From positions 192,001 through 256,000 of the forward strand of contig OY968769.1 in NCBI GenBank assembly GCA_963695345.1: a stretch of 64,000 nt of DNA. The letters are read 5' to 3'. Each line of letters opens with the position of its first letter. Positions within the stretch are counted from its first letter, which is position 1. Shown one piece after another: positions 1-64,000 of the stretch. Source of the stretch: an uncultured Methanomassiliicoccales archaeon. Its GTDB lineage: Archaea > Thermoplasmatota > Thermoplasmata > Methanomassiliicoccales > UBA472. The notes beneath the pieces were generated by a model. It was not told where the DNA came from, ran no database searches, and worked only from the letters and a program-made list of their open reading frames with translations. The position numbers were made by a program, and so were the translations under genes.

Positions 1-419
1 GCCTGCTCATTTCAGCGGTGGTGATGTCGATCTCGCTATTGGTGTTCGGGGTGACGATAAGGGGAGACCTATGGCTGGTGGCCTTCCTGATCTTCCTTTT
101 CGCGGTCGGCGTGGTGATGTTGGCGGTGCTGCTATCGCGGTTGGCCAAGAACGAGTTCCAGGCGGTCCAGCTGGCGCCGATGATAGCCCTGCCCTCCATG
201 GCGCTGTCCGGGTTCATAGTGCCGGTGGCCACGCTCCCCGGATGGTTGCAGGTGGTTTCGAACTTCATCCCGTTGACCTACGCGATCGATGCTCTAAGGA
301 CGGTGATGCTGAGAGGCGGCGGGGTCCAGGACATTGCCTTGGACCTAGTCGCCTTGGGCATATTCGCGCTATTGGCATTTGTCGGGGCGGCACTCGTATC
401 CAGGGAGACGATCGCATGA
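1..419 (+). CDS. ABC-2 type transporter permease, C-terminal part (5' end outside the window)
   Basis: Hydrophobic helices plus the motif LSGFIVPVATLPGWLQVVSNFIPLTYAIDALR, typical of ABC-2 membrane subunits. Confidence 0.9.
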   Translation, partial: LLISAVVMSISLLVFGVTIRGDLWLVAFLIFLFAVGVVMLAVLLSRLAKNEFQAVQLAPMIALPSMALSGFIVPVATLPGWLQVVSNFIPLTYAIDALRTVMLRGGGVQDIALDLVALGIFALLAFVGAALVSRETIA

Positions 420-585
420 ACGACATAATGACGAAACGATCCAATATCGGTCATGCCGAGGTCGGTCTTCGTTAGGCTGAATGACTTCCTCACGACCAGG
501 GATTCCCGGTCAATCGTTCCTTATGAAATATTCATCAGAATGTTAGAAATGGGGGTGTGAACATCAGCCCTTTGAGGAAGGAAAC

Positions 586-876
586 ATGGACGGGACGCGC
601 TCTTCGAGATTCGCCAAGGCGGGAGTGGACATCGATGGATCTTGCACGGTCAAGCCGAGCAACTGCGAGAAATGCGGAGCGGAACTGAAGAAGCGCGACT
701 CAGGCTGTGGCTGCAATACGGACGTGGTTTGCCCCAAGTGCGGATACTGCAACTACTGCCATGGGACCAAGAAATGCCAGGAAGAATGCTGTGCTTCCGG
801 AGCGGAGAAAACCCTTCAGACAAAATGTAAAGTGTGCATGGACACCGGCGAGTGCCAACAGTGCCTTTACCGGTGA
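586..876 (+). CDS. Small Cys-rich metal-binding protein (96 aa, 16 Cys)
   Basis: Five CxxC pairs plus CxC and CC; two DnaJ-like CxxCxG/DT motifs; purine-rich GAGGAAGGA upstream of the ATG. Confidence 0.75.
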   Translation: MDGTRSSRFAKAGVDIDGSCTVKPSNCEKCGAELKKRDSGCGCNTDVVCPKCGYCNYCHGTKKCQEECCASGAEKTLQTKCKVCMDTGECQQCLYR

Positions 877-1012
877 GGTGCCTGATAGAAACATGGTCTC
901 TACCTGGTCATGTCGCCATCTGCTGTATCGGCAGGGACTGATTTCTCGCGCCCATTGCCTTTAATAATTTTCAATGAAAATAAAATGTTTTAAGGTCCTG
1001 GAGGACCGCTGA

Positions 1013-1141
1013 TTATTTCTTCTTGCCTTTGGCCGGTTCTGCCTTTCCCTTGGAGTTCCAGGAAGATCCCTTCTTTTCGGCGGTTCCTGCCTTCACGTCT
1101 GCCATTTTTGCTGCCTCTGCGCCCTTCTTCTTCTTGTTCAT
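1013..1141 (-). CDS. Small Lys/Ala-rich basic protein, 42 aa (below the ORF-track cutoff)
   Basis: Hand translation MNKKKKGAEAAKMADVKAGTAEKKGSSWNSKGKAEPAKGKKK*; GGATGTGA RBS-like element upstream; hairpin GGTCCT..AGGACC just downstream. Confidence 0.6.
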   Translation of the reverse strand: MNKKKKGAEAAKMADVKAGTAEKKGSSWNSKGKAEPAKGKKK

Positions 1142-1330
1142 ATAATTCACATCCAAATATTGCAGGCAGGATCAGGGCGACGGAAAGATCCTCGTCAAAG
1201 AACACCAAAACTACGAGCTTAGATGGTCAAGGTTGGCCATATTTATAGTCTATCGCTTTCAATGAAGAGTTCCCCGACATCAAGCAGACTCAGAGAAATC
1301 GTTTTTATGGGTCCGATGTAATCAGCCCCC

Positions 1331-2068
1331 ATGGCCGAGTTGGATGTCGTGGACTGGGAAGGGTTGATCGCCAAGGTCAAAGGTCCATGCGGAGGATGTC
1401 CGAGGAACGCCACGAAAACCCCCCTGTTATTCAACCGGAAAGCGTCCCTGGGCAACGTCGAGTTCATCGTGGTTTCCCAAGAGCCTGGATTCTGGATGAA
1501 TTCATCTCAGGATGGAAAGGAAGAGGATCTTCAGGACAATTGTGCAGGAAAGGGAATAAGCGATACTTCCAGATGTGCAAGAAAGCCAATCCCCTGAGTA
1601 AGGTGTTGGAGATTTTCGATAATTTCGATCCCTGCAATTCTAAGGTGTACTGGACACATGCGTTGAAATGCATTCCGAACAAGAGCGATCGAGATATCAA
1701 CAAAGAATGGAGACGAGCTGCGACCAGATGCAAGGAGATGTTTCTCGATGAGTTCGAGAATCCTGGGAAAAACGAACCTCAATGTCATTGCATTCGGGAA
1801 ATACGCACTTGAACTTTGCCTTAATGTCCTGGACGATCAAGACATTGACCAGGAATTGAGCATCAGCGACTTCATGCAGGGCCACCGGTTGCCTTTGATC
1901 TATAAGCTAAAATTTAAGAATGGAGTAACTAAAACGATAACGTTGTTCATATTCACAAACCCGTCCAGCGATGTGGTCAAGATATCCAAGAGCGGAGGGA
2001 GGATGACCACAGAGGAGATACAGGAAATTGAGACAAAACGGATCCGCGAAATTCTTGGAAAAACATGA
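1331..2068 (+). CDS. Uracil-DNA glycosylase superfamily protein (three ORFs joined across two frameshifts)
   Basis: N-terminal CGGCP, IVVSQEPG (motif A-like), VYWTHALKC, RC..FL..E, VIAFGKYA and FTNPS (motif B-like) appear in UDG order across ORFs 1331, 1387 and 1748. Confidence 0.65.
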
Positions 2069-2264
2069 AATGGCATTTTAAGGAGATCGTCAACTGCGGA
2101 AATGCAGAATGTACCACTCGACATTGCCGAGAACAAGCTAGATAAATGGCTTTATGCAGCTAGTTGTTCTCCAAAGAATTTTTCCAATATGTACCAGGGG
2201 AGAAGCTTAAAGGGAGCAATATCTTCCTACGTACGAATGAGAATATTCTGTCCGAGGATCAATA

Positions 2265-3491
2265 ATGTCAGATTCTGAAGTACCCGGCACTTATGTGGAA
2301 GAGACCTCGTTGACGGCAGAACCGATCGAGGCGCTCGGAACCGGCACGGTCGCGTTCATCGGCGGATCAGTTAAAGGGCCGATACTACAACCGACACTGG
2401 TGACCGATTGGGATCAATTCGAAGGGATTTTTGGTGGCGCGGACTTTTCCAAAAAAGGATTCTGTCTTGGGCATGCTGTCCACTTGTTCTTCCTGAACCA
2501 AGGCCAAGCGGCATATATAGTTCGAGTGGCCGAGGAATCACATCTCGAATCCTCGGGACGTAATAGTGTGGCATACCGGACCGGCCTACCCTGCTTGGAG
2601 AGCATTGATGAGGTAAATTTAGTGGCCATGCCCGATGCCATTGACATATTGGACCAGCAAGAATTAGTCAGACATTGCGAGAAGCTGCGTTACCGCTTCG
2701 CCATCCTTGATTCCCCTCCCGACCCTGAGATGCCTGGGGATGCACACGACGTCATATTGCGTAGGGATAAGATGGAATCGGTAAAGGGCTACGCGGCCAT
2801 CTATTGCCCCTGGATACAGGTGCAGGACGCCGAGACCAAACAGACCCGGATGGTCCCACCGTGCGGGGCTGTCGCCGGTGTCTATTCCAGAACCGATTCC
2901 CAGAAGGGTGTTCACAAGGCACCTGCGAACGAGCCGGTCATCGGAGCCGTGGACACCGAGGTGGCAATGGACCAGAGGGAGATGAACGATCTCAACCGCC
3001 TCGGCGTCAATGTGATCCGGAAGTTCACCGGGCGCGGGTTGCTGGTGTGGGGTTCCCGAACCACCTCAAACGATCCCATCTGGAAATATGTCCAGGTCCG
3101 AAGGACGGTCAACCACCTGGAACGATCGATCTCCAAAGGGACAGAATGGGCCGTCTTCGAACCCCATGACGAGATCACCTGGTCTGAGGTTAAGAGGTCA
3201 GTGGACGAATTCCTGACCAGATCGTGGAAGGATGGGATGTTGCTGGGCACGAGACCGGAGGAGGCCTTCATCGTCCGTTGCGACCGTACCACGATGACCC
3301 AGGCAGACATCGCCAATGAAAAGCTGATCATCGAGGTCGGTGTCGCGCTGATAAGGCCATCGGAACTCATGATATTCCGTGTTTCCCATGACATGGAAAG
3401 GGTGGGCCCGAGGAAGCTGGTCGATAAGACGCTCGATGCTCCCAAAAAGAAGAAGCACTACTATATGGCCAGGACGATGCCGAAGGACTGA
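2265..3491 (+). CDS. Contractile phage-tail / eCIS sheath protein
   Basis: PGTYVEE N-terminus, AFIG..KGP..PTLVT.W..F..FG, YAAIYCPWI, VPPCGAVAG, GVHKAPANE, VWGSRT, WKYVQVRR, WAVFEP, CDRTTMT. Confidence 0.93.
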   Translation: MSDSEVPGTYVEETSLTAEPIEALGTGTVAFIGGSVKGPILQPTLVTDWDQFEGIFGGADFSKKGFCLGHAVHLFFLNQGQAAYIVRVAEESHLESSGRNSVAYRTGLPCLESIDEVNLVAMPDAIDILDQQELVRHCEKLRYRFAILDSPPDPEMPGDAHDVILRRDKMESVKGYAAIYCPWIQVQDAETKQTRMVPPCGAVAGVYSRTDSQKGVHKAPANEPVIGAVDTEVAMDQREMNDLNRLGVNVIRKFTGRGLLVWGSRTTSNDPIWKYVQVRRTVNHLERSISKGTEWAVFEPHDEITWSEVKRSVDEFLTRSWKDGMLLGTRPEEAFIVRCDRTTMTQADIANEKLIIEVGVALIRPSELMIFRVSHDMERVGPRKLVDKTLDAPKKKKHYYMARTMPKD

Positions 3492-3510
3492 ACTTTTTAT
3501 TGGAAGACCT

Positions 3511-4326
3511 TTACGAATCGAATGCCTGCTCCAGCCTCAATGAATGCTCGGCGCATGCCTTTCCTATCATCTTTTCCAATGACCGGGCGCTGTCCCGATC
3601 CGCCAAGGCCTTCTGGTACCGGTGGTTATAGGGTTCTGTCCCCATGAGCGGCAGCCTTGCCATGGCCTCTACCATCCCTGGCCGGTATCGCATCCGATCG
3701 ACCATCAGTCTCTTGGTGCCAGTAGCGGCGATCGACCGGACCAGGTCGTTAAGGTCGCCTTCCACCAGCATCGGCAGGACCGGCCCGACCATCGCATAGG
3801 TGTTCAGTCCGGCCTCGGTGATCTTCCGGAGAGCTTCGAGCCGGACCGATGGAAGAGGCGCCCCAGGTTCGAAAGCTCGTGAAATCCTGTCGTCGACCGA
3901 GGTTATGGTGATGCCCACTTCCGGTCTCTTCGTCGACGCTATCAGCTCGATATCCCTCACGACCAGGTCGGACTTGGTCAAGATCGAGATCGGATTGTCG
4001 TGACGGACGATCTCCATCAGGCATTTCCTTGTGACCAGACAGCTCTTCTCCAGCGGCTGGTAGGGGTCGGTGACGGTCCCGATGCCGATCACTCCCCGCT
4101 TATTCCTGATCTCCTTGGCCAATAGCGTGGGCAGGTTCGAACGCACCCCGACCTCCTTCCCCCATTTCACCGGGTCCTTGTGCAGCACGTCCGGCGCAAA
4201 GCAGTAGATGCAGTCATGCTCACATCCGACATATGGATTGAGTGCGTAGTCCATCCCGGGCAGGTTCGACCTGGGCAATGCGGTCGACGCCCTTACTTCG
4301 TACGCCTTTACGGTGGGCAGAGGCAT
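3511..4326 (-). CDS. Radical SAM protein, spore-photoproduct-lyase (SplB)-like family
   Basis: LNPYVGCEHDCIYCFA (CxxxCxxC), GTVTDPYQPLE, ILTKS, FEPGAP; GGAGG upstream of ATG 4326. Confidence 0.88.
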   Translation of the reverse strand: MPLPTVKAYEVRASTALPRSNLPGMDYALNPYVGCEHDCIYCFAPDVLHKDPVKWGKEVGVRSNLPTLLAKEIRNKRGVIGIGTVTDPYQPLEKSCLVTRKCLMEIVRHDNPISILTKSDLVVRDIELIASTKRPEVGITITSVDDRISRAFEPGAPLPSVRLEALRKITEAGLNTYAMVGPVLPMLVEGDLNDLVRSIAATGTKRLMVDRMRYRPGMVEAMARLPLMGTEPYNHRYQKALADRDSARSLEKMIGKACAEHSLRLEQAFDS

Positions 4327-4354
4327 TCTGTCCTCCATCATGAAGAAGTCCAGG

Positions 4355-5650
4355 TCACGCGTAATCATCGATCCTCCTCTGCCTCATGAAGTCCTTCACG
4401 ACCTCGCTGGTCTCGATCCACCGGGACAATGGGATGTCCATCCTTCCCTGCACATGGGCCAGCGCCTCGTTCATCGTGTTGAACTTCGAGGGAGGCATGG
4501 TCAGCGCCTTCCGGACGTTCTCGCGCACGTTCCACACACCGACCGGCATGATGTAACCCGGATGCGCCTCGCGGAATATGACCGCCCCGGCCTGGCGGCG
4601 CTCTTTCATTAGAACTTCGTTGCAGGCCATGCGCGCCGCGTAGTAGCAGCCGCCTATCTCAGCGTAGTCCTTTCTCCCTTCGTAGAACTCGTGTGACGAT
4701 ATGATCTCGATCTGCTTGCCCAGGGGGTTCCAGACCGTGTTCGGGTACCAGGCCTCGATCAGCTCATAGCGCCACGACGTGGGCATGAACATGACGCACC
4801 AGCGGTTGTCCAGCTGGTCCCAGTCATAGATGCGGAACTCGTTGATCAGCGGATACGTCTTGGTATGCTTGAGCATGTCCTTGCCGATCATGTCGTCGAC
4901 GGCGGTGATGCTCCACCGGGTCGGCACCAGCTTGCGGTTCTTCTCCAGGCCGAACGCGCCCACGCTGAACGCCTTCTGCAGCCGGGAGATCATGACGCCG
5001 TTCTTGTACAGGTCGGTGACCGCCTGTGTTGCCAGCAGGTCGGTGTCGTAGTACGCTTTCTCGATCTTGTGGTCGTACTTGGGGTTGGTGATGCTCAGCT
5101 TCTCCAGACGAGCGGAGGGACCGAACGGCTGGATCTCGTCGTCCAGGACTATCTTGCCGGATGGACGTTTGGCGAAGTTCGCCTCGACGTCGACGGAGTT
5201 GATGGAAAGGCCTAGCTCCCGGGTGAAGTCGACTATCTTGCCCCCGTTCTGGAAGTCCTTCACCGAGACGCTGTATTTGCCTCGTACCAACTTGAACCGG
5301 AAGTCGACTATCTCCTGGATCGATTTTCCCATCCACTGTTCAGGAGTGTCCATGATGGAGGTGTCGCCCATCTCCGGCGGGACCAGTGGCCCGATGTCTA
5401 CCTTTGGATAGCCATAGCGGCCTACGAAGACCCCTGGGGGCGTACTGCCTGCCAGGTCCAGGCTGTCAATGAGCTTGCGGGTCCTCGACTGGGAATAGAA
5501 CTTGACCATCAACGCGCAGGTGGGCTTGCCGCAGAGGTTCTTGGAACCCTTGCAGATGACGCAGGGGCTTCCTCGTGAAGGGGCTGCGCTGGTCGATGCC
5601 AATGAATTGAACAATGCCTTTGAACCGACTGGAGCGCTGGGCGTTGCCAT
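4355..5650 (-). CDS. nreA: Nre family DNA repair protein (PCNA-interacting)
   Basis: N-terminal CxxCKG..LCG..C cluster, PP.VFVGR.GYPKV, LVPTRWSITAVD, GGCYYAAR, PVGVWNVRE, C-terminal PIP-like QRRIDDY. Confidence 0.9.
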   Translation of the reverse strand: MATPSAPVGSKALFNSLASTSAAPSRGSPCVICKGSKNLCGKPTCALMVKFYSQSRTRKLIDSLDLAGSTPPGVFVGRYGYPKVDIGPLVPPEMGDTSIMDTPEQWMGKSIQEIVDFRFKLVRGKYSVSVKDFQNGGKIVDFTRELGLSINSVDVEANFAKRPSGKIVLDDEIQPFGPSARLEKLSITNPKYDHKIEKAYYDTDLLATQAVTDLYKNGVMISRLQKAFSVGAFGLEKNRKLVPTRWSITAVDDMIGKDMLKHTKTYPLINEFRIYDWDQLDNRWCVMFMPTSWRYELIEAWYPNTVWNPLGKQIEIISSHEFYEGRKDYAEIGGCYYAARMACNEVLMKERRQAGAVIFREAHPGYIMPVGVWNVRENVRKALTMPPSKFNTMNEALAHVQGRMDIPLSRWIETSEVVKDFMRQRRIDDYA

Positions 5651-5972
5651 TATGTTCCATTGCTAGCCGGAACGGGGTATTTGACCTTAACCCCCGGCTC
5701 ACCGAATGGATATGATGCAAGGGACGCGGTCGAAGGGCCCCAGGAGATAGCCATTCGAAGTTCGCTCATTGGGGGCCTAAGAATTCATTCCTATTTACAG
5801 GGCAGAGCGAGGTAGGCAGGTTCGGGGAAAGGGGTGTGCTGAAACTCGACAATCCGCCTCTCCAACAGCATACCTGTAAAGCATGATATTCGTTCATTGC
5901 ATCATTTTATGATAAACTGGGACAATGGGGTTGCTCAAAGGACTAAATCATTCTTTTAAATGGGGGTCGAAA

Positions 5973-8514
5973 ATGTTGGAGAATGGAAAGATCGTCGTCG
6001 CAGGTGATGTGACCATAGATTGGATACAGTGGGTAACGAAACAAGGCGAATATCCAGATGGCACAATATCGTTTAACTGGACCTTGTTTCCGGGCACACG
6101 AATGAAGGCTGAGCCGGGGGGAGCCATTCTTATAGCCCGAATGGTGAGAACGGCGACGAACGTCGAGGTCGCGACCCATGAATTGTCAGGTATCGAAAAC
6201 ATTCCTCCGGAAAAGGTCCTCCATTCCATTGTCCTTCTCGATTCTTATCCTATTACTGTCGAAGGAAAGGAGAAGGTCTATCGTGTTAAGCAGCAAGGTG
6301 GCTTCAGCGGGCCTCTGAACGGAGGATTGAGGCCGCTACCAATAGTCAATGACGATGCAGGCACCCGTCTGGTCATCCTGGACGATGCAGGAAATGGTTT
6401 TCGCGACGATCGGACTGAATGGCCACAGGCGATCCTGAAAAATGGAAAATGAACCGATGATCATCCTCAAGATGATTCGACCTCTGGCCTCAGGAGCTTT
6501 ATGGGACCATCTGGTGGCCGAACATGCGGAGAATCTGATAGTCGTCATAAATGCCAACGACCTCAGGGAGATGGGAGTCAATATCAGTGGACGACTCTCC
6601 TGGGAGCAGACCGCTGAGGACTTCTCATGGCAGATTGTCAACAATCCCCGAATAAGGTCCCTCGCTGCCTGTAAGAACCTCATAGTGCGATTCGGGCTGG
6701 ATGGGGCAATTCAATACTCGAACAATGATGGTAAGATCAAGGCTGCTCTTTTTTTCGATCCAAAATCATGCGAAGATGAGTTCAAAGAACATCTAAAAGG
6801 AGAGATGCAGGGTGAGATGGCGGCCTTCGTGGCCGCGCTCGCCTCGAGAATTAATGGTGAAGGTTTAGATGGTATCGAAGGCGGGATATGCGATGGCATC
6901 CTAAGGTCCAGACAGCTGCTGAGATCGGGGTTCGGGCCCGCCAATAGGGAACCTGCTTACCCCATATCGGCAATCTTCGGATCGAGCATCGATGCGAAGA
7001 CCATATGCAAGGTTCACATACCAACTTTCATTAACAAAGGGTCGAACGATGGAGACAACTGGAGGATACTCGAGGAGTGCACCAGGGGACGATTGGAGTC
7101 CATCGCCTACCAAGCGGTTCTAAAACCGACCGAGGAGTCTATGGACGCGGCTCCCAACGCCAGGTTCGGGGCGCTTTTCACCTTCGATAGGATCGAGATC
7201 GAGAGCTATCGCAGCATCAGGAACCTGATGACCGAGTATCTGGAACGGAAGGATGCCAAGGCTCCTCTCTCCATGGCGGTGTTCGGACCGCCGGGTTCGG
7301 GAAGTCATTCGGGGTGACACAACTGGCAATGGGCATCGATCCCGAAAGGGTTGTCAAAATGGAGTTCAATGTCGCCCAGTTCACCTCCGTCGATGACCTT
7401 ACCGACGCGTTCCACAAGCTAAGGGACCTGGTACTTGAGGGTAAGGTCCCCTTGGTATTCTTCGACGAGTTCGATGCCTCGTTCAATGGGGAACTGGGAT
7501 GGCTCAAGTATTTCCTGGCCCCGATGCAGGACGGCCTGTTCAAGGACGGGGAGACGATGCACCCTGTTGGCAAATCGATCTTTGTCTTCGCTGGAGGGAC
7601 GAGCAACACCTTCCAGCAGTTCTCCAGGGAGCACCGTCGATGGATAGACGGTTGACGATGAAAGCATGCTGAAGAAGTTCAGGGAAGCAAAAGGAACGGA
7701 CTTTGTCAGCAGACTAAGAGGCTACGTCAACGTCATGGGACCGAACCGTGCTGGGGATGACGACGCGTTTTTCATCATCAGGAGGGCGCTGCTCTTCCGT
7801 TCTCTGCTGGAGAGAAAAGCACCGCAAATTTTCGATGACCGCGGAAACGCGCGGATCGACCCGGGAGTTCTGCGCGGCTTCCTGAAAGTCCCGACGTACA
7901 AGCACGGGGCGAGATCGATGGAGGCGATCATCGATATGAGCATACTTGCGGGGAAGATACGTTACGATCAAGCGTGCCTGCCGCCGGCCAAACAGCTCGA
8001 TCTCCATGTCGACTCGGCGATGTTCTCAAAGCTCGTCCTGCGTGATGTTCTCTTCGGCGACGCAATGGAACGTCTGGCGAGAGCGATATACGAACAATAT
8101 CACATCGATCAGAAGGATAAGCAGTACCCCGACGAAGCGGCCATGCAGCCGTGGGGAAGCTTGGGGGAGGACCTAAGGCGATCCAATCGAGAGCAGGCGC
8201 AACAGATCCCTGAAAAGCTCCTACGTATTGGCTACGATTTCATGCCATTTTCAGAGAGACCAACAACATCCCTCGTCCTATCAGACGAACAACTTGAGGT
8301 CCTCGCAGAAATGGAGCATCAGAGATGGGTCGCTGAACGATTGGAGGAAGGATGGACCTATGGAAATCCACGAGACCCGGAAAGGAGGGTCAGCCCTTAC
8401 CTGGTTCCCTGGCAGGAGCTAAACGAGGAAGTGAAGGGCTGGGACAGGAACGCGGTGAGAAAAATTCCCGATCTTCTAATGATGGCGGGTTTCGAGGCAT
8501 ATAGATTACAATGA
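5973..8514 (+). CDS. Multidomain protein: PfkB/ribokinase-like N-terminus + P-loop ATPase + C-terminal RyR domain (four ORFs joined across three frameshifts)
   Basis: IVVAGDVTIDW..PGGA N-terminus; Walker A GPPGSGKS(FGV) restored by adding one G near 7305; Walker B LVFFDEFD; FVFAGGT; HGARSMEAII; RyR motifs LARAIYEQY, PW..L.ED.R.SN, LAEMEHQRW..GWTYG..SPYLVPW..L. Confidence 0.8.
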
Positions 8515-8841
8515 ATTTGAGGACTTGTGGCTGACAAAGCATTCCAAGAATTTCGACATAGTTTGAATGCGATCCACCATGATTTACATGGCGCCAATCG
8601 ATAGCCCATTGCTCAAGATACGAACTACTATCAATTCCATTTAAAGAAGGTTAGTCCATCTTCATTATTAATATAATATATTTAAAGGAATTAAAGTTAC
8701 GTTCGGCAACAACCTTTTGGAAGGGCGGGACGAATGCTCAATTGAAATGAGCTCCCTAGCCTCCTATTTATTCCATTGTTAGTCATTATCTAGTTACACA
8801 ATTATGGTTTGCAGAGATCGGGGGCAGGGGAGGTCCAATTC

Positions 8842-9546
8842 GTGTTTGGTAAACCGAATATTGTGAAGATGGAGCAGAACAAAGATATCGAGGGGCTCAT
8901 CAAAGCGTTGATCTATGAAAAGGATGACAAGATCCGATCTGACGCTGCCGTGGCCCTCAGCCACATAGGAGACCTTCGTGCCGTTGAACCTTTATTGAGA
9001 GCAACAAACGATTCTGACCATCGCGTTCGTTCAGTGGCAGCGGTTGCCATAAACGATATCCGGAAAAATCATAGTAAAGAAGATGGAGAAAAAACGGTCA
9101 GACCAGAAAAAGGTGCAATTTCTTCTAACAATTCTGCGATTGAAAGTAAAGTCGAAAAAAAAACTGAGGGAGGCCATCCAAAAGATGTTTGGGGCGGTTC
9201 CGAACCGATTGATGGAAGAGTCGATGACACCAAGAAGCGTTCCATCACTGTCTTCGTCTCCTCCACTTTCAGAGACATGCAGGCCGAGCGGGACGATCTC
9301 CTAGAAGAGGACTTCTCCGAACTTAGGAAAATCTGCGAACAGCGTGACGTGACATGGGGAGAGGTCGACCTTCGCTGGGGCATAACCGATGATGAGAAAG
9401 CGGAAGGAAAGGTCCTTCCCATCTGCCTGGCAGAGATCGATCGCTGCAGACCTTACTTCATCGGTATGCTCGGGGAGAGATCCGGATACGGTTCATGTGG
9501 TTCATTTGCGCTATTTTGTCAGCTAGATTTTATAAATTCTCGGTAA
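8842..9546 (+). CDS. HEAT-repeat + truncated DUF4062 domain protein
   Basis: GTG start after GGAGGT; MFGKPNI..DIEGLIKAL..DAAVAL.HIGDLRAVEPL (HEAT); VFVSSTFRDMQAERD..VDLRWGI..ICLAEIDRCRPYFIGMLGER (DUF4062). Similarity ends abruptly at about 9480. Confidence 0.8.
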   Translation: MFGKPNIVKMEQNKDIEGLIKALIYEKDDKIRSDAAVALSHIGDLRAVEPLLRATNDSDHRVRSVAAVAINDIRKNHSKEDGEKTVRPEKGAISSNNSAIESKVEKKTEGGHPKDVWGGSEPIDGRVDDTKKRSITVFVSSTFRDMQAERDDLLEEDFSELRKICEQRDVTWGEVDLRWGITDDEKAEGKVLPICLAEIDRCRPYFIGMLGERSGYGSCGSFALFCQLDFINSR

Positions 9547-9559
9547 GAACTTGCGAATT

Positions 9560-11066
9560 ATGGAGGCTTCTACTGAAGCAGGCATGCCTATACAGCCAAG
9601 CTAACGTCCTCTATTTCCAAGGCGATCCGGTAGGGGCCATGGCGCTCTACAAGGAACAGGAGCGGATATGCCGGGAAATGGACTACAAGGACAGCCTACG
9701 AGCAAGCCTTGGGAGCCAAGCGAATATTCTTTGTGATCGAGGTGAGCTGGACGGAGCTATGGCTCTGCATAAGGAAGAGGAACGATTGTGCCGGGAACTG
9801 GGCTACAAAGATGGCCTACGAGCAAGCCTTGGGAGCCAAGCTGGCGTTCTATACATTCGAAACAATCTTGACGGAGCTATGGCTCTGCATAAGGAAGAGG
9901 AACGATTGTGCCGGGAACTGGGCAATAAGGATGGCCTGCAGAGATGCGTGGGCAACCAGGCAAATGTTCTTCGTGTTCGGGGAGAGCTGGATGGAGCAAT
10001 GAGGCTTCTCAAGGCACAGGAATGCATATGCCGGGAATTGGGTAACAGAGAGGGCTTGCAGAAATGCCAGGGCAACCAGGCGAAGGTCCTTCGCGCTCGG
10101 GGGGACCTGGTTGGCGCTATGGCGCTCTACAAGGAACAGGAGCGGATATGCCGGGAAATGAGCAAAAAGGAAGGCCTGCAGACGTGCCTTTGGAACCAAG
10201 CTCTCATCCTTCGCGCTCGGGGGGACCTGGTTGGCGCTATGGCGCTCTACAAGGAACAGGAGCGGATATGCCGGGAAATGAGCTACAAAGATAGTCTGCA
10301 GGCATGTCTGGGCAACCAGGCGACCCTCCTTTGTGATCAACGCGAGCTTGTCGGAGCCATGGCACTATACAAAGAACAGGAGCGGATGTGCCAGGAAATG
10401 AACAACCGGGACGGCCTGCAGATATGTCTGGGCAACCAGGCAAAGGTACTTCGCGCTCGAGGGGATCGGGACGGGGCCATGAGGCTGCTCAAGGAACAGG
10501 AGCGGATATGCCAGGAAATGAACAACCGGGACGGTCTGCAAAAGTGCCTCAGCGAACAGGCGATCGTCCTTTGCAGTCGGGGGGACCTGAATGGAGCCAT
10601 AGCGTTCCACATAGAACAGGAGCGGATGGGCCGCGACATGGGCAATAAGGAAAACATATCGAGAAACCTAGGCAACCAAGCTGGTGCCCTCTTTACCCGG
10701 GGAGATCTGGACGGATCCATGAGGTTGCTCAAGGAACAAGAGCGAATGTTCCTAGAAGTGAACAACCGGGACGGCCTGCAGATATGTCTGGGCAACCAGG
10801 CAAAGGTACTTCGCGCTCGAGGGGATCGTGACGGGGCCATGAGGCTGCTCAAGGAACAGGAGCGGATGTGCCGGGAATTGGGTGATAAAGAGAGCCTTAC
10901 CAATGCCCTCATCAAGCAATCCCTTCTTCTAGCTGAATTGAAACGATCGAAGGAGGCCATATTGATCGCCGAGGAGGCATATAGAACCGCATATGAACTT
11001 CGCAATTTCGCTCTAGCCAAACATATTGAATCGATGCTAATTCGAATTCGTAATGAAACACCATGA
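9560..11066 (+). CDS. TPR-like repeat protein, 11 x 40-aa repeats plus a capping helix (true start uncertain; ORF track start is 9495)
   Basis: Consensus Q.CLGNQA.VL..RGDLDGAM.L.KEQERICRE...KDGL; TATA-like TTTATAAA at 9529-9536 and an ATG at 9560 that is one base out of frame. Confidence 0.8.
9579..10898 (+). repeat. Tandem array of 11 x 120-bp coding repeats
   Basis: Exact 120-bp periodicity (aaggaacaggagcggat.tgcc recurs); long near-identical stretches between units 2/3, 5/6 and 8/11. Confidence 0.92.
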
Positions 11067-11324
11067 AAGATGTCGAGTGGATTCATCGACTCAATTGATG
11101 GTCCAGCAATGCGGCATCGGCCATCTATCTGCGATTCAACTTGGGCAAATATTCGCTCATGATTGTGAGAGTGTGAATATTGCCTCAGGTATCGACATTG
11201 ATCCCGCTTTTCATCTCATACTCAGAGTAATGTTAGGCCGTTTGTTAGGCGCGTTATGGATATTTCAGGCCATCACTATTTGATATGATATAAGAGCAGA
11301 TATCATTGCCAGACATACCCTTTC

Positions 11325-14003
11325 TTAGTCAATCCTCTCCTCTACCAGTTCCCCCGTCTCGGAATTGATCCAGAGAATCGGTCGATTTAGACTGCGGGCG
11401 TATCGTACTGTCTCTCCGGTACCGCCTCGACCTGCCGCCTCGTCACCATTCCATATGGCTATCAGGACGTCGCAATAGTCTACGACGTATCTCCCGGCTC
11501 GTTCGTACGCCTCCTCTCTGGATTCTGTATGGGAAATGACCTCGACCGAGGCCGCTTGCCCAATATATCCTTCAAACTCCGCCTTTGAATCCGAGGATCT
11601 GAAATCCAGCAAGTAGTCCTCTTCTGGCATAGGTAGAATTGCCTCAATGATCGTTCTATGATCGCTATCCGAAGCATCGATTTCAAGCGCCTCTTTCACG
11701 ACGAGACGATCGGCCCCTTCCGCCAGCGGGGTAAGGATCACTCGATTGACCTTGCCGTTCCTAATGGCAAAGGACCAAATGCTATCCGTTCGAGCTATGG
11801 CCTGCCTTGTCCTCTTGCGTATATCATCTATCATTTCAGTTCGCAGATTCCTATGTCCAGTAACCCCTATGCGTATGGTTTCCAACGGGAACGGATGCTC
11901 CAAATATTTCTCATCCCCATATGCGCGCTTTAGAAGTGAATGGTCGGATTCCAGGATCCCTTTTTCCACCTCAATGCGGTAAATCGTAAGGTCGCCCCTT
12001 GCCAGGATTGAAGGCCATTCTGAGATCTCTTTGTCGACATTGTTATGAAATCTCAATATCGCATCCCTCTCCTTCGAGTCGAATTCGAACCTCTTGTTTT
12101 CAATTGGTCCCGTTCCTGATATTCCGCATCCGGCTGCTTTTACGCACGATTCTATCAGCCAGGCCTTATTCTGATATCTTGTCTTCTCTTGGGCATCCAA
12201 TGTGAACCAGAATGGGGCCTTTCGATTCGGAGGCTGCTTGTTATGATCGTCGAAGAAGATGGTTTGGGCGATAATGTCGTTAATGTCCATCTTGCATATT
12301 TTCTGGTAGACCCCAGCGAGGATCATGGGTATGTTACGGACTGAGCTTAGATCTTTGAATCTATCCGCGTCGTCCAATCTATCCCATTCAACCATGCTCC
12401 TATGCTGCTTCTTCTTCTTTCTCTTGTAAGCCCACCATCGTTCGTGTTCCATCCTGGATAGCCTGTCCAGCTCAAAGGGACTGAACTCAAATGGTTCCTC
12501 GAGCCAATCAGTTAAGGTCTCGACCTGACAGTTGATCGCCCTCATCTTTATGGAAATGCCATCGGCCTGAGCCCGGTTGTCATCTTTGAACTCCTCGCTT
12601 AATGGTCCCCACGGCAGCAACGAATCCTTCTTTGGTTCGCCCCTATGTTCGTTTAGGTACTCTTCATGGATCACTTGGGCGATGAGCTCGTTAGTGCCGT
12701 GCTCGATAAGCCCTCTGGTGCACACACTGTCCCATAGACCGAAGAAATGGACGTTCCCGACCATCGTCGTTTCCTTATCTTCGCTAAGGAGTTTAGCCAG
12801 ACCGTCGATCGTGTTCAACCGAACGACGATCGGGACGTTGAGAATCAGCTTCCTGAGCCCAATTGCATGCGATAGACCGACCTTGTCATCAGCGAGGCAG
12901 ATGAAGGCGCAAGAAAGGGGTTGTCCAACCTTAAGTTCAGATGATAGGTCCTTTCCAATGCCGTCATCTGAATTGAGATGTGAATCGATTCCTTCAATGA
13001 GGCAGACATCTTCAAGGAAGGATATGTCGGAATAGAGATTTCATTCTCTTTTTGGCGGCCTTATCCACGACCGTAATGGACAGTCGGACCCCGGATTTCT
13101 TGAATGTTCTTATCCATTTTCTGGCCGCCCCGATCAAAATTTTCTCGCCCATATCTCCCAGGCCAAGGATCAATATGTGACCATTAGGTAGCTGATCATC
13201 TTGAATATCTGGATATGGAAAATGCTCGTTAAGCACCATCCTGGCGCCCTGTTCCCAGAAATTGAAGAACTCCAATCTGATGTTCTTGTGATTGGTGTTC
13301 AGTTCCCGGGTCTTCATCAGTGTTCGGAGTTGCTCATCCTGGACGTGAACATAACAGGTTAGAGGGTCTGAACTGCGCCCATCGACCAGTTTCAACGCAT
13401 GGAATCCGATATCTGCGTTCCCATCATCAGAACCGATGGAGGGAACAATGAACCTGGCTCTTTTTATTCCAGCCTTTTCCAGAACGTCCTCATCCGTGGC
13501 ATCGCCATAGAGTATTAGGGAGTTCGAGTCCTTTTCATCCTCAAGGAATCCATTGTTCTTGTTCTTCTCTATGATCACCACCTGATATTCACTCTCAAGG
13601 GCCTTGACGAAACGGGAACCTACTTTGCCCGCACCGCAGATAATGACGTGGTCGCCGCAGGACATCAGCAATAAACGGCGCAATGGTTCGGAAAATGCTT
13701 TCGAAACTATCAAAGACGCAGTCCATAGGGAAAAGAACAGCGCGGTCCAACGAGCGATGTCGAGAAGCATGGAATAGGCATTGCCAGACCAATCGAGCAG
13801 GCCAGATCGGAGTAAGAACAGTTGGAATGTATAATAGATAGTGTCTGGCCAGGATACGTTCATACCTTTGTGGACAAAATATTCCTGGAAACCGAAATAG
13901 CCAAAGATGACCGTGATCAACCATGCAAAGGCAAAGACATACAGACCGAACCGCCGAATAAAACGACCGAGCGGCTAATTCCTCTTCTTATTCCATTGAT
14001 CAT
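11325..14003 (-). CDS. 2TM channel-like region + TrkA-N (RCK-like) x2 + RyR + C-terminal SLOG (YspA/DprA-like) fusion (frameshifts near 13975 and 13035)
   Basis: TM helix, WPDTIYYTFQLF pore-like segment, TM helix; HVIICGAGKVG..GDATDEDVLEKAGI; ILILGLGDMG; RyR IAQVIHEEY..PW..L...DNRAQA..MEHERW..MVEWDRL; SLOG IGVTGHR..PLAEGADRL..AYERAG..CDVLIAIWNG..GRGGTGETV. Confidence 0.82.
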
Positions 14004-14170
14004 TTTGCGCTCGATCGATATATTACGAGGGGCGGTCACATCTTCAGCATCATTCTCTATTAGTTTATATTTTCTCAATATTTTTTATTTAGCCTGAGCT
14101 TGACCAGTTGGACCTCTGAAATTTCACTAGTTTTTGAATCTGACAGGAGATTGCTAGAGGCAGGAACTCA

Positions 14171-14415
14171 AATGAAATCGCCCAAAGACGGGCGATTGCT
14201 AGGTCGCACATAGATATTCGGCCAAAATGGCCTTGTTAACCGGGCGATGGGAGGAGGCCTTGCAGATGTTCATGGACTCCTTTTTCGAACGGTTCATGAC
14301 CTATGTCGAATTGGATGAGGAAAAGCTTAAGCCAAATGAAAGAGAACAACGAGATATTCTCCGTATGATGATTCCTGATTGGCAAAGACAATTGGAGAGA
14401 GTCGGCCAAAAATAA
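14171..14415 (+). pseudogene. Probable C-terminal remnant of a helical-repeat protein
   Basis: AIARSHIDI / KMALLTGRWEEALQMF reads like a TPR helix across a frameshift; no convincing start. Confidence 0.3.
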
Positions 14416-14482
14416 TTGGAAAACGTTCAAAGCGCTATCGACCAGTCAAAAATCTAACCCGACCTGAGCCGGACGAAGTTCC

Positions 14483-14737
14483 CTATTGGACCAGCTCGAT
14501 TACGGCTACTGCACTTTGTCCGGTGGTGTCCGCCTCTATTTCCTTCCTGGTCACATCCTTTTCATAGAGCCGTATCTTTCCATCCGGGAGGTTAATTATC
14601 TGGAGAGTGCTGGCTTGTTTGACCACCTGCTCCGAATGTTCCAAGCTTCTGTAGATGCCTTCGATCTTTCTGATCGTACTGTCATCACTGCCAGTGTAAT
14701 GTTCATTCCTACGAATTCTGTATGCCGTTTCTGCCAT
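14483..14737 (-). CDS. Hypothetical protein, 84 aa
   Basis: ORF with normal globular composition; AT-rich TATA-like tract at about 14768-14781 upstream. Confidence 0.45.
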   Translation of the reverse strand: MAETAYRIRRNEHYTGSDDSTIRKIEGIYRSLEHSEQVVKQASTLQIINLPDGKIRLYEKDVTRKEIEADTTGQSAVAVIELVQ

Positions 14738-14973
14738 TTCAATCGCTAAGATTACTCCATTCGATGTCTATATATATTTAAGGATGGAAAAAATCCAGCT
14801 AAAAGGGGCATGCGATGAGGGTTAAGCCCCCATATATAAGGCAGGGAGCTCCCTAGCTCCATCCCTCGATCTCGATGAAAATAAGATCCGCTTGATGAGA
14901 AAGTCGGACAAGTGGATATCACTTTTATGGACGGGCTCGTGTTTACAAATGGCGATGTCAAGTGGCGATAGCA

Positions 14974-15105
14974 ATGAATTGGGGAACGCTGGGGCTCGGA
15001 TCGGTCGTGGCATTCGTCATAGGTTGGTTCCTATTTGGCCTGCTTGGCGCGGTGATATTGGCGATCATTGTTCTAGTTCAAATGGGAATACTGAAATTCA
15101 GATAA
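14974..15105 (+). CDS. Small membrane protein 'MNWG' copy 1, 43 aa
   Basis: Hand translation MNWGTLGLGSVVAFVIGWFLFGLLGAVILAIIVLVQMGILKFR*; paralogous to 15335-15493. Confidence 0.7.
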   Translation: MNWGTLGLGSVVAFVIGWFLFGLLGAVILAIIVLVQMGILKFR

Positions 15106-15204
15106 TAGGTGAAATAATGGCCCAGCTGAGACCTGCCGTTTTCAGTTGGAATCTCTTTCCCAGTCGTTTGGGTGATTCCTTACCATTCATACGATGGAAT
15201 GAAT

Positions 15205-15639
15205 ATATCACTCAGGTGGTCTAACCTTGTATGAAATCTAACAGATAATCCATTGAAAAGAAACTGGTGAAGGTCGACACTTTAATTAGGCATGGGCTGC
15301 GCTTCATTCGTCGGGTGATGGAATGGCTATGAGCATGAATTGGGGAGCAATAGGAATTATCGGAGTCGTACTATTTCTGATCGGCTGGTATTTTTTTAGT
15401 TTACTGCCCGCCGTATTAATTGCACTAGCTGTAGTCGTCTTGATGAGCATTCTGAGAATAGGCTGGAAAAGACCGAATCCTAAAGAGAAGTGAGAATATT
15501 ATTTGAAAAGGGATCAAACATATCTGTTGGACAAGTTCACTGAAGAGGGGATCGTTCCTCACGATCATAACGCTGCAGAACGTCATGGGCATGGACTCGG
15601 ATGAAATCGGAGATAGCATCAAGCATATCACTCAGGTGG
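15205..15639 (+). repeat. 15-bp direct repeat ATATCACTCAGGTGG at 15205-15219 and 15625-15639
   Basis: Exact match read by eye; one copy lies downstream of each MNWG gene. Confidence 0.8.
15335..15493 (+). CDS. Small membrane protein 'MNWG' copy 2, 52 aa
   Basis: Hand translation MNWGAIGIIGVVLFLIGWYFFSLLPAVLIALAVVVLMSILRIGWKRPNPKEK*; GGTGA upstream; alternative in-frame ATGs at 15323 and 15329. Confidence 0.7.
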   Translation: MNWGAIGIIGVVLFLIGWYFFSLLPAVLIALAVVVLMSILRIGWKRPNPKEK

Positions 15640-15904
15640 CTGGTTCGCGTTCAAACCGACCGATCTGAGGCGGACGTTCGGGTCACACACCGTGGTTGCA
15701 GCATAGACATCGTGACAAATCGCGGGGGTATGAGGCACAGGTCCCCGGACTTGACCTCCCGGTGCCATTTCGGAGGACCGAGGACATGTTCTCGACGGCT
15801 ATGGACAATCTTGTACCAAACACGCCGAGCCGTTCTAAACACATGTTCATATTATCCTAACCCAGGGTGCGCCGAATAGCGACGAATGATGCTGGTAGCC
15901 TCCA

Positions 15905-16315
15905 TCAGGCCAGCTTCTTCCCCACGTTCGGACCCGGGGTCTGATCGTAGATCGATCCGGGCTCCATGTACCATACCCCGATCACCGTGATACCGCGTGA
16001 CTTGACCTTCTCGTTCATCATGTCGAGGAGCGGGCCGGACGTCTTGTACTCCTTGATCATCGCGTGCACTTGGAAGGCGTTGCCGCCGGTGACGATAAGG
16101 ACCACCGGCCTCTCCCCGTTCCTCTGCATACCCTCCATGTTGAGGTGGGTCTTTTTCATGAACACCACTCCAAACACGATGTTGTTCGGGTCCGGGGCCA
16201 TCATGCTTCCCAGCGGAATCGCGTTTACCTCACCATCAGGCGTTTTCGTCGCAAGCACCTTCACGCTCGTGGGATCGTTGAGCGCGTTCATGACTTCTTC
16301 AGGCAGAGCTACCAT
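15905..16315 (-). CDS. Pyridoxamine 5'-phosphate oxidase-like FMN-binding protein
   Basis: KVLATKTPDGEVNAIP..FMKKTHLN split-barrel motif; IYDQTPGPNVGKKL C-terminus. Confidence 0.8.
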   Translation of the reverse strand: MVALPEEVMNALNDPTSVKVLATKTPDGEVNAIPLGSMMAPDPNNIVFGVVFMKKTHLNMEGMQRNGERPVVLIVTGGNAFQVHAMIKEYKTSGPLLDMMNEKVKSRGITVIGVWYMEPGSIYDQTPGPNVGKKLA

Positions 16316-16425
16316 GGGATTATCACCAGGACATTCATTGCACCAAGGATACGATGAACCTTTGCCCTAGGTCTTTTATTCAGAGGGCTGATATGACTCC
16401 GAGATCGTAAGATCTGACAGGGGAA

Positions 16426-19069
16426 ATGGAAAAAATGCGGAAAGAGGAAGTCTCCAACACCGGGCTCCCCGGCCTGGACAATATCCTGAACGGAGTCATA
16501 CTGGGAGATAACGTTGTCTTTCAGGTGGACACCATTGATGACTATTCCCGTTTCGTGAAGCCATTTTGTATCGAGGCGGGGAGGCGAAACAAGGATCTGA
16601 TCTACTTCCGTTTTGCCAACCACAAGGAAGTGATCCCCGAGGGATACAGCGACCACGTTTTTGTGCTGCACCCCGAGCAAGGATTCGAGATTTTCATCTC
16701 TGATATTTTCAATGTCATTGAAAGATTCGGGAAAGGGGCATTCTATGTCTTCGATTGCCTGTCAGAACTATCCGTCGATTGGTACAGCGACCGCATGCTG
16801 GGCAACTTCTTCATGCTGACCTGCCCCTATCTCTACGATTACAAGACGGTCACCTATTTCGCACTCGTCCGCAACCGCCATTCCTCGTTTGCCATCGATG
16901 CCATCCATAATACCGCACAGGTCGTCATGGACGTATTCAATCACAAGAACGAGATATATGTCCACCCCCTGAAAGTGGATGGCAGGCGGTCAAGAACCAT
17001 GTACATGCTGCATCGCTGGGAAGGGGAGGAATTCAAACCCGTCCTGACCAGCACGATGACGGCGGAGATCCTATCGGGGGTTCCTCAACCATGGTTGGAT
17101 TTCTCCATGCACCAGCGGGACATATGGACAAGAAGTTTCTCGCTGGCACAGGAGATGGTCAATACCACAGAGTCTGACGGATCGGAGGAGTTGAAGAGCA
17201 GTCGCCTCTTTGACCGATTGGTACGCATGGCCATAACGAGGGATGCTCGACCGTTGAGGCTGATCGAACAGTACCTCGATTTCTCGGACGTCGTTGACAT
17301 CGGAAAGCGCATGATCGGGACAGGGCTGATCGGCGGAAAATCCGTCGGGATGCTGCTGGCTCGCGCCATCCTGAAGAAAAATAACGTGGAGTGGTCGAAC
17401 AAGCTCGAGCCTCATGATTCCTTCTTCATCGGTTCGGACGTGTTCTACACATATCTGATCCAAAACCATTGCTGGTGGATCAGGCGAAAGCTCAACGATC
17501 CCGAGTCCGGATTTGTTCTGGACGCGAAGGCCAAAGAGCGACTGTTGACCGGGATATTTCCCAACGACATCGAAGACCAGTTCATGAAGATGCTCGAATA
17601 TTTCGGGCAGTCCCCCATCATCGTCCGTTCCTCCAGCCTTCTGGAGGACGCCTACGGGAATGCCTTCTCCGGGAAATATGAGAGCATCTTCTGCGCCAAT
17701 CAGGGGACGCCCCAGGTCAGGCTTGAGAACTTCTTGAACGCGATCCGCAAGGTCTATACGAGCACTCTGAGCGAAGAGGCCCTGGCATATCGAGAGCATT
17801 GGGGCCTGCTCGACCGGGATGAGCAGATGGCGATCCTTGTGCAGCGCGTATCCGGTTCCGTATATGATGATCAGTTCTTCCCCCAGATCGCCGGGGTGGG
17901 AGTATCCTACAATCCATACGTATGGAACAAGGAGATAGACCCCGAGGCGGGAATGATACGCCTTGTCTTTGGTCTCGGGACAAGGGCGGTTGACCGGATA
18001 GAAGACGATTACACCCGCATCGTGGCCTTGAACGCTCCATCAAGAAGGCCGGAATCCAGTTCCGAGGACATAAGGACGTTCTCCCAGAAAAGAGGAGACA
18101 TCATAGATCTGGCTGGAAATCGCCTCACGACAAGGTCTTTCGAGGAGGTGGTGGGAAAACTTCCCGATTATCCCATTGACATTTTCGCCTCCCGTGATCT
18201 TGCCTTGGAAAGGCGTATTCAGGATGCCGGAGGAAAGGAGGTCTTTTCGTGGATGCTTACTTTCGATGACCTGCTGTCCAAAGGGCCGTTCGTGAAAGAC
18301 ATGAGGGACATGATGAGCATCCTTGAAGATGCCTATGATCATCCGGTCGATATCGAGTTCACAGCAAACTTTTCGGACGTCTCCGATTACAAAATAAACC
18401 TCCTCCAGTGCAGGCCATTCCAGTCCAAGGGGAATATCTTGGCCGTGGAGAACCCGCGCTCCATCCCGAAAGACAGGATCGTCCTGGAATCCAAAGGACC
18501 GGTCATCGGAAGCAATAAGTCGGTCACCATCGACAGGATCATCTACGTTGTTCCGGAGGTCTATGGAAACATGAAAATGAGCGACAGATACGCGGTTGCC
18601 AGGCTTGTCGGGAAATTGACCCACTTGAAGGACAAGGGAGAAAAGCCGACCATTCTGCTTGTCGGGGCCTGGACGATGGGCAACGGCCGATCCCAGTCTG
18701 GGAGTCCCTGTCTCATTCTCTGAGATCAACACTGTCTCCGTACTCTGCGAAGTGGTCGCTATGCATGAAGGGCTGGTCCCTGAGGCATCCTTGGGGACGC
18801 ACTTCTTCAACGATCTGGTCGAGGTGGACATGCTCTATTGCGCAGTTTACCCCAAGAAGGATGGAGATACTCTGAACCAAGAATTCTTTGGCAAATCCGA
18901 GAATCGACTGACCTCCCTGTTGCCTGAAGCGAGTCCATACAGCTCTGCGGTCAAGGTCATCGATGGGAGCGGAGATAAGACCGGCCTTATGATCTGCGTG
19001 AATTCAGATGTGTCAAGACAGAGGCTGACCTGTTACCTCGACTCCAAGGAGGACAAGACCGATCAATAA
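16426..19069 (+). CDS. PEP/pyruvate-binding (PPDK_N) domain protein with a degenerate KaiC/RAD55-like N-terminal domain (frameshift near 18665)
   Basis: TGLPGLDNILNG N-terminus; IGGKSVGM, IIVRSSSLLED..FSGKYES, MAILVQRV, GLGTRAV, VDIEF, LLQCRP; C-terminal GPGRW..SLGTHFF. Confidence 0.85.
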
Positions 19070-19196
19070 CATCCATGTCGGAACGAATGAGCGGTCAGCG
19101 TTGACGTCCCACCGACCAAGGGTTCTGCCTCTCAAACGACCTGGTCCATGCGTTACCGATGATCTAGCGTCCTGCTATCCAGCCGCACCCACCCGA

Positions 19197-20174
19197 TCAT
19201 CCAGCCCAGGCGATTATGTTAGTGCCGCCGGCTTCCGAATAGTCATCACCCTTGATGAACCGGACGTTGCTGGCGCTTATCTTGTAGTCCCTCTCCACCA
19301 GGATGTGGGAAATGTCGTTGGTGATGCTGGACGACGTGAAAACCCGGTCGCTGCCGGAGGATATGGCCGATTGCTCGCATGCCGCCATGAGCGAGGACAT
19401 GACCGCCCCTCGATCAGATATCCTCGGGTCGGTGAGCAGCAGCCGGATCGAGACCATGTGCAGCCCTTCCAGCGGGGCCTCCATGAGCAGCGCCACGCCC
19501 TTGGTGACGCCATCGTGATGGAATTGGAACGCCTTGCCGAGCGAGTGCTTCAGCACCATCCTGAACTCCGAGGTGCAGTCCATTCCCGGATAGACCACCG
19601 AGCTCAGTCCCTTTATCTCCTCGACATGCTCGGCCAGGTTGGCGTAGGTCAGTTCCTTGATGCCGACGACGAAATATCCTGCCGGCCGCAGCTTCTTTTC
19701 GGCGAAGACGGTGACGCCCACCGATCGATAACCCAGGCCAGCATAGAATTTCTTGTTCCGCTCGTTGTCGCTCATCGTCTCCACGCCGAGGACCCGGCAG
19801 CCTCGGGATTCCAGGTATCCGTGGCAGGCCTGCATGAGCGCCTTTCCGATTCCGGAGCCCTGGTGCACCGGAAGTACTTCCACCGGTCCGACCCATCCGA
19901 CGCTGCCCCACACATGACTATAGGCGGCGCCGACCACCTCATCGGCGAGCAATGCGACGTAGCAACCTAAAGGCTCTTCCTCGATGGCAGCCTGGACTAT
20001 CTTGGCCGGACGGATTGGGTAGTCCACCTCCCTTCCCAGGTCGTCCGAGGCGACCTTTGACCAGGCGGCCTTGCCGATGGCCTGCGCTAACGGAATGTCG
20101 TCTATGACCATGGGGCGAATGGTCACCGGACCTACCGTCCCTTTCGCCTGCACCACGAATCCCGTCCCGGCCAT
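19197..20174 (-). CDS. GNAT acetyltransferase (tandem GNAT domains)
   Basis: GWVGPVEVLPVHQGSGIGKALM motif A; FYAGLGY. Confidence 0.85.
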   Translation of the reverse strand: MAGTGFVVQAKGTVGPVTIRPMVIDDIPLAQAIGKAAWSKVASDDLGREVDYPIRPAKIVQAAIEEEPLGCYVALLADEVVGAAYSHVWGSVGWVGPVEVLPVHQGSGIGKALMQACHGYLESRGCRVLGVETMSDNERNKKFYAGLGYRSVGVTVFAEKKLRPAGYFVVGIKELTYANLAEHVEEIKGLSSVVYPGMDCTSEFRMVLKHSLGKAFQFHHDGVTKGVALLMEAPLEGLHMVSIRLLLTDPRISDRGAVMSSLMAACEQSAISSGSDRVFTSSSITNDISHILVERDYKISASNVRFIKGDDYSEAGGTNIIAWAG

Positions 20175-20326
20175 GGACGGCAAAACGACCTCTCCCATGA
20201 TAAACGTGATGGGATGAATGTCCCTGGCGGTATCGAAGGATGTGTCCGGCCGAATCTGAGTAGTCCGCCCCCACGTAAAGTAGGAAATAAGTCGATGTTC
20301 CAGTGTTGCCGGCATCGATGAGGTAA

Positions 20327-20783
20327 TCAATGCCGATGTTCTGGTATTCGTATGACATCATCACAATGAAAAATCACCATATCAACGTCCATTGGTCTTC
20401 TTGTATTGCTATTTGTCACACCAGGTGGCGGGTCTCTTCCAGTATTCGTCCGGTAGGCATTCTGGACAGCATTCCCAAAAGACCACTTTAGGAAGAATGA
20501 TTTCTTCTCATCAACGAAGAGATAACTATCCCGAAAAACCTGGTTCCCTTGTTCCTTTGGAACTCTGATATTTATTGCCAGCATATGGAAATCTTCCCAG
20601 GGTATGTTTTCTGAATTTCTTCCAAAACGCTGGTGGAGCATCACTCCTGAAGATGTTATTTCCACTGATTTTGGTCGCCGTATCAATTCCACCTCGAGTC
20701 CAGAGTACCAAAGCACAAGAATTCCAATAGGTATGACGATAGCTACTGCGCGCCAGTAGAAACCATCTTCAATGGCAATTCAT
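20327..20783 (-). CDS. Hypothetical membrane-anchored protein (AT-rich, 5' end disrupted)
   Basis: Open frame with a TM segment (AVAIVIPIGILVLWY) followed by a IPWED-containing beta-rich domain; the ATG at 20783 is out of frame. Confidence 0.45.
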
Positions 20784-20918
20784 AGTAAGACGACTGCATG
20801 CATGTGATATACTAAATATCCAAAAGAGCAGATGCCGAAGGTTCATGGGTTATCCAGTAACTGGTTCTCCATTTTCACAACCTCCACCGATGAATCCGGA
20901 AAAGAACTAGAGGCGCCG

Positions 20919-21257
20919 TCACCACTTGATCTCGCGGTTGCACTTTGGACAGACGGCCGTTCCATGGGGGAACAGCTGGCCGCAATAGGGGCAGGCGTAG
21001 GTCGGGTTCTGGAGGATGGGCTGGGGCGGTCCGCCGCAGAAGGGTTTGCTCAGGAAGCCCACCATCATGACAACGAAACCGAGGATGGCGAAGACTATGA
21101 ACAGTGCGCCCAGATCGGAGTAACCGGTCACCGATTCCTGGAATGCGATACCGTATCGGTAGATCGTGTCCGTGTGCGTGACGGTGAAGGCCCAGACGGC
21201 AGCTCCAGTGAACACCGCGCCGAACAGCCCGCCAAGAATGGCCAATCCCTTTCGCAT
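20919..21257 (-). CDS. Two-TM membrane protein with C-terminal zinc ribbon
   Basis: Two hydrophobic helices; CPYCG..CPKC. Confidence 0.75.
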   Translation of the reverse strand: MRKGLAILGGLFGAVFTGAAVWAFTVTHTDTIYRYGIAFQESVTGYSDLGALFIVFAILGFVVMMVGFLSKPFCGGPPQPILQNPTYACPYCGQLFPHGTAVCPKCNREIKW

Positions 21258-21362
21258 CCCACGGTCATGAGGCTCCGGATTAATGAGACTATCCTCATGA
21301 TTTACGGGATGGGTCAATTGCGACTAGGTCGGTCCGTTGTATCGGACCATATTCCTCTCGGA

Positions 21363-21746
21363 TCAGGGGGATAGGGGTTGCAGCAATCCGATCGGGTTCC
21401 CTTCCGGGTCGGCTATCCAGGCGATGAAACCGACGTTCGGGACCTCGGTCTTCGGTGCCAGCACCCGGCCGCCGCTGTTGACGGCCTTCTCCAGGTAATC
21501 GTCCACCGACTCCACGCTGTAATAGTTGATGGGTACCTGGCTGCGTTCCGTCCTCTTGTACATCCCGCCGTTGACGCCGGGCTCTTTGAGCATGCCCTGT
21601 TCATCGGTCGGTACCGTGTGGACCATGACGTACTCCACCTGCCCACTCAGGTCGATCAACTTCCAGTCAAAGACCGCCCTATAGAATTCCATCATCCTCG
21701 GCAGGTCGTCCGCCGGGATCTCGAAATGCACTATGGTGTGGTTCAC
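21363..21746 (-). CDS. VOC/glyoxalase family protein
   Basis: IVHFEIPADD..FY..VFDW, GVNGGM, VESVD, DPEGNPIGL. Confidence 0.92.
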   Translation of the reverse strand: MNHTIVHFEIPADDLPRMMEFYRAVFDWKLIDLSGQVEYVMVHTVPTDEQGMLKEPGVNGGMYKRTERSQVPINYYSVESVDDYLEKAVNSGGRVLAPKTEVPNVGFIAWIADPEGNPIGLLQPLSP

Positions 21747-21780
21747 TGTTTCACCGCATGCACTTCTGACCTCCGGGGCC

Positions 21781-22554
21781 TTAATCTTTGCTTCCCCTTC
21801 TGGCACGAAGGCTGATCAGGGCGGCGGTGGCGCCGGCGGCGATCCCGTTGTCTATGTTCACCACGACCAGGCCGGGGGAGCAGGTCTGCAGCATCCCCAT
21901 CAGGGCCGCCTCGCCCTTGCCCCCGAAACCATATCCGACGGACGTGGGAACGCCAATGACCGGCACATCGGTGAGGCCGCAGATGACGGTCGGCAGCGCC
22001 CCTTCCATGCCGGCGCAAACGACCAGGACGTCCACGCCCTGCTCCAGCATGCGGGAGAGCGGGTCCAGCATCCGGTGCAGCGCGGCGACACCCACATCGT
22101 ATTCGGTGAAGACCTGGCAGCCCATGGCCTCGGCGACCGCCTTCGCCTCCTCGGCGACGGCTATGTCCGAGCTCCCGGCGGTAAGGATCCCCACCTTGCC
22201 CTTCATCACCGGGTCCTTCCGCTTGTCCACCACCACCATCCTGGAGGCTTGGATGTAACGCACCATGGATGGATCGACGACCCCACGGACAGCGTCGACG
22301 TGGGCCTGCGAGGCCCTGGAGACCAGAATCACGTCCCGGTCGGCCATGACCCTTTTCACGATGTCCGCCACCATGGCCGGCGTCTTCGTCTCACCAAAGA
22401 CTATCTCCGGAATGCCCCTGCGTGCTTCCCTGGCGTGATCGAAGCAGGTGTGTTCGCCGATGCGCTCAAGAAAATCGAGCTTGAGCAGCTGCTCTGCCCT
22501 TTCCTCGTCGATCTCCCCACGCCTCAGCTGTTCCAGGACATCGCGGATGCTCAT
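21781..22554 (-). CDS. larB: Nickel-pincer cofactor biosynthesis protein LarB (PurE-like)
   Basis: DH.R..R.GIPE..FGE.KT, AGSSDI.VAEEA, DVGVAALHR, AGMEGALP, VPTSVGYG, VVNIDNG. Confidence 0.93.
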   Translation of the reverse strand: MSIRDVLEQLRRGEIDEERAEQLLKLDFLERIGEHTCFDHAREARRGIPEIVFGETKTPAMVADIVKRVMADRDVILVSRASQAHVDAVRGVVDPSMVRYIQASRMVVVDKRKDPVMKGKVGILTAGSSDIAVAEEAKAVAEAMGCQVFTEYDVGVAALHRMLDPLSRMLEQGVDVLVVCAGMEGALPTVICGLTDVPVIGVPTSVGYGFGGKGEAALMGMLQTCSPGLVVVNIDNGIAAGATAALISLRARRGSKD

Positions 22555-22635
22555 GTTTTTCCCGATGCGCTCCTTGCTTATATCCCCTTTTCCCCGGCGT
22601 TAGGTTTGAATACCAATTTCACCCCATCACTGCAC

Positions 22636-23448
22636 ATGACCCCGGAAGAGAAACTGTCAAGACTGCGCGATCAGCTAAGATCCTATGGGCCCTTGGCGGT
22701 GGCCTTTTCCGGCGGAGCTGACAGCACCCTTCTGCTAAAGGTGGCGCTGGATACCCTGGGCCAGGACAAGGTCGTCGCCTTGATCGGGGTCTCGGATACG
22801 TTCCCCAGGAGCGAACGGGAAAGGGCGGTCGAACTGGCGGAGCGTCTCGGTGCCAGGCACATCGAGGTCATGACCAAGGAGATCGACACCAGCGCTTTCG
22901 CGGAGAACACTGCGGAACGGTGCTACCACTGCAAGAAGGAGCTGCTCACGAAGTTCCTGTCGATCGCCAAGGAGGAGGGCTTCCTGGCGGTGGCCGACGG
23001 CAACAATGCGGACGACCTGAGAAGCTCGAGGGCCGGACTGCGCGCGGTCCGGGAGCTGGGAACGCACAGCCCCCTGGCCGATGTTGGGCTGACCAAGGAA
23101 GAGGTGCGCCACCTCTCGAAGGCGCTCGGACTGCCGACGGCCGTCAAACCGTCAAGCGCCTGCCTGGCCTCAAGGATCCCCTTCGGGACCAAGATCACCA
23201 GGGAAAAGCTGATCCAGATCGAGACGGCGGAGGAGTTCCTCCGCGGGTTGGGGATCGGCCAGCTTCGGGTACGCCATCACGGGGATGTCGCCCGGATCGA
23301 GGTGACCCCGCAGGAGTTCTATCTCGTTCTGAACAACCGGGATTGGATCGTCAAGGAGTTCAAGATGCTCGGGTTCGTCTACGTGACCCTGGACATCCAA
23401 GGGTTCCGCTCCGGAAGCATGGAAGAACCGCTCATCAGGAGTGAATGA
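22636..23448 (+). CDS. larE: ATP-dependent sulfur transferase LarE (PP-loop)
   Basis: AVAFSGGADS PP-loop, RCYHCK, DGNNADD, PSSACLASRIP, RVRHHG, GFRSGSM. Confidence 0.92.
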   Translation: MTPEEKLSRLRDQLRSYGPLAVAFSGGADSTLLLKVALDTLGQDKVVALIGVSDTFPRSERERAVELAERLGARHIEVMTKEIDTSAFAENTAERCYHCKKELLTKFLSIAKEEGFLAVADGNNADDLRSSRAGLRAVRELGTHSPLADVGLTKEEVRHLSKALGLPTAVKPSSACLASRIPFGTKITREKLIQIETAEEFLRGLGIGQLRVRHHGDVARIEVTPQEFYLVLNNRDWIVKEFKMLGFVYVTLDIQGFRSGSMEEPLIRSE

Positions 23449-24202
23449 CCTTCTTCACGGCGGTCAGCATCACGAACCAGTGGTTGATGTGGGCCTCGCC
23501 GGATGCCATCCGGTAGCCGAACTTGCTCTTCATAGCCTCGCTGAGCCCTTCCATCTGGCGCACAATCTCGCGGGCGTCCGCTTCCTCCGCCGTTCCGGTC
23601 AGCCGGTTCAACGGCAGGCTGCGCATGTAGGTCCTCAGCTCCCTCAGTTCCAAACCGGAATCGGAAAGCATTACCTTCCATTCGCTGGGACGATACTCCC
23701 TCACATGGGAACGGTCATGCAGCACATCCAGCCTGTTCATGATGTGATCGACCTCGTCATCCTCGGGCACGCTCCGGTCATCAATGGCCATGATCCCTCC
23801 CGGCCTAAGTACCCGGGACATTTCGGACAAGGCACCTCGGATGTCTCGGAAATGATGCGGTGCCCTTCTGCTCAGGACCAGATCGAACGTGTCATCCGGG
23901 AAGGGAATGGCCATGACATCGGCCTGGCACAGGTCCAGGTTGGGCGCGCCGTTCCGACGGGACAGGTCGTCCGCCTCCGCCAGCATCTCCGACGTGATAT
24001 CTATCCCGACCACCCTCCGGACGAACGGGGAGAACGCCATAGCCGCATTGCCCGTCCCGGTGGCCACGTCCAACACCAGTGTGTCCGGGTTCGGGTTGGC
24101 CATGCAGACCATTCCAGAAAGGACCTGCTGGTCGGCGTGCTCTGGACTGTTCCGATACCATTTTGCGTTCCTTCCGAAGATCTTTCTCGCGTCCTCGACC
24201 AT
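23435..24202 (-). CDS. Class I SAM-dependent methyltransferase (UbiE-like)
   Basis: VLDVATGTG, PFPDDTFDLV, APHHF, RVLRPGG. Confidence 0.9.
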   Translation of the reverse strand: MVEDARKIFGRNAKWYRNSPEHADQQVLSGMVCMANPNPDTLVLDVATGTGNAAMAFSPFVRRVVGIDITSEMLAEADDLSRRNGAPNLDLCQADVMAIPFPDDTFDLVLSRRAPHHFRDIRGALSEMSRVLRPGGIMAIDDRSVPEDDEVDHIMNRLDVLHDRSHVREYRPSEWKVMLSDSGLELRELRTYMRSLPLNRLTGTAEEADAREIVRQMEGLSEAMKSKFGYRMASGEAHINHWFVMLTAVKKVIHS

Positions 24203-24526
24203 GGCTTCCCAGCATACCTAGCACGCTCCCTTGATTAGTATAGTTCGCTCATTCTTTCAAGAAACTGAGAATGGAAAGTTGCTCAGGAAGTCCGATCGTG
24301 TGGCTGAAATTGAGTTCCTCCTGGAGATGGTTTACATCCCTGCTCAATAAGAAGTTGTGTCGTCCCTCCCTCGTTTATTGAGCGTTTCCTCGACCCGGCT
24401 CCCTTCTGGATATGCAACCCTTTTTTGGCCAGGCGGGGAACGAAATACCATCTGGACAGTTTCTTGCTGTCAACAATTGACATTTGGATAAAATAGTGTA
24501 TAAATTGACACGTACTCATCAATTTC

Positions 24527-24814
24527 ATGGCATCTGCGAGCTACGATTCCGCTATCCGCTCACTATCGGTAGAAATCAATCAGAGTGTCGTCTTCAAGAC
24601 CCTGTTCAGCGCCGGGCTTTCACCCCAAGAGGCCGAGGTCTGGATCGGACGAGAGCTCATCGGTGCCACCAGCAATCAATTGTCAAGCAGGCTCCAGATC
24701 AGCGAAGCGGTCACGAACCAGGCATACAGGCGGGCAAGGACCAAGGCCATATATCTCGGGATCACGAAGGAATCGATGCTGGCGCTTTCGGAAGGATTCC
24801 GCATAATGATCTGA
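24527..24814 (+). CDS. Small HTH protein (sigma70 region-4 / LuxR-like)
   Basis: LSPQEAEVW..G.TSNQLSSRLQISEAVTNQAYRRARTK. Confidence 0.65.
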   Translation: MASASYDSAIRSLSVEINQSVVFKTLFSAGLSPQEAEVWIGRELIGATSNQLSSRLQISEAVTNQAYRRARTKAIYLGITKESMLALSEGFRIMI

Positions 24815-25015
24815 ACACAAAGACATGATGCCATGCCGCCTCCGTTCAGGTAAATGGACCGCGGCTTCGAACCTCTTAGCGGGATCTGTGCGGTCCCATC
24901 GTTCTCCCGGTCACTTTGGATCGACCATATGCTCGTTTGTCAGCCATTGTGGCAAGGTTATTGGCGGCGAGCCCCAAGGAAACCGTTGAATATCCGGCGA
25001 ATCGTATTCATCACC

Positions 25016-25585
25016 ATGAAGGTCTCGATCACTCTGCTTTCCTACGACCACGGCATTCTGCGTCAGGTACTGGATGTCTACAAGGACATCGTAGAGAAAG
25101 GATCGGTCGGGTTGCACAGGCAGATCGCCACCGAGGGGGCGGAGTTCCTGCTCATGTTCATGGACCACTTCCACCATGGCAAGGAGGAACGGTTCCTGTT
25201 CCCCGCCGCCATGTGCGCCGATCCAGAGCATACGAAGGACCTGCAGCAGCTTTTCGAGGACCACCGGACGGCGAGGATCTACGTCGAACGGATGTTGGAA
25301 TCGTTGCGGCCTGGAGGAGACGACCCGACGTTTTACGAATATGCCGGCAAACTGGTCGAGCACATGACCGCCCATATCCAGAAAGAAGAGGATACCGTCT
25401 TCCCAGGCATCGAGTCCACGATGGGCAACGAGGAGGACATGCGCGTCTACAAGTATTTTGAGGATTTCATAATGACCAACTTCAAGGAGGACCTCTATCC
25501 CTCATCGGAAGCGTTCGCGGCCAGGTTCCAGGATGAGGTGCTGGGGAAGAGTTTCTTTGAGTCCGGGAAGGTATCGGTCACATGA
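25016..25585 (+). CDS. Hemerythrin HHE-domain protein
   Basis: DH..L, HHGKEERFLFP, EDH, HIQKEEDTVFP. Confidence 0.9.
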   Translation: MKVSITLLSYDHGILRQVLDVYKDIVEKGSVGLHRQIATEGAEFLLMFMDHFHHGKEERFLFPAAMCADPEHTKDLQQLFEDHRTARIYVERMLESLRPGGDDPTFYEYAGKLVEHMTAHIQKEEDTVFPGIESTMGNEEDMRVYKYFEDFIMTNFKEDLYPSSEAFAARFQDEVLGKSFFESGKVSVT

Positions 25586-25586
25586 T

Positions 25587-26003
25587 TCAGGTCTTTGCCT
25601 TTTTGTATACGAATGCAAAGGCCAGGCATAAGCAGGCCAAGAGCAGATACAACATCTTTGGCCAATAGTCATCGGAGTCGATATGTAATCTCACCGGCGG
25701 CGAGAACACCCCCAATAGGATGAGCAGACCCGCCACCAGAAGGAAACCGATCGCTTTATAGTCCCTGGTCAGTGGGACATCGGATGTCTCGAGCCTTTCT
25801 GGCTCGGATTCTTCTTCGCCATCCTCTTCGAGTTCGATTCCTTCTTCGCCATCGACAAGGGAGTCCAGCGTTTGCGGAGATGGGGATTCGGGCTCGCTCT
25901 CATCACTGACCTTGGTTCCGCAAATATCGCAGAATAGAGACCTTTTCTTCAGGCCGTTCCCACAGTGATGGCAGGATTTGTGCATCATTCCCCCGGGGCT
26001 CAT
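25587..26003 (-). CDS. Zinc-ribbon protein with acidic linker and two C-terminal TM helices
   Basis: CHHCG..FCDICGT; E-rich linker; two hydrophobic helices. Confidence 0.7.
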   Translation of the reverse strand: MSPGGMMHKSCHHCGNGLKKRSLFCDICGTKVSDESEPESPSPQTLDSLVDGEEGIELEEDGEEESEPERLETSDVPLTRDYKAIGFLLVAGLLILLGVFSPPVRLHIDSDDYWPKMLYLLLACLCLAFAFVYKKAKT

Positions 26004-26244
26004 GGAAATCACACGCTTTAGTATTTCCTAGTCAAGTATCACGCTCAGCAGGAAGCTGAACATCGTTATTTCAGGATCCGTGCTCTGGTTGAAATTAATC
26101 GCAATGACAGTTGCCTTCCTATACCCGATCTGATCTGGGTCGGTTTTTCATTATCGAGCAGAGGAGGAAGGCAACACGAAGATTCGTGGCAAGTTGTCGG
26201 GAACAATCGAGATCTCGACGTGATCGAAGATGCTGTTGAAGAAA

Positions 26245-26356
26245 TGGCGCCGAGGAGGAGATTTGAACTCCCGAGGTGAAACACCAGTAGCTCTCTCGCG
26301 AACGCCGTTTGTCGGCGATTCGAGGCTACCGCCTTACCGGACTGGGCTACCTCGGC
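26245..26356 (-). tRNA. tRNA-Ser(CGA) with a 26-nt intron at position 37/38 (26293-26318) and encoded CCA
   Basis: Reverse complement: GCCGAGG acceptor stem pairing with CCTCGGC-G-CCA; anticodon stem GTAGC-CT-CGA-A-[intron]-A-GCTAC; long variable arm; GTTCAAATC T-loop; CTCG/CGAG bulge-helix-bulge pairing. Confidence 0.95.
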
Positions 26357-26447
26357 CTAATTATGCTGATGGCTTTCCTCTATTTTAGTTTTGGTGAGAC
26401 GGAAACGACCGCCAAACTGATTAGAGGGCATTGCATACCTCGATGCG

Positions 26448-26657
26448 ATGCCTGATATCTCTGTGACCGTGGAACACCGGGGAAGCGCCACCATCGTAGA
26501 ATTACCCGAGGGCTCGAAGGTATCGGACGTCCTGGAGAAGATGAAGCTGTTCGCCGACGCCCACATCGTCATCAGGGGCAAAACGCCGGTGCCTCTCAAT
26601 GCCGAGGTCCTCGATGGGGAGACGCTCAAGGTCCTGCGGGTGGCCTCAGGCGGTTAG
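26448..26657 (+). CDS. ThiS/MoaD-like ubiquitin-fold sulfur carrier (SAMP-like)
   Basis: 69 aa beta-grasp pattern ending in VASGG. Confidence 0.88.
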   Translation: MPDISVTVEHRGSATIVELPEGSKVSDVLEKMKLFADAHIVIRGKTPVPLNAEVLDGETLKVLRVASGG

Positions 26658-26663
26658 TCCCTC

Positions 26664-27509
26664 TCAGACGCCTTCATCCATTATCTTGCCAAGCAATGCC
26701 ATGTCCATTTGGGACAGCGCCTCGTCCACGAACCGGTCGAGGTTCGACATCCATACCTTCCTGATGTCATCCCCGGAACCGGAACATCCGGTGGACATCG
26801 ATAGACTGTCCTCCTCGGGGAACCGCATCCTCAGATACGGGAGGACGCCAAGGCAGGGGACCCCCATCTCCTTCTCCAACCGGTCGATGCCCTTGCCCAG
26901 GATCGAACCGTCACCCCGGAACCGGTTTATCACGAACCCTTTGACCAACCGTTTGTGCTCTTCCTGCAGTAGATGGTATGTTCCATATAACGCCGCGAAC
27001 ACCCCGCCCTTCTCGATGTCCCCGATGAGGATGACCGGGCTTCCAGTGATGCTGGCGGTGGTCATGTTGGCCACCTCATGCTTTCTCAGGTTGATCTCGG
27101 CGGGGGACCCGGAACCTTCCAGGATGATGTCGTCATGCGCTGCCGCAAGCCTGCCGAAACAATCATCGATCGCCTGAAGGAAAATCTCCCGGCCGACCCC
27201 CCTTTCCCGGTTCACGTCGACATACGGCCTTCCTTTGAGTATGACCTGAAGACCTCCCTCTCCCTTCGGTTTGAGCAGCACCGGGTTCATGTCCACGGAC
27301 GGCTCAATACCGCAGGCCCAGGCCTGGAACGCCTGGGAAATGCCGATCTCGCCGCCGTTGCCGGTGACGAACGAGTTCAGCGAGAGGTTGAGCGTCTTGT
27401 ATGGGGCGACATTGCGTCCCTGACGACGCAGGTAACGGCAGACCCCCGCGGTCAACAGGGTCTTTCCGACGCCGGAAGAGGTGCCCTGGAACATCACCTT
27501 GCGGGTCAT
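26664..27509 (-). CDS. CobQ/CbiP-like synthetase domain lacking the glutaminase domain
   Basis: MFQGTSSGVGKT, MNPVLLKP, EGSGSPAEINL, GDIEKGGVFA, INRFRGD, EEDSL, then a short tail; ATGA overlap with the upstream cobQ. Confidence 0.85.
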   Translation of the reverse strand: MTRKVMFQGTSSGVGKTLLTAGVCRYLRRQGRNVAPYKTLNLSLNSFVTGNGGEIGISQAFQAWACGIEPSVDMNPVLLKPKGEGGLQVILKGRPYVDVNRERGVGREIFLQAIDDCFGRLAAAHDDIILEGSGSPAEINLRKHEVANMTTASITGSPVILIGDIEKGGVFAALYGTYHLLQEEHKRLVKGFVINRFRGDGSILGKGIDRLEKEMGVPCLGVLPYLRMRFPEEDSLSMSTGCSGSGDDIRKVWMSNLDRFVDEALSQMDMALLGKIMDEGV

Positions 27510-29333
27510 TTCCTGACCTCCAGGCCGAGCATATTGAACACTTTGTCCATGTCCAAGGAATCCTGCAAGGCCGAAGCAATCCGCTCGATGCTTTCTTCGA
27601 CGGACGCGTCATACTCCTTGACGGCCGGCATGCCGTTCATCCCTGACCGGTCGTGACATGCCTTTGACAGAAAGAACCTGCGGAATGCCGGCAGGTCGAA
27701 CGATCCGTGAAGGTATGAACCCATGACCATGCCGTCGACCGACACCGCCCCGTCCGTGTGCTTGCCGGCGAGGTCCTCGATGTCGAACAGAGGCAACGAA
27801 CCGACCCGCTCGGTCATCCCCATATGGATCTCATAGCCGCGCACCGGACCGAGGGCCTCCTGCCCGATGATCTGTCCGGTCACCTGGACGGTCCTCTTGT
27901 CATAGGAGTCGAAATTGGTCACCACGTCAAGCAGGCCCAGTCCTTCGGTCGTCCCGGCCATCTTGCCCTCCAGACCCTGCTCGTCCCTGAGCTCGGCCCC
28001 CAGCATCTGGTAGCCGCCGCACACCCCGAGGATGGGGACCTTGCCCCGCACGGAACGGATCGCCTCATCGAAACCCTTCTCCCTCAGCCAGGCAAGGTCG
28101 TCGATGGTGTTCTTGGTCCCTGGGATGATAAGCGCCCCGCATTCATGGACCTCTGAAGCGTTCGTCGAGGAAACGCACTGAGACCCCGGTCTCCAGCGAC
28201 AGTGCATCGAAATCGGTGAAATTTGAGATTCGTGGCAGACGTACCACCCCGACGATGAGGGTTCCATCCTTTCTCCGTTCTCCCAGGAACATCGAGTCCT
28301 CGTCGGGAAGGTCCAGATCGATATGCGGTACGACCCCGAGGACCGGCACCCCGGTCAGCCTTTCGATCTCCTCGAATCCCTCCTGGAGCGATTCCGCCGA
28401 ACCGTGCATGTTGGTCACGATTATTCCGCCGAACATCTTCCGGTGCGCCTCGGGCAGCAGCATCAGTGTCCCGTACATGTAGGCGAACGCCCCACCCCAT
28501 TCGATGTTGACGACAAGGATGCAGCTGGCATCGGCTATCTCCGCCGTGCGCATGTTGACGATGTCGTGCTCGGACATGTTGATCTCGGCCGGGCTGCCCG
28601 CCCCCTCGATCACGATGAAGTCGGATATCCTCGATAGGAGCTCGATATTGCGGCGGACGATCTCCACACCCTCGGTGTCGGTGAACTCCCCGTAGTACTG
28701 CTTCACGTCCATGTCCCGGTAGGGGCGGCCTTCGACGATTACTTGGGATATCGCGTCTCCCTTGGGCTTCAGCAGGATCGGGTTCATGTGGCAGTTGGGC
28801 CGGACCCGGGCGCCCCGGGCCTGTAGCTCCTGGGCCCTGGCGATCTCCTCGCCGTCGTCGGTGACCACGGAATTGAGGGACATGTTCTGGGCCTTGAACG
28901 GGACCACCGAATAGCCCATGTTGGAGAAGATGCGGCAGAACGCGGTGCACATGAGCGATTTGCCGGCGCCGGACGTTGCACCCATGACCATGAGGCGTTT
29001 CGCCTTCTTGAAATGGCGACCCTCTAACTTTGTCTTGATCTCCTTGAGGTCCTGCTGCGATACTTCCTCGAATTTCCTTCCACCCATCTCTCGCAAGAAA
29101 TCGACAACGACCTCGTGACGGTGCATCCAATAGCATTCCTGACAGCTCCAGACCGGACCCTTCTTGCCTTCGACCATTTCTCCCAGGTCGGGGTCCATGC
29201 AAGGATAGAAAGGACAGAAGCAGAAGGAGCAGTTCTGCCCTTTGAAATGGCAGTGATACCATTCGCATGAGAGGTTGGTGCCGATGTCGCCGGCGGCAAG
29301 TTCCTCCGCGATCTTTTCCACGAAGTTTCTCAT
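27506..29333 (-). CDS. cobQ: Cobyric acid synthase with N-terminal Cys-rich small domain (frameshift near 28155)
   Basis: CEWYHCH..NCSFCFCPFYPC..WSCQEC; GATSGAGKS, PFKAQNMS, EGAGSPAEIN, PRISNFTDFD, PGTKNT, GVCGGYQMLG, GYEIHMG, GSYLHG. Confidence 0.9.
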
Positions 29334-29364
29334 TTCAGACCTCCGATCCCCTTCGTCCCTATAA

Positions 29365-29383
29365 GTTGGATGAACCATCCAAC
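29365..29383. promoter_or_regulatory. Perfect 8-3-8 inverted repeat GTTGGATG-AAC-CATCCAAC upstream of cobQ (candidate operator)
   Basis: Palindrome abuts a TTATAG TATA-like box on the minus strand about 25-30 bp upstream of the cobQ ATG. Confidence 0.5.
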
Positions 29384-29526
29384 ATAATGGCGAATTCAGT
29401 ATGCGTTGACCATTATTAAAGTATCTCTGGAATCCGGGGAACGATGAATGTCGAGAATGCTGGAACATGAGTATTTACGAATGTTCGTTGATTTGTCCGA
29501 GTCCGCGTAAACGGTGTTTCAACGGG

Positions 29527-29540
29527 CGAAACTTATATAA
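29527..29540 (+). promoter_or_regulatory. BRE/TATA promoter candidate for dnaG (CGAAAC-TTATATAA)
   Basis: Close match to the archaeal BRE-TATA consensus, about 205 bp upstream of the dnaG ATG. Confidence 0.5.
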
Positions 29541-29746
29541 GTGCCGTTGCATACTTCAGGGTCCGGAAAAGCACTACGCTTTCCGATATCACATCTTCAC
29601 TATCATAACCCATTCACCCCCGTCTAAGCGGGACTCCCCAAAGAATGGCATGCCTGCGGGAGCGCTAAAGCAAGGCTTCCGTGGAGGATATTGCGGCTGG
29701 TATTAGAGAGTGTAGCGGATTTTCCAGGAAAAGAGGTGAATTAATC

Positions 29747-31296
29747 ATGAACATTGATCCCAGCACCACCAAGTACCTGGTCAGGGCGAGGCTCAACGCT
29801 GATGGCATCGTCGAGAAGCCAGACGTCGTGGGTGCAATTTTCGGACAGACCGAAGGTCTGCTCGGTGACGAACTTGATCTCAGAGACCTGCAGAAGAGCG
29901 GCCGGATCGGGAGGATCGAGGTCGACGTGCACTCGAAGCAGGGCAAGTCCGAGGGCGAGATCCTTATCCCGTCAAGCTTGGACCAGGTCGAGACCGTCAT
30001 CCTGGCCTCGGCACTGGAGACCATCGACCGGGTCGGACCGTGCAAGGCCAAGATCACCGTCGAGTCCATCGAGGATGTCCGCGTCGTCAAGCGCGCCAAG
30101 ATCATCGAGCGTGCCCGCGAACTGCTCACCGAGCTCATCAAGCAGTCCAAGACCAGCGGCATCGACCTGACCGAGAGCGTCAGGCAGTCGGTGCAGGTCG
30201 AGGAGATCATCTACTACGGCAAGGAACGCCTGCCCGCCGGACCGAACGTCCCGGACTCCGACGCCATCATCGTGGTGGAAGGGCGCTCGGACGTGCTCAA
30301 CCTGCTGAAGTCCGGCATCAAGAACGCCATCGCGGTCGAGGGCACCAACATCCCCAAGACCATCATGGACCTGTCCAAGGAGCGGGTCATCACCGCCTTC
30401 GTGGACGGGGACCGGGGCGGAGAGCTCATCCTGCAGAGAGCTGTTCCAGGTGGCCGAGGTCGACTTCGTCGCCCGTGCGCCGCGTGCCCACGAGGTCGAG
30501 GAGCTGACCCAGAAGCAGATCATGAAGTGCCTGCGGAACAAGATCCCCGGCGAGCAGTTCATGGAGATGTTCGGCCTGGAGGCGGACGGCACCGAGAAGA
30601 AGAACGGCCGGTCCGACAAGGCGGAGAAGCTGGAACGCTTCCAGAAGGAGGACAAGGCGGAGCGCGCCGCCGAGGATAAGCGGACGCCGAGGAGAAGCCC
30701 GCCGAGAAGCGCAGAGGCGCCGGCACCGAGGCAGGAGCGCGAGGAACGCCGCGAGGAGAGGCCCCGGCAGGACGCCAGGAGAGCCGCGAGGAGAGGCCCA
30801 GGCAGGAACGCCAGGAACAGCGCCGCGAGGCGCCGAGCACCGAGGCAGGAGCGCGAGGAACGCCGCGCCGAGAGGCGCGAGGAGCAGCGCGGCCGTGGCG
30901 GAGACCGCTACGAGAGGCGCGAGGAGAGAGCCCCGCCGATGCCGGTGGAAGCAGCACCTGAGATGGCCGCAGAGAGCTCGGACAAGGCCAAGAAGCTGTC
31001 CGCAGCCCAGGAGAAGTACCGGGCATGATCAACGAGCTGTCGTCCACCTCCAAGGCCAGGATCATGGACGCCCACGGGCGGCGATCCGCAAGGAAGTACC
31101 GGTGAAGGAGCTGGTCAACACCCTGAAGGGAGAGACCGAGCCCATCTCCGCCGTCGTCTTCGACGGCATCATCACCCAGAGGATACTGGACATCGCCGCG
31201 GAACAGAAGATCGGGACCATCGTCGGCACCAAGATGGGCAACATCACCAAGCAGCCCAGCAGCGTCGACGTCTGGACCAAGGACGATCTGAACTGA
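29747..31296 (+). CDS. dnaG: Archaeal DnaG (TOPRIM; exosome-associated), several frameshifts
   Basis: [58 protein letters not shown]-terminal [10 protein letters not shown]. Confidence 0.95.
30723..30867 (+). repeat. 31-bp direct repeat (30723-30753, 30837-30867) within the R/E-rich linker of dnaG
   Basis: gcaccgaggcaggagcgcgaggaacgccgcg occurs twice, encoding [10 protein letters not shown]. Confidence 0.8.
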
Positions 31297-31298
31297 AC

Positions 31299-32838
31299 AT
31301 GACCGGAAAAGTGAACCTTCAGCGGGAACCCGACCTTCGGTCGATCGAGTCCACAGCGGACATCGAGATACCGACGGACCCGCTGATGCGGGTCATCGGC
31401 CAGGAAGAGGCCGTGACCCTGGCGCGCATCGCTGCCAAGCAGCGGCGCCATCTTTTACTGGTCGGACCGCCTGGATGCGGGAAATCCATGATCGCCCAGG
31501 CCCTTTCTTTACATTTATCCGCTCCCAAAGAGGAGATCCGCATCGTGCATAACCCGGAGAACCCGGAACGGCCCACGGTCGAGGTCAAACGGGAGGACGA
31601 GGTCCGCAAGGAACTGGAGTCCCTGGGTTCGCCGAGGGCGAGCTCATCGATCCGAAGAACGCGCCGATCAACGTCTCCGAACGTCTCGGCTACCGGTGCC
31701 GGAACTGCGGCACCTATTCCTCCCCGAAGGAGACGCACCTGCCCCAAGTGCGCCAAGACCAAGGGCGGGGACCAGCCCAACCAGGCCAACCCGTTCGGCG
31801 ACCTGATGACCGGACTTTTCGAACAGATCAACGCCGCCCAGGGGCAGACACGCCCCGGCGGGCAAGGAGAGGGTCACCACCACCCGGAAACGCTTCGGCA
31901 AGGAGGAGGTGGTGGTCTTCGAGCGCTGCGGCGAGATGATCCGGGTGCTCGACCAGAGCGCGCTGGAGAAGCGCCGGGAGCTGGAGAAGGTCTCGCCCAG
32001 GAAGGTCCTGGTACCACTGGACCGCAACCCATTCGTGCTCGCCACCGGCTCGTCCGAGACGGAACTGCTGGGCGACGTGCGCCACGATCCGTACGGCGGA
32101 CATCCGCAGCTGGGAACGCAGCCCTACGAGCGGGTGGTCCCGGGAGCCATACATGAGGCGCATGAGGGCGTCCTGTTCCTGGACGAGCTGCCGCATCTCG
32201 GCCATATGCAGCGGTTCATCCTCACCGCCATGCAGGAGAAGCGCTTCCCCATCAGCGGCCGCAACCCGCAGAGCGCCGGTGCGAGCGTCAAGGTGGACGA
32301 CGTTCCCTGCGACTTCATCTTCGTCGGGGCATGCAACATCCAGGACCTGGAGCAGGTGCTTTCCCCTCTCCGTTCCAGGATCAACCGGCAACGGTTACGA
32401 GGTCCTGGTCAACACCACCATGGAGGACAATGACCAGAACCGAGCCAGCCTGGCCCAGTTCATCGCCCAGGAGATAACCGTCGATGGACGTATCCCGCCG
32501 GCGACACGCGCCGCCGTCGAGGGCATCATCAAGGAGGCCAGGCAGCGCGGGCAAACGCATTGACAACCAGAACAACGCCCTGACGCTGCGCCTGAGGGAG
32601 CTGGGCGGACTGCTGCGGGCCGCCGGGAGACATAGCCGTGGTCAACGGAGATGCGATGATCGATATCAAGCACATCGACCAGGCGATAAAGCGCTCCCGT
32701 TCCGCCGAGGACCAGATCAAGGACCGGTACGGCTCCTACACCAAGGGACTGGGCACCGACATCTCGTCGGCGCAGAAGGAAAAGTCCCCCTATTATTTCC
32801 AGAACGAGACCGCGGACAAGGATACGATGTTCCATTGA
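31299..32838 (+). CDS. LonB-like AAA+ ATPase lacking the protease domain (several frameshifts)
   Basis: VIGQEEAV, LLVGPPGCGKS, NPENPERP, LLGDVRHDPY, GAIHEAHEGVLFLDE, VPCDFIFVGACN, LRSRI, LRLRELGGL. Confidence 0.85.
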
Positions 32839-32874
32839 TCCGACGATTTTTCCATCCCGATCGAAAGTGAATGA

Positions 32875-33313
32875 TCACAAATGGAGCTTCAGGGTGTATC
32901 CATCCTCTCCGTTCGAGTAATAGTTCGGGATACGGCCGGTCATCATGAATCCCAGGCGCTGGTAGAACCTTATTCCGGACAGGTTGCTGGCCCGAACTTC
33001 GAGCGAGTTATCAGAACTGCACTCCTCGGTTGGCGCCTTCCATTAGAAACCGGTTGAGAAGCATGGTGCCGATGCCCTGGTTCCGGTACTCCTTCTTTAC
33101 CGCCAGCATCAGGATCCTGGACTCAACCTCTGAGGACATGATGCCGAACAGGAAACCTACGATCCGGCCCATGTCCTCGACCACCAGAAAGCCGTTGGGC
33201 CAATAGTACGAAAGTTCGGTGAAGAGAGTCGGGTTGTACCGTTCCTTCAGATTGTTCGAGGCCAGATCGTAGACGGCCCAGAGGTCGGAAGGTCTGAAGT
33301 ACCTTATCAGCAC
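32875..33313 (-). CDS. rimI: RimI/Ard1-type N-acetyltransferase (indels near 33010)
   Basis: LAVKKEYRNQGIG, then in a shifted frame LEVRASN..FYQRLGF..IPNYYSNGEDG. Confidence 0.85.
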
Positions 33314-33327
33314 GCCAGTCGATTGCG

Positions 33328-35333
33328 CTAACGCCTATTCTTTCTTTTCCAGAGCAGCCAAATACCAAGAGCCAGTCCAGCGCCGCCGGCCGGCACCGCG
33401 ATCAATGGGTTCATTTCATCGACGGGGGCCGCGGGATTGACTATGACCAGCATTCTCCCGACGGAGCTGTTGTTGAAGCGGTCGGTAACATTCAATGTGA
33501 TCTCGTGGATGCCCAATCCCAGAAAGGCTCAACACGTAGGAGCCGTTCCACGTCTCCCCGGTCAGGGCGGTCGATCCACTGGTAAGAGGATATGCCAGCA
33601 TTGTCGTCGCACCTGGTGGCATCCAGGACCACCGGTTGGCCTTCGACCATGGTCAGATTGTTCCACGGGAGCGAGATGGATGGGCGGGTCGGGATCGACC
33701 GCCCAGTCACGCCAGAAGAAGTCGGCGAAGTATCGAGATACTGACGGGGACGATACGATCAGCCCGACCTCCCGGTTCTGGAATACCGAGGCATCGGCCC
33801 AGTTGATGCTGGAGACCAGCACGCTGTCGTCGGCGATGACACCTTTATTGTGCATCACCCCCAGTTCGTGATAGTCGGACATGAGCCTCGCCTCCAGGTC
33901 CAACCCGCGCTCCTGGGCCAGAGCGTTCAGCGCGTCCACCGTCATAAGGTTATTGCGGGTATCGGAGGTACCCACGAACGTCTGGTCCAGCAGCACCCGC
34001 ACCTGGACCCCCCTGGCGGCTGCGCCCACCAGTTCGTCCATTATCTGGCTGTTTCTCCACCCAGGCCGGGTCTATGTAGAGCTGTTCCACCAGCAGCCTC
34101 TTGGTGGCGGAGGAGATGCAGATCGATGAGGGCCTTGCATGGATGTGTCCGGAGAGACTATCAGGGAGACGTCGGCGACCATCGGCGCAACGGCATTTCC
34201 TCCAAGCGGGGGGACATCGATGTTCGGCAGGAGGGGAATACCAGTCCTTGATGGCCGTCGATGCTTCCTTCACATCTCTCCGCTCCAAGGATGAATCCTG
34301 CAGGAACATGTCAATGACATCACCGGCCAATCCCTCTGAGACCACCGTAACCCCCCAACCGCGGTTCGATACCAGACCGCCAGCCCAGTTCTCCGACATC
34401 ACTGTGACCCGCTCCCCGTCGGTGACCAGATATTTCGCATGCAGACAGTCGTATCTCCGATAGCTCTGGTTGGAGGTGATCATCCGGACATCGCATCCAC
34501 TTGACACCAGCGTGGATATGGCGGTCTTCGACGCGTTTGAAAGGCCGGTGACCGGCTGACCCTCGATCAGGATGGTAACCTCAACTCCTCTCGCCGCGGC
34601 ATCGGAGAAAATCTTGGTTATCACCGGATTGCCCATCTCGTAGACGCAGGCGGAAACGCTTTCATGCGCATATCCGATCTCCCTGATCATCCGGTCCAGT
34701 GCCTCCTCGGGACAGGTGAATGGGTCAACCGACGCTTCATAGGTGGTCACTTCTAGTTCGGACCTTCCCGCGCAGGAACGGGACCAGTCAGACGACGGTA
34801 TCGGTATCCGGGAGGGTGAGGTCACGGACGGCCATGTCCCCCTTGGGCAGCGGGATGAATGGCGACCCGGTCCATCCGGCGGATGGAGTAACCGAACCAT
34901 AGCTGAATGAGTCCCGGACCACTCCCTCTGGATCTGCCAGGTCGACCTGGTCCCCCTTATCCGCCAGGGCCAAACTTCCGTGAAATGTTACCCGCCCTTC
35001 TCGATAGCCTAACGCCGATTCGTCCGGATAATAGGTGATGAACGAGGCCGGGTCGGGACTGAGGCTCAGCCTATCTCCTGGCCTAAGCGGTATCGAAGCG
35101 TTGATCCTGACCCATCCCTCCCCGTCGCCAATGGTCCAACCGGACAGGTCGACGGTATGGTTCGAGACGTTCTGGACCGTGGTGAATTCCAAGGGCGTCG
35201 ACGGAGCTACCCGGAAAAGGAGGAGAGAAGGGGCCGTTGCCCCGCCAATATCGGTTCCATCCACATATGGAAGGCCGGGAATCAGCAGGAGGAATAGGGC
35301 AAGGACGGTGACCGGACAGGTCCATCGACGCAT
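33328..35333 (-). CDS. Secreted/membrane-anchored phospholipase D family protein with lamin-tail and PKD-like domains (frameshifted)
   Basis: Signal peptide; VDLSGWTIGD..LADKGDQV (lamin tail); two HKD motifs, HAKYLVTD and HNKGVIAD; C-terminal TM helix plus basic tail. Confidence 0.85.
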
Positions 35334-35404
35334 GCTTGGAACATGCTGCCCGCCGGTCCATACATGAATGTGCTACCCTGAACCTAAGAGAAATATCCGG
35401 TCGA

Positions 35405-36082
35405 TCAAATGCCGCTTACCAGGTCCGATAGGGCCTTTCGAACGTCCGCCGCCTTAACGACCCCGGATGCCAGCAGGACGCCTCTCGCCCCCAGGTCGAT
35501 CGCCGCCTTGACATCCTTGCCGGTCTTGACCCCGGCGCCGCACAGGACGGGGATGTCAGCGTCGACGCGGTGGACAGCATTGACGGCGTCCGAGACCACC
35601 TCAGGCCTTGCCGAGGTGACCGATATGTCCCCGCCAATCAGTTCAGGCGGTTCGACCGCGATGAAATCTGGTTTGAAAAACGCTACCGCTCCGGAGGTTT
35701 CGGCCGAATCGGCGCAGACGACCGAGAGAAGACCGTTTGCCCGGCATGCTGCCACCGAGTTCTTCAGGTCGGTTATTTCCAGCCGGTGCTCGGAATGGTT
35801 CAGCAAGGTACCGGCAGCGCCTGCCGAGGCTACCATCTCCGGCGTTATCCAACCCGTGTTGGAGCCGGGCTTTCTCGCGTCGACATGCTGCGCCAGTACC
35901 GGGATGTATACCGCCGCGGCGACCCTGGACAGTTCGACTGCCGGGGGACAGACCGCGACGCTGACCCCGGAATCCTCGGCAACCTTCTGGCAGGCCAGAG
36001 CGATGGAGACGGCTTTTTCGCCCTCCACCTCTCGGTACACCTTGAAGTTGACGATGATGGCCGGGGTCGCGAGCTTACTCAA
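35405..36082 (-). CDS. tpiA: Triosephosphate isomerase (archaeal type)
   Basis: IVNFKVY, AQHVD, LNHSEHR, AVEPPELIG, CGAGV, GVLLASG. Confidence 0.97.
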   Translation of the reverse strand: MSKLATPAIIVNFKVYREVEGEKAVSIALACQKVAEDSGVSVAVCPPAVELSRVAAAVYIPVLAQHVDARKPGSNTGWITPEMVASAGAAGTLLNHSEHRLEITDLKNSVAACRANGLLSVVCADSAETSGAVAFFKPDFIAVEPPELIGGDISVTSARPEVVSDAVNAVHRVDADIPVLCGAGVKTGKDVKAAIDLGARGVLLASGVVKAADVRKALSDLVSGI

Positions 36083-37218
36083 TGTCTTCCATCCTTTCCT
36101 TCAGCTTGCTGAGGACGGCCGGGCGGGTGGTGTATTCCATCTCTTCCGGTCCCAGGATGCCGGGCATGAACGGCCCCTGCTGCCTCAGATAGATGCTGGC
36201 CTTGATGGCCTTCTGGCGGGCGGTGTCCCAGCAGCTGCCGGCAGAAGAAGTCCACCGGCTCGTGGAATCCGATGGGGCTGCCTGGGTCCTCCAGGCCCTG
36301 GATCTTGCCGTGGCTTATCTGGAAGCCGAGCGCGCAGATGCGTGGCGGCCCGTCGAAGTAGACCGGGTCCGAGTCCGCGACCGAGCAGGGATACCAGGCG
36401 CCGATGTGCGATCCCCTCATCCAGCCCGCCACCATGTACGGGTGCATGTACGGCTGGAGGACCTCTCCGACCGCCGGGAATCCGGACTGGCATCTGACGA
36501 CGCAGACCGGGTCGTCCTTGCCGACGTACTTGCCGGCGCATAGGTTCAGCTTCTCGGTGCTTACTACCGCCGAGACACCCATGTCCTTGTTCTTGCTGAA
36601 GATCCTCTTGATGGCGTATCTGGATGTGTCGCCCAGCAGGCTGAGGATATCATAAGACTCCTCCGGTGCTGACATCATGATCTTCTTGGAGTCCAGGACA
36701 TCCTGGATCTCGAACTTGAAGCCCTCGTGCGCCTTGGGATCGATGACCAGCCCGGTCGTGGTGAACGGGTCCATGAAGGTCCTGGTCAATGGCATCGAAT
36801 ATGCCGATGGCTCGGTCTTGTCGGCCATGAAGAATACGACCGGTTCCGATCCGCGTTCCACGAACTCCATCTCCGCGGCACCCGGGCCCATTCCCCTGAT
36901 GTTGCCGCTGAACGCGTCCTTCAATATGTCCTGACCTGCGGCGTACATCTTCATCTCCTTGGCCAGCTTGGCAGCCTTTTGGAAAGCCTCCCAAGCCAGT
37001 CCGTGCACGTCGCTATGGTTCTCTCCCTTGTTGTGGGTCATGAACAGGTTAATGTCATCCCCAACTCGAGTGACGTAGAAGTCGTTGATCGTTCCTGCCC
37101 GGACGCCGTCCTTCAGAACGTCCCCGCAGACCGACATCATTTTCGGGTGGGGCTTCGAGTGCCCGCATACCGATCCGACATCCGCTTTTATCACTGAAAC
37201 AGTCACTTTGTCCGTCAT
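36075..37218 (-). CDS. fbp: Bifunctional fructose-1,6-bisphosphate aldolase/phosphatase (3' frameshifts)
   Basis: SVIKADVG..GH, GDDI, YAAGQD.LKDAFSGN.RG.GPG.AEMEF.ER.SEP, DKTEP, YVGKDDP, GWMRGSH, FDGPP. Confidence 0.95.
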
Positions 37219-37390
37219 GTGATTCCCATACCTAGATTGAGTTTGTGAAATGCAGTGACCCTATTTAAAAATTGACGCAAGGTTTGAGTTGCTGGAAGGA
37301 CGATGGGGATGAATATTGGCCGCGATCGGCCCAACGATAGAAAGAGAGTCCGGGGAAAGGAATAACCCACCGTGCCCCATTACCCCGGAC

Positions 37391-38392
37391 ATGGACCTGG
37401 TCAAGCCGAAACGATTGAAGCCGGGGGGAACCGTCCGCCTGGTGGCCCCATCCCTGTCTGCCAGCATTGTCGATCCGCGAGCATGGGACATCGGGATCCA
37501 AAGGCTGGAGTCGAAAGGGCTGAAGGTCCAGGTGGCCAAACATGCGATGGGATCGCGCGGCCATGCATCGGGTACGATAATGGAGCGGGCCAGTGATGTC
37601 ATGGACGCCTTCCGCGACCCAGATGTCGACCTGGTGATGTCGGTGATCGGCGGATTCAATTCGAACCAGCTCCTTCCCTCCCTGGACTATAAGGTAATCC
37701 GGGAAAGCAGGAAACCTTTCATCGGTTACAGTGACGTCACCGCCTTGAACAACGCCATCTTGGCCAAGGCCGGGCTGCTCAACTTCTATGGCCCCGCCTT
37801 CGTCACCTTTTGTCAGCCTGAGATGTCAGAGTACGCCGAGAGATCGTTCGATCAGATGCTCATGGAAGGATCGGGAAACGCACCGGTCGAAGCCTCCGGG
37901 AACTGGGCCGAGGACCGGTGGTTCCTGAAGGATGCCCTGGGGCCGAGGGAGTGGAAGAAGAACCCGGGATGGGAGGTGCTTCGGGAAGGCCACGCCAAGG
38001 GACGGGCGGTCGGAGGCAACCTGAGCACGCTCATGCTCCTCGCGGGCACGGAATACTGGCCGGACATGAATGGAGCCATCCTTTTCCTGGAGGATGATGA
38101 GGCGGCGACGCCTCAGATCTTCGACCGGGACATGACGCACCTGAAACAGATGGGGGTCTTCGACAAGCTCTACGGACTGGTGATCGGTCGCTCACCCTCC
38201 GAGGCCGGGTTCGACCAAAGCGACTCAATGGCGATGATAATCGATGACCTTCTGGGAGAGTGCGACATGCCAGTGGTGGCAGGCGCTGACATCGGTCATA
38301 CCGACCCCATGTTCACCGTCCCGCTGGGGGCAAGATGCGAGCTGTCCACGGACCGCAAGAAATTGAACTTCGTCGAGAGGGCGGTAGAATGA
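37391..38392 (+). CDS. Peptidase S66 family (LD-carboxypeptidase / MccF-like)
   Basis: LVAPS, IGGFNSNQLL, GYSDVTAL (Ser), GGNL, LFLED (Glu), DIGHTDP (His). Confidence 0.92.
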   Translation: MDLVKPKRLKPGGTVRLVAPSLSASIVDPRAWDIGIQRLESKGLKVQVAKHAMGSRGHASGTIMERASDVMDAFRDPDVDLVMSVIGGFNSNQLLPSLDYKVIRESRKPFIGYSDVTALNNAILAKAGLLNFYGPAFVTFCQPEMSEYAERSFDQMLMEGSGNAPVEASGNWAEDRWFLKDALGPREWKKNPGWEVLREGHAKGRAVGGNLSTLMLLAGTEYWPDMNGAILFLEDDEAATPQIFDRDMTHLKQMGVFDKLYGLVIGRSPSEAGFDQSDSMAMIIDDLLGECDMPVVAGADIGHTDPMFTVPLGARCELSTDRKKLNFVERAVE

Positions 38393-38423
38393 CCGGACCA
38401 CCGACGAAGCGAACGCTCGGGTT

Positions 38424-38645
38424 TCACTCGATGATTATGGCGGTCACCGGGCAGGCATCGGCCGCCTTCTGCGCGCATTCCTTCTTGTCCGCCGGAATCT
38501 CGCCGGAATGTACTCCTCCCTTCTGGTAGGGCGGTTTGACCTCGGAGACCCCGTCCGACCCTTCCATGAACACATCTGGACATTCGTCATTGTAGCATAG
38601 TCCGCAGCCGGTGCACTCATTCTCGTCAACGATGACCTTGGGCAT
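38424..38645 (-). CDS. Ferredoxin (single-cluster type)
   Basis: CTGCGLC....CPDVF and AADACPVTAI. Confidence 0.92.
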   Translation of the reverse strand: MPKVIVDENECTGCGLCYNDECPDVFMEGSDGVSEVKPPYQKGGVHSGEIPADKKECAQKAADACPVTAIIIE

Positions 38646-38736
38646 GGGTGATGTTATGAGAGATATCGGACCTTATTGTTTTCGGTCCTGAGCTCCTCCG
38701 ATCCCTACTAAAAGGAAAGATTTGGGCGGCGCCGAA

Positions 38737-38958
38737 CTATTTTACCGCTATGGCCGACACTGGGCAGTCCTCTTCGGCCTTCTGAGCGCAGACCATCAGG
38801 CTGTCCTCGATCTCGCCATCATAGGACGATTCCTTCCTGAAATCTGCCTTCAATTGGGAACTTCCGTCCTCCCCTTCCTCGAATACATTGGGGCAGTTGT
38901 CGTTGAAGCAAAGGCCGCAGGAAATGCAGGTTCCGTGGTTGATGGTTACTTTTGGCAT
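38737..38958 (-). CDS. Ferredoxin (single-cluster type), paralog of 38424-38645
   Basis: CISCGLC....CPNVF and AEEDCPVSAI. Confidence 0.92.
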   Translation of the reverse strand: MPKVTINHGTCISCGLCFNDNCPNVFEEGEDGSSQLKADFRKESSYDGEIEDSLMVCAQKAEEDCPVSAIAVK

Positions 38959-39128
38959 TGACGAGGCCATGTAGAGCTCATGGTTTATTACTTTTCGCCA
39001 TTGACCTTTGTTAACAATAACAACCGAAAAAAATGAGCTGGATACCTGATCAGCGGCGGAAAAGCATGCCAACACTATTAATAAATCCCTTCCATATTCC
39101 GACCTGGGTGCGTGCCACGGAACCGATC

Positions 39129-40436
39129 ATGCCTACAAAGAACTCGAAGAACATCAGCAATGATGACCATGACAAAGAGGTCGTCGTCGAGGGATGGGTC
39201 CAGGAAGTAAGGAACCTCGGAGGTATCTCATTCCTCATACTGAGGGACAGGTACGGAATCGTCCAGATCACCGCACCGAAGAAGAAGATCACCCCCGAAC
39301 TGATGGAAAAACTGTCCTCGGTGCCGCGCGAATCGGTCGTAAGGATCGCCGGCCTGGTCAAGCAGAGCGCCCAGGCCAAGGCAGGATTCGAGATCATCCC
39401 ATCCGAGATGGAGATACTGAGCACCTCCCAATCGCCGCTCCCCATGGGAGTGGTCGACAAGGTCAGCGTGGAGGCCGAGACCCGTTTCGATAACCGTTTC
39501 ATGGACCTGAGAAAGCCGGAGGCCAGGGCGGTCTTCGAGATCAAATCGTTGACCCTCCGCCTGATAGATGAGTTCCTGGAGAAGGAGAATTTCGTCGAGA
39601 CGTTCACCCCTAAGATCGTGGCGTCCGGGGCGGAAGGCGGGGCCACGCTGTTCGAGATCAACTACTTCGGAAAGAAGGCCTACCTGGCGCAATCACCCCA
39701 GCTTTACAAGCAGATGCTCATGTCGACCGGACTGGACCGGGTCTTCGAGATCGGTCAGGCCTTCCGGGCGGAACCTTCCGATACCGTAAGGCACGTGTCG
39801 GAGTTCATATCGTTCGACGCCGAGATGGCCCACATCGCCTCCCAGCGGGACGTGATGGCCATGCTCGAGGCGTGCACGCAGTACGTCATCAAGGGCGTCA
39901 TCGAGCGGGGCAAGGAGCAGTTGGAGAAGCTCAACACCGCAGTCGTCCTGCCCAAGGCGCCGTACCCCATGATCACCTATGCCGACGCCATCGACATGGT
40001 GAACGGCGGCGGATTCAAGATAGACCACGGAGAGGACCTGGGCACGGAGGGGGAAAAGGTGCTCGGCGATATCATGATGGAAAAGGGCTACGAGATGTAC
40101 TGGATATACGAGTATCCGGAAGAGGCAAAGCCCTTCTACATCATGGAAAAGGAAGGAACGCCCTACTCCTACTCGTTCGACCTGGACTACAAGGGCCAGG
40201 AGATGGCCTCGGGCGGCCAGAGGGAGCACCGGTACGACAAGTTGACGGCCCGCATGGAGAAGAAGGGGCTGAACCCGGAGGCGTTCGATTTCTATCGGAA
40301 CTCGTTCGCCTATGGCATGCCGCCCCACGGAGGGTGGGGCTTCGGGGTGGAACGCTTCGTGGTCAAGATGCTGAACCAGCAGAATATCCGTGAGGCGATC
40401 CTGTTCCCCCGCGACCGCAACCGGCTGGTACCTTAG
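39129..40436 (+). CDS. aspS: Aspartate--tRNA ligase (archaeal type)
   Basis: OB-fold GWVQEVRNLGG.SF..LRDR; AEGGATLF; YLAQSPQLYKQ; FRAE; SGGQREH; GMPPHGGWGFG.ER; LFPRD. Confidence 0.97.
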   Translation: MPTKNSKNISNDDHDKEVVVEGWVQEVRNLGGISFLILRDRYGIVQITAPKKKITPELMEKLSSVPRESVVRIAGLVKQSAQAKAGFEIIPSEMEILSTSQSPLPMGVVDKVSVEAETRFDNRFMDLRKPEARAVFEIKSLTLRLIDEFLEKENFVETFTPKIVASGAEGGATLFEINYFGKKAYLAQSPQLYKQMLMSTGLDRVFEIGQAFRAEPSDTVRHVSEFISFDAEMAHIASQRDVMAMLEACTQYVIKGVIERGKEQLEKLNTAVVLPKAPYPMITYADAIDMVNGGGFKIDHGEDLGTEGEKVLGDIMMEKGYEMYWIYEYPEEAKPFYIMEKEGTPYSYSFDLDYKGQEMASGGQREHRYDKLTARMEKKGLNPEAFDFYRNSFAYGMPPHGGWGFGVERFVVKMLNQQNIREAILFPRDRNRLVP

Positions 40437-40448
40437 ACTGGGTGAAGA

Positions 40449-41663
40449 ATGGAAATGGGGAAGTGCTTCCTGAAACGCATCGCCCGGATGACTCCGATGC
40501 AGAAGGGAGCGGTACTGCTCATTATCGGGCTCATGCTGTACGGCTCGCTCATAGTGCTGGACGAGATGGTGCTCAGGCCGAACTTTCCCGGCGTACCGGT
40601 GAACAACGACATCGACTACTACCGGAACCGGACCATAGCGATATTGCACGGGGAGATACCGTACAAGGACTTCTCCATGGAATCGCCGCCGATCATCGAC
40701 TACATGATGGTCCCGGCGCAGCTGGTGGGCGGTGAATCATACCAGTATGCTTTATATTTCTCGTTGTTCAGCATATTCACCGGGATATCGTTCTACGCGT
40801 TCCTGCGCCGTTACGATGACCAGGCCGCTTTCATCGCCGGGCTGGCGTTCATCCTGATGCCTTTCGCGTTCATAGAATCGACCTTTGGCGTTCAGGACGA
40901 GGCGATATCCACTCTGATCTTCCTGTTGCCGCTGTTCATCTTCGTGCTCGGCCGGTTCAAGACCGCCGCCTTCGTCGATACCGTGGGCATATGGACCAAG
41001 TTCTTCAACGGGGTCATCTACCTAGTGCTCCTGATAAAGGCGCCCACCAGGAAGGACGCCCTGCAGATGTTCGGGATCACCGCGCTGATCACCTCCGCGG
41101 TGGCGGTACCGTTCCTGATCATAGCCCCGGACAAGTTCCTCAGCTTCCCGGCCTACTATTTCCTGCAGGACAAGAACGCCCAGACCGGAGGGATGAGCAT
41201 GTGGCACTTCTGGGACCTGGGCGGGTTCACCCTGCCTGGAACGATCGGCGTCATCATGACCTTCGTGGCGGTTCTGGTAGCGAGCTACTATATCTACCGG
41301 AAGCGGGACAGCACCACCTTCTGGGAGGGGTGCGTCATAGTGCTGCTGGCGTTCTTCTTCTTCTACCCCAAGATACACCTTGGCTACTACCTCATGATCG
41401 TCGCGCTGCTGCTGATGTGGGGGGCGTCCAACAAGAAGATCCTGGTCAGGTGCTTCCTGTCCTATGTCCCGCTATTCCTGGCAGTCCTGTTCGCTGAACA
41501 TGGTTCCAGTAGGCCGACCCTTGATTTCCCCGGCTCCTGGTTCATCGGTTTCCTGCTGGTGCTTGCGGGCAACTTGCTCCTCCTCGATACGTTCATAAAA
41601 GCGAGGAAGGAGCGGGTGTTCTTTGAGAGGTCGGAACCAGTTAGCCCAATTGAAGACAAATAA
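40449..41663 (+). CDS. Polytopic membrane protein, GT-C (GT87-like) glycosyltransferase
   Basis: DIDYY..GEIPYKDF.MESPP loop, VQDE, GIWTKFF and about 10 TM helices. Confidence 0.7.
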   Translation: MEMGKCFLKRIARMTPMQKGAVLLIIGLMLYGSLIVLDEMVLRPNFPGVPVNNDIDYYRNRTIAILHGEIPYKDFSMESPPIIDYMMVPAQLVGGESYQYALYFSLFSIFTGISFYAFLRRYDDQAAFIAGLAFILMPFAFIESTFGVQDEAISTLIFLLPLFIFVLGRFKTAAFVDTVGIWTKFFNGVIYLVLLIKAPTRKDALQMFGITALITSAVAVPFLIIAPDKFLSFPAYYFLQDKNAQTGGMSMWHFWDLGGFTLPGTIGVIMTFVAVLVASYYIYRKRDSTTFWEGCVIVLLAFFFFYPKIHLGYYLMIVALLLMWGASNKKILVRCFLSYVPLFLAVLFAEHGSSRPTLDFPGSWFIGFLLVLAGNLLLLDTFIKARKERVFFERSEPVSPIEDK

Positions 41664-41702
41664 TTATTATCTAGGGAATACATTTCCCATCTGGGATGGG
41701 AT

Positions 41703-42230
41703 GTGGAATCGCACGAAGGGATAGTTGAAGATTTTTCTGACTATGAACCTAGTCCGATCGATGAACATCTGGTCGAGCTACACACAGTCGATGACCTCGA
41801 CGTTGTGGAGTTCTTTGTCGGCGGCGAACCGGTGCCGCAAGGTTCGACGAAATCATTCTACATCAAGAAGCTGAACCGGGTCGTCACCACGCACGGCAAC
41901 AAGAACACCAACCGTTGGAGGGAACGCATCGCCCACGAGGCGCAGTGCACCGACGAGGCCCGTAAATGCACGTTCTTCTCGGATGACCGGCGGAAGGGCT
42001 ACGACGTTCAATTGAGCTTTGTCTTCACTAAGCCGAAAAGCACCCCGAAGAAGTACACGCTCAACACCAAGCGCCCGGACCTGGACAAGCTCATAAGGGC
42101 AGTGCTCGATGGCATCACCGACGTCCTGATCCCGGACGATGCATTGGTGGTATCGATAACCGCCAGCAAATGCTACGGCGATGGGAATCAGCCGCCTGGA
42201 TTGAGGATAAAGGTCACCCGGCTGAAGTAA
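41703..42230 (+). CDS. rusA: RusA-family Holliday junction resolvase
   Basis: FFVGGEPVPQGS, WRERIA, KRPDLDKLIRAVLDGIT..DDALVV..K.YG. Confidence 0.88.
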   Translation: MESHEGIVEDFSDYEPSPIDEHLVELHTVDDLDVVEFFVGGEPVPQGSTKSFYIKKLNRVVTTHGNKNTNRWRERIAHEAQCTDEARKCTFFSDDRRKGYDVQLSFVFTKPKSTPKKYTLNTKRPDLDKLIRAVLDGITDVLIPDDALVVSITASKCYGDGNQPPGLRIKVTRLK

Positions 42231-42639
42231 GGCATCTCATACGTCCTCGGTCTGGATTATGCATGTCTGATATTAGACACCATACAAAGCCAGACAGATA
42301 GGGGACCGGCGTTGGATCGGCACTCATAGGGCTCATCATATCCTTTCGGATCAGCTGACCCTCTTCTCTTCATCTCCAAGCTTCTTCTGCCGGAGTCCCC
42401 TATGATCCCATGTCATGACTGGCTGTTGCTTAAAGGTTTGGTAGTGTCATGAAAGCGGGTGATCCTGTAAGGGATTGATGGGAGCCGTGGGCCATAATTG
42501 TCGGTGTTGTGAATAGGACAGAGAATCGACGAATTGACAAAGCGCCGACAGAAAAGTTAATTCGTTTTCGGAGATAAGCATCCTTTACCGCATAACGGCA
42601 CGCCACTATGCGGTGCAACAAACATTTGGTGAACTTAAC

Positions 42640-42792
42640 ATGAAGAAGAAATCTCTGAGCATGATGAAGAGCAAGTTCGTGGGACTCCCCTACTCGCTAA
42701 CAGTCGCGCACCAGATCGAATCCAACGGTTACGGGTTCGTGGTGTCAATGGAGACCGGGACCATCCGCGACGTGTTCGAGCCTGGGGAGTAA
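42640..42792 (+). CDS. Small hypothetical protein, 50 aa (below the ORF-track cutoff)
   Basis: MKKKSLSMMKSKFVGLPYSLTVAHQIESNGYGFVVSMETGTIRDVFEPGE*; GGTGA RBS; GC3-rich codons; T-tract downstream. Confidence 0.6.
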   Translation: MKKKSLSMMKSKFVGLPYSLTVAHQIESNGYGFVVSMETGTIRDVFEPGE

Positions 42793-43009
42793 TCGGGAAC
42801 GGGGTTTTTTAGATGAAGCTGCCATTGCGAAGACGGTGCGGGGACATGTTCTTGGAACAGGATCTGGTAGCTTTCAAATTCGTTCAAAGACGGTAGGCCG
42901 AGGAGGCCATTGTCCTAATTGTGGCCTTATTCCCAATTCCATTCCCTGGGCACATCCGGTAAATATTGGATTATCGGTACGTCGCTGGATCGAAAGAAGG
43001 CCTCTGAGG

Positions 43010-43360
43010 ATGGAAGCGGAGAACATCATATTTGCTATCACGTACGTCGCGCTCGGACTCTTATTGATGGCCATATCCGACCCGCTGAAAAAAGGTAAGG
43101 TGGCCATGAACCACTTCTACGGGGTCCGGCTGAAGAAGAGCTTCACTTCGGAGAAGAACTGGTACCTGATGAATTCATACGGGGGAAGGCAGCTTCAGAT
43201 CTGGTCCGTGGTACTGGTTGTTCTGGGCATCCTGGCCTTATTCATCCCGTTTGACGGCAATGAATCGGTGATCATCCTGTTCGCGTTCCTGCCTGTTGTA
43301 GTCCTAGTGGTCCCGACAATACTGATCGTTCGGTATTCCAGGACTTTGGACGATTTCTGA
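43010..43360 (+). CDS. SdpI/YhfL-family membrane protein
   Basis: MNHFYGVRLKKSFTSEKNWYLMNSYGG between TM helices. Confidence 0.8.
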   Translation: MEAENIIFAITYVALGLLLMAISDPLKKGKVAMNHFYGVRLKKSFTSEKNWYLMNSYGGRQLQIWSVVLVVLGILALFIPFDGNESVIILFAFLPVVVLVVPTILIVRYSRTLDDF

Positions 43361-43862
43361 CCTTCAGGAAGACCGGTGAAGTCTCAAGGGTTTGGTTGAA
43401 ATCATCAGAAATGGATAGGAAAGGGTATCCATTCGGCCAGGTCCACCATTGCATAGCTGAATGATGGTCATTCCCCTCGCGGATCCGCTCACTCCTTGAA
43501 CCGGCATCCCCGTGACGAAGAGCACGACCGTAACGGCACGGTGACCATAAGGCCGATAACCAGATTGCGCAGGACGACCTCAACATAAGCTGGCTCCTCT
43601 GTAGATTACTCCCTCAAGAGGTCCGCGATGTATGTAGCAGGCATCAGATGAACCAGGACGTCCAGCACTCCTGTCGAGCTATCAATCGGCATTATTCCAC
43701 AGGGGAACCGCTGGGAGAACCTGTTCGTCTCTGCCTGGCCGACATCTTTGGGCTGGACAACTGAAAATGCCCGACCACCATGACGCCGAAGGCTCTGCCG
43801 AGGAGTTGTCCTAGCATAGCAAGTTTGATGCCCCAGCGGATGAATATGATCGAACGATCACC

Positions 43863-44108
43863 ATGCCCAGCGCGATAGTGATTCTGAATACGGACATTGG
43901 CAAGGAGAACGAGGTGGCGGAGTCCATCAGCAAACTTCCTGGTGTGGAGTCGTCCCATGTGGTTTACGGGTTGTACGACATTGTGGCCAAGGTAACTTCC
44001 AGAACGAACGAAGAGTTCGATACGATGATCATGAGCAGGATAAGGCAGATCCCGTTCGTGCGTTCCACGCTTACCCTGATCGTTAGCCGGGAATACAAAA
44101 GAACATGA
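43863..44108 (+). CDS. Lrp/AsnC ligand-binding (RAM) domain protein
   Basis: V.E.HVVYGLYDIVAKV..IRQIPFVRSTLTLI. Confidence 0.9.
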   Translation: MPSAIVILNTDIGKENEVAESISKLPGVESSHVVYGLYDIVAKVTSRTNEEFDTMIMSRIRQIPFVRSTLTLIVSREYKRT

Positions 44109-44152
44109 CCGGATGAGACATACGGCACCTCAAGCAAGAGTAGGGTGAGCGA

Positions 44153-44788
44153 TTGGACAAGTTCTCGGAGGACCTCGAGTCCTTGATCGAGCGTCTCGTG
44201 AAGGATGCGGAACCGGAGGTAGAGGAGAGCATCAGAAGACTCGAGGAACGGCTGGTCGAACTGCGGGAGAAGAACCTGCTGAAGATCAACCACTCGGTGC
44301 TGGAGCTTATCGTCGCCAAGTTCCTCATCTGTGACGGATTCGATGTGGACCTGGAGCATGTCCTCGATTCCGGACTGAGCTGCGACGTCTACGCGGTGAA
44401 GGGAGACGGAACACTGATCGTCGAGGTGGAGACCGGATTCGTCCCGCCCGCACACGCCCTGGACCCGATGGACTACATCCGGGCGAGGATCGCCAGCAAG
44501 ATCGCGCGCTACAGCAACCATTGCCATAAGTTCAGCCTGGCCGCCCCGCCGCACTACATCATGCCGGTTCCCCGGTTCTTCGTCAGGCCGCCCCGCACCC
44601 GTTCCGAAGAGGAGCTGGAATGGATAAAACGCTATTGCGATATGTACTACACGAGACCACCGGTGTCGATGGACGAGATCCTGAACTCCAGGATACATAG
44701 CGTACAGATCATCGATGTGGACACCGCCACCGTCAGGGATATCGATCCGGTCAGCTACATTGAGCGATGCGAGAAGTGGTACGTCTGA
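44153..44788 (+). CDS. Archaeal protein with a PD-(D/E)xK nuclease-like motif
   Basis: N-terminal coiled coil; CDVYAVKGDGTLIVEVETG; RIASKIARYS. Confidence 0.6.
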   Translation: MDKFSEDLESLIERLVKDAEPEVEESIRRLEERLVELREKNLLKINHSVLELIVAKFLICDGFDVDLEHVLDSGLSCDVYAVKGDGTLIVEVETGFVPPAHALDPMDYIRARIASKIARYSNHCHKFSLAAPPHYIMPVPRFFVRPPRTRSEEELEWIKRYCDMYYTRPPVSMDEILNSRIHSVQIIDVDTATVRDIDPVSYIERCEKWYV

Positions 44789-44863
44789 GTGTTGGATGGC
44801 GCTTCCTTTTTGAGCTACCGCTTGCAGTAACTGGATCCATCCCCTCGGTCGATGCCGGGTCTC

Positions 44864-46117
44864 TCAGGTGTATGCGACCCTGCTCTGATCGACCGAAAGA
44901 TGCCCGACCAGGCCTTCCAACGCTTGCCTGGTGGCCTCCTTGGGCTCGCTATCGTTCTGGTAGCCCATGGTCACCGACATCGCCCCGCGGAATGTGGAGG
45001 CCACGAAGCAGGTGGAAGGCATCAGCGAACCGGGATAGCAGACGTAAGCATCCCTCAGACCGCTGACCGCCGGAAGGGAGAATGAACCGGGATTTGAGAT
45101 GAAGATATTGGAAAGACCGTCGTTCTGCCTCCTCGCCATCTCCTGGACCATGCGGTGCACGACCTCGCCTTCCGGGTCTGAGAAACGGTCGAAGGCCACC
45201 TGTTCCCGGATGCCGACCAGACCTGCTTTCAGGCGTTTCGTTTCCTTGATGACCTTGGCCATCGTCGCCTCCGTCCCCTCTCCCGTTTCCCTGCTGATCG
45301 GGAAGGATATGTTGGCCGCCTGGTTGCTCATGATCCTGGTGCCGTCGGTCAAGATGCCTGCCGGAGGTTCACCGGGAACGACAGGTTGTATACCCCGCGG
45401 TCGCCGGTCATGTCGCTCAGCGAGAGGAAGTAAGCGGACAAAAGCAGATCGTTGATCGTGCCTCCGCAGGCGTTTGCCGCCTGTTTGATCCGCTGGACAT
45501 CCTCATGAGGGATGACCGCCCGGTGGTATGATGAGGGCTGTTGGGACCGGCCGCAAATGGAAGGCCACATCGAATTTTCAATATCCAGCGCCGCATCCGG
45601 TACTTCGCTGTCCTTGATGAGGTCCGCCGTCCACAGGGTGTCCCTGACCGGAAGGCCGGCGCTCATTCCGTGGGACCGAGGTAGGATCGAGATATGCTTC
45701 CAGGAGGGTGTTGGCCATCACCATCAGACCGAAACCGTCGGCGGCCGCGTGGGCAAGGTTGATGATTACCACATCGCGGTCCGGCGTGCGGAGAAGCCTG
45801 ATCTTGGACTGCGCTTTGCCATACGGGTCCATGGCCAATGGGACGAAGGGACGATAGTCCCGTTCCTGGATGAAATTGACCGAGAATAGCTCGTCGTTTC
45901 CCTGCTTGTCCATGAGCTCCCAGTAGGCGGGACCGCGCCCCCGGACCAATCTGGAGCCGAGGATCGGGAAGGCGTCCGTGCATCGGGTGGCCGCCTCGAA
46001 CAATCTGCCCATGTCAAGACGGCGGTCGAACTCCATAACGGCGATCATCGTTGCATCTCCCATCAAACGGACCGAGTCGGTGAAGAGGTCGAGCGATGAT
46101 GCCGGCTGGCGCTGCAT
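44864..46117 (-). CDS. Stand-alone condensation-domain / CoA-dependent acyltransferase (two frameshifts)
   Basis: FPILGSR, NLAHAAADGFG (HxxxDG), GGTINDLLLSAY, FPVNLR, ISNPG. Confidence 0.78.
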
Positions 46118-46313
46118 GCCCCGATGAACAGGGGTTCTTTTATTAATTGAATATGGAACGGTTCCATTTTCCGAAAATGTCACGTTTTAGAGCGGTATGG
46201 AACAAGCCTTGACCGGAACGGAATAGAGGGCGCTGAATGGCGTGGATCCACGAACCGACAAGATGAGAACGGTACGGAATCAACTTTGAAATAATAGCGT
46301 GACATTCGTTCAC

Positions 46314-46946
46314 ATGCCTATGATCGATTCGGCACTGGTGTTCCTGGCGTCCGTCGCTGTCATCACCGTCTCCGGAGCGTTCATGCCCGGTCCTTTGTTC
46401 GCCGCCACCATCGCTAAGAGCTACAACGATCCCAGGGCGGGGATAAAGGTGACCGCGGGGCATGCGGCCATCGAAGTGCCCCTCATAGTCGCCATCTTCC
46501 TCGGGTTCGATCTTGTCCTTAGGGACCAGACGGTGTTTGCCTACATCGCTCTTATTGGCGGCATCATCCTAATGTACATGGGAGTGTCGGAGCTCAGGGC
46601 CAGGAAGGCCATCGTACAGGAGAGGGACGACGGTCAGGGTTCGTTCACCACCGGCATGATAACCACCATAACGAATCCCTACTGGGTCTTCTGGTGGGCG
46701 ACGGTCGGAGCCGCGCTGGTGACCACCGCCATCGGTTATGGGCTGATCATCCTCCCGATGTTCATCGCCACGCATCTGGCGGTCGACCTCGGATGGAACC
46801 ATTTCGTGGCCACCACTGTCTACCGGTCGAAGGGACTGTGGGATCACAAATGGCACGAGTACCTTATCCTGGCTGCGGCGATCATCATGATCTTCTTCGC
46901 ACTGTACTTCCTGTACAGCTCGATAACCACACTGGTAAGGTTCTGA
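46314..46946 (+). CDS. LysE family transporter
   Basis: SGAFMPGP, GHAAIE, TITNPYWVFWWATVG. Confidence 0.92.
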   Translation: MPMIDSALVFLASVAVITVSGAFMPGPLFAATIAKSYNDPRAGIKVTAGHAAIEVPLIVAIFLGFDLVLRDQTVFAYIALIGGIILMYMGVSELRARKAIVQERDDGQGSFTTGMITTITNPYWVFWWATVGAALVTTAIGYGLIILPMFIATHLAVDLGWNHFVATTVYRSKGLWDHKWHEYLILAAAIIMIFFALYFLYSSITTLVRF

Positions 46947-47197
46947 ACGAGCACGGTGGTTGCAGGACCTCCGATGGTGCTCGGAATAGACGATGCGGCT
47001 ACATTATCTGAAATGCTTACCGGTCATGAATCGAAAGGACCAGGTATCAAACCTCATCTGGGGAACGATTGTTCACATCCATATGTGATTCCGGTAGATT
47101 TGTCCAGGACCTTTTCGTCCCCGTTTGAGCTCATGAGAAAGTGGATACCCACACTCATAAAGTTAAGTACCGCTCAACGATTTACCTGTCCGTATAA

Positions 47198-47590
47198 ATG
47201 TCCCGGGCGTACAAGGACCACAAGATCTATTCATGCTTCGCGCTCAATCTTCTAGTCTCGAAGCTGAACATCGACCTGTACCAGGACCATCTGGAGGAAA
47301 AGATCGACCGGATACTCTCGGAACATTCTGGAGGGATCTCCAAGGAGGAGATCAAGCATGAGATCCGCTCTAACCACTTCATGACCAACAAGGTCATCGA
47401 GAGATTGGTGGAGGACCGGCTGGTCACCGTCGAGGCCAAGGAAGGGCGCTATGATGTTAGGATCACCAAGGAAGGGGTGCTCCACATTCGTAAGTACAAC
47501 GAGTTCTTCCTGAGCATGTACCGGGAGCAGATCGAGGAGCACTACCAATACAGCGGCATGCCTCACTGGGCCCGGGGCAAGGGACGGTGA
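47198..47590 (+). CDS. Winged-helix DNA-binding protein
   Basis: ISKEEIK..TNKVIERLVEDRLV..YDVRITKEG. Confidence 0.7.
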   Translation: MSRAYKDHKIYSCFALNLLVSKLNIDLYQDHLEEKIDRILSEHSGGISKEEIKHEIRSNHFMTNKVIERLVEDRLVTVEAKEGRYDVRITKEGVLHIRKYNEFFLSMYREQIEEHYQYSGMPHWARGKGR

Positions 47591-48399
47591 GGATCGGCGA
47601 TGAACGGGATGAACTCGTATGTGCCATCCTCGTTCTCGATCACCAGCTCCATCGTCGAGATGAATGTGCGGCCCATATGATTGAACTGCATCGATGAATT
47701 GGTGAGCATCTCATAGGCCGCTTCGGACAGGTCCTGGTCCCTCGCCCTGGTCCACAGGGCTATCACCCGCGACGGCGGCATTCTCGTGCTTGCGCACACA
47801 TCATCCACCGCCCTTTTCATCGCCACCAGGTCCTCGACCCGGGGAGCGGCGGCGAATTGCTTGACGAACAGCTGGTATCCGGGATATCCCATCCCGAAGA
47901 AGCCCCATAGGATGCCGTGGTCGACGCTCACCTGGAGGTCGAACTGGTACATCAGGCCGCTCCTGCCGCGAAGGACGACCGGAGACGGCGCGGAGAACAG
48001 GGACCGCATCATGTCCGGGTTGCGCGCGCCCAGATAGGACCGGAGCCGGTCCAGCGGAGTGTTCCCTTTCGGAACGTAGAGCACGGGGTCCGCGTCCCTG
48101 ACGGCGAGGATGACGTTGTGGCGCATGGCATAGTATTTGAAGAAGTCATTGAGCTGGCGGATGAGCGCGATGGTGGCTATTCCCAGAATGAAGAAGCCTA
48201 TCAGAACGATCCCGATCAACGGGTTGCTCCCGATGGTCGCCAGTATCAGGATGAAATCGAGCAGCAGCCAAAAACCGATGAAGATGGTGGAATAGGTTAC
48301 CAGCTTCCTGATCTTCGGGGCCTCTTTGTTGACATCGTCGGCCAGCTCGAAGATCGCGGAGATGGGGTTCTCCACCGCCCTGATGTCAGCTGAGCTCAT
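47563..48399 (-). CDS. Two-TM membrane protein with a restriction-endonuclease-like C-terminal domain
   Basis: Two TM helices; LRGRSGLMYQFD motif typical of archaeal Mrr-like folds. Confidence 0.55.
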   Translation of the reverse strand: MSSADIRAVENPISAIFELADDVNKEAPKIRKLVTYSTIFIGFWLLLDFILILATIGSNPLIGIVLIGFFILGIATIALIRQLNDFFKYYAMRHNVILAVRDADPVLYVPKGNTPLDRLRSYLGARNPDMMRSLFSAPSPVVLRGRSGLMYQFDLQVSVDHGILWGFFGMGYPGYQLFVKQFAAAPRVEDLVAMKRAVDDVCASTRMPPSRVIALWTRARDQDLSEAAYEMLTNSSMQFNHMGRTFISTMELVIENEDGTYEFIPFIADPHRPLPRAQ

Positions 48400-48502
48400 T
48401 CCTAGCGAACTCGGAATCATGATATATAAAACCCTAAGAAAGATTGTTGAGTAACAATCCTGCATGGCGGGATAAGACCCCGAGGCCGAATATCGTCCCA
48501 AG

Positions 48503-50008
48503 ATGAAAACCATGAGGTCCACTTACATAGGCATTGCATCGGTCCTTGCCGTAGCCCTCCTGATCTCGGGGAGCATGGCAGGCATCGCGAGCGCGGCACC
48601 GTCCGATCCGATGGACAATATCCGGATCGAACAGGGAACGACATCCGAATTCGGGGGCGGCTCGTACGTGGCCGTGAACATGACGGACGGCACCAACATG
48701 GCCTGGTTCGGTGTGGTTTACGGTTCCGAGGGGAGCCCTGGACCGATAACCCTGGGCGGGCTCAACCTGAGATACCTGGGAGGGGCCCAGGTGATGAACA
48801 GTGAAGGGACCGTGCTGGTCGACGCCGTCCCGATACCTATTCTGACAGCGTTCGCACAGCAGATGTTCGGCATCGTGGAGTTCAACGATACCGGTTATAA
48901 GGTCGCTGTCGGCAACGCTTCCCAGACCTGGGGGGCGAACAACGGTTTGTTCGACTTCAGCACGAACAAGCGGATCTTCGCCGACAACGATCCGACGGCC
49001 AAGTACGAACCGATCTACAAATACGTGGAGCTGAAGCAGGCCTGGAAGCTGTCACCGGTGGAGATCGTGAACAATGAGGTCGAACAGACCAAGCACATCA
49101 CCTTCTCATTGTATGTGGAGAATGTCACATATACCAAGGTCTATGACCCGAACTTCCTGTTCGGGCCGCAGTGGAGGAACGGAACCGTTGAGGACGGGAC
49201 GGTCGCCAAGATCGCCTTCGTTTTCCACATCACCGCCTCCGCCAGATCGGTAACCGCCGAGGTGCCGTTCTACTCGGTCAAGATCGACAACAGCAAGGTC
49301 GTCTCCTCCGCACAGATCCAGTCAAGGAACTACACGGGCGTCGCGACGCAGACCGACTTCAAGTACGACCATATCGTGAACGGCTGGGACTTCTCATCCT
49401 CTGCCCCGACCGAGCGGCTGATGCTGGAGAACGGCATCTTCTATGCGGTCTACGTTCCCAAGGTCGTCGAACAATGGTATAACGCCCAGTTCATCAAGAA
49501 CCATGTCGATGGCGGAGCTGGCGTGATGGAATACAAGGATGCGAACGGTACGCAGATCGCCAGTGACCCTTCCCAGGTGCCATCGAAGGCTACCATGATC
49601 ACCAAGGACGGCATCAACTTCAAGGACAACTGGGAGAAGACCGGCGCCCTGACCTGGGTTTCGAACGTGACCGTCGACGGGCAGGAAAAACTGATGTCCT
49701 ACCAGATACACGCCGGCGACAAGACGATCGTCCCGGTCGAGGAGAACAAGGGGGACGGCTTCGCCAAGCTGTGGGTGGTCCTGGGCGGTTACATCTATCC
49801 GGCCGGAATGAGCATCATGCACGACCCGGTCCTCTCACTGGGCAGCGTACAACTGGAAATGGGCCAGGGAGCCGCCATAGTGGTCGTGGCGATTGTTGCG
49901 GCCATCGTGATCTGCGGGGTTTGCGTCCTGGGCGTGTTGATGCTGAGGTGGAGCTCCCGCAAGAGGAACCAGAAGACCGGAGGCCAGGTCCCGCCGCCGT
50001 TCAGGTAG
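48503..50008 (+). CDS. Secreted, C-terminally anchored cell-surface (glyco)protein
   Basis: Signal peptide (..ASAA|P), many N-x-S/T sequons, C-terminal TM helix plus basic tail. Confidence 0.8.
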   Translation: MKTMRSTYIGIASVLAVALLISGSMAGIASAAPSDPMDNIRIEQGTTSEFGGGSYVAVNMTDGTNMAWFGVVYGSEGSPGPITLGGLNLRYLGGAQVMNSEGTVLVDAVPIPILTAFAQQMFGIVEFNDTGYKVAVGNASQTWGANNGLFDFSTNKRIFADNDPTAKYEPIYKYVELKQAWKLSPVEIVNNEVEQTKHITFSLYVENVTYTKVYDPNFLFGPQWRNGTVEDGTVAKIAFVFHITASARSVTAEVPFYSVKIDNSKVVSSAQIQSRNYTGVATQTDFKYDHIVNGWDFSSSAPTERLMLENGIFYAVYVPKVVEQWYNAQFIKNHVDGGAGVMEYKDANGTQIASDPSQVPSKATMITKDGINFKDNWEKTGALTWVSNVTVDGQEKLMSYQIHAGDKTIVPVEENKGDGFAKLWVVLGGYIYPAGMSIMHDPVLSLGSVQLEMGQGAAIVVVAIVAAIVICGVCVLGVLMLRWSSRKRNQKTGGQVPPPFR

Positions 50009-50177
50009 GTCAGTGGCGGAAGAAACCCTTTCCACCATTTCTCGAAGGCAGAAGCCCTTCCTATCAAATTCGATATTCCAGATGGTCGGATCAGTGACGG
50101 GACAAGAATTGACCTAGTTGCTGACCACAGGTCATTGACCGGCAATGATTTTTATCAAGGAACGTTTGTCGTTGCTC

Positions 50178-50666
50178 ATGGACCAAAAGATCGAGAGGTT
50201 GCTGCAAAAGTATTACGAGAAGGACTATTACGATTACCGAGAAGACCTGATCGCCGACCTTGGAGAACTGGATGATGATGCGATGGAGATCGCATTGGAG
50301 GCCCGGGTCAGCAAGATGTTACCCCTGGTCGACTCGATCGGGCACCAGTTGGACCTGACCTACCCAGACCTATCGGTCGAGGAGATCGTCCTGGCGATCA
50401 AGTACCTGATCGACGGCGAGATGGGCGGTTCGGTCATCATCTACGAGGATGAAGTGCTGGAGTTCCCGAAATTCACCAAGGAGGCGGAGCAGGTCGGGGA
50501 CAAGATAAACTCCTGGATCGAGGCGTTCATGAGCAAGAAACATGTGAACTTCGAGATCGTGGAGATCGTTTACGTGTTCGATGAGCTGATACGCGGTTTC
50601 CGCGGCAGCGAACAGGAGGACCAGTTCATCCTGATCCCGGAAGAGGAAGAGGACGAGGAGGACTGA
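50178..50666 (+). CDS. Highly acidic hypothetical protein
   Basis: Open frame with host-like codon usage; EEEEDEED tail. Confidence 0.7.
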   Translation: MDQKIERLLQKYYEKDYYDYREDLIADLGELDDDAMEIALEARVSKMLPLVDSIGHQLDLTYPDLSVEEIVLAIKYLIDGEMGGSVIIYEDEVLEFPKFTKEAEQVGDKINSWIEAFMSKKHVNFEIVEIVYVFDELIRGFRGSEQEDQFILIPEEEEDEED

Positions 50667-50901
50667 AAAACATAATTGCCGACCATGGCAAAATCCCAAC
50701 TCCTTTTCATTATTCCTTACGCTGATGACAATGATGTTCCATGAACGATCACCAACTCATCAGGAAGTTTTTAACTCATTTGGAAGAACTAACAGTCGAA
50801 GGTAAGTTGGTGCTCAGGCTCTCGTTTAGTTCGATCCGGTCAGGCCAATGGTGAAAAGATATCTGGAAACCGGCTACGGCCTGGAAAATTTACCGACCGC
50901 C

Positions 50902-51812
50902 TCAGTCGCCCCTGCCGATCTCCAGCATCCGCTCCAGGGGCTTCCTGGCCTTTTCGATCACGTCGTCTGACAGTTCGATCGCCGGCTGCAGGGTTTCCAA
51001 GCTCCTGATGATCATCTGCCTCGTGATCATCTTCATGGTCGGGCAGATCGCGCCTTCCACCTCGTAGAACCTCTTGGCGGGGTTCTCCATCCGCAACCGG
51101 TAGGTCATCGTGCCCTCGGTGGCAATGATGAATTCCTGGGCTTCAGATGATTTAGCGAAATTCAATATGCCCTCGGTGGAGGCCACTTTGTCGGCCATAT
51201 CGATGACCTCGGGCCGGCACTCCGGATGGACCACGACCAGAGCCTTGGGGTGGGATTTCTTGAGCAGGGTTATCGCCTCGGGCGAGATCAGGTCGTGGGT
51301 CGGACAGAATCCGGGCCAGACGATGATCTCCTTCTCCGGGAAGAATCTCTGCACATAGTAACCGAGATTGCAGTCGGGCACGAAGAGTATCTGCTTGGCA
51401 TCGATCTTGCTGACCACCTTGACAGCATTGGATGATGTGCAGCATACGTCGGTTTCCGCCTTGCAGGCGGCCGAGGTGTTGACATACGAGACGACGACCG
51501 CCTCCGGGTACTTCTCCCTGACCTCGTGCAGAGACTCCGCATCGCACATCGCCGCCATCGGGCATTTCGCCTGCGGCTCGGGCAGAATAACCGTCTTGGA
51601 TGGGTTAAGGACCTTCGCCGATTCGGCCATGAAATCGACGCCACAGAAGATGATGACATCTGCGGTGGTCAAAGTCGCCTGGATGGAAAGGCCTAGAGAA
51701 TCGCCTACGAAATCTGAGATTTCCTGGATCTCCGGGGGCTGATAGTTATGCGCCAGATATGACGGCGTTCCTTTTCCTTCTTCAGCTCCTGGATTCTTTC
51801 CCAGTCCTGCAT
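50902..51812 (-). CDS. nadA: Quinolinate synthase (indels near 51760-51775)
   Basis: AHNYQ, DFVGDSL, IIFCGVDFMAE, CPMA, YVNTSA, CTSSNA, HPEC, STEG, CPTMK. Confidence 0.95.
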
Positions 51813-51850
51813 TGGAATTGCGATGCCGAATTCGGTATTAAAAACTTGGT

Positions 51851-51878
51851 GGCCAACCCCGAGCCTCCGGGGCTGGCC
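51851..51878. terminator. GC-rich hairpin downstream of sod
   Basis: GGCCAACCCCG-N6-CGGGGCTGGCC, followed by a T-tract on the minus strand. Confidence 0.5.
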
Positions 51879-51916
51879 TGGTGGTTACTGAGCTAAGACT
51901 TGTTCCGGCCCCAGTA

Positions 51917-52535
51917 TCATTTCTGGGCGACCTTGTCGAATTTCTCCGACACATAGTCCCAGTTGATGTTGTTCCAGAACGCTTCGACGTACTTCGGCCT
52001 CAGGTTCTTGTAGTCCACATAGTAGGCGTGCTCCCAAACGTCCAGCACCGCCAGGATCTTGTATCCGGGGATCACGTTGACGTTGTGCTTCTCGATCTGC
52101 ATGACCATCGGTCTTTGGGTCATCGAGCAGTACGTCGAAAGCCGCCCAGCCGGAACCCTCCGCGCTGGTGGCGATCGCGCTGAATTCCTTCTTGAATCGG
52201 TCGAACGAGCCGTATTCGGAATTGATTGCATCGCCCAGATTTCCACCTGGCTGTCCACCCGCCTTGCCTGCCGGCGCCAGGTTCTCCCAGAATATCTTGT
52301 GTAGTTGGTGACCGCCCACATTGAACGAGAACTCCTTCGAGATGGCCTTCATGTCCAGATCGACGTTGTCCTTCCTCGCCGCGGCGAGCTTATCGATGAT
52401 CGCGTTCGCCCCATTAACATAGGCTGCGTGATGCTTGTCATGGTGGAGCATCAACTGTTCCTCGGACAGAAACGGGGCAAGGTCCTTGTAGCCGTACTTC
52501 AGCGGCGGTAGTTCGTACTTCTTTCCTACATCCAT
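51917..52535 (-). CDS. sod: Fe/Mn superoxide dismutase (frameshift near 52135)
   Basis: [38 protein letters not shown]. Confidence 0.95.
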
Positions 52536-52724
52536 GATAACGTCTCCTAATACTGGAGTAATGACTGGAGCCCCAGGTATATTTTCTTTTTGTTCGGTCT
52601 ACGAAATATCGTCTAACGATATGTCAGATATCCTGACCGAAGTCCGTTCCCGTGAAGGTCCACCGGTTCCTACCAGAAGGCGCCCTCCTCATCGGACCAT
52701 GGCCCATGGAGAGAGAGCCTTGGT

Positions 52725-53609
52725 TCAGTCATTGCGAAGAACGTCCCGGAGTCTGTCGACGATTTCGGTGGACGCCTCATCCGCGGGAACCAGGTCGATC
52801 TCCTCGGGGGATGGCGCACCCAATCCCAGCTCCACCGCCCTCCGGATCTGGTCCTGCTGGAATATCCGTCGTGATTCGATGGCTTTGGTGGTACCGTGCA
52901 GCTTCAGGGCGGCCACCCCGACAGCGTCCATTGCCACCCGGTCATCGGATGCCATGGTCATGTTCGCCGGCCACCTGGTCCCGGTCATCGGACCCCCATC
53001 CACGAACGCCTCGACCCCATCCATGACGATCAAATTGGGCCGGTATGCGACGTTCATCTCGGCGATCATCTCCCGGATATGGTTGGAGGAATGCAGCTCG
53101 CGCATGTTGTTCCCGGAGACCATACCGGTAGTGACCTTCATCGACATGGTGAAATGCCCGCCATATCCGTGGGTCTTGAGACAGCATAACGTAATGACCG
53201 CGTCCGCATCCAATACCGGCCTGGCAAACATGAAACCGTCATTCCAGTGGGAACCTGGCGAGGCTACTTTGGTGAACTGGGACCGAGGCATCTCGTCAAA
53301 AATGAGCGTTTCGAAACCGAGGCGCTCGGCCATGGAGAAAATGCCCTTCTCCTGGAACACCTCCCTGGTATTCGCCGGACCGCTCCGGTCGCCCACCACC
53401 ACCTTCTTCGGGCCACCCATCTGGACCATCCTTATGAGCGCCTCCAGGGAATCGTTGTGGGTTGAGCCAGGCGTCGGGTCGGCGGTGTTGAAGTTCGGCT
53501 TGATCAGGACCGTTCCACCGACAACCTCTGGCATCCCGAACGCTTCCACCACCTTCCGCGTACCTGCCTTGCGGTCTGGACCGAAGGCCACGCAAACCTT
53601 TGATCTCAT
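52725..53609 (-). CDS. DUF362 domain protein
   Basis: VLIKPNF, LKTH, FTMSMK, L.VMDG..GGP, DRVAMD. Confidence 0.85.
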   Translation of the reverse strand: MRSKVCVAFGPDRKAGTRKVVEAFGMPEVVGGTVLIKPNFNTADPTPGSTHNDSLEALIRMVQMGGPKKVVVGDRSGPANTREVFQEKGIFSMAERLGFETLIFDEMPRSQFTKVASPGSHWNDGFMFARPVLDADAVITLCCLKTHGYGGHFTMSMKVTTGMVSGNNMRELHSSNHIREMIAEMNVAYRPNLIVMDGVEAFVDGGPMTGTRWPANMTMASDDRVAMDAVGVAALKLHGTTKAIESRRIFQQDQIRRAVELGLGAPSPEEIDLVPADEASTEIVDRLRDVLRND

Positions 53610-53728
53610 CCAATACCCTGGGTCATTTGGGCACGGGACCTATAACTATTCTTTCCGATGGTTGGCGAAAGCAGGCGTTCCAACTTTATAGGCCGGCAAC
53701 ATTACGTTGGTAGGAGATAGAGAGCATC

Positions 53729-54115
53729 ATGCCAAGCAAGAGGGAGAATCTGGCGGACAAGTACTTCGCCTGCAGCCAAAGGGAACGGGTGGTTTTCGAG
53801 GCGGGCATCAAGCTGGGCACCATCTATCACCAATTCGTCGGCACCCCCCTCAGTTCCACCAGCGTCGAATCGCTGGAACGGGCGATCCAGGACGGCGTAA
53901 GGGTACAGCCGTTCGTGAAGGACGTCAAGGTGCATATCTCCCGGGACGCTCTGCGGCGCAAGTCGGACGAATACGACTACCAGACATTGACCGGTCCGAT
54001 GATGGAGGTCACGCTGACGGTCAAGATGGACGCGGTCACCGTCGTTGCCGAGATGCGGTACATCGAGGAGCTCCACTATCCTCTGATGTACGTCAGGTCG
54101 ATCCTGGAGGAGTGA
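53729..54115 (+). CDS. mptD: Archaeal dihydroneopterin aldolase
   Basis: RERVVFEAGIKLGTIYHQFVGTP..QPFV..YPLMY. Confidence 0.92.
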   Translation: MPSKRENLADKYFACSQRERVVFEAGIKLGTIYHQFVGTPLSSTSVESLERAIQDGVRVQPFVKDVKVHISRDALRRKSDEYDYQTLTGPMMEVTLTVKMDAVTVVAEMRYIEELHYPLMYVRSILEE

Positions 54116-54236
54116 ATATCTTCTATATAACAGGTTTAATTTTTTCCATCGAAAAGATAAATAGCCCCAAATGCGTTATGGGTAATTCCTATTTCGGAAT
54201 AGCGGTGAGGGCCTGGTTCGCCCTTCGGTGAATTGA

Positions 54237-54780
54237 ATGAACAACATCAAGATCGGTATAACTGGCCTTCCAAGTGCGGGCAAGACGCACACCCTGGTAA
54301 AGGTTATCGAGATGCTCGAGGCGGAGGACCTCAAGGTCGGAGGAATGATCACCGAACCTATCATGGACGACAAGAAGCGAAGTGGCTTCTACGTCATCGA
54401 CTGGCGTACCAAGGAGAAAGGGGTGCTGGCCTCCACGGACATAACGAGCAAGTTCATGGTGGGCAAGTACGGCATCGACCTTAGTGTGCTGGAGGATGTC
54501 GGCGTCCGGGCGCTGGAGACGGCGTGCGCCGAATCCGACGTGATCGTGATCGATGAGGTGGGCAAGATCGAGGTCGAGAGCGAGAAGTTCGTCAATGCTG
54601 TGAAGGCGGCGTTGGACGTGGAGAAGCCCATACTGCTTGACGTTGCACAAGAAATCGCGCAATCCCCTGCTGCAGGACATCCGCCGCAGGGATGACGTTA
54701 GGATACTCGAGGTGACGCCGATCAACCGGAACCTGCTGCCCTATAAGATCATGAAGCTCATGAAGGGAGAGCTTCTTTGA
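54237..54780 (+). CDS. THEP1-type nucleoside triphosphatase (frameshift near 54640)
   Basis: ITGLPSAGKT, GGMITE, VGKY, IVIDEVGKIE. Confidence 0.9.
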
Positions 54781-55889
54781 GCCAGCCGGCTGACTCTGAA
54801 CTATCCCTCGAAGGCGCGACCCAGATCTATATCCCGGTCAACCACACCGATCACGGACCGGGAAAGATCCAGGGGAGGGTATTCTATAACCGCCAAATGG
54901 CATTCAACCGGGATATTTCGGTCATGTTCTTCAGCTCACCGCAGGTCACGGTGCGCAGGGCGATCGACGCCATGTCCGCCACCGGCGTCCGGGCGGTCCG
55001 GATCGCCAATGAGGCCCGGCCTGACATCCATTTCGATATCTGCGACCGGGATTCATTAGCCACGGAGTTCATCAGGGAGAACATCGTCCTGAACCGCCTG
55101 GAGAACTGCACCGCGATCAACAACGACCTGCGATGCCAACTTGCCCAGGAATACTACGATTACGTGGACCTGGACCCCTTTGGCACTCCAGTAGATTTCA
55201 TTCCAGCGGCGCTGCAGTCGCTTAAGCGGAACGGGATCTTGGCAATCACGGCAACCGACACCGCCCCCTTGGCCGGAGCGCAATCCAAGAAATGTGTCCG
55301 ACGTTACGGTGCGATGCCTTGCCGGGGGGAGTTCTGCCATGAGGCCGGATTGAGGATACTGATCGGCTACGTTGCCAAGGAGGCGGCGAAACTGGACAAG
55401 GGAACGGTACCGATGCTCTGCTTCTATGCCGACCACTACATGAGGCTCTACCTGAGGATGCCCCAGTCAGCGAACCATGCGGACGCCGCCCTGGACCAGA
55501 TCGGCCACATGCAGTTCGACCGCTCCACCCATGAAAGGACGACATCCAAGCATCCCCGCACCACGAAGGATTGCGGGCCCATGTGGCTCGGGCCCCTGGC
55601 TGACAAGGACTTCCTCGGCTCCATGAAGATGCCTGATTCTCTTGCCGAAAGGGACCGATGCGCCAAGTACATGGACCTGTGGACCGAGGAACTGGACGTT
55701 CCCTACTACTTCGAGAACAACGAACTGTCTTCCGTCGCCAAGCTGTCCCCGCCCAGGAGGGAGGTCTTGATGGAAAGGATGAAGCAGATCGGTCTCGCTT
55801 CCCGGACGCACATGTCGCCCACTGGGTTCAAGTCCGACCGTAGTTTCGCGGAAATACTGGCCGCCTACCGGGATATCGGCCTCCCATGA
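54777..55889 (+). CDS. trm1: tRNA (guanine26-N2)-dimethyltransferase
   Basis: VFYN.QM.FNRD, MSATGVRAVR, DLDPFGTP, TATD, E.GLRIL, GPMWLGPL, RTH.SPTGFK. Confidence 0.95.
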   Translation: MSQPADSELSLEGATQIYIPVNHTDHGPGKIQGRVFYNRQMAFNRDISVMFFSSPQVTVRRAIDAMSATGVRAVRIANEARPDIHFDICDRDSLATEFIRENIVLNRLENCTAINNDLRCQLAQEYYDYVDLDPFGTPVDFIPAALQSLKRNGILAITATDTAPLAGAQSKKCVRRYGAMPCRGEFCHEAGLRILIGYVAKEAAKLDKGTVPMLCFYADHYMRLYLRMPQSANHADAALDQIGHMQFDRSTHERTTSKHPRTTKDCGPMWLGPLADKDFLGSMKMPDSLAERDRCAKYMDLWTEELDVPYYFENNELSSVAKLSPPRREVLMERMKQIGLASRTHMSPTGFKSDRSFAEILAAYRDIGLP

Positions 55890-57242
<1,353 letters not shown>

Positions 57243-57460
57243 TATCCTTCTGGACCTCAATCACCGACATAACATGGTCTCCATGGACCGGCCAGTGGCT
57301 TGATTTCGAAATGGTGCGGCTCCAGCCGTCGATGTTGAGGGTCGATCCAGTACCATCCGTACTTTTTACCGCGAGGACAAGCAACCGATCGCATGATCTT
57401 TTCGACCTCCGAAAGCATGAACTACCTGTGGCTTCCTAGTAACAACTAGAGGGTGAAAAA

Positions 57461-58003
57461 ATGGTAACCGGCAACCTGTTGGTGACCTTTCGCCCAACCC
57501 AGAAAGGTCACGCTGAAGAAGAGATAAGAGCAAGACTCAAGGACGTTGGCGCCTACGTCGACAGTATCAAGGAAACGGAGGTCGAGGGCGTATGCGAGGT
57601 CAAGGTCCTTGGGGACCCGAAGGAAGTCGTGGCGGACCTACGAAAACTGTGTTTTCAAGACCCCGAAGAGTTCCCATATACACACCATTGGGTCCCGCTG
57701 GAGAAATGGGTCGAACCATACATCGACGAGATGCTTAAGGTTACGACCGAATACGGAAAACAAATAGGCGGCAATGAGAGATGGATGATGCATCTGCACA
57801 AACGCCATACCGGGCGGCACTCATCCGAGCTCATTGAGAGACTGACCGAACCCATCAACCAGGGTATCGTGGACCTGAGGGATCCACAGAAAATAGTAGT
57901 CGTAGAGATGATGGGCGATCGGACTGGCATGTCCCTGGTGAGGAGCGAGGAACTGCTGGATGTCATCAAGGTCAGGGAGACGATAGAGAAACGGATGCTG
58001 TAA
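57461..58003 (+). CDS. Stand-alone THUMP-domain protein
   Basis: NLLVTF, WVPLEKW, VDLRDPQKIVVVEMMG. Confidence 0.8.
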   Translation: MVTGNLLVTFRPTQKGHAEEEIRARLKDVGAYVDSIKETEVEGVCEVKVLGDPKEVVADLRKLCFQDPEEFPYTHHWVPLEKWVEPYIDEMLKVTTEYGKQIGGNERWMMHLHKRHTGRHSSELIERLTEPINQGIVDLRDPQKIVVVEMMGDRTGMSLVRSEELLDVIKVRETIEKRML

Positions 58004-58242
58004 GTACCGATGTGGAGGCATCCACCAGCATGGGTCGGGCTCCGTGGCGAGAGGGCAGCCTAGTTAACGCATTGGCATTCGTAATGCTGAGTGATGCTGA
58101 AGGGTTACCTCAAGTCCGGAAAGGAGTGACGATACCACACCTCCATGCATAAGGAACGAAGATGAGTTGAAAGTAAAACGACGAATTGTGTTCAAATCTC
58201 TCAAAGCACGGGTTCAGTCATTTCAAGGAGCAGACACGCGGT

Positions 58243-58755
58243 TCATGGGTCATCCCCTGTCTCTTCCTGCCCCTTCTCCTTTCGGCATCTTCCCCGACAA
58301 CAGTTCTTCCGCCCAACCGCCCCCCCTTCGTCTGGGCAGACGTGGAGGTCGCTGCTTCCACAGAATGGACATTGGGTTTGCTCAGATATCGAAGAGGGAC
58401 ATTCCCATACCGCGTGGCACCCATGGCATTCACGCATTGTACGTTTTACCAAGGTGTAGTTTCCACCGCCGATCTCGATCGCCTTCCCTTTCACCAAGGC
58501 TTCGGCAATCTTCTTTCTGGCATTCTGAAGGTCCTCCCAGACGGCCCTTCGGGAGATGCCCATCCTTTGGGCAGCTTCCTCCTGGTCAAGTCCCTCCATA
58601 TCCGACAATCGAACGACCTCGAGCTCTTCCAGCGAAAGGAGGACAACTTCAAGTTCCCTCATCGGTACTCCCCGGGGCTTAAAATATGTGACCACTGGCT
58701 CAGTTTCTATCCGTCTTGGACATCGTGGTCTTCCCGGTCTCATAGACTCCCTCAT
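58243..58755 (-). CDS. DUF134 (UPF0251) HTH protein with a C-terminal Cys-rich ribbon
   Basis: [42 protein letters not shown]; CHGC..CPFCGS. Confidence 0.9.
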
Positions 58756-59026
58756 TTACGGGAAAATATATTTTGCTTTCTTATAATCGAATGTGGGTGA
58801 TATGCCTTCCATTCATTTCATTATGCTTATGTTCAGTAAAAAGGTCAATCCTTCAAGAAGGACCAAGGCCGAGCATGACCTCGCTTAACTACATGTTCAA
58901 AGGGACCGGTGGTCTTGTATCAATTCGCTATTGACGTCTATGAATGTGGGCACCCGATGACCCACGTCTTTCATTCCCCAGATTTTGCGATGCTTTAAGT
59001 ATGATTCATATCAATTTGCGGGTTCA

Positions 59027-59272
59027 ATGTCAGAGACCCAGCAATCGGGACTGCCCCGTCCCGTCATCATCGAGGACGAGTGCAAGGGATGCGGCCGATG
59101 CGTGAACGCCTGCCCGAAGAAGGTCCTCCAGATGTCCAGCAAGATCAACAAGAAGGGATTCATCCCCGCCGAATACATCGGCGAAGGATGCACTGGCTGT
59201 TCCATCTGTTACTACAACTGCCCCGAGCCCTACGCCATCGAGGTCCATACCGAAAAGAAGGTGACGAAATGA
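59027..59272 (+). CDS. 2[4Fe-4S] ferredoxin subunit of 2-oxoacid (Vor-type) oxidoreductase
   Basis: [12 protein letters not shown] and [13 protein letters not shown]. Confidence 0.92.
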
Positions 59273-60329
59273 GGAAGTTCATGAAAGGAAACGAGGCCGT
59301 GGTCATCGGCGCACTGTACGCCGGATGCGATGTCTATTTCGGTTATCCGATCACCCCGGCCAGCGAGATCGCCGATGGCGCCGCCGAACTGTTCCCCCAG
59401 CTGGGCAAGGAGTACCTCCAGGCGGAGTGCGAGACCGCTTCCATCAACATGATCTACGGTGCGGCGAGCGGCGGCAAGCTGGCCATGACCGCATCCTCCG
59501 GACCGGGGATCAGCCTGATGCAGGAAGGCATATCCTACCTGGCCGGGGCACAGCTGCCGGCGCTCATCGTCAACATCATGCGGGCCGGGCCGGGGCTGGG
59601 CAACATCGGTCCGGAGCAGGGCGACTACAATCAGGCGGTGAAGGGCGGCGGCCATGGCAATTACCACTGCCATTGTCCTTGCTCCAGCGTCGGTGCAGGA
59701 GATGTGCGACCTGACCATGAAGGCGTTCGAACTGGCGTTCAAGTACCGCAACCCGGCCATGATCCTGGCGGACGCCATCCTGGGCCAGGTGATGGAGTCG
59801 TTGAAGCTTCCGGAAAGAGAGGCGCAAAGACCGGACACTTCGAGCTGGTCGGTACAGGGCGATGCCGGAACCACGCAAGAATCTGATCACCTCCATCTAT
59901 CTGGACCTGGAGCTGATGGAGAAGCACAACCGAGATGCTCCAGGAGAAGTACGCCGCCATGGAGCAGGAGGCCATGTCCGAATCGTACCTCACCGACGAC
60001 GCGGAGATCTGATCCTCACCGGATACGGAACGAGCGCCCGGGTGGCCCGTTCCGCCGTGGACCAGCTGAGAAAGGAAGGGATCAAGGCCGGTCTGTTCCG
60101 ACCGATCTCCCTGATGCCGTTCCCGACCAAGGAGCTGAACCGGGCAATGCTCGGCAAGAAGGTGCTGGTGGTGGAGATGAGCAACGGTCAGTACCGGGAC
60201 GACGTGCTGCTTCACCTGGACCGGGACAAGCGGACGCCGGTCCGCCTGGTCAACCGCATGGGTGGTAACCTGATCCAGGTCGAGGATGTGCTCAAGGCGG
60301 CGCGCGCCATGATCAAGGAGGTGCAATGA
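59269..60329 (+). CDS. vorB: 2-oxoisovalerate:ferredoxin oxidoreductase alpha subunit (frameshifted)
   Basis: [51 protein letters not shown]. Confidence 0.88.
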
Positions 60330-61743
60330 TGGCGACATGATCAAGAAGGCCACCGGCTTCTACGAGACGTTCGACCGCAAGGACGGCACGAAGACGACGA
60401 CATATCTGCGCCGGCTGCGGGCACGGCATCATCCAGAAGCTGATCGCCGAGGCCATGGCCGACCTGGGCATCCAGGACCGGACGGTGTTCGTATCCCGGT
60501 GGGATGCGCGGCGTTCTGCTTCTACTACTTCGACTGCGGCAACGTGGCCGGACCGCATGGGCGGGCGTCGGCGGTGGCCACCGGCGTGTCCCGGGTCGCT
60601 CCCGGACAAGGTGGTCATCGCCTACCAGGGGGACGGGGACCTGGGGGCGATCGGTTTCAACAACGCATTCCAGGCGGCCAACCGCGGCGAGCATTTCGCC
60701 GCTTCTTCGTCAACAACTCCATCTTCGCCATGACCGGCGGCCAGATGGCCCCGACCACGCTGCCGGGGCAGAAGACCACCACGACCCCGTTCGGCCGGGA
60801 CGTGGCCAAGACTGGTTACCCGCTGCACGATGTGCGAGGTGTTCGCCCAGCTGGAGGCGCCGGTCTTCATCGAGCGCGTCTCCGTCGCCGACACCAAGCG
60901 CATCATGCAGGCCAAGAAGGCGGTGCGCAAGGCACTGGAGATCCAGAGGGACGGAAAGGGATACGCGTTCGTGGAGTTCCTCTCCCCCTGCCCCACCAAC
61001 TGGAGGATGGACGCCATCAAGTCGGCGGAGTTCGTCACCAACGAGATGGAGAAGGTGTTCCCGCTGGGCTGCTTCCGGGACCGCAGCGCCGAGCCGGGCC
61101 TGAAGCGCCATGCCGATCGAGCAGAAGACGCTCGAAGGACCTCATGGGCGACGACCGGCGCATGGCATAGACCCGGTCCCCGACCCGAAGTTCGGGGAGA
61201 AGCGCTTCAAGTTCTCCGGGTTCGGAGGACAGGGCGTGCTGAGCCTCGGACTGGTCGTGGCCGAGGCGGCGGGAAACGATGGCCGATACGTCTCCTGGCT
61301 GCCCAGCTACGGGCCGGAACAGAGGGGCGGTTCCGCCTCCTGCTCGGTCGTGATGAGCGGCCAGCAGGTCGGTTCGCCGACCGTGGATAAGCCCGACGTC
61401 CTGGTGTGCATGAACCAGCCCTCCCTGGAGAAGTTCGGTTCCACCGTCAGCCAGGGAGGGGTGCTCATCTACGAGGCAATCGCTGCCCGGTAACGCCTGA
61501 GGTCAGGAGCGATGTCCGGGTGATCGCGTTCCCGGCCATGAAGATCGCCAGCGACAACGGCGTGCCCAAGGCGGCCAACACCGCGTTCCTGGGCTGCATG
61601 AGCGCCCTGGGTCTGATAGGGCTGCCGGAGGAGCACATCCTCGAGGCGCTGGCCGAGAGCTTCGCCTCGAAGCCGCATTGGTGGAGAAGAACGAGAAGGT
61701 GTTCGAGGCGGCCAAGGCGTGGGTGGCATCGAATATAAAGTAA
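60326..61743 (+). CDS. vorA: 2-oxoisovalerate:ferredoxin oxidoreductase fused beta-gamma subunit (heavily frameshifted)
   Basis: [61 protein letters not shown]. Confidence 0.85.
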
Positions 61744-61757
61744 TCGGGCATCAGCGT

Positions 61758-61779
61758 GGCCGAATCAAGTGATTCGGCC
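61758..61779 (+). terminator. Hairpin after the vor operon
   Basis: GGCCGAATCA-AG-TGATTCGGCC followed by a pyrimidine tract. Confidence 0.6.
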
Positions 61780-61960
61780 GCCACCTTCATTTTCTTCCAA
61801 CCGATGACCGCACCAAGGGCAGCATCTTACAATCAACCTTGACCGTCCTGGATAACCTTAAAATAGAAAACCAGGGCATTCGTCCAGAAGGACCAGGTTT
61901 GCCAGACGTCCCTTGGACAATAATGGCATCCTTTCCATCGATTCGATCTGCAGGGATAGT

Positions 61961-62529
61961 ATGACTTCTCCGGACAAGCTCGGAACCCGAATACGCACGT
62001 ACCGCGAACGCCTGGGATTAACTCCTGAGGATCTGGCCAAGAACGCCGGCCTGGATCTGGTCCTCCTGAAGAGCATCGAGGAGAACCGGGCCTACCCGGC
62101 GATCGGCGTTCTGGTCAAGCTCAGCCGCGGCCCTCGGGCAGCGCCTGGGCACATTCATGGACGACCAGTTCATCGAGGACCCGCTGATCGTGAGGGCGGA
62201 CGAGCGCAAGGAGGAGACCACCGGGCGACCAGGGGAGCCGGACCGGACCACTGCTCACTACTACGCTCTGGGAAAGGGCAAGACCGACCGCCACATGGAC
62301 CCGTTCTATGTCGAGTTCAACGGAGGCGGCGAGAGGCAGCTGTCCTCCCACGAGGGCGAGGAGTTCATCATCGTGGTCTCTGGGAAGATCGAGCTGATCT
62401 ACGGCAAGCAGACGTTCATCCTGGGACCGGGCGATTCGATGTACTACAACTCGGTCGTGCCGCATCATGTAGGTTCGGCGACCGACGGTCCTGCCTCGAT
62501 ATACGCGGTCGGTCTACACTCCGTTCTGA
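61961..62529 (+). CDS. XRE-HTH + cupin transcriptional regulator (frameshifted)
   Basis: LGTRIRTYRE..LT.EDLA; MDPF; SHEGEEFI.V.SG; L.PGDSMYYNS.VPH. Confidence 0.9.
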
Positions 62530-62539
62530 GGTGGTCCAC

Positions 62540-64000
62540 ATGGTACGGAAGGAGATCACCAGAGAGGCGACGCTCGGCCAGCTCCTGGACGAGACGGTCG
62601 CCAAGTATCCGGACAACGAGGCCATCGTCTATGCGGACCGGGACTATCGCGAGACGTGGAGGGAGTTCAGCAACACCGTCGACCGGGTCGCCAAGGGGCT
62701 CATGGCCTTGGGCGTCAAGAAGGGCGAGAAGGTGGCGGTATGGGCCACCAACGTGCCCCACTGGGTCACGCTGCAGTTCGCCACCGCGAAGATCGGTGCG
62801 ATCCTGCTCACCATCAACATCAACTACAAGTCGACCGAGATCGAATACGTCCTGAAGCAGTCGGACTGCGAGAACATCTTCGTCATCGACGGTTACCGGG
62901 ACACCGACTATGTCAGCATCCTCTACGAGCTCATCCCGGAGCTGAAGACCCAGCCCCGAGACAAACTGCACACCGAGAGGTTCCCGCACCTGCAGCGGGT
63001 GATGTTCCTCGGCCCGGAGAAGCACCGGGGCATGTACTCGATGCCTGAGGTGATGGCGATGGCGGCCCAGGTCGGCGACCGAGGAGTACGAAGAGAGACA
63101 GGCGACCCTGAGCTGCTACGATGTCGTCAACATGCAGTACACCTCCGGAACCACCGGTTTCCCCAAGGGGGTCATGCTGACCCACTTCAACATCGCGCAA
63201 CAACGGCTACTGGATCGGGGCGAACAAGAACTTCAGCGACCGAACGACCGCATTTGCCTGCCCGTGCCGCTGTTCCACTGCTTCGGCTGCGTGCTGGGGG
63301 TGATGGCCAGCCTGAACTCGGGGCAGCACCATGGTCATCCTGGAGAAGTACGACCCGGTCAACGTGATGATGGCGATAGAGAAGGAGAGGTGCACCGCGC
63401 GTGTACGGCGTGCCGACCATGTTCATCACCATCCTGGACCACCCGCTGTTCAACAAGTTCGACTTCACCACGCTGCGCACCGGCATCATGGCCGGCTCCC
63501 CGTGCCCGGTCAAGATCGATGAACGAGTGCGTGGAGATGATGAACATGACCGAGGTGACCAACGTGTACGGCCTGACCGAGTCCTCGCCTGGGCATGACC
63601 CAGACCCGATATGACGAGCCGTCCCTGGAGAGGAAGTGCTCCACCGTCGGAAAGGCCATGCCGGGCGTCGAGGTCGCGGTCATCAATCCGGACACTGGAG
63701 AGTTCTGCAAGGACGAGGAGCACGGCGAGCTGTGCTGCCGCGGCTACAACGTGATGAAGGGATACTACAAGATGCCCGAGGAGACCGCCCAGGCCATCGA
63801 CAAGGACGGTTGGCTCCATTCCGGGGACATCGGCAAGAGGGACAAGGACGGATACTTCTCGGTCACCGGACGCCTGAAGGACATGATCATCCGGGGCGGG
63901 GAGAACATCTACCCCAAGGAGGTCGAGGACTTCGTCCACCACATGCCCGGGGTCAAGGACGTCCAGGTGGTCGGCGTGCCCGAGCAAGAAGTACGGCGAG
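62540..64000 (+). CDS. AMP-binding acyl-CoA synthetase (frameshifted; 3' end outside the window)
   Basis: [53 protein letters not shown]. Confidence 0.93.

Follow-up and report, generated by a model that had tools for sequence, protein, structure and literature searches.

In Thoeris (type I ThsB/ThsA and type X), one NAD-cleaving TIR-type domain lies beside effectors that carry a nucleotide-binding domain. The SLOG domain of ThsA binds 3′cADPR and serves as its receptor, and type X, which pairs TIR with an ion channel, was verified, according to the available part of the source (10.64898/2025.12.03.692087). DUF4062, also named NIR, is a TIR-like NADase domain (accessible portions of 10.64898/2026.05.01.722283 and 10.64898/2026.09.04.749371). 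As far as the available text of the latter goes, DUF4062 proteins are defence NADases and effectors in their own right, and they act through NAD depletion, not through signalling. This group comprises NLR-like NIR proteins, Avs-NIR, Vulcan, Swarozyc and Evangelion; the available text of the two sources makes no mention of RyR, RCK or SLOG partners.

RyR domains (PF02026) occur in the phage RyDEP proteins, which are small viral counter-defence homodimers. Phage RyR domains use H, W, H and D residues to bind or cleave 2′/3′cADPR; despite high conservation, none of eight tested homologues cleaves the signal, and six of the eight bind it (PMC13232231, a 2026 preprint, which in its available part covers viral members only). 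Our search of the searchable literature found no description of host RyR-domain systems.

Here, we describe one locus in a 64,000-nucleotide stretch of DNA (the window) from an uncultured Methanomassiliicoccales archaeon. Based on sequence comparison, we read it, with a probability of about 0.6, as an accessory island that was gained by horizontal transfer and lies at a variable site in the archaeal chromosome. The island would carry a decayed representative of a modular and widespread conflict family, probably antiviral, in which an NAD-derived signal would be sensed by RyR and SLOG domains and would gate a pore.

The island occupies a variable chromosomal site

The accessory block covers ∼5709–15857 of the window. 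It is flanked by nreA (Nre_N, E 9e-100 in Pfam) on one side and by a small conserved gene on the other. The latter (15905–16315, minus strand) had been called PNPOx-like; a small conserved gene is indeed present at this position, but it matches no Pfam family at E ≤ 0.01. On the left, the match to same-genus genomes stops at 5706–5732; on the right, same-genus homology is back at 15849–15858, and at 15504 in congener G005. Among seven congeners, three (G004, G006 and G007) have empty sites with adjoining flanks, and three (G002, G003 and G005) hold other cargo of 3–6 kb between the same flanks, none of it defence-related. Comparison with the congeners located one imperfect direct repeat of ∼23–35 nt at the island borders (left copy 5685–5718, right copy 15856–15892, no strand assigned), which is present in one copy only at the empty sites. 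The GC content of the island is 0.496, versus 0.560 for the genome, and it is uneven: 0.528 in gene 1, 0.523 in gene 2, 0.487 in gene 3 and 0.458 in the tail. The composition and the congener borders confirm the AT-rich block of ∼10 kb between host-like genes that was proposed in the earlier note, and with abutting flanks in three of seven congeners the block is accessory, not conserved core genome.

The tail of the island (14004–15855, no strand assigned) was delimited by ORF scan and congener comparison. It contains no long ORF, and none of the ORFs in the 80 related loci described below resembles it. Its contents are small host-type genes, including two paralogous membrane peptides of ∼50 residues (14962–15105 and 15323–15493, both on the plus strand) and two small ORFs common to G003 (14227–14415, plus; 14483–14737, minus); from 15504 onward, the tail is common to G005.

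Two different proteins carry tandem RyR modules

Gene 1 (5925–8514, plus strand) encodes an N-terminal domain of unassigned family, one AAA ATPase and a C-terminal tandem RyR module (8023–8511) of repeat-12 type. The C-terminus matches RyR in Pfam (E 2.7e-16, 60 bits) and a solved RyR repeat-12 chimera (E 3.7e-25); the body is homologous over its full length to AAA ATPases of 702–739 residues. The gene is an ATPase-RyR gene, as previously proposed. Its reading frame falls into four pieces, changing near 6434–6445, 7293–7314 and 7634–7675, and a frameshift interrupts the Walker A motif. ATPase homologues that lack RyR lie among housekeeping genes in two order-mates, which counts against a defence reading.

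Gene 3 (11325–14003, minus strand) is convergent and encodes a 2TM pore-like segment, TrkA_N/RCK, tandem RyR (12279–12761) and SLOG (11328–11906). One frame change lies near 13016–13049 and a probable second one near 13980–14000. TrkA_N is clear in Pfam (E 1.2e-18). The RyR (E 0.015) and SLOG (cpYpsA, E 0.069) matches do not reach the Pfam cut-offs, so they were confirmed by alignment, identity and fold match instead. The RyR part aligns to 11 RyR modules, with the invariant H, W and D all in place; the SLOG part shares 40–50% identity with the SLOG domain of SLOG-SLATT proteins, and its AF2 model (pLDDT 90.8) matches the folds of YpsA, DprA, ShosA, ThsA SLOG (7uxs, 6lhx), LOG and TRPM N-termini. 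Both the proposed domain content of this gene and the presence of the rare RyR domain in two different multidomain proteins are thus upheld. Different from SLOG-SLATT proteins, gene 3 has no SLATT; its SLOG instead follows TrkA-RyR within one fused protein, as though the 2TM-RCK pore had taken the place of the SLATT pore.

Like RCK-gated 2TM K+ channels (MthK/Kch type), gene 3 shows two transmembrane segments with a pore helix, followed by TrkA_N. Different from these channels, it has QLFLLRSG in place of TVGYG. The K+ filter is absent from the window pore and from 29 of 33 examined homologues, which have a QLFxLESG-type segment; four homologues (L086, L088, L094 and L098) still have a T[IV]GYG filter. 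The channel of the earlier note is a 2TM pore-like segment with RCK that has no K+ filter; we refer to a putative pore and do not assume ion selectivity or conduction. By its fold hits, gene 3 unites on one prokaryotic pore-like protein two nucleotide-binding folds, those of animal RyR repeat 12 and of the N-terminal SLOG-like domain of TRPM2, a domain gated by ADP-ribose. The animal proteins differ in that no homology extends to the pore or the overall architecture; an evolutionary link can be hypothesized.

Gene 2 is the rearranged remnant of an NLR-like NADase

Gene 2 consists of two remnants on the plus strand. The 5′ remnant (8809–9489) encodes HEAT repeats together with the N-terminal ∼90 residues of DUF4062; the alignments of all its homologues end at 9489. 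The 3′ remnant (9495–11066) encodes ∼12 TPR-like repeats of 40 residues, with a 120-nt period over 9501–10880, in a frame that differs from that of the 5′ remnant. Pfam matches to HEAT_2 (9e-8), DUF4062 (1e-9) and TPR_MalT (3e-16) support the domains assigned earlier. Different from described NIR/DUF4062 defence proteins, with which it shares the DUF4062 N-terminus, HEAT repeats and TPR array, gene 2 has lost the NACHT NTPase and the NADase domain beyond its N-terminal half; both parts are present in all 12 of the DUF4062 neighbours that have a NACHT hit. The junction (9484–9577, plus strand) is ∼80% identical to a stretch of contig C38 of G003 that overlaps the 5′ end of an open frame. We interpret it as the scar left when a real rearrangement deleted the missing parts.

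The intact relatives of gene 2 that adjoin RyR genes are DUF4062-NACHT-TPR proteins of 1100–1700 residues, the NLR-like class named in the available part of 10.64898/2026.09.04.749371. Rather than the free sensor protein envisaged in the earlier note, the TPR array forms the tail of such an NADase. Gene 2 is the sole NAD-cleaving candidate found in the genome, in which no TIR gene was found.

All three island genes are interrupted. Genes 1 and 3 together have five frameshifts, and the same assembly is also frameshifted in housekeeping genes. With gene 2 rearranged and frameshifts in genes 1 and 3, the system has probably ceased to work in this genome; an intact working module, as first supposed, is not what the locus holds.

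The components are linked and fused in other genomes

One genome per species was scanned for the double-RyR module, which gave 307 pattern matches, 280 confirmed relatives and 80 retained loci, whose gene content was determined by our own ORF calling and phmmer searches. TrkA-type genes are present in 40 loci, gene-1-type ATPases in 11 (with 10 uninterrupted ATPase-RyR ORFs of 847–982 residues), gene-3-type SLOG in 10, and at least two RyR genes in 25. A second RyR or SLOG gene accompanies the ATPase in 11/11 cases. SLOG-SLATT genes adjoin TrkA-RyR or ATPase-RyR genes in 8/80 loci; in L086, L088, L094 and L098 the adjoining gene is TrkA-RyR. Two Hydrogenedentota loci (L024 and L025) repeat the window set, with SLOG-SLATT, ATPase-RyR and convergent TrkA-RyR; a separate locus, L092, combines RSH-SLOG-RyR, DUF4062-NACHT-TPR and ATPase-RyR. 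The best 150 of 8047 representatives include fusions of TrkA-RyR-SLOG (P0124, P0125, P0186), SLOG-TrkA-RyR (P0123, P0147, P0165, P0194) and ATPase-RyR-SLOG (P0246). Such neighbourhoods and fusions recur in Hydrogenedentota, Nitrospirota, Gemmatimonadota, PVC bacteria, Acidobacteriota and archaea, so that the co-occurrence expected in the earlier note is found across bacterial and archaeal phyla.

DUF4062 is present in 11 loci, NUDIX in 20, and TIR or DUF4062 in 35 (local jackhmmer). The TIR count of 27 comes from the iterative local search; in Pfam, the 150 nearest other ORFs (of 306 candidates) include 14 with TIR_2 and 17 with NUDIX. In 21 cases, the TIR or NIR gene lies within 500 nt of an RyR gene. 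Both TIR and DUF4062 are absent from 45/80 loci within the DNA scanned, in which many contigs are short; another signal source would also give this result.

RelA/SpoT-SLOG-RyR genes are the commonest partner (35/80 loci, 14 of them paired with TrkA-RyR); since they outnumber TIR (27) and DUF4062 (11), the signal might be an alarmone-like nucleotide. Human RyR3 repeat-12 structures were solved with ATP, ADP or AMP-PCP (titles of the fold matches), so ordinary adenine nucleotides are possible ligands of the module. RCK domains ordinarily read nucleotides or ions. RyR and SLOG could then sense what the RelA/SpoT domain makes, an adenine nucleotide or alarmone-like product, or just ATP/ADP, within a stress and ion-homeostasis circuit or a defence free of NAD-derived messengers. 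The TIR and NIR proteins would in that case deplete NAD as effectors of their own that happen to share the island, as the NAD-depleting action of published NIR proteins suggests (available part of 10.64898/2026.09.04.749371). We regard this alternative as unlikely, though the most serious one. It is at odds with the close TIR/NIR linkage and the NUDIX genes, and both SLOG and RyR are documented binders of cADPR isomers (PMC13232231, available part; PDB 7uxs). A patchy distribution as accessory genes, together with NLR-like partners, suits conflict systems better than housekeeping, and the window island has no RelA/SpoT gene.

The host RyR modules differ from phage RyDEP

The host modules share with RyDEP the Pfam family, the repeat-12 fold and the conserved H-x-x-W and D. 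From residue spacing, we infer that the phage cADPR-site residues map to the invariant H99, W102 and D141 of our alignment A1. Different from RyDEP, the host modules form C-terminal tandem pairs on large cellular multidomain proteins, and Ser stands in place of the phosphate-binding His (RyDEP H100) in gene 1 and most aligned modules. The RyDEP catalytic dyad (H75, D117) maps by spacing to residues invariant in 12/12 aligned host modules (PMC13232231, available part), as it would if the modules were enzymes or sinks that cleave or sequester cADPR-type signals, either as a built-in off-switch or for self-protection. This seems improbable, because the tested homologues mostly bound and never cleaved the signal (same source, available part), one C-terminal domain on several output modules is the usual sensor pattern, as inferred from CARF, SAVED and SLOG, and a separate NUDIX gene already offers clearing.

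The idea that the three genes are unrelated cargo in a local pseudogene graveyard draws on the unrelated cargo at the same site in three congeners, the interruption of 3/3 genes, the tail of host-type genes and the real rearrangement in gene 2, but it is the least probable of all and largely refuted, since chance co-location does not give neighbourhoods and fusions that recur across phyla, and local decay is compatible with a degraded conflict system.

A putative Thoeris-like mechanism

The hallmark of the conflict family, as its sequences indicate, is the C-terminal tandem RyR, common to different proteins of one neighbourhood. Its predicted carriers are the 2TM pore-RCK protein (with SLOG fused here), the AAA ATPase and, elsewhere, the RelA/SpoT-TPR-SLOG protein; NLR-like or other TIR/DUF4062 NAD-cleaving proteins, SLOG-SLATT pores and NUDIX hydrolases are the predicted neighbours. 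By analogy, we infer a Thoeris-like system; what the ATPase does, which molecule serves as signal and how the channel is gated all belong to this inference. A repeat-bearing sensor (TPR or WD40, with NACHT) would detect infection and switch on its own TIR/NIR domain, and an NAD-derived ADP-ribose-type molecule would build up. RyR and SLOG domains would bind this molecule and activate the attached modules; the RCK ring of gene 3 would open the 2TM pore, and the collapse of ion gradients would lead to dormancy or abortive infection. NUDIX enzymes may clear the background signal. The published properties of DUF4062 NADases and of phage RyR domains with cADPR (PMC13232231, available part) fit the nucleotide-signal reading of the earlier note. 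Points against the proposed mechanism are the missing K+ filter, the Ser at the RyDEP H100 position and the congener cargo unrelated to defence.

Different from Thoeris, the candidate generator in this TIR-free genome is a broken DUF4062 protein, the effectors carry the RyR module, and several RyR-bearing outputs replace the single effector. The term RyR does not occur in the text of 10.64898/2025.12.03.692087, and overlap with its 29 predicted types is possible. Searched against PADLOC at E ≤ 0.001, intact ATPase-RyR, TrkA-RyR and SLOG-SLATT homologues matched no family; the window fragments gave only generic repeat (HEAT-ARM, TPR) matches and a weak ShosA match (E 0.0087). The statement that no such system had been characterised is right about the gene set as a whole but not about DUF4062 proteins, which have since been described as defence effectors (10.64898/2026.09.04.749371, available part). 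The gene set apparently represents a widespread, unnamed family. The presence of RyR proteins, one of them channel-like, beside NAD-cleaving immune sensors suggests a new branch of nucleotide-signal immunity.

The island occupies a variable site

The source genome is one contig of 2.56 Mb and is rated 85% complete. The left neighbour of the island is NreA (Nre_N, E 9e-100), which marks the genome as archaeal. At the DNA level, compared with 30 relatives, homology ends at 5706–5732 on the side of nreA and restarts on the right side at 15849–15858, or at 15504 in the congener G005. The two flanks abut in three genomes of the same genus (G007, G004 and G006). In G005, G003 and G002, the gap is filled by 3–6 kb of unrelated cargo, which across the three genomes comprises an Na/H exchanger with Usp, a histidine kinase with a response regulator, and an MFS transporter with a beta-helix protein and a nitroreductase; in the seventh congener, G001 (55% complete), neither flank was seen. 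None of the three island genes has a DNA match in any of the seven congeners, and the rest of the source genome holds no second copy of island DNA except one small repeat. The island is flanked by an imperfect direct repeat, of which empty sites have one copy only, and its GC content is 0.496, compared to 0.560 for the genome. Owing to the empty or differently filled sites in the congeners, the bracketing repeat and the GC content, the block pointed out in the earlier note is real and accessory, and it lies at a variable site. Scanning the island for tRNAs and Rfam families gave no match, and no recognisable integrase or transposase was found in it.

The right neighbour (15905–16315, minus strand) had been labelled PNPOx-like; the gene matches no Pfam family at E ≤ 0.01. 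Several paralogues with 72–76% DNA identity are scattered in related genomes.

Outside the three main genes, the remaining 1.9 kb of the island contains only small host-type genes. Two tandem paralogous ORFs on the plus strand (14962–15105 and 15323–15493) encode hydrophobic peptides of ∼47–56 residues that start M(A)..MNWG. A third copy is located at G000:C1:553724-553868, and related genomes have DNA matches of 72–80% identity in many places; the peptides resemble a family of small membrane proteins that is conserved in this order of archaea. Two further small ORFs (14227–14415, plus strand; 14483–14737, minus strand) are 76–85% identical in DNA to positions 1307–1990 of locus L109 on contig C38 of G003.

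Domain architecture of the island genes

Gene 1 (5925–8514, plus strand) aligns end to end with 702–739 aa AAA ATPases of two order-mates. The alignment is in four pieces, with frame changes near 6434–6445, 7293–7314 and 7634–7675; the second one falls inside the Walker A motif. Gene 1 contains ∼160 extra residues that are absent from the order-mate relatives and constitute a tandem RyR module, which scores 60 bits against Pfam PF02026 (curated cut-off 27.4) and matches a solved repeat-12 chimera with an E-value of 3.7e-25. The AF2 model of the module has a pLDDT of 89.3, and Foldseek aligned it with the whole human RyR3 Repeat12 domain (TMq 0.66–0.68, ∼185 columns); in the model, the module has the tandem two-repeat globular fold of animal repeat-12. 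For the N-terminal ∼430 residues of the ATPase, there was no Pfam family and no usable ESM Atlas match, and the matches in the PDB sequence search were all confined to the RyR part. The RyR-less homologues, at loci L008 (8488–10596, minus strand) and L009 (8769–10988, minus strand) of the order-mates G029 and G020, sit among housekeeping genes (enolase, hydantoinase, histone deacetylase and formate-dehydrogenase-like), so the ATPase family also exists outside RyR systems.

Gene 2 (8809–11066, plus strand) encodes HEAT repeats, DUF4062 (NIR) and ∼12 TPR-like repeats of 40 residues; the HEAT-DUF4062 part and the TPR part are in different frames. Intact relatives are DUF4062-NACHT-TPR proteins of 1100–1700 residues. 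The TPR array is present in gene 2; a complete NADase domain and a STAND/NACHT NTPase are absent, and no NACHT remnant was found in the island. The Pfam match to DUF4062 spans profile positions 2–67 of 82, and all 14 alignments of this region from related loci end at 9489, which corresponds to homologue residue ∼90–145 in 11 of them and lies further in for the three with N-terminal extensions. The congener G003 has a sequence ∼80% identical to the stretch at the break (9484–9577), and in G003 this sequence overlaps an open frame at its 5′ end. Because of this identity, we attribute the missing half of the NADase domain and the missing NTPase to a real rearrangement rather than to an error of the assembly. 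On G003 contig C38, the break sequence lies ∼160 nt from the match of the two small tail ORFs; the stretches shared with this contig suggest that the island has recombined with accessory DNA of the host. The DUF4062 remnant (9229–9489) is 63–69% identical to proteins of the PVC group (L092 and L085; Pontiellaceae, Victivallales), far closer than any other island gene is to any relative found. This identity to bacterial proteins hints at inter-domain transfer.

Gene 3 (11325 to ∼14003, minus strand) is convergent and contains one 2TM pore-like segment, TrkA_N, one tandem RyR module and a C-terminal SLOG domain; one clear frame change is located near 13016–13049, and there is probably another near the start. 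TrkA_N scores 68 bits. The RyR match is below the Pfam cut-off (15.9 bits, E 0.015); the module aligns with 11 RyR modules and keeps the invariant H, W and D, and P0002, the closest relative of gene 3, has PF02026. The SLOG domain is 40–50% identical to that of SLOG-SLATT proteins of ∼540 residues. Its motifs GVTGHR, PLAEGADR and GGTGE are conserved in the alignment A3, and it has the Rossmann-like fold, the G-rich first loop and the GGTxE of the SLOG superfamily. The SLOG model (pLDDT 90.8) matched the folds of YpsA (2nx2, E 6e-8), DprA, ShosA, the 3′cADPR-bound ThsA SLOG, LOG and TRPM N-termini; PDB searches by sequence, with gene 3 and with a SLOG profile, gave nothing meaningful.

The pore segment of gene 3 reads QLFLLRSG in place of the TVGYG of K+ channels, so that no K+ selectivity filter lies between its two TM helices. 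T[IV]GYG is present in four of 33 homologues examined; most share the non-GYG segment seen in the window. Of the channel-TrkA-N-RyR-SLOG protein proposed earlier, the TrkA_N, RyR and SLOG domains are in place, and the K+ filter is missing. The SLATT 2TM domain is absent from gene 3, which ends at the SLOG-SLATT linker, and SLATT similarity was detected nowhere in the island. No relatives of the gene 3 middle part above 870 residues were found; in the exhaustive protein search, the fused forms are 650–816 residues in size. The metagenome scan with the middle part yielded two ATPase-RyR contigs only, without gene-3-type context. The occurrence of the rare RyR domain on two different multidomain proteins was borne out, by the Pfam score of gene 1 and by the 11-module alignment for gene 3.

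Linkage of RyR, SLOG and signalling genes

RyR is rare in the phylum, being present in 12 of 401 genomes. The matches there are TrkA_N-RyR with an adjacent SLOG gene, RyR in an operon with SLOG-SLATT, and SLOG-RyR followed by a DUF4062 gene. We scanned one genome per species for double-RyR modules; because the 12-sequence alignment was too divergent for a genome scan, one alignment of five sequences was used as query. Of the relatives detected by the scan, 280 were confirmed; we retained 80 loci, which belong to bacteria (Hydrogenedentota, Nitrospirota, Gemmatimonadota, Planctomycetota and other PVC, Chloroflexota, Acidobacteriota, Actinomycetota and Proteobacteria) and to archaea (Thermoplasmata, Methanomicrobia and Bathyarchaeia). 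The loci were annotated by our own ORF calling and by phmmer searches seeded from the window; the ORF caller missed the RyR ORF in eight of the 80.

The loci contain 38 ORFs with TrkA and RyR, 33 with RelA/SpoT, SLOG (LSDAT) and RyR, and 10 uninterrupted ATPase-RyR ORFs (847–982 residues), together with 12 DUF4062-NACHT and eight SLOG-SLATT ORFs. Pfam detected RelA_SpoT, TPR and RyR in four representatives of the RelA/SpoT type, three of which also gave LSDAT_prok. At least two RyR genes are present in 25 of the 80 loci, and all 11 loci with a gene-1-type ATPase have another RyR or SLOG gene. In L024 and L025, SLOG-SLATT and ATPase-RyR genes are accompanied by a convergent TrkA-RyR gene; this is the set of the window, except that SLOG has a protein of its own. 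Among the best 150 of 8047 matches in the exhaustive protein search, we observed the fusions TrkA-RyR-SLOG, SLOG-TrkA-RyR and ATPase-RyR-SLOG. Co-occurrence in the 80 loci and fusions among these best 150 matches indicate that the island genes belong together, as the earlier note had supposed.

For the neighbourhood, we took the 150 nearest other ORFs out of 306 candidates within 4 kb. Pfam identified NUDIX in 17 and TIR_2 in 14 of them. A local iterative search detected TIR in 27 and DUF4062 in 11 of the 80 loci, so that 35 loci have at least one of the two; NUDIX is present in 20 loci and an RtcR-like sigma-54 activator in nine. NIR domains are reported from about 8.7% of genomes (10.64898/2026.09.04.749371); the 80 loci, by comparison, total only 1.18 Mb. 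The NUDIX genes are small (median 149 aa), and one of ∼145 aa (PADLOC candidate family PDC-S07) lies directly upstream of many RelA/SpoT-TPR-SLOG-RyR genes (L036, L038, L039, L043, L062, L063, L072, L081–L083 and others). Locus L098, labelled as a Bifidobacterium breve MAG, encodes TIR-kinase, TrkA-RyR and SLOG-SLATT as in L086, L088 and L094, and its coordinates are near-identical to those of these three Acidobacteriota MAG contigs; the L098 contig may be mis-binned.

The local copy is probably a relic

Frame changes are present elsewhere in the window as well. Compared to the genes of the closed congener G007, orthologues change frame near 18640–18714, 28160–28190, 31020–31080, 32390–32550, 36242, 52137 and 54630–54670. 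Owing to these changes, and to the fact that the closed contig is only 85% complete, indel errors (or else many pseudogenes) seem to be spread over the whole assembly, at roughly one per 4–6 kb. Break density in the island is about one per 1.5 kb, which could be caused by lower coverage of the accessory region or by true decay. Independently of the frame changes, the rearrangement of gene 2 speaks for decay of at least a part of the island. The DUF4062 domain of the island is the only one in the source genome, and TIR_2 has no match in the whole of this genome (85% complete). With the only DUF4062 broken and no TIR, the system can hardly signal here. Taken together, the local island is probably a relic; what it mainly records is that DNA was acquired horizontally at a variable site and decayed there.

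Relation to known defence systems

Searched against PADLOC-DB 2.0.0, the fragments of the window matched only generic HEAT-ARM and TPR families and, weakly, ShosA (E 0.0087). The database holds no family for the intact ATPase-RyR, TrkA-RyR or SLOG-SLATT proteins; the RelA/SpoT part was assigned to PDC-S33 and the NUDIX gene to PDC-S07. In keeping with what the earlier note expected of a novel system, no named defence system with a system-specific PADLOC model for the RyR proteins was found.

Thoeris has a similar logic. Its effector with a signal-binding domain has a counterpart in the SLOG domain at the C-terminus of gene 3; a counterpart of its TIR signal synthase is lacking in the source genome and stands beside RyR in the 27 related loci with TIR. 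Gene 2 falls into the NIR class, which was described only recently. DUF4062 (NIR) is described as a TIR-like NADase in phage defence (10.64898/2026.05.01.722283; 10.64898/2026.06.25.731849; 10.64898/2026.09.04.749371).

For years, the prokaryotic RyR domain was a structural-genomics curiosity. In May 2026, it was reported as an anti-Thoeris tool of phages (PMC13232231). This preprint, on the phage RyR-domain protein RyDEP, was the only relevant item found in the literature searched for the RyR domain with SLOG, SLATT, RelA or Thoeris, and RyR is absent from the 2022 survey of NAD-ADPr systems. No host-side multi-output RyR family was found in the literature searched; Burroughs et al. 2015 on SLOG/SLATT and the supplementary tables of the Thoeris survey lay outside that search.

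A possible messenger receptor

The SLOG domain of ThsA is reported to bind 3′cADPR (10.64898/2025.12.03.692087). Phage RyR-domain proteins are described as binding 2′/3′cADPR, which one of them cleaves, through one His and one Asp in addition to an H-x-x-W pair (PMC13232231). In A1, our alignment of tandem RyR modules, the H, W and D show no variation; the RyDEP ligand residues H75, W78, H100 and D117 were mapped onto A1 by spacing rather than by alignment of RyDEP. At the position equivalent to H100, gene 3 has His; gene 1 and most aligned modules have Ser.

We propose that the tandem RyR module, together with SLOG, would serve as the receiver of an NAD-derived messenger in cellular proteins. 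The messenger would be made by a neighbouring TIR or NIR sensor, one messenger could drive several outputs, and NUDIX enzymes may clear it. In gene 3, it would act via the RCK ring on the 2TM pore. The main alternative takes the messenger to be a product of the RelA/SpoT domain or an ordinary adenine nucleotide.

A further-reaching reading, with TIR- or NIR-derived ADP-ribose-type messengers, has four parts, to which we jointly assign a probability of roughly one in three. The tandem RyR (repeat-12) module would be their cellular receptor in a widespread prokaryotic immune network; as a shared sensor, it would switch on the RCK-gated pore, the AAA ATPase, the RelA/SpoT enzyme and SLATT pores; the RyDEP sponges and glycosidases of phages would have originated by capture of this host sensor; and the combination of RyR and SLOG on one pore-like protein would be the prokaryotic forerunner of the control of animal RyR and TRPM2 channels by cADPR/ADPR.

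The interest lies in the RyR family that was revealed and not in the local relic copy. If the proposal is true, the prokaryotic RyR domain would gain a host-side role as signal receptor, and the Thoeris-like catalogue would gain a large and phylogenetically broad family (280 loci, one genome per species) in which the RCK pore, the AAA ATPase and the RelA/SpoT enzyme are unusual outputs. The long-standing question of whether cADPR acts on RyR channels via repeat-12 could then also be addressed in a simple microbial system.
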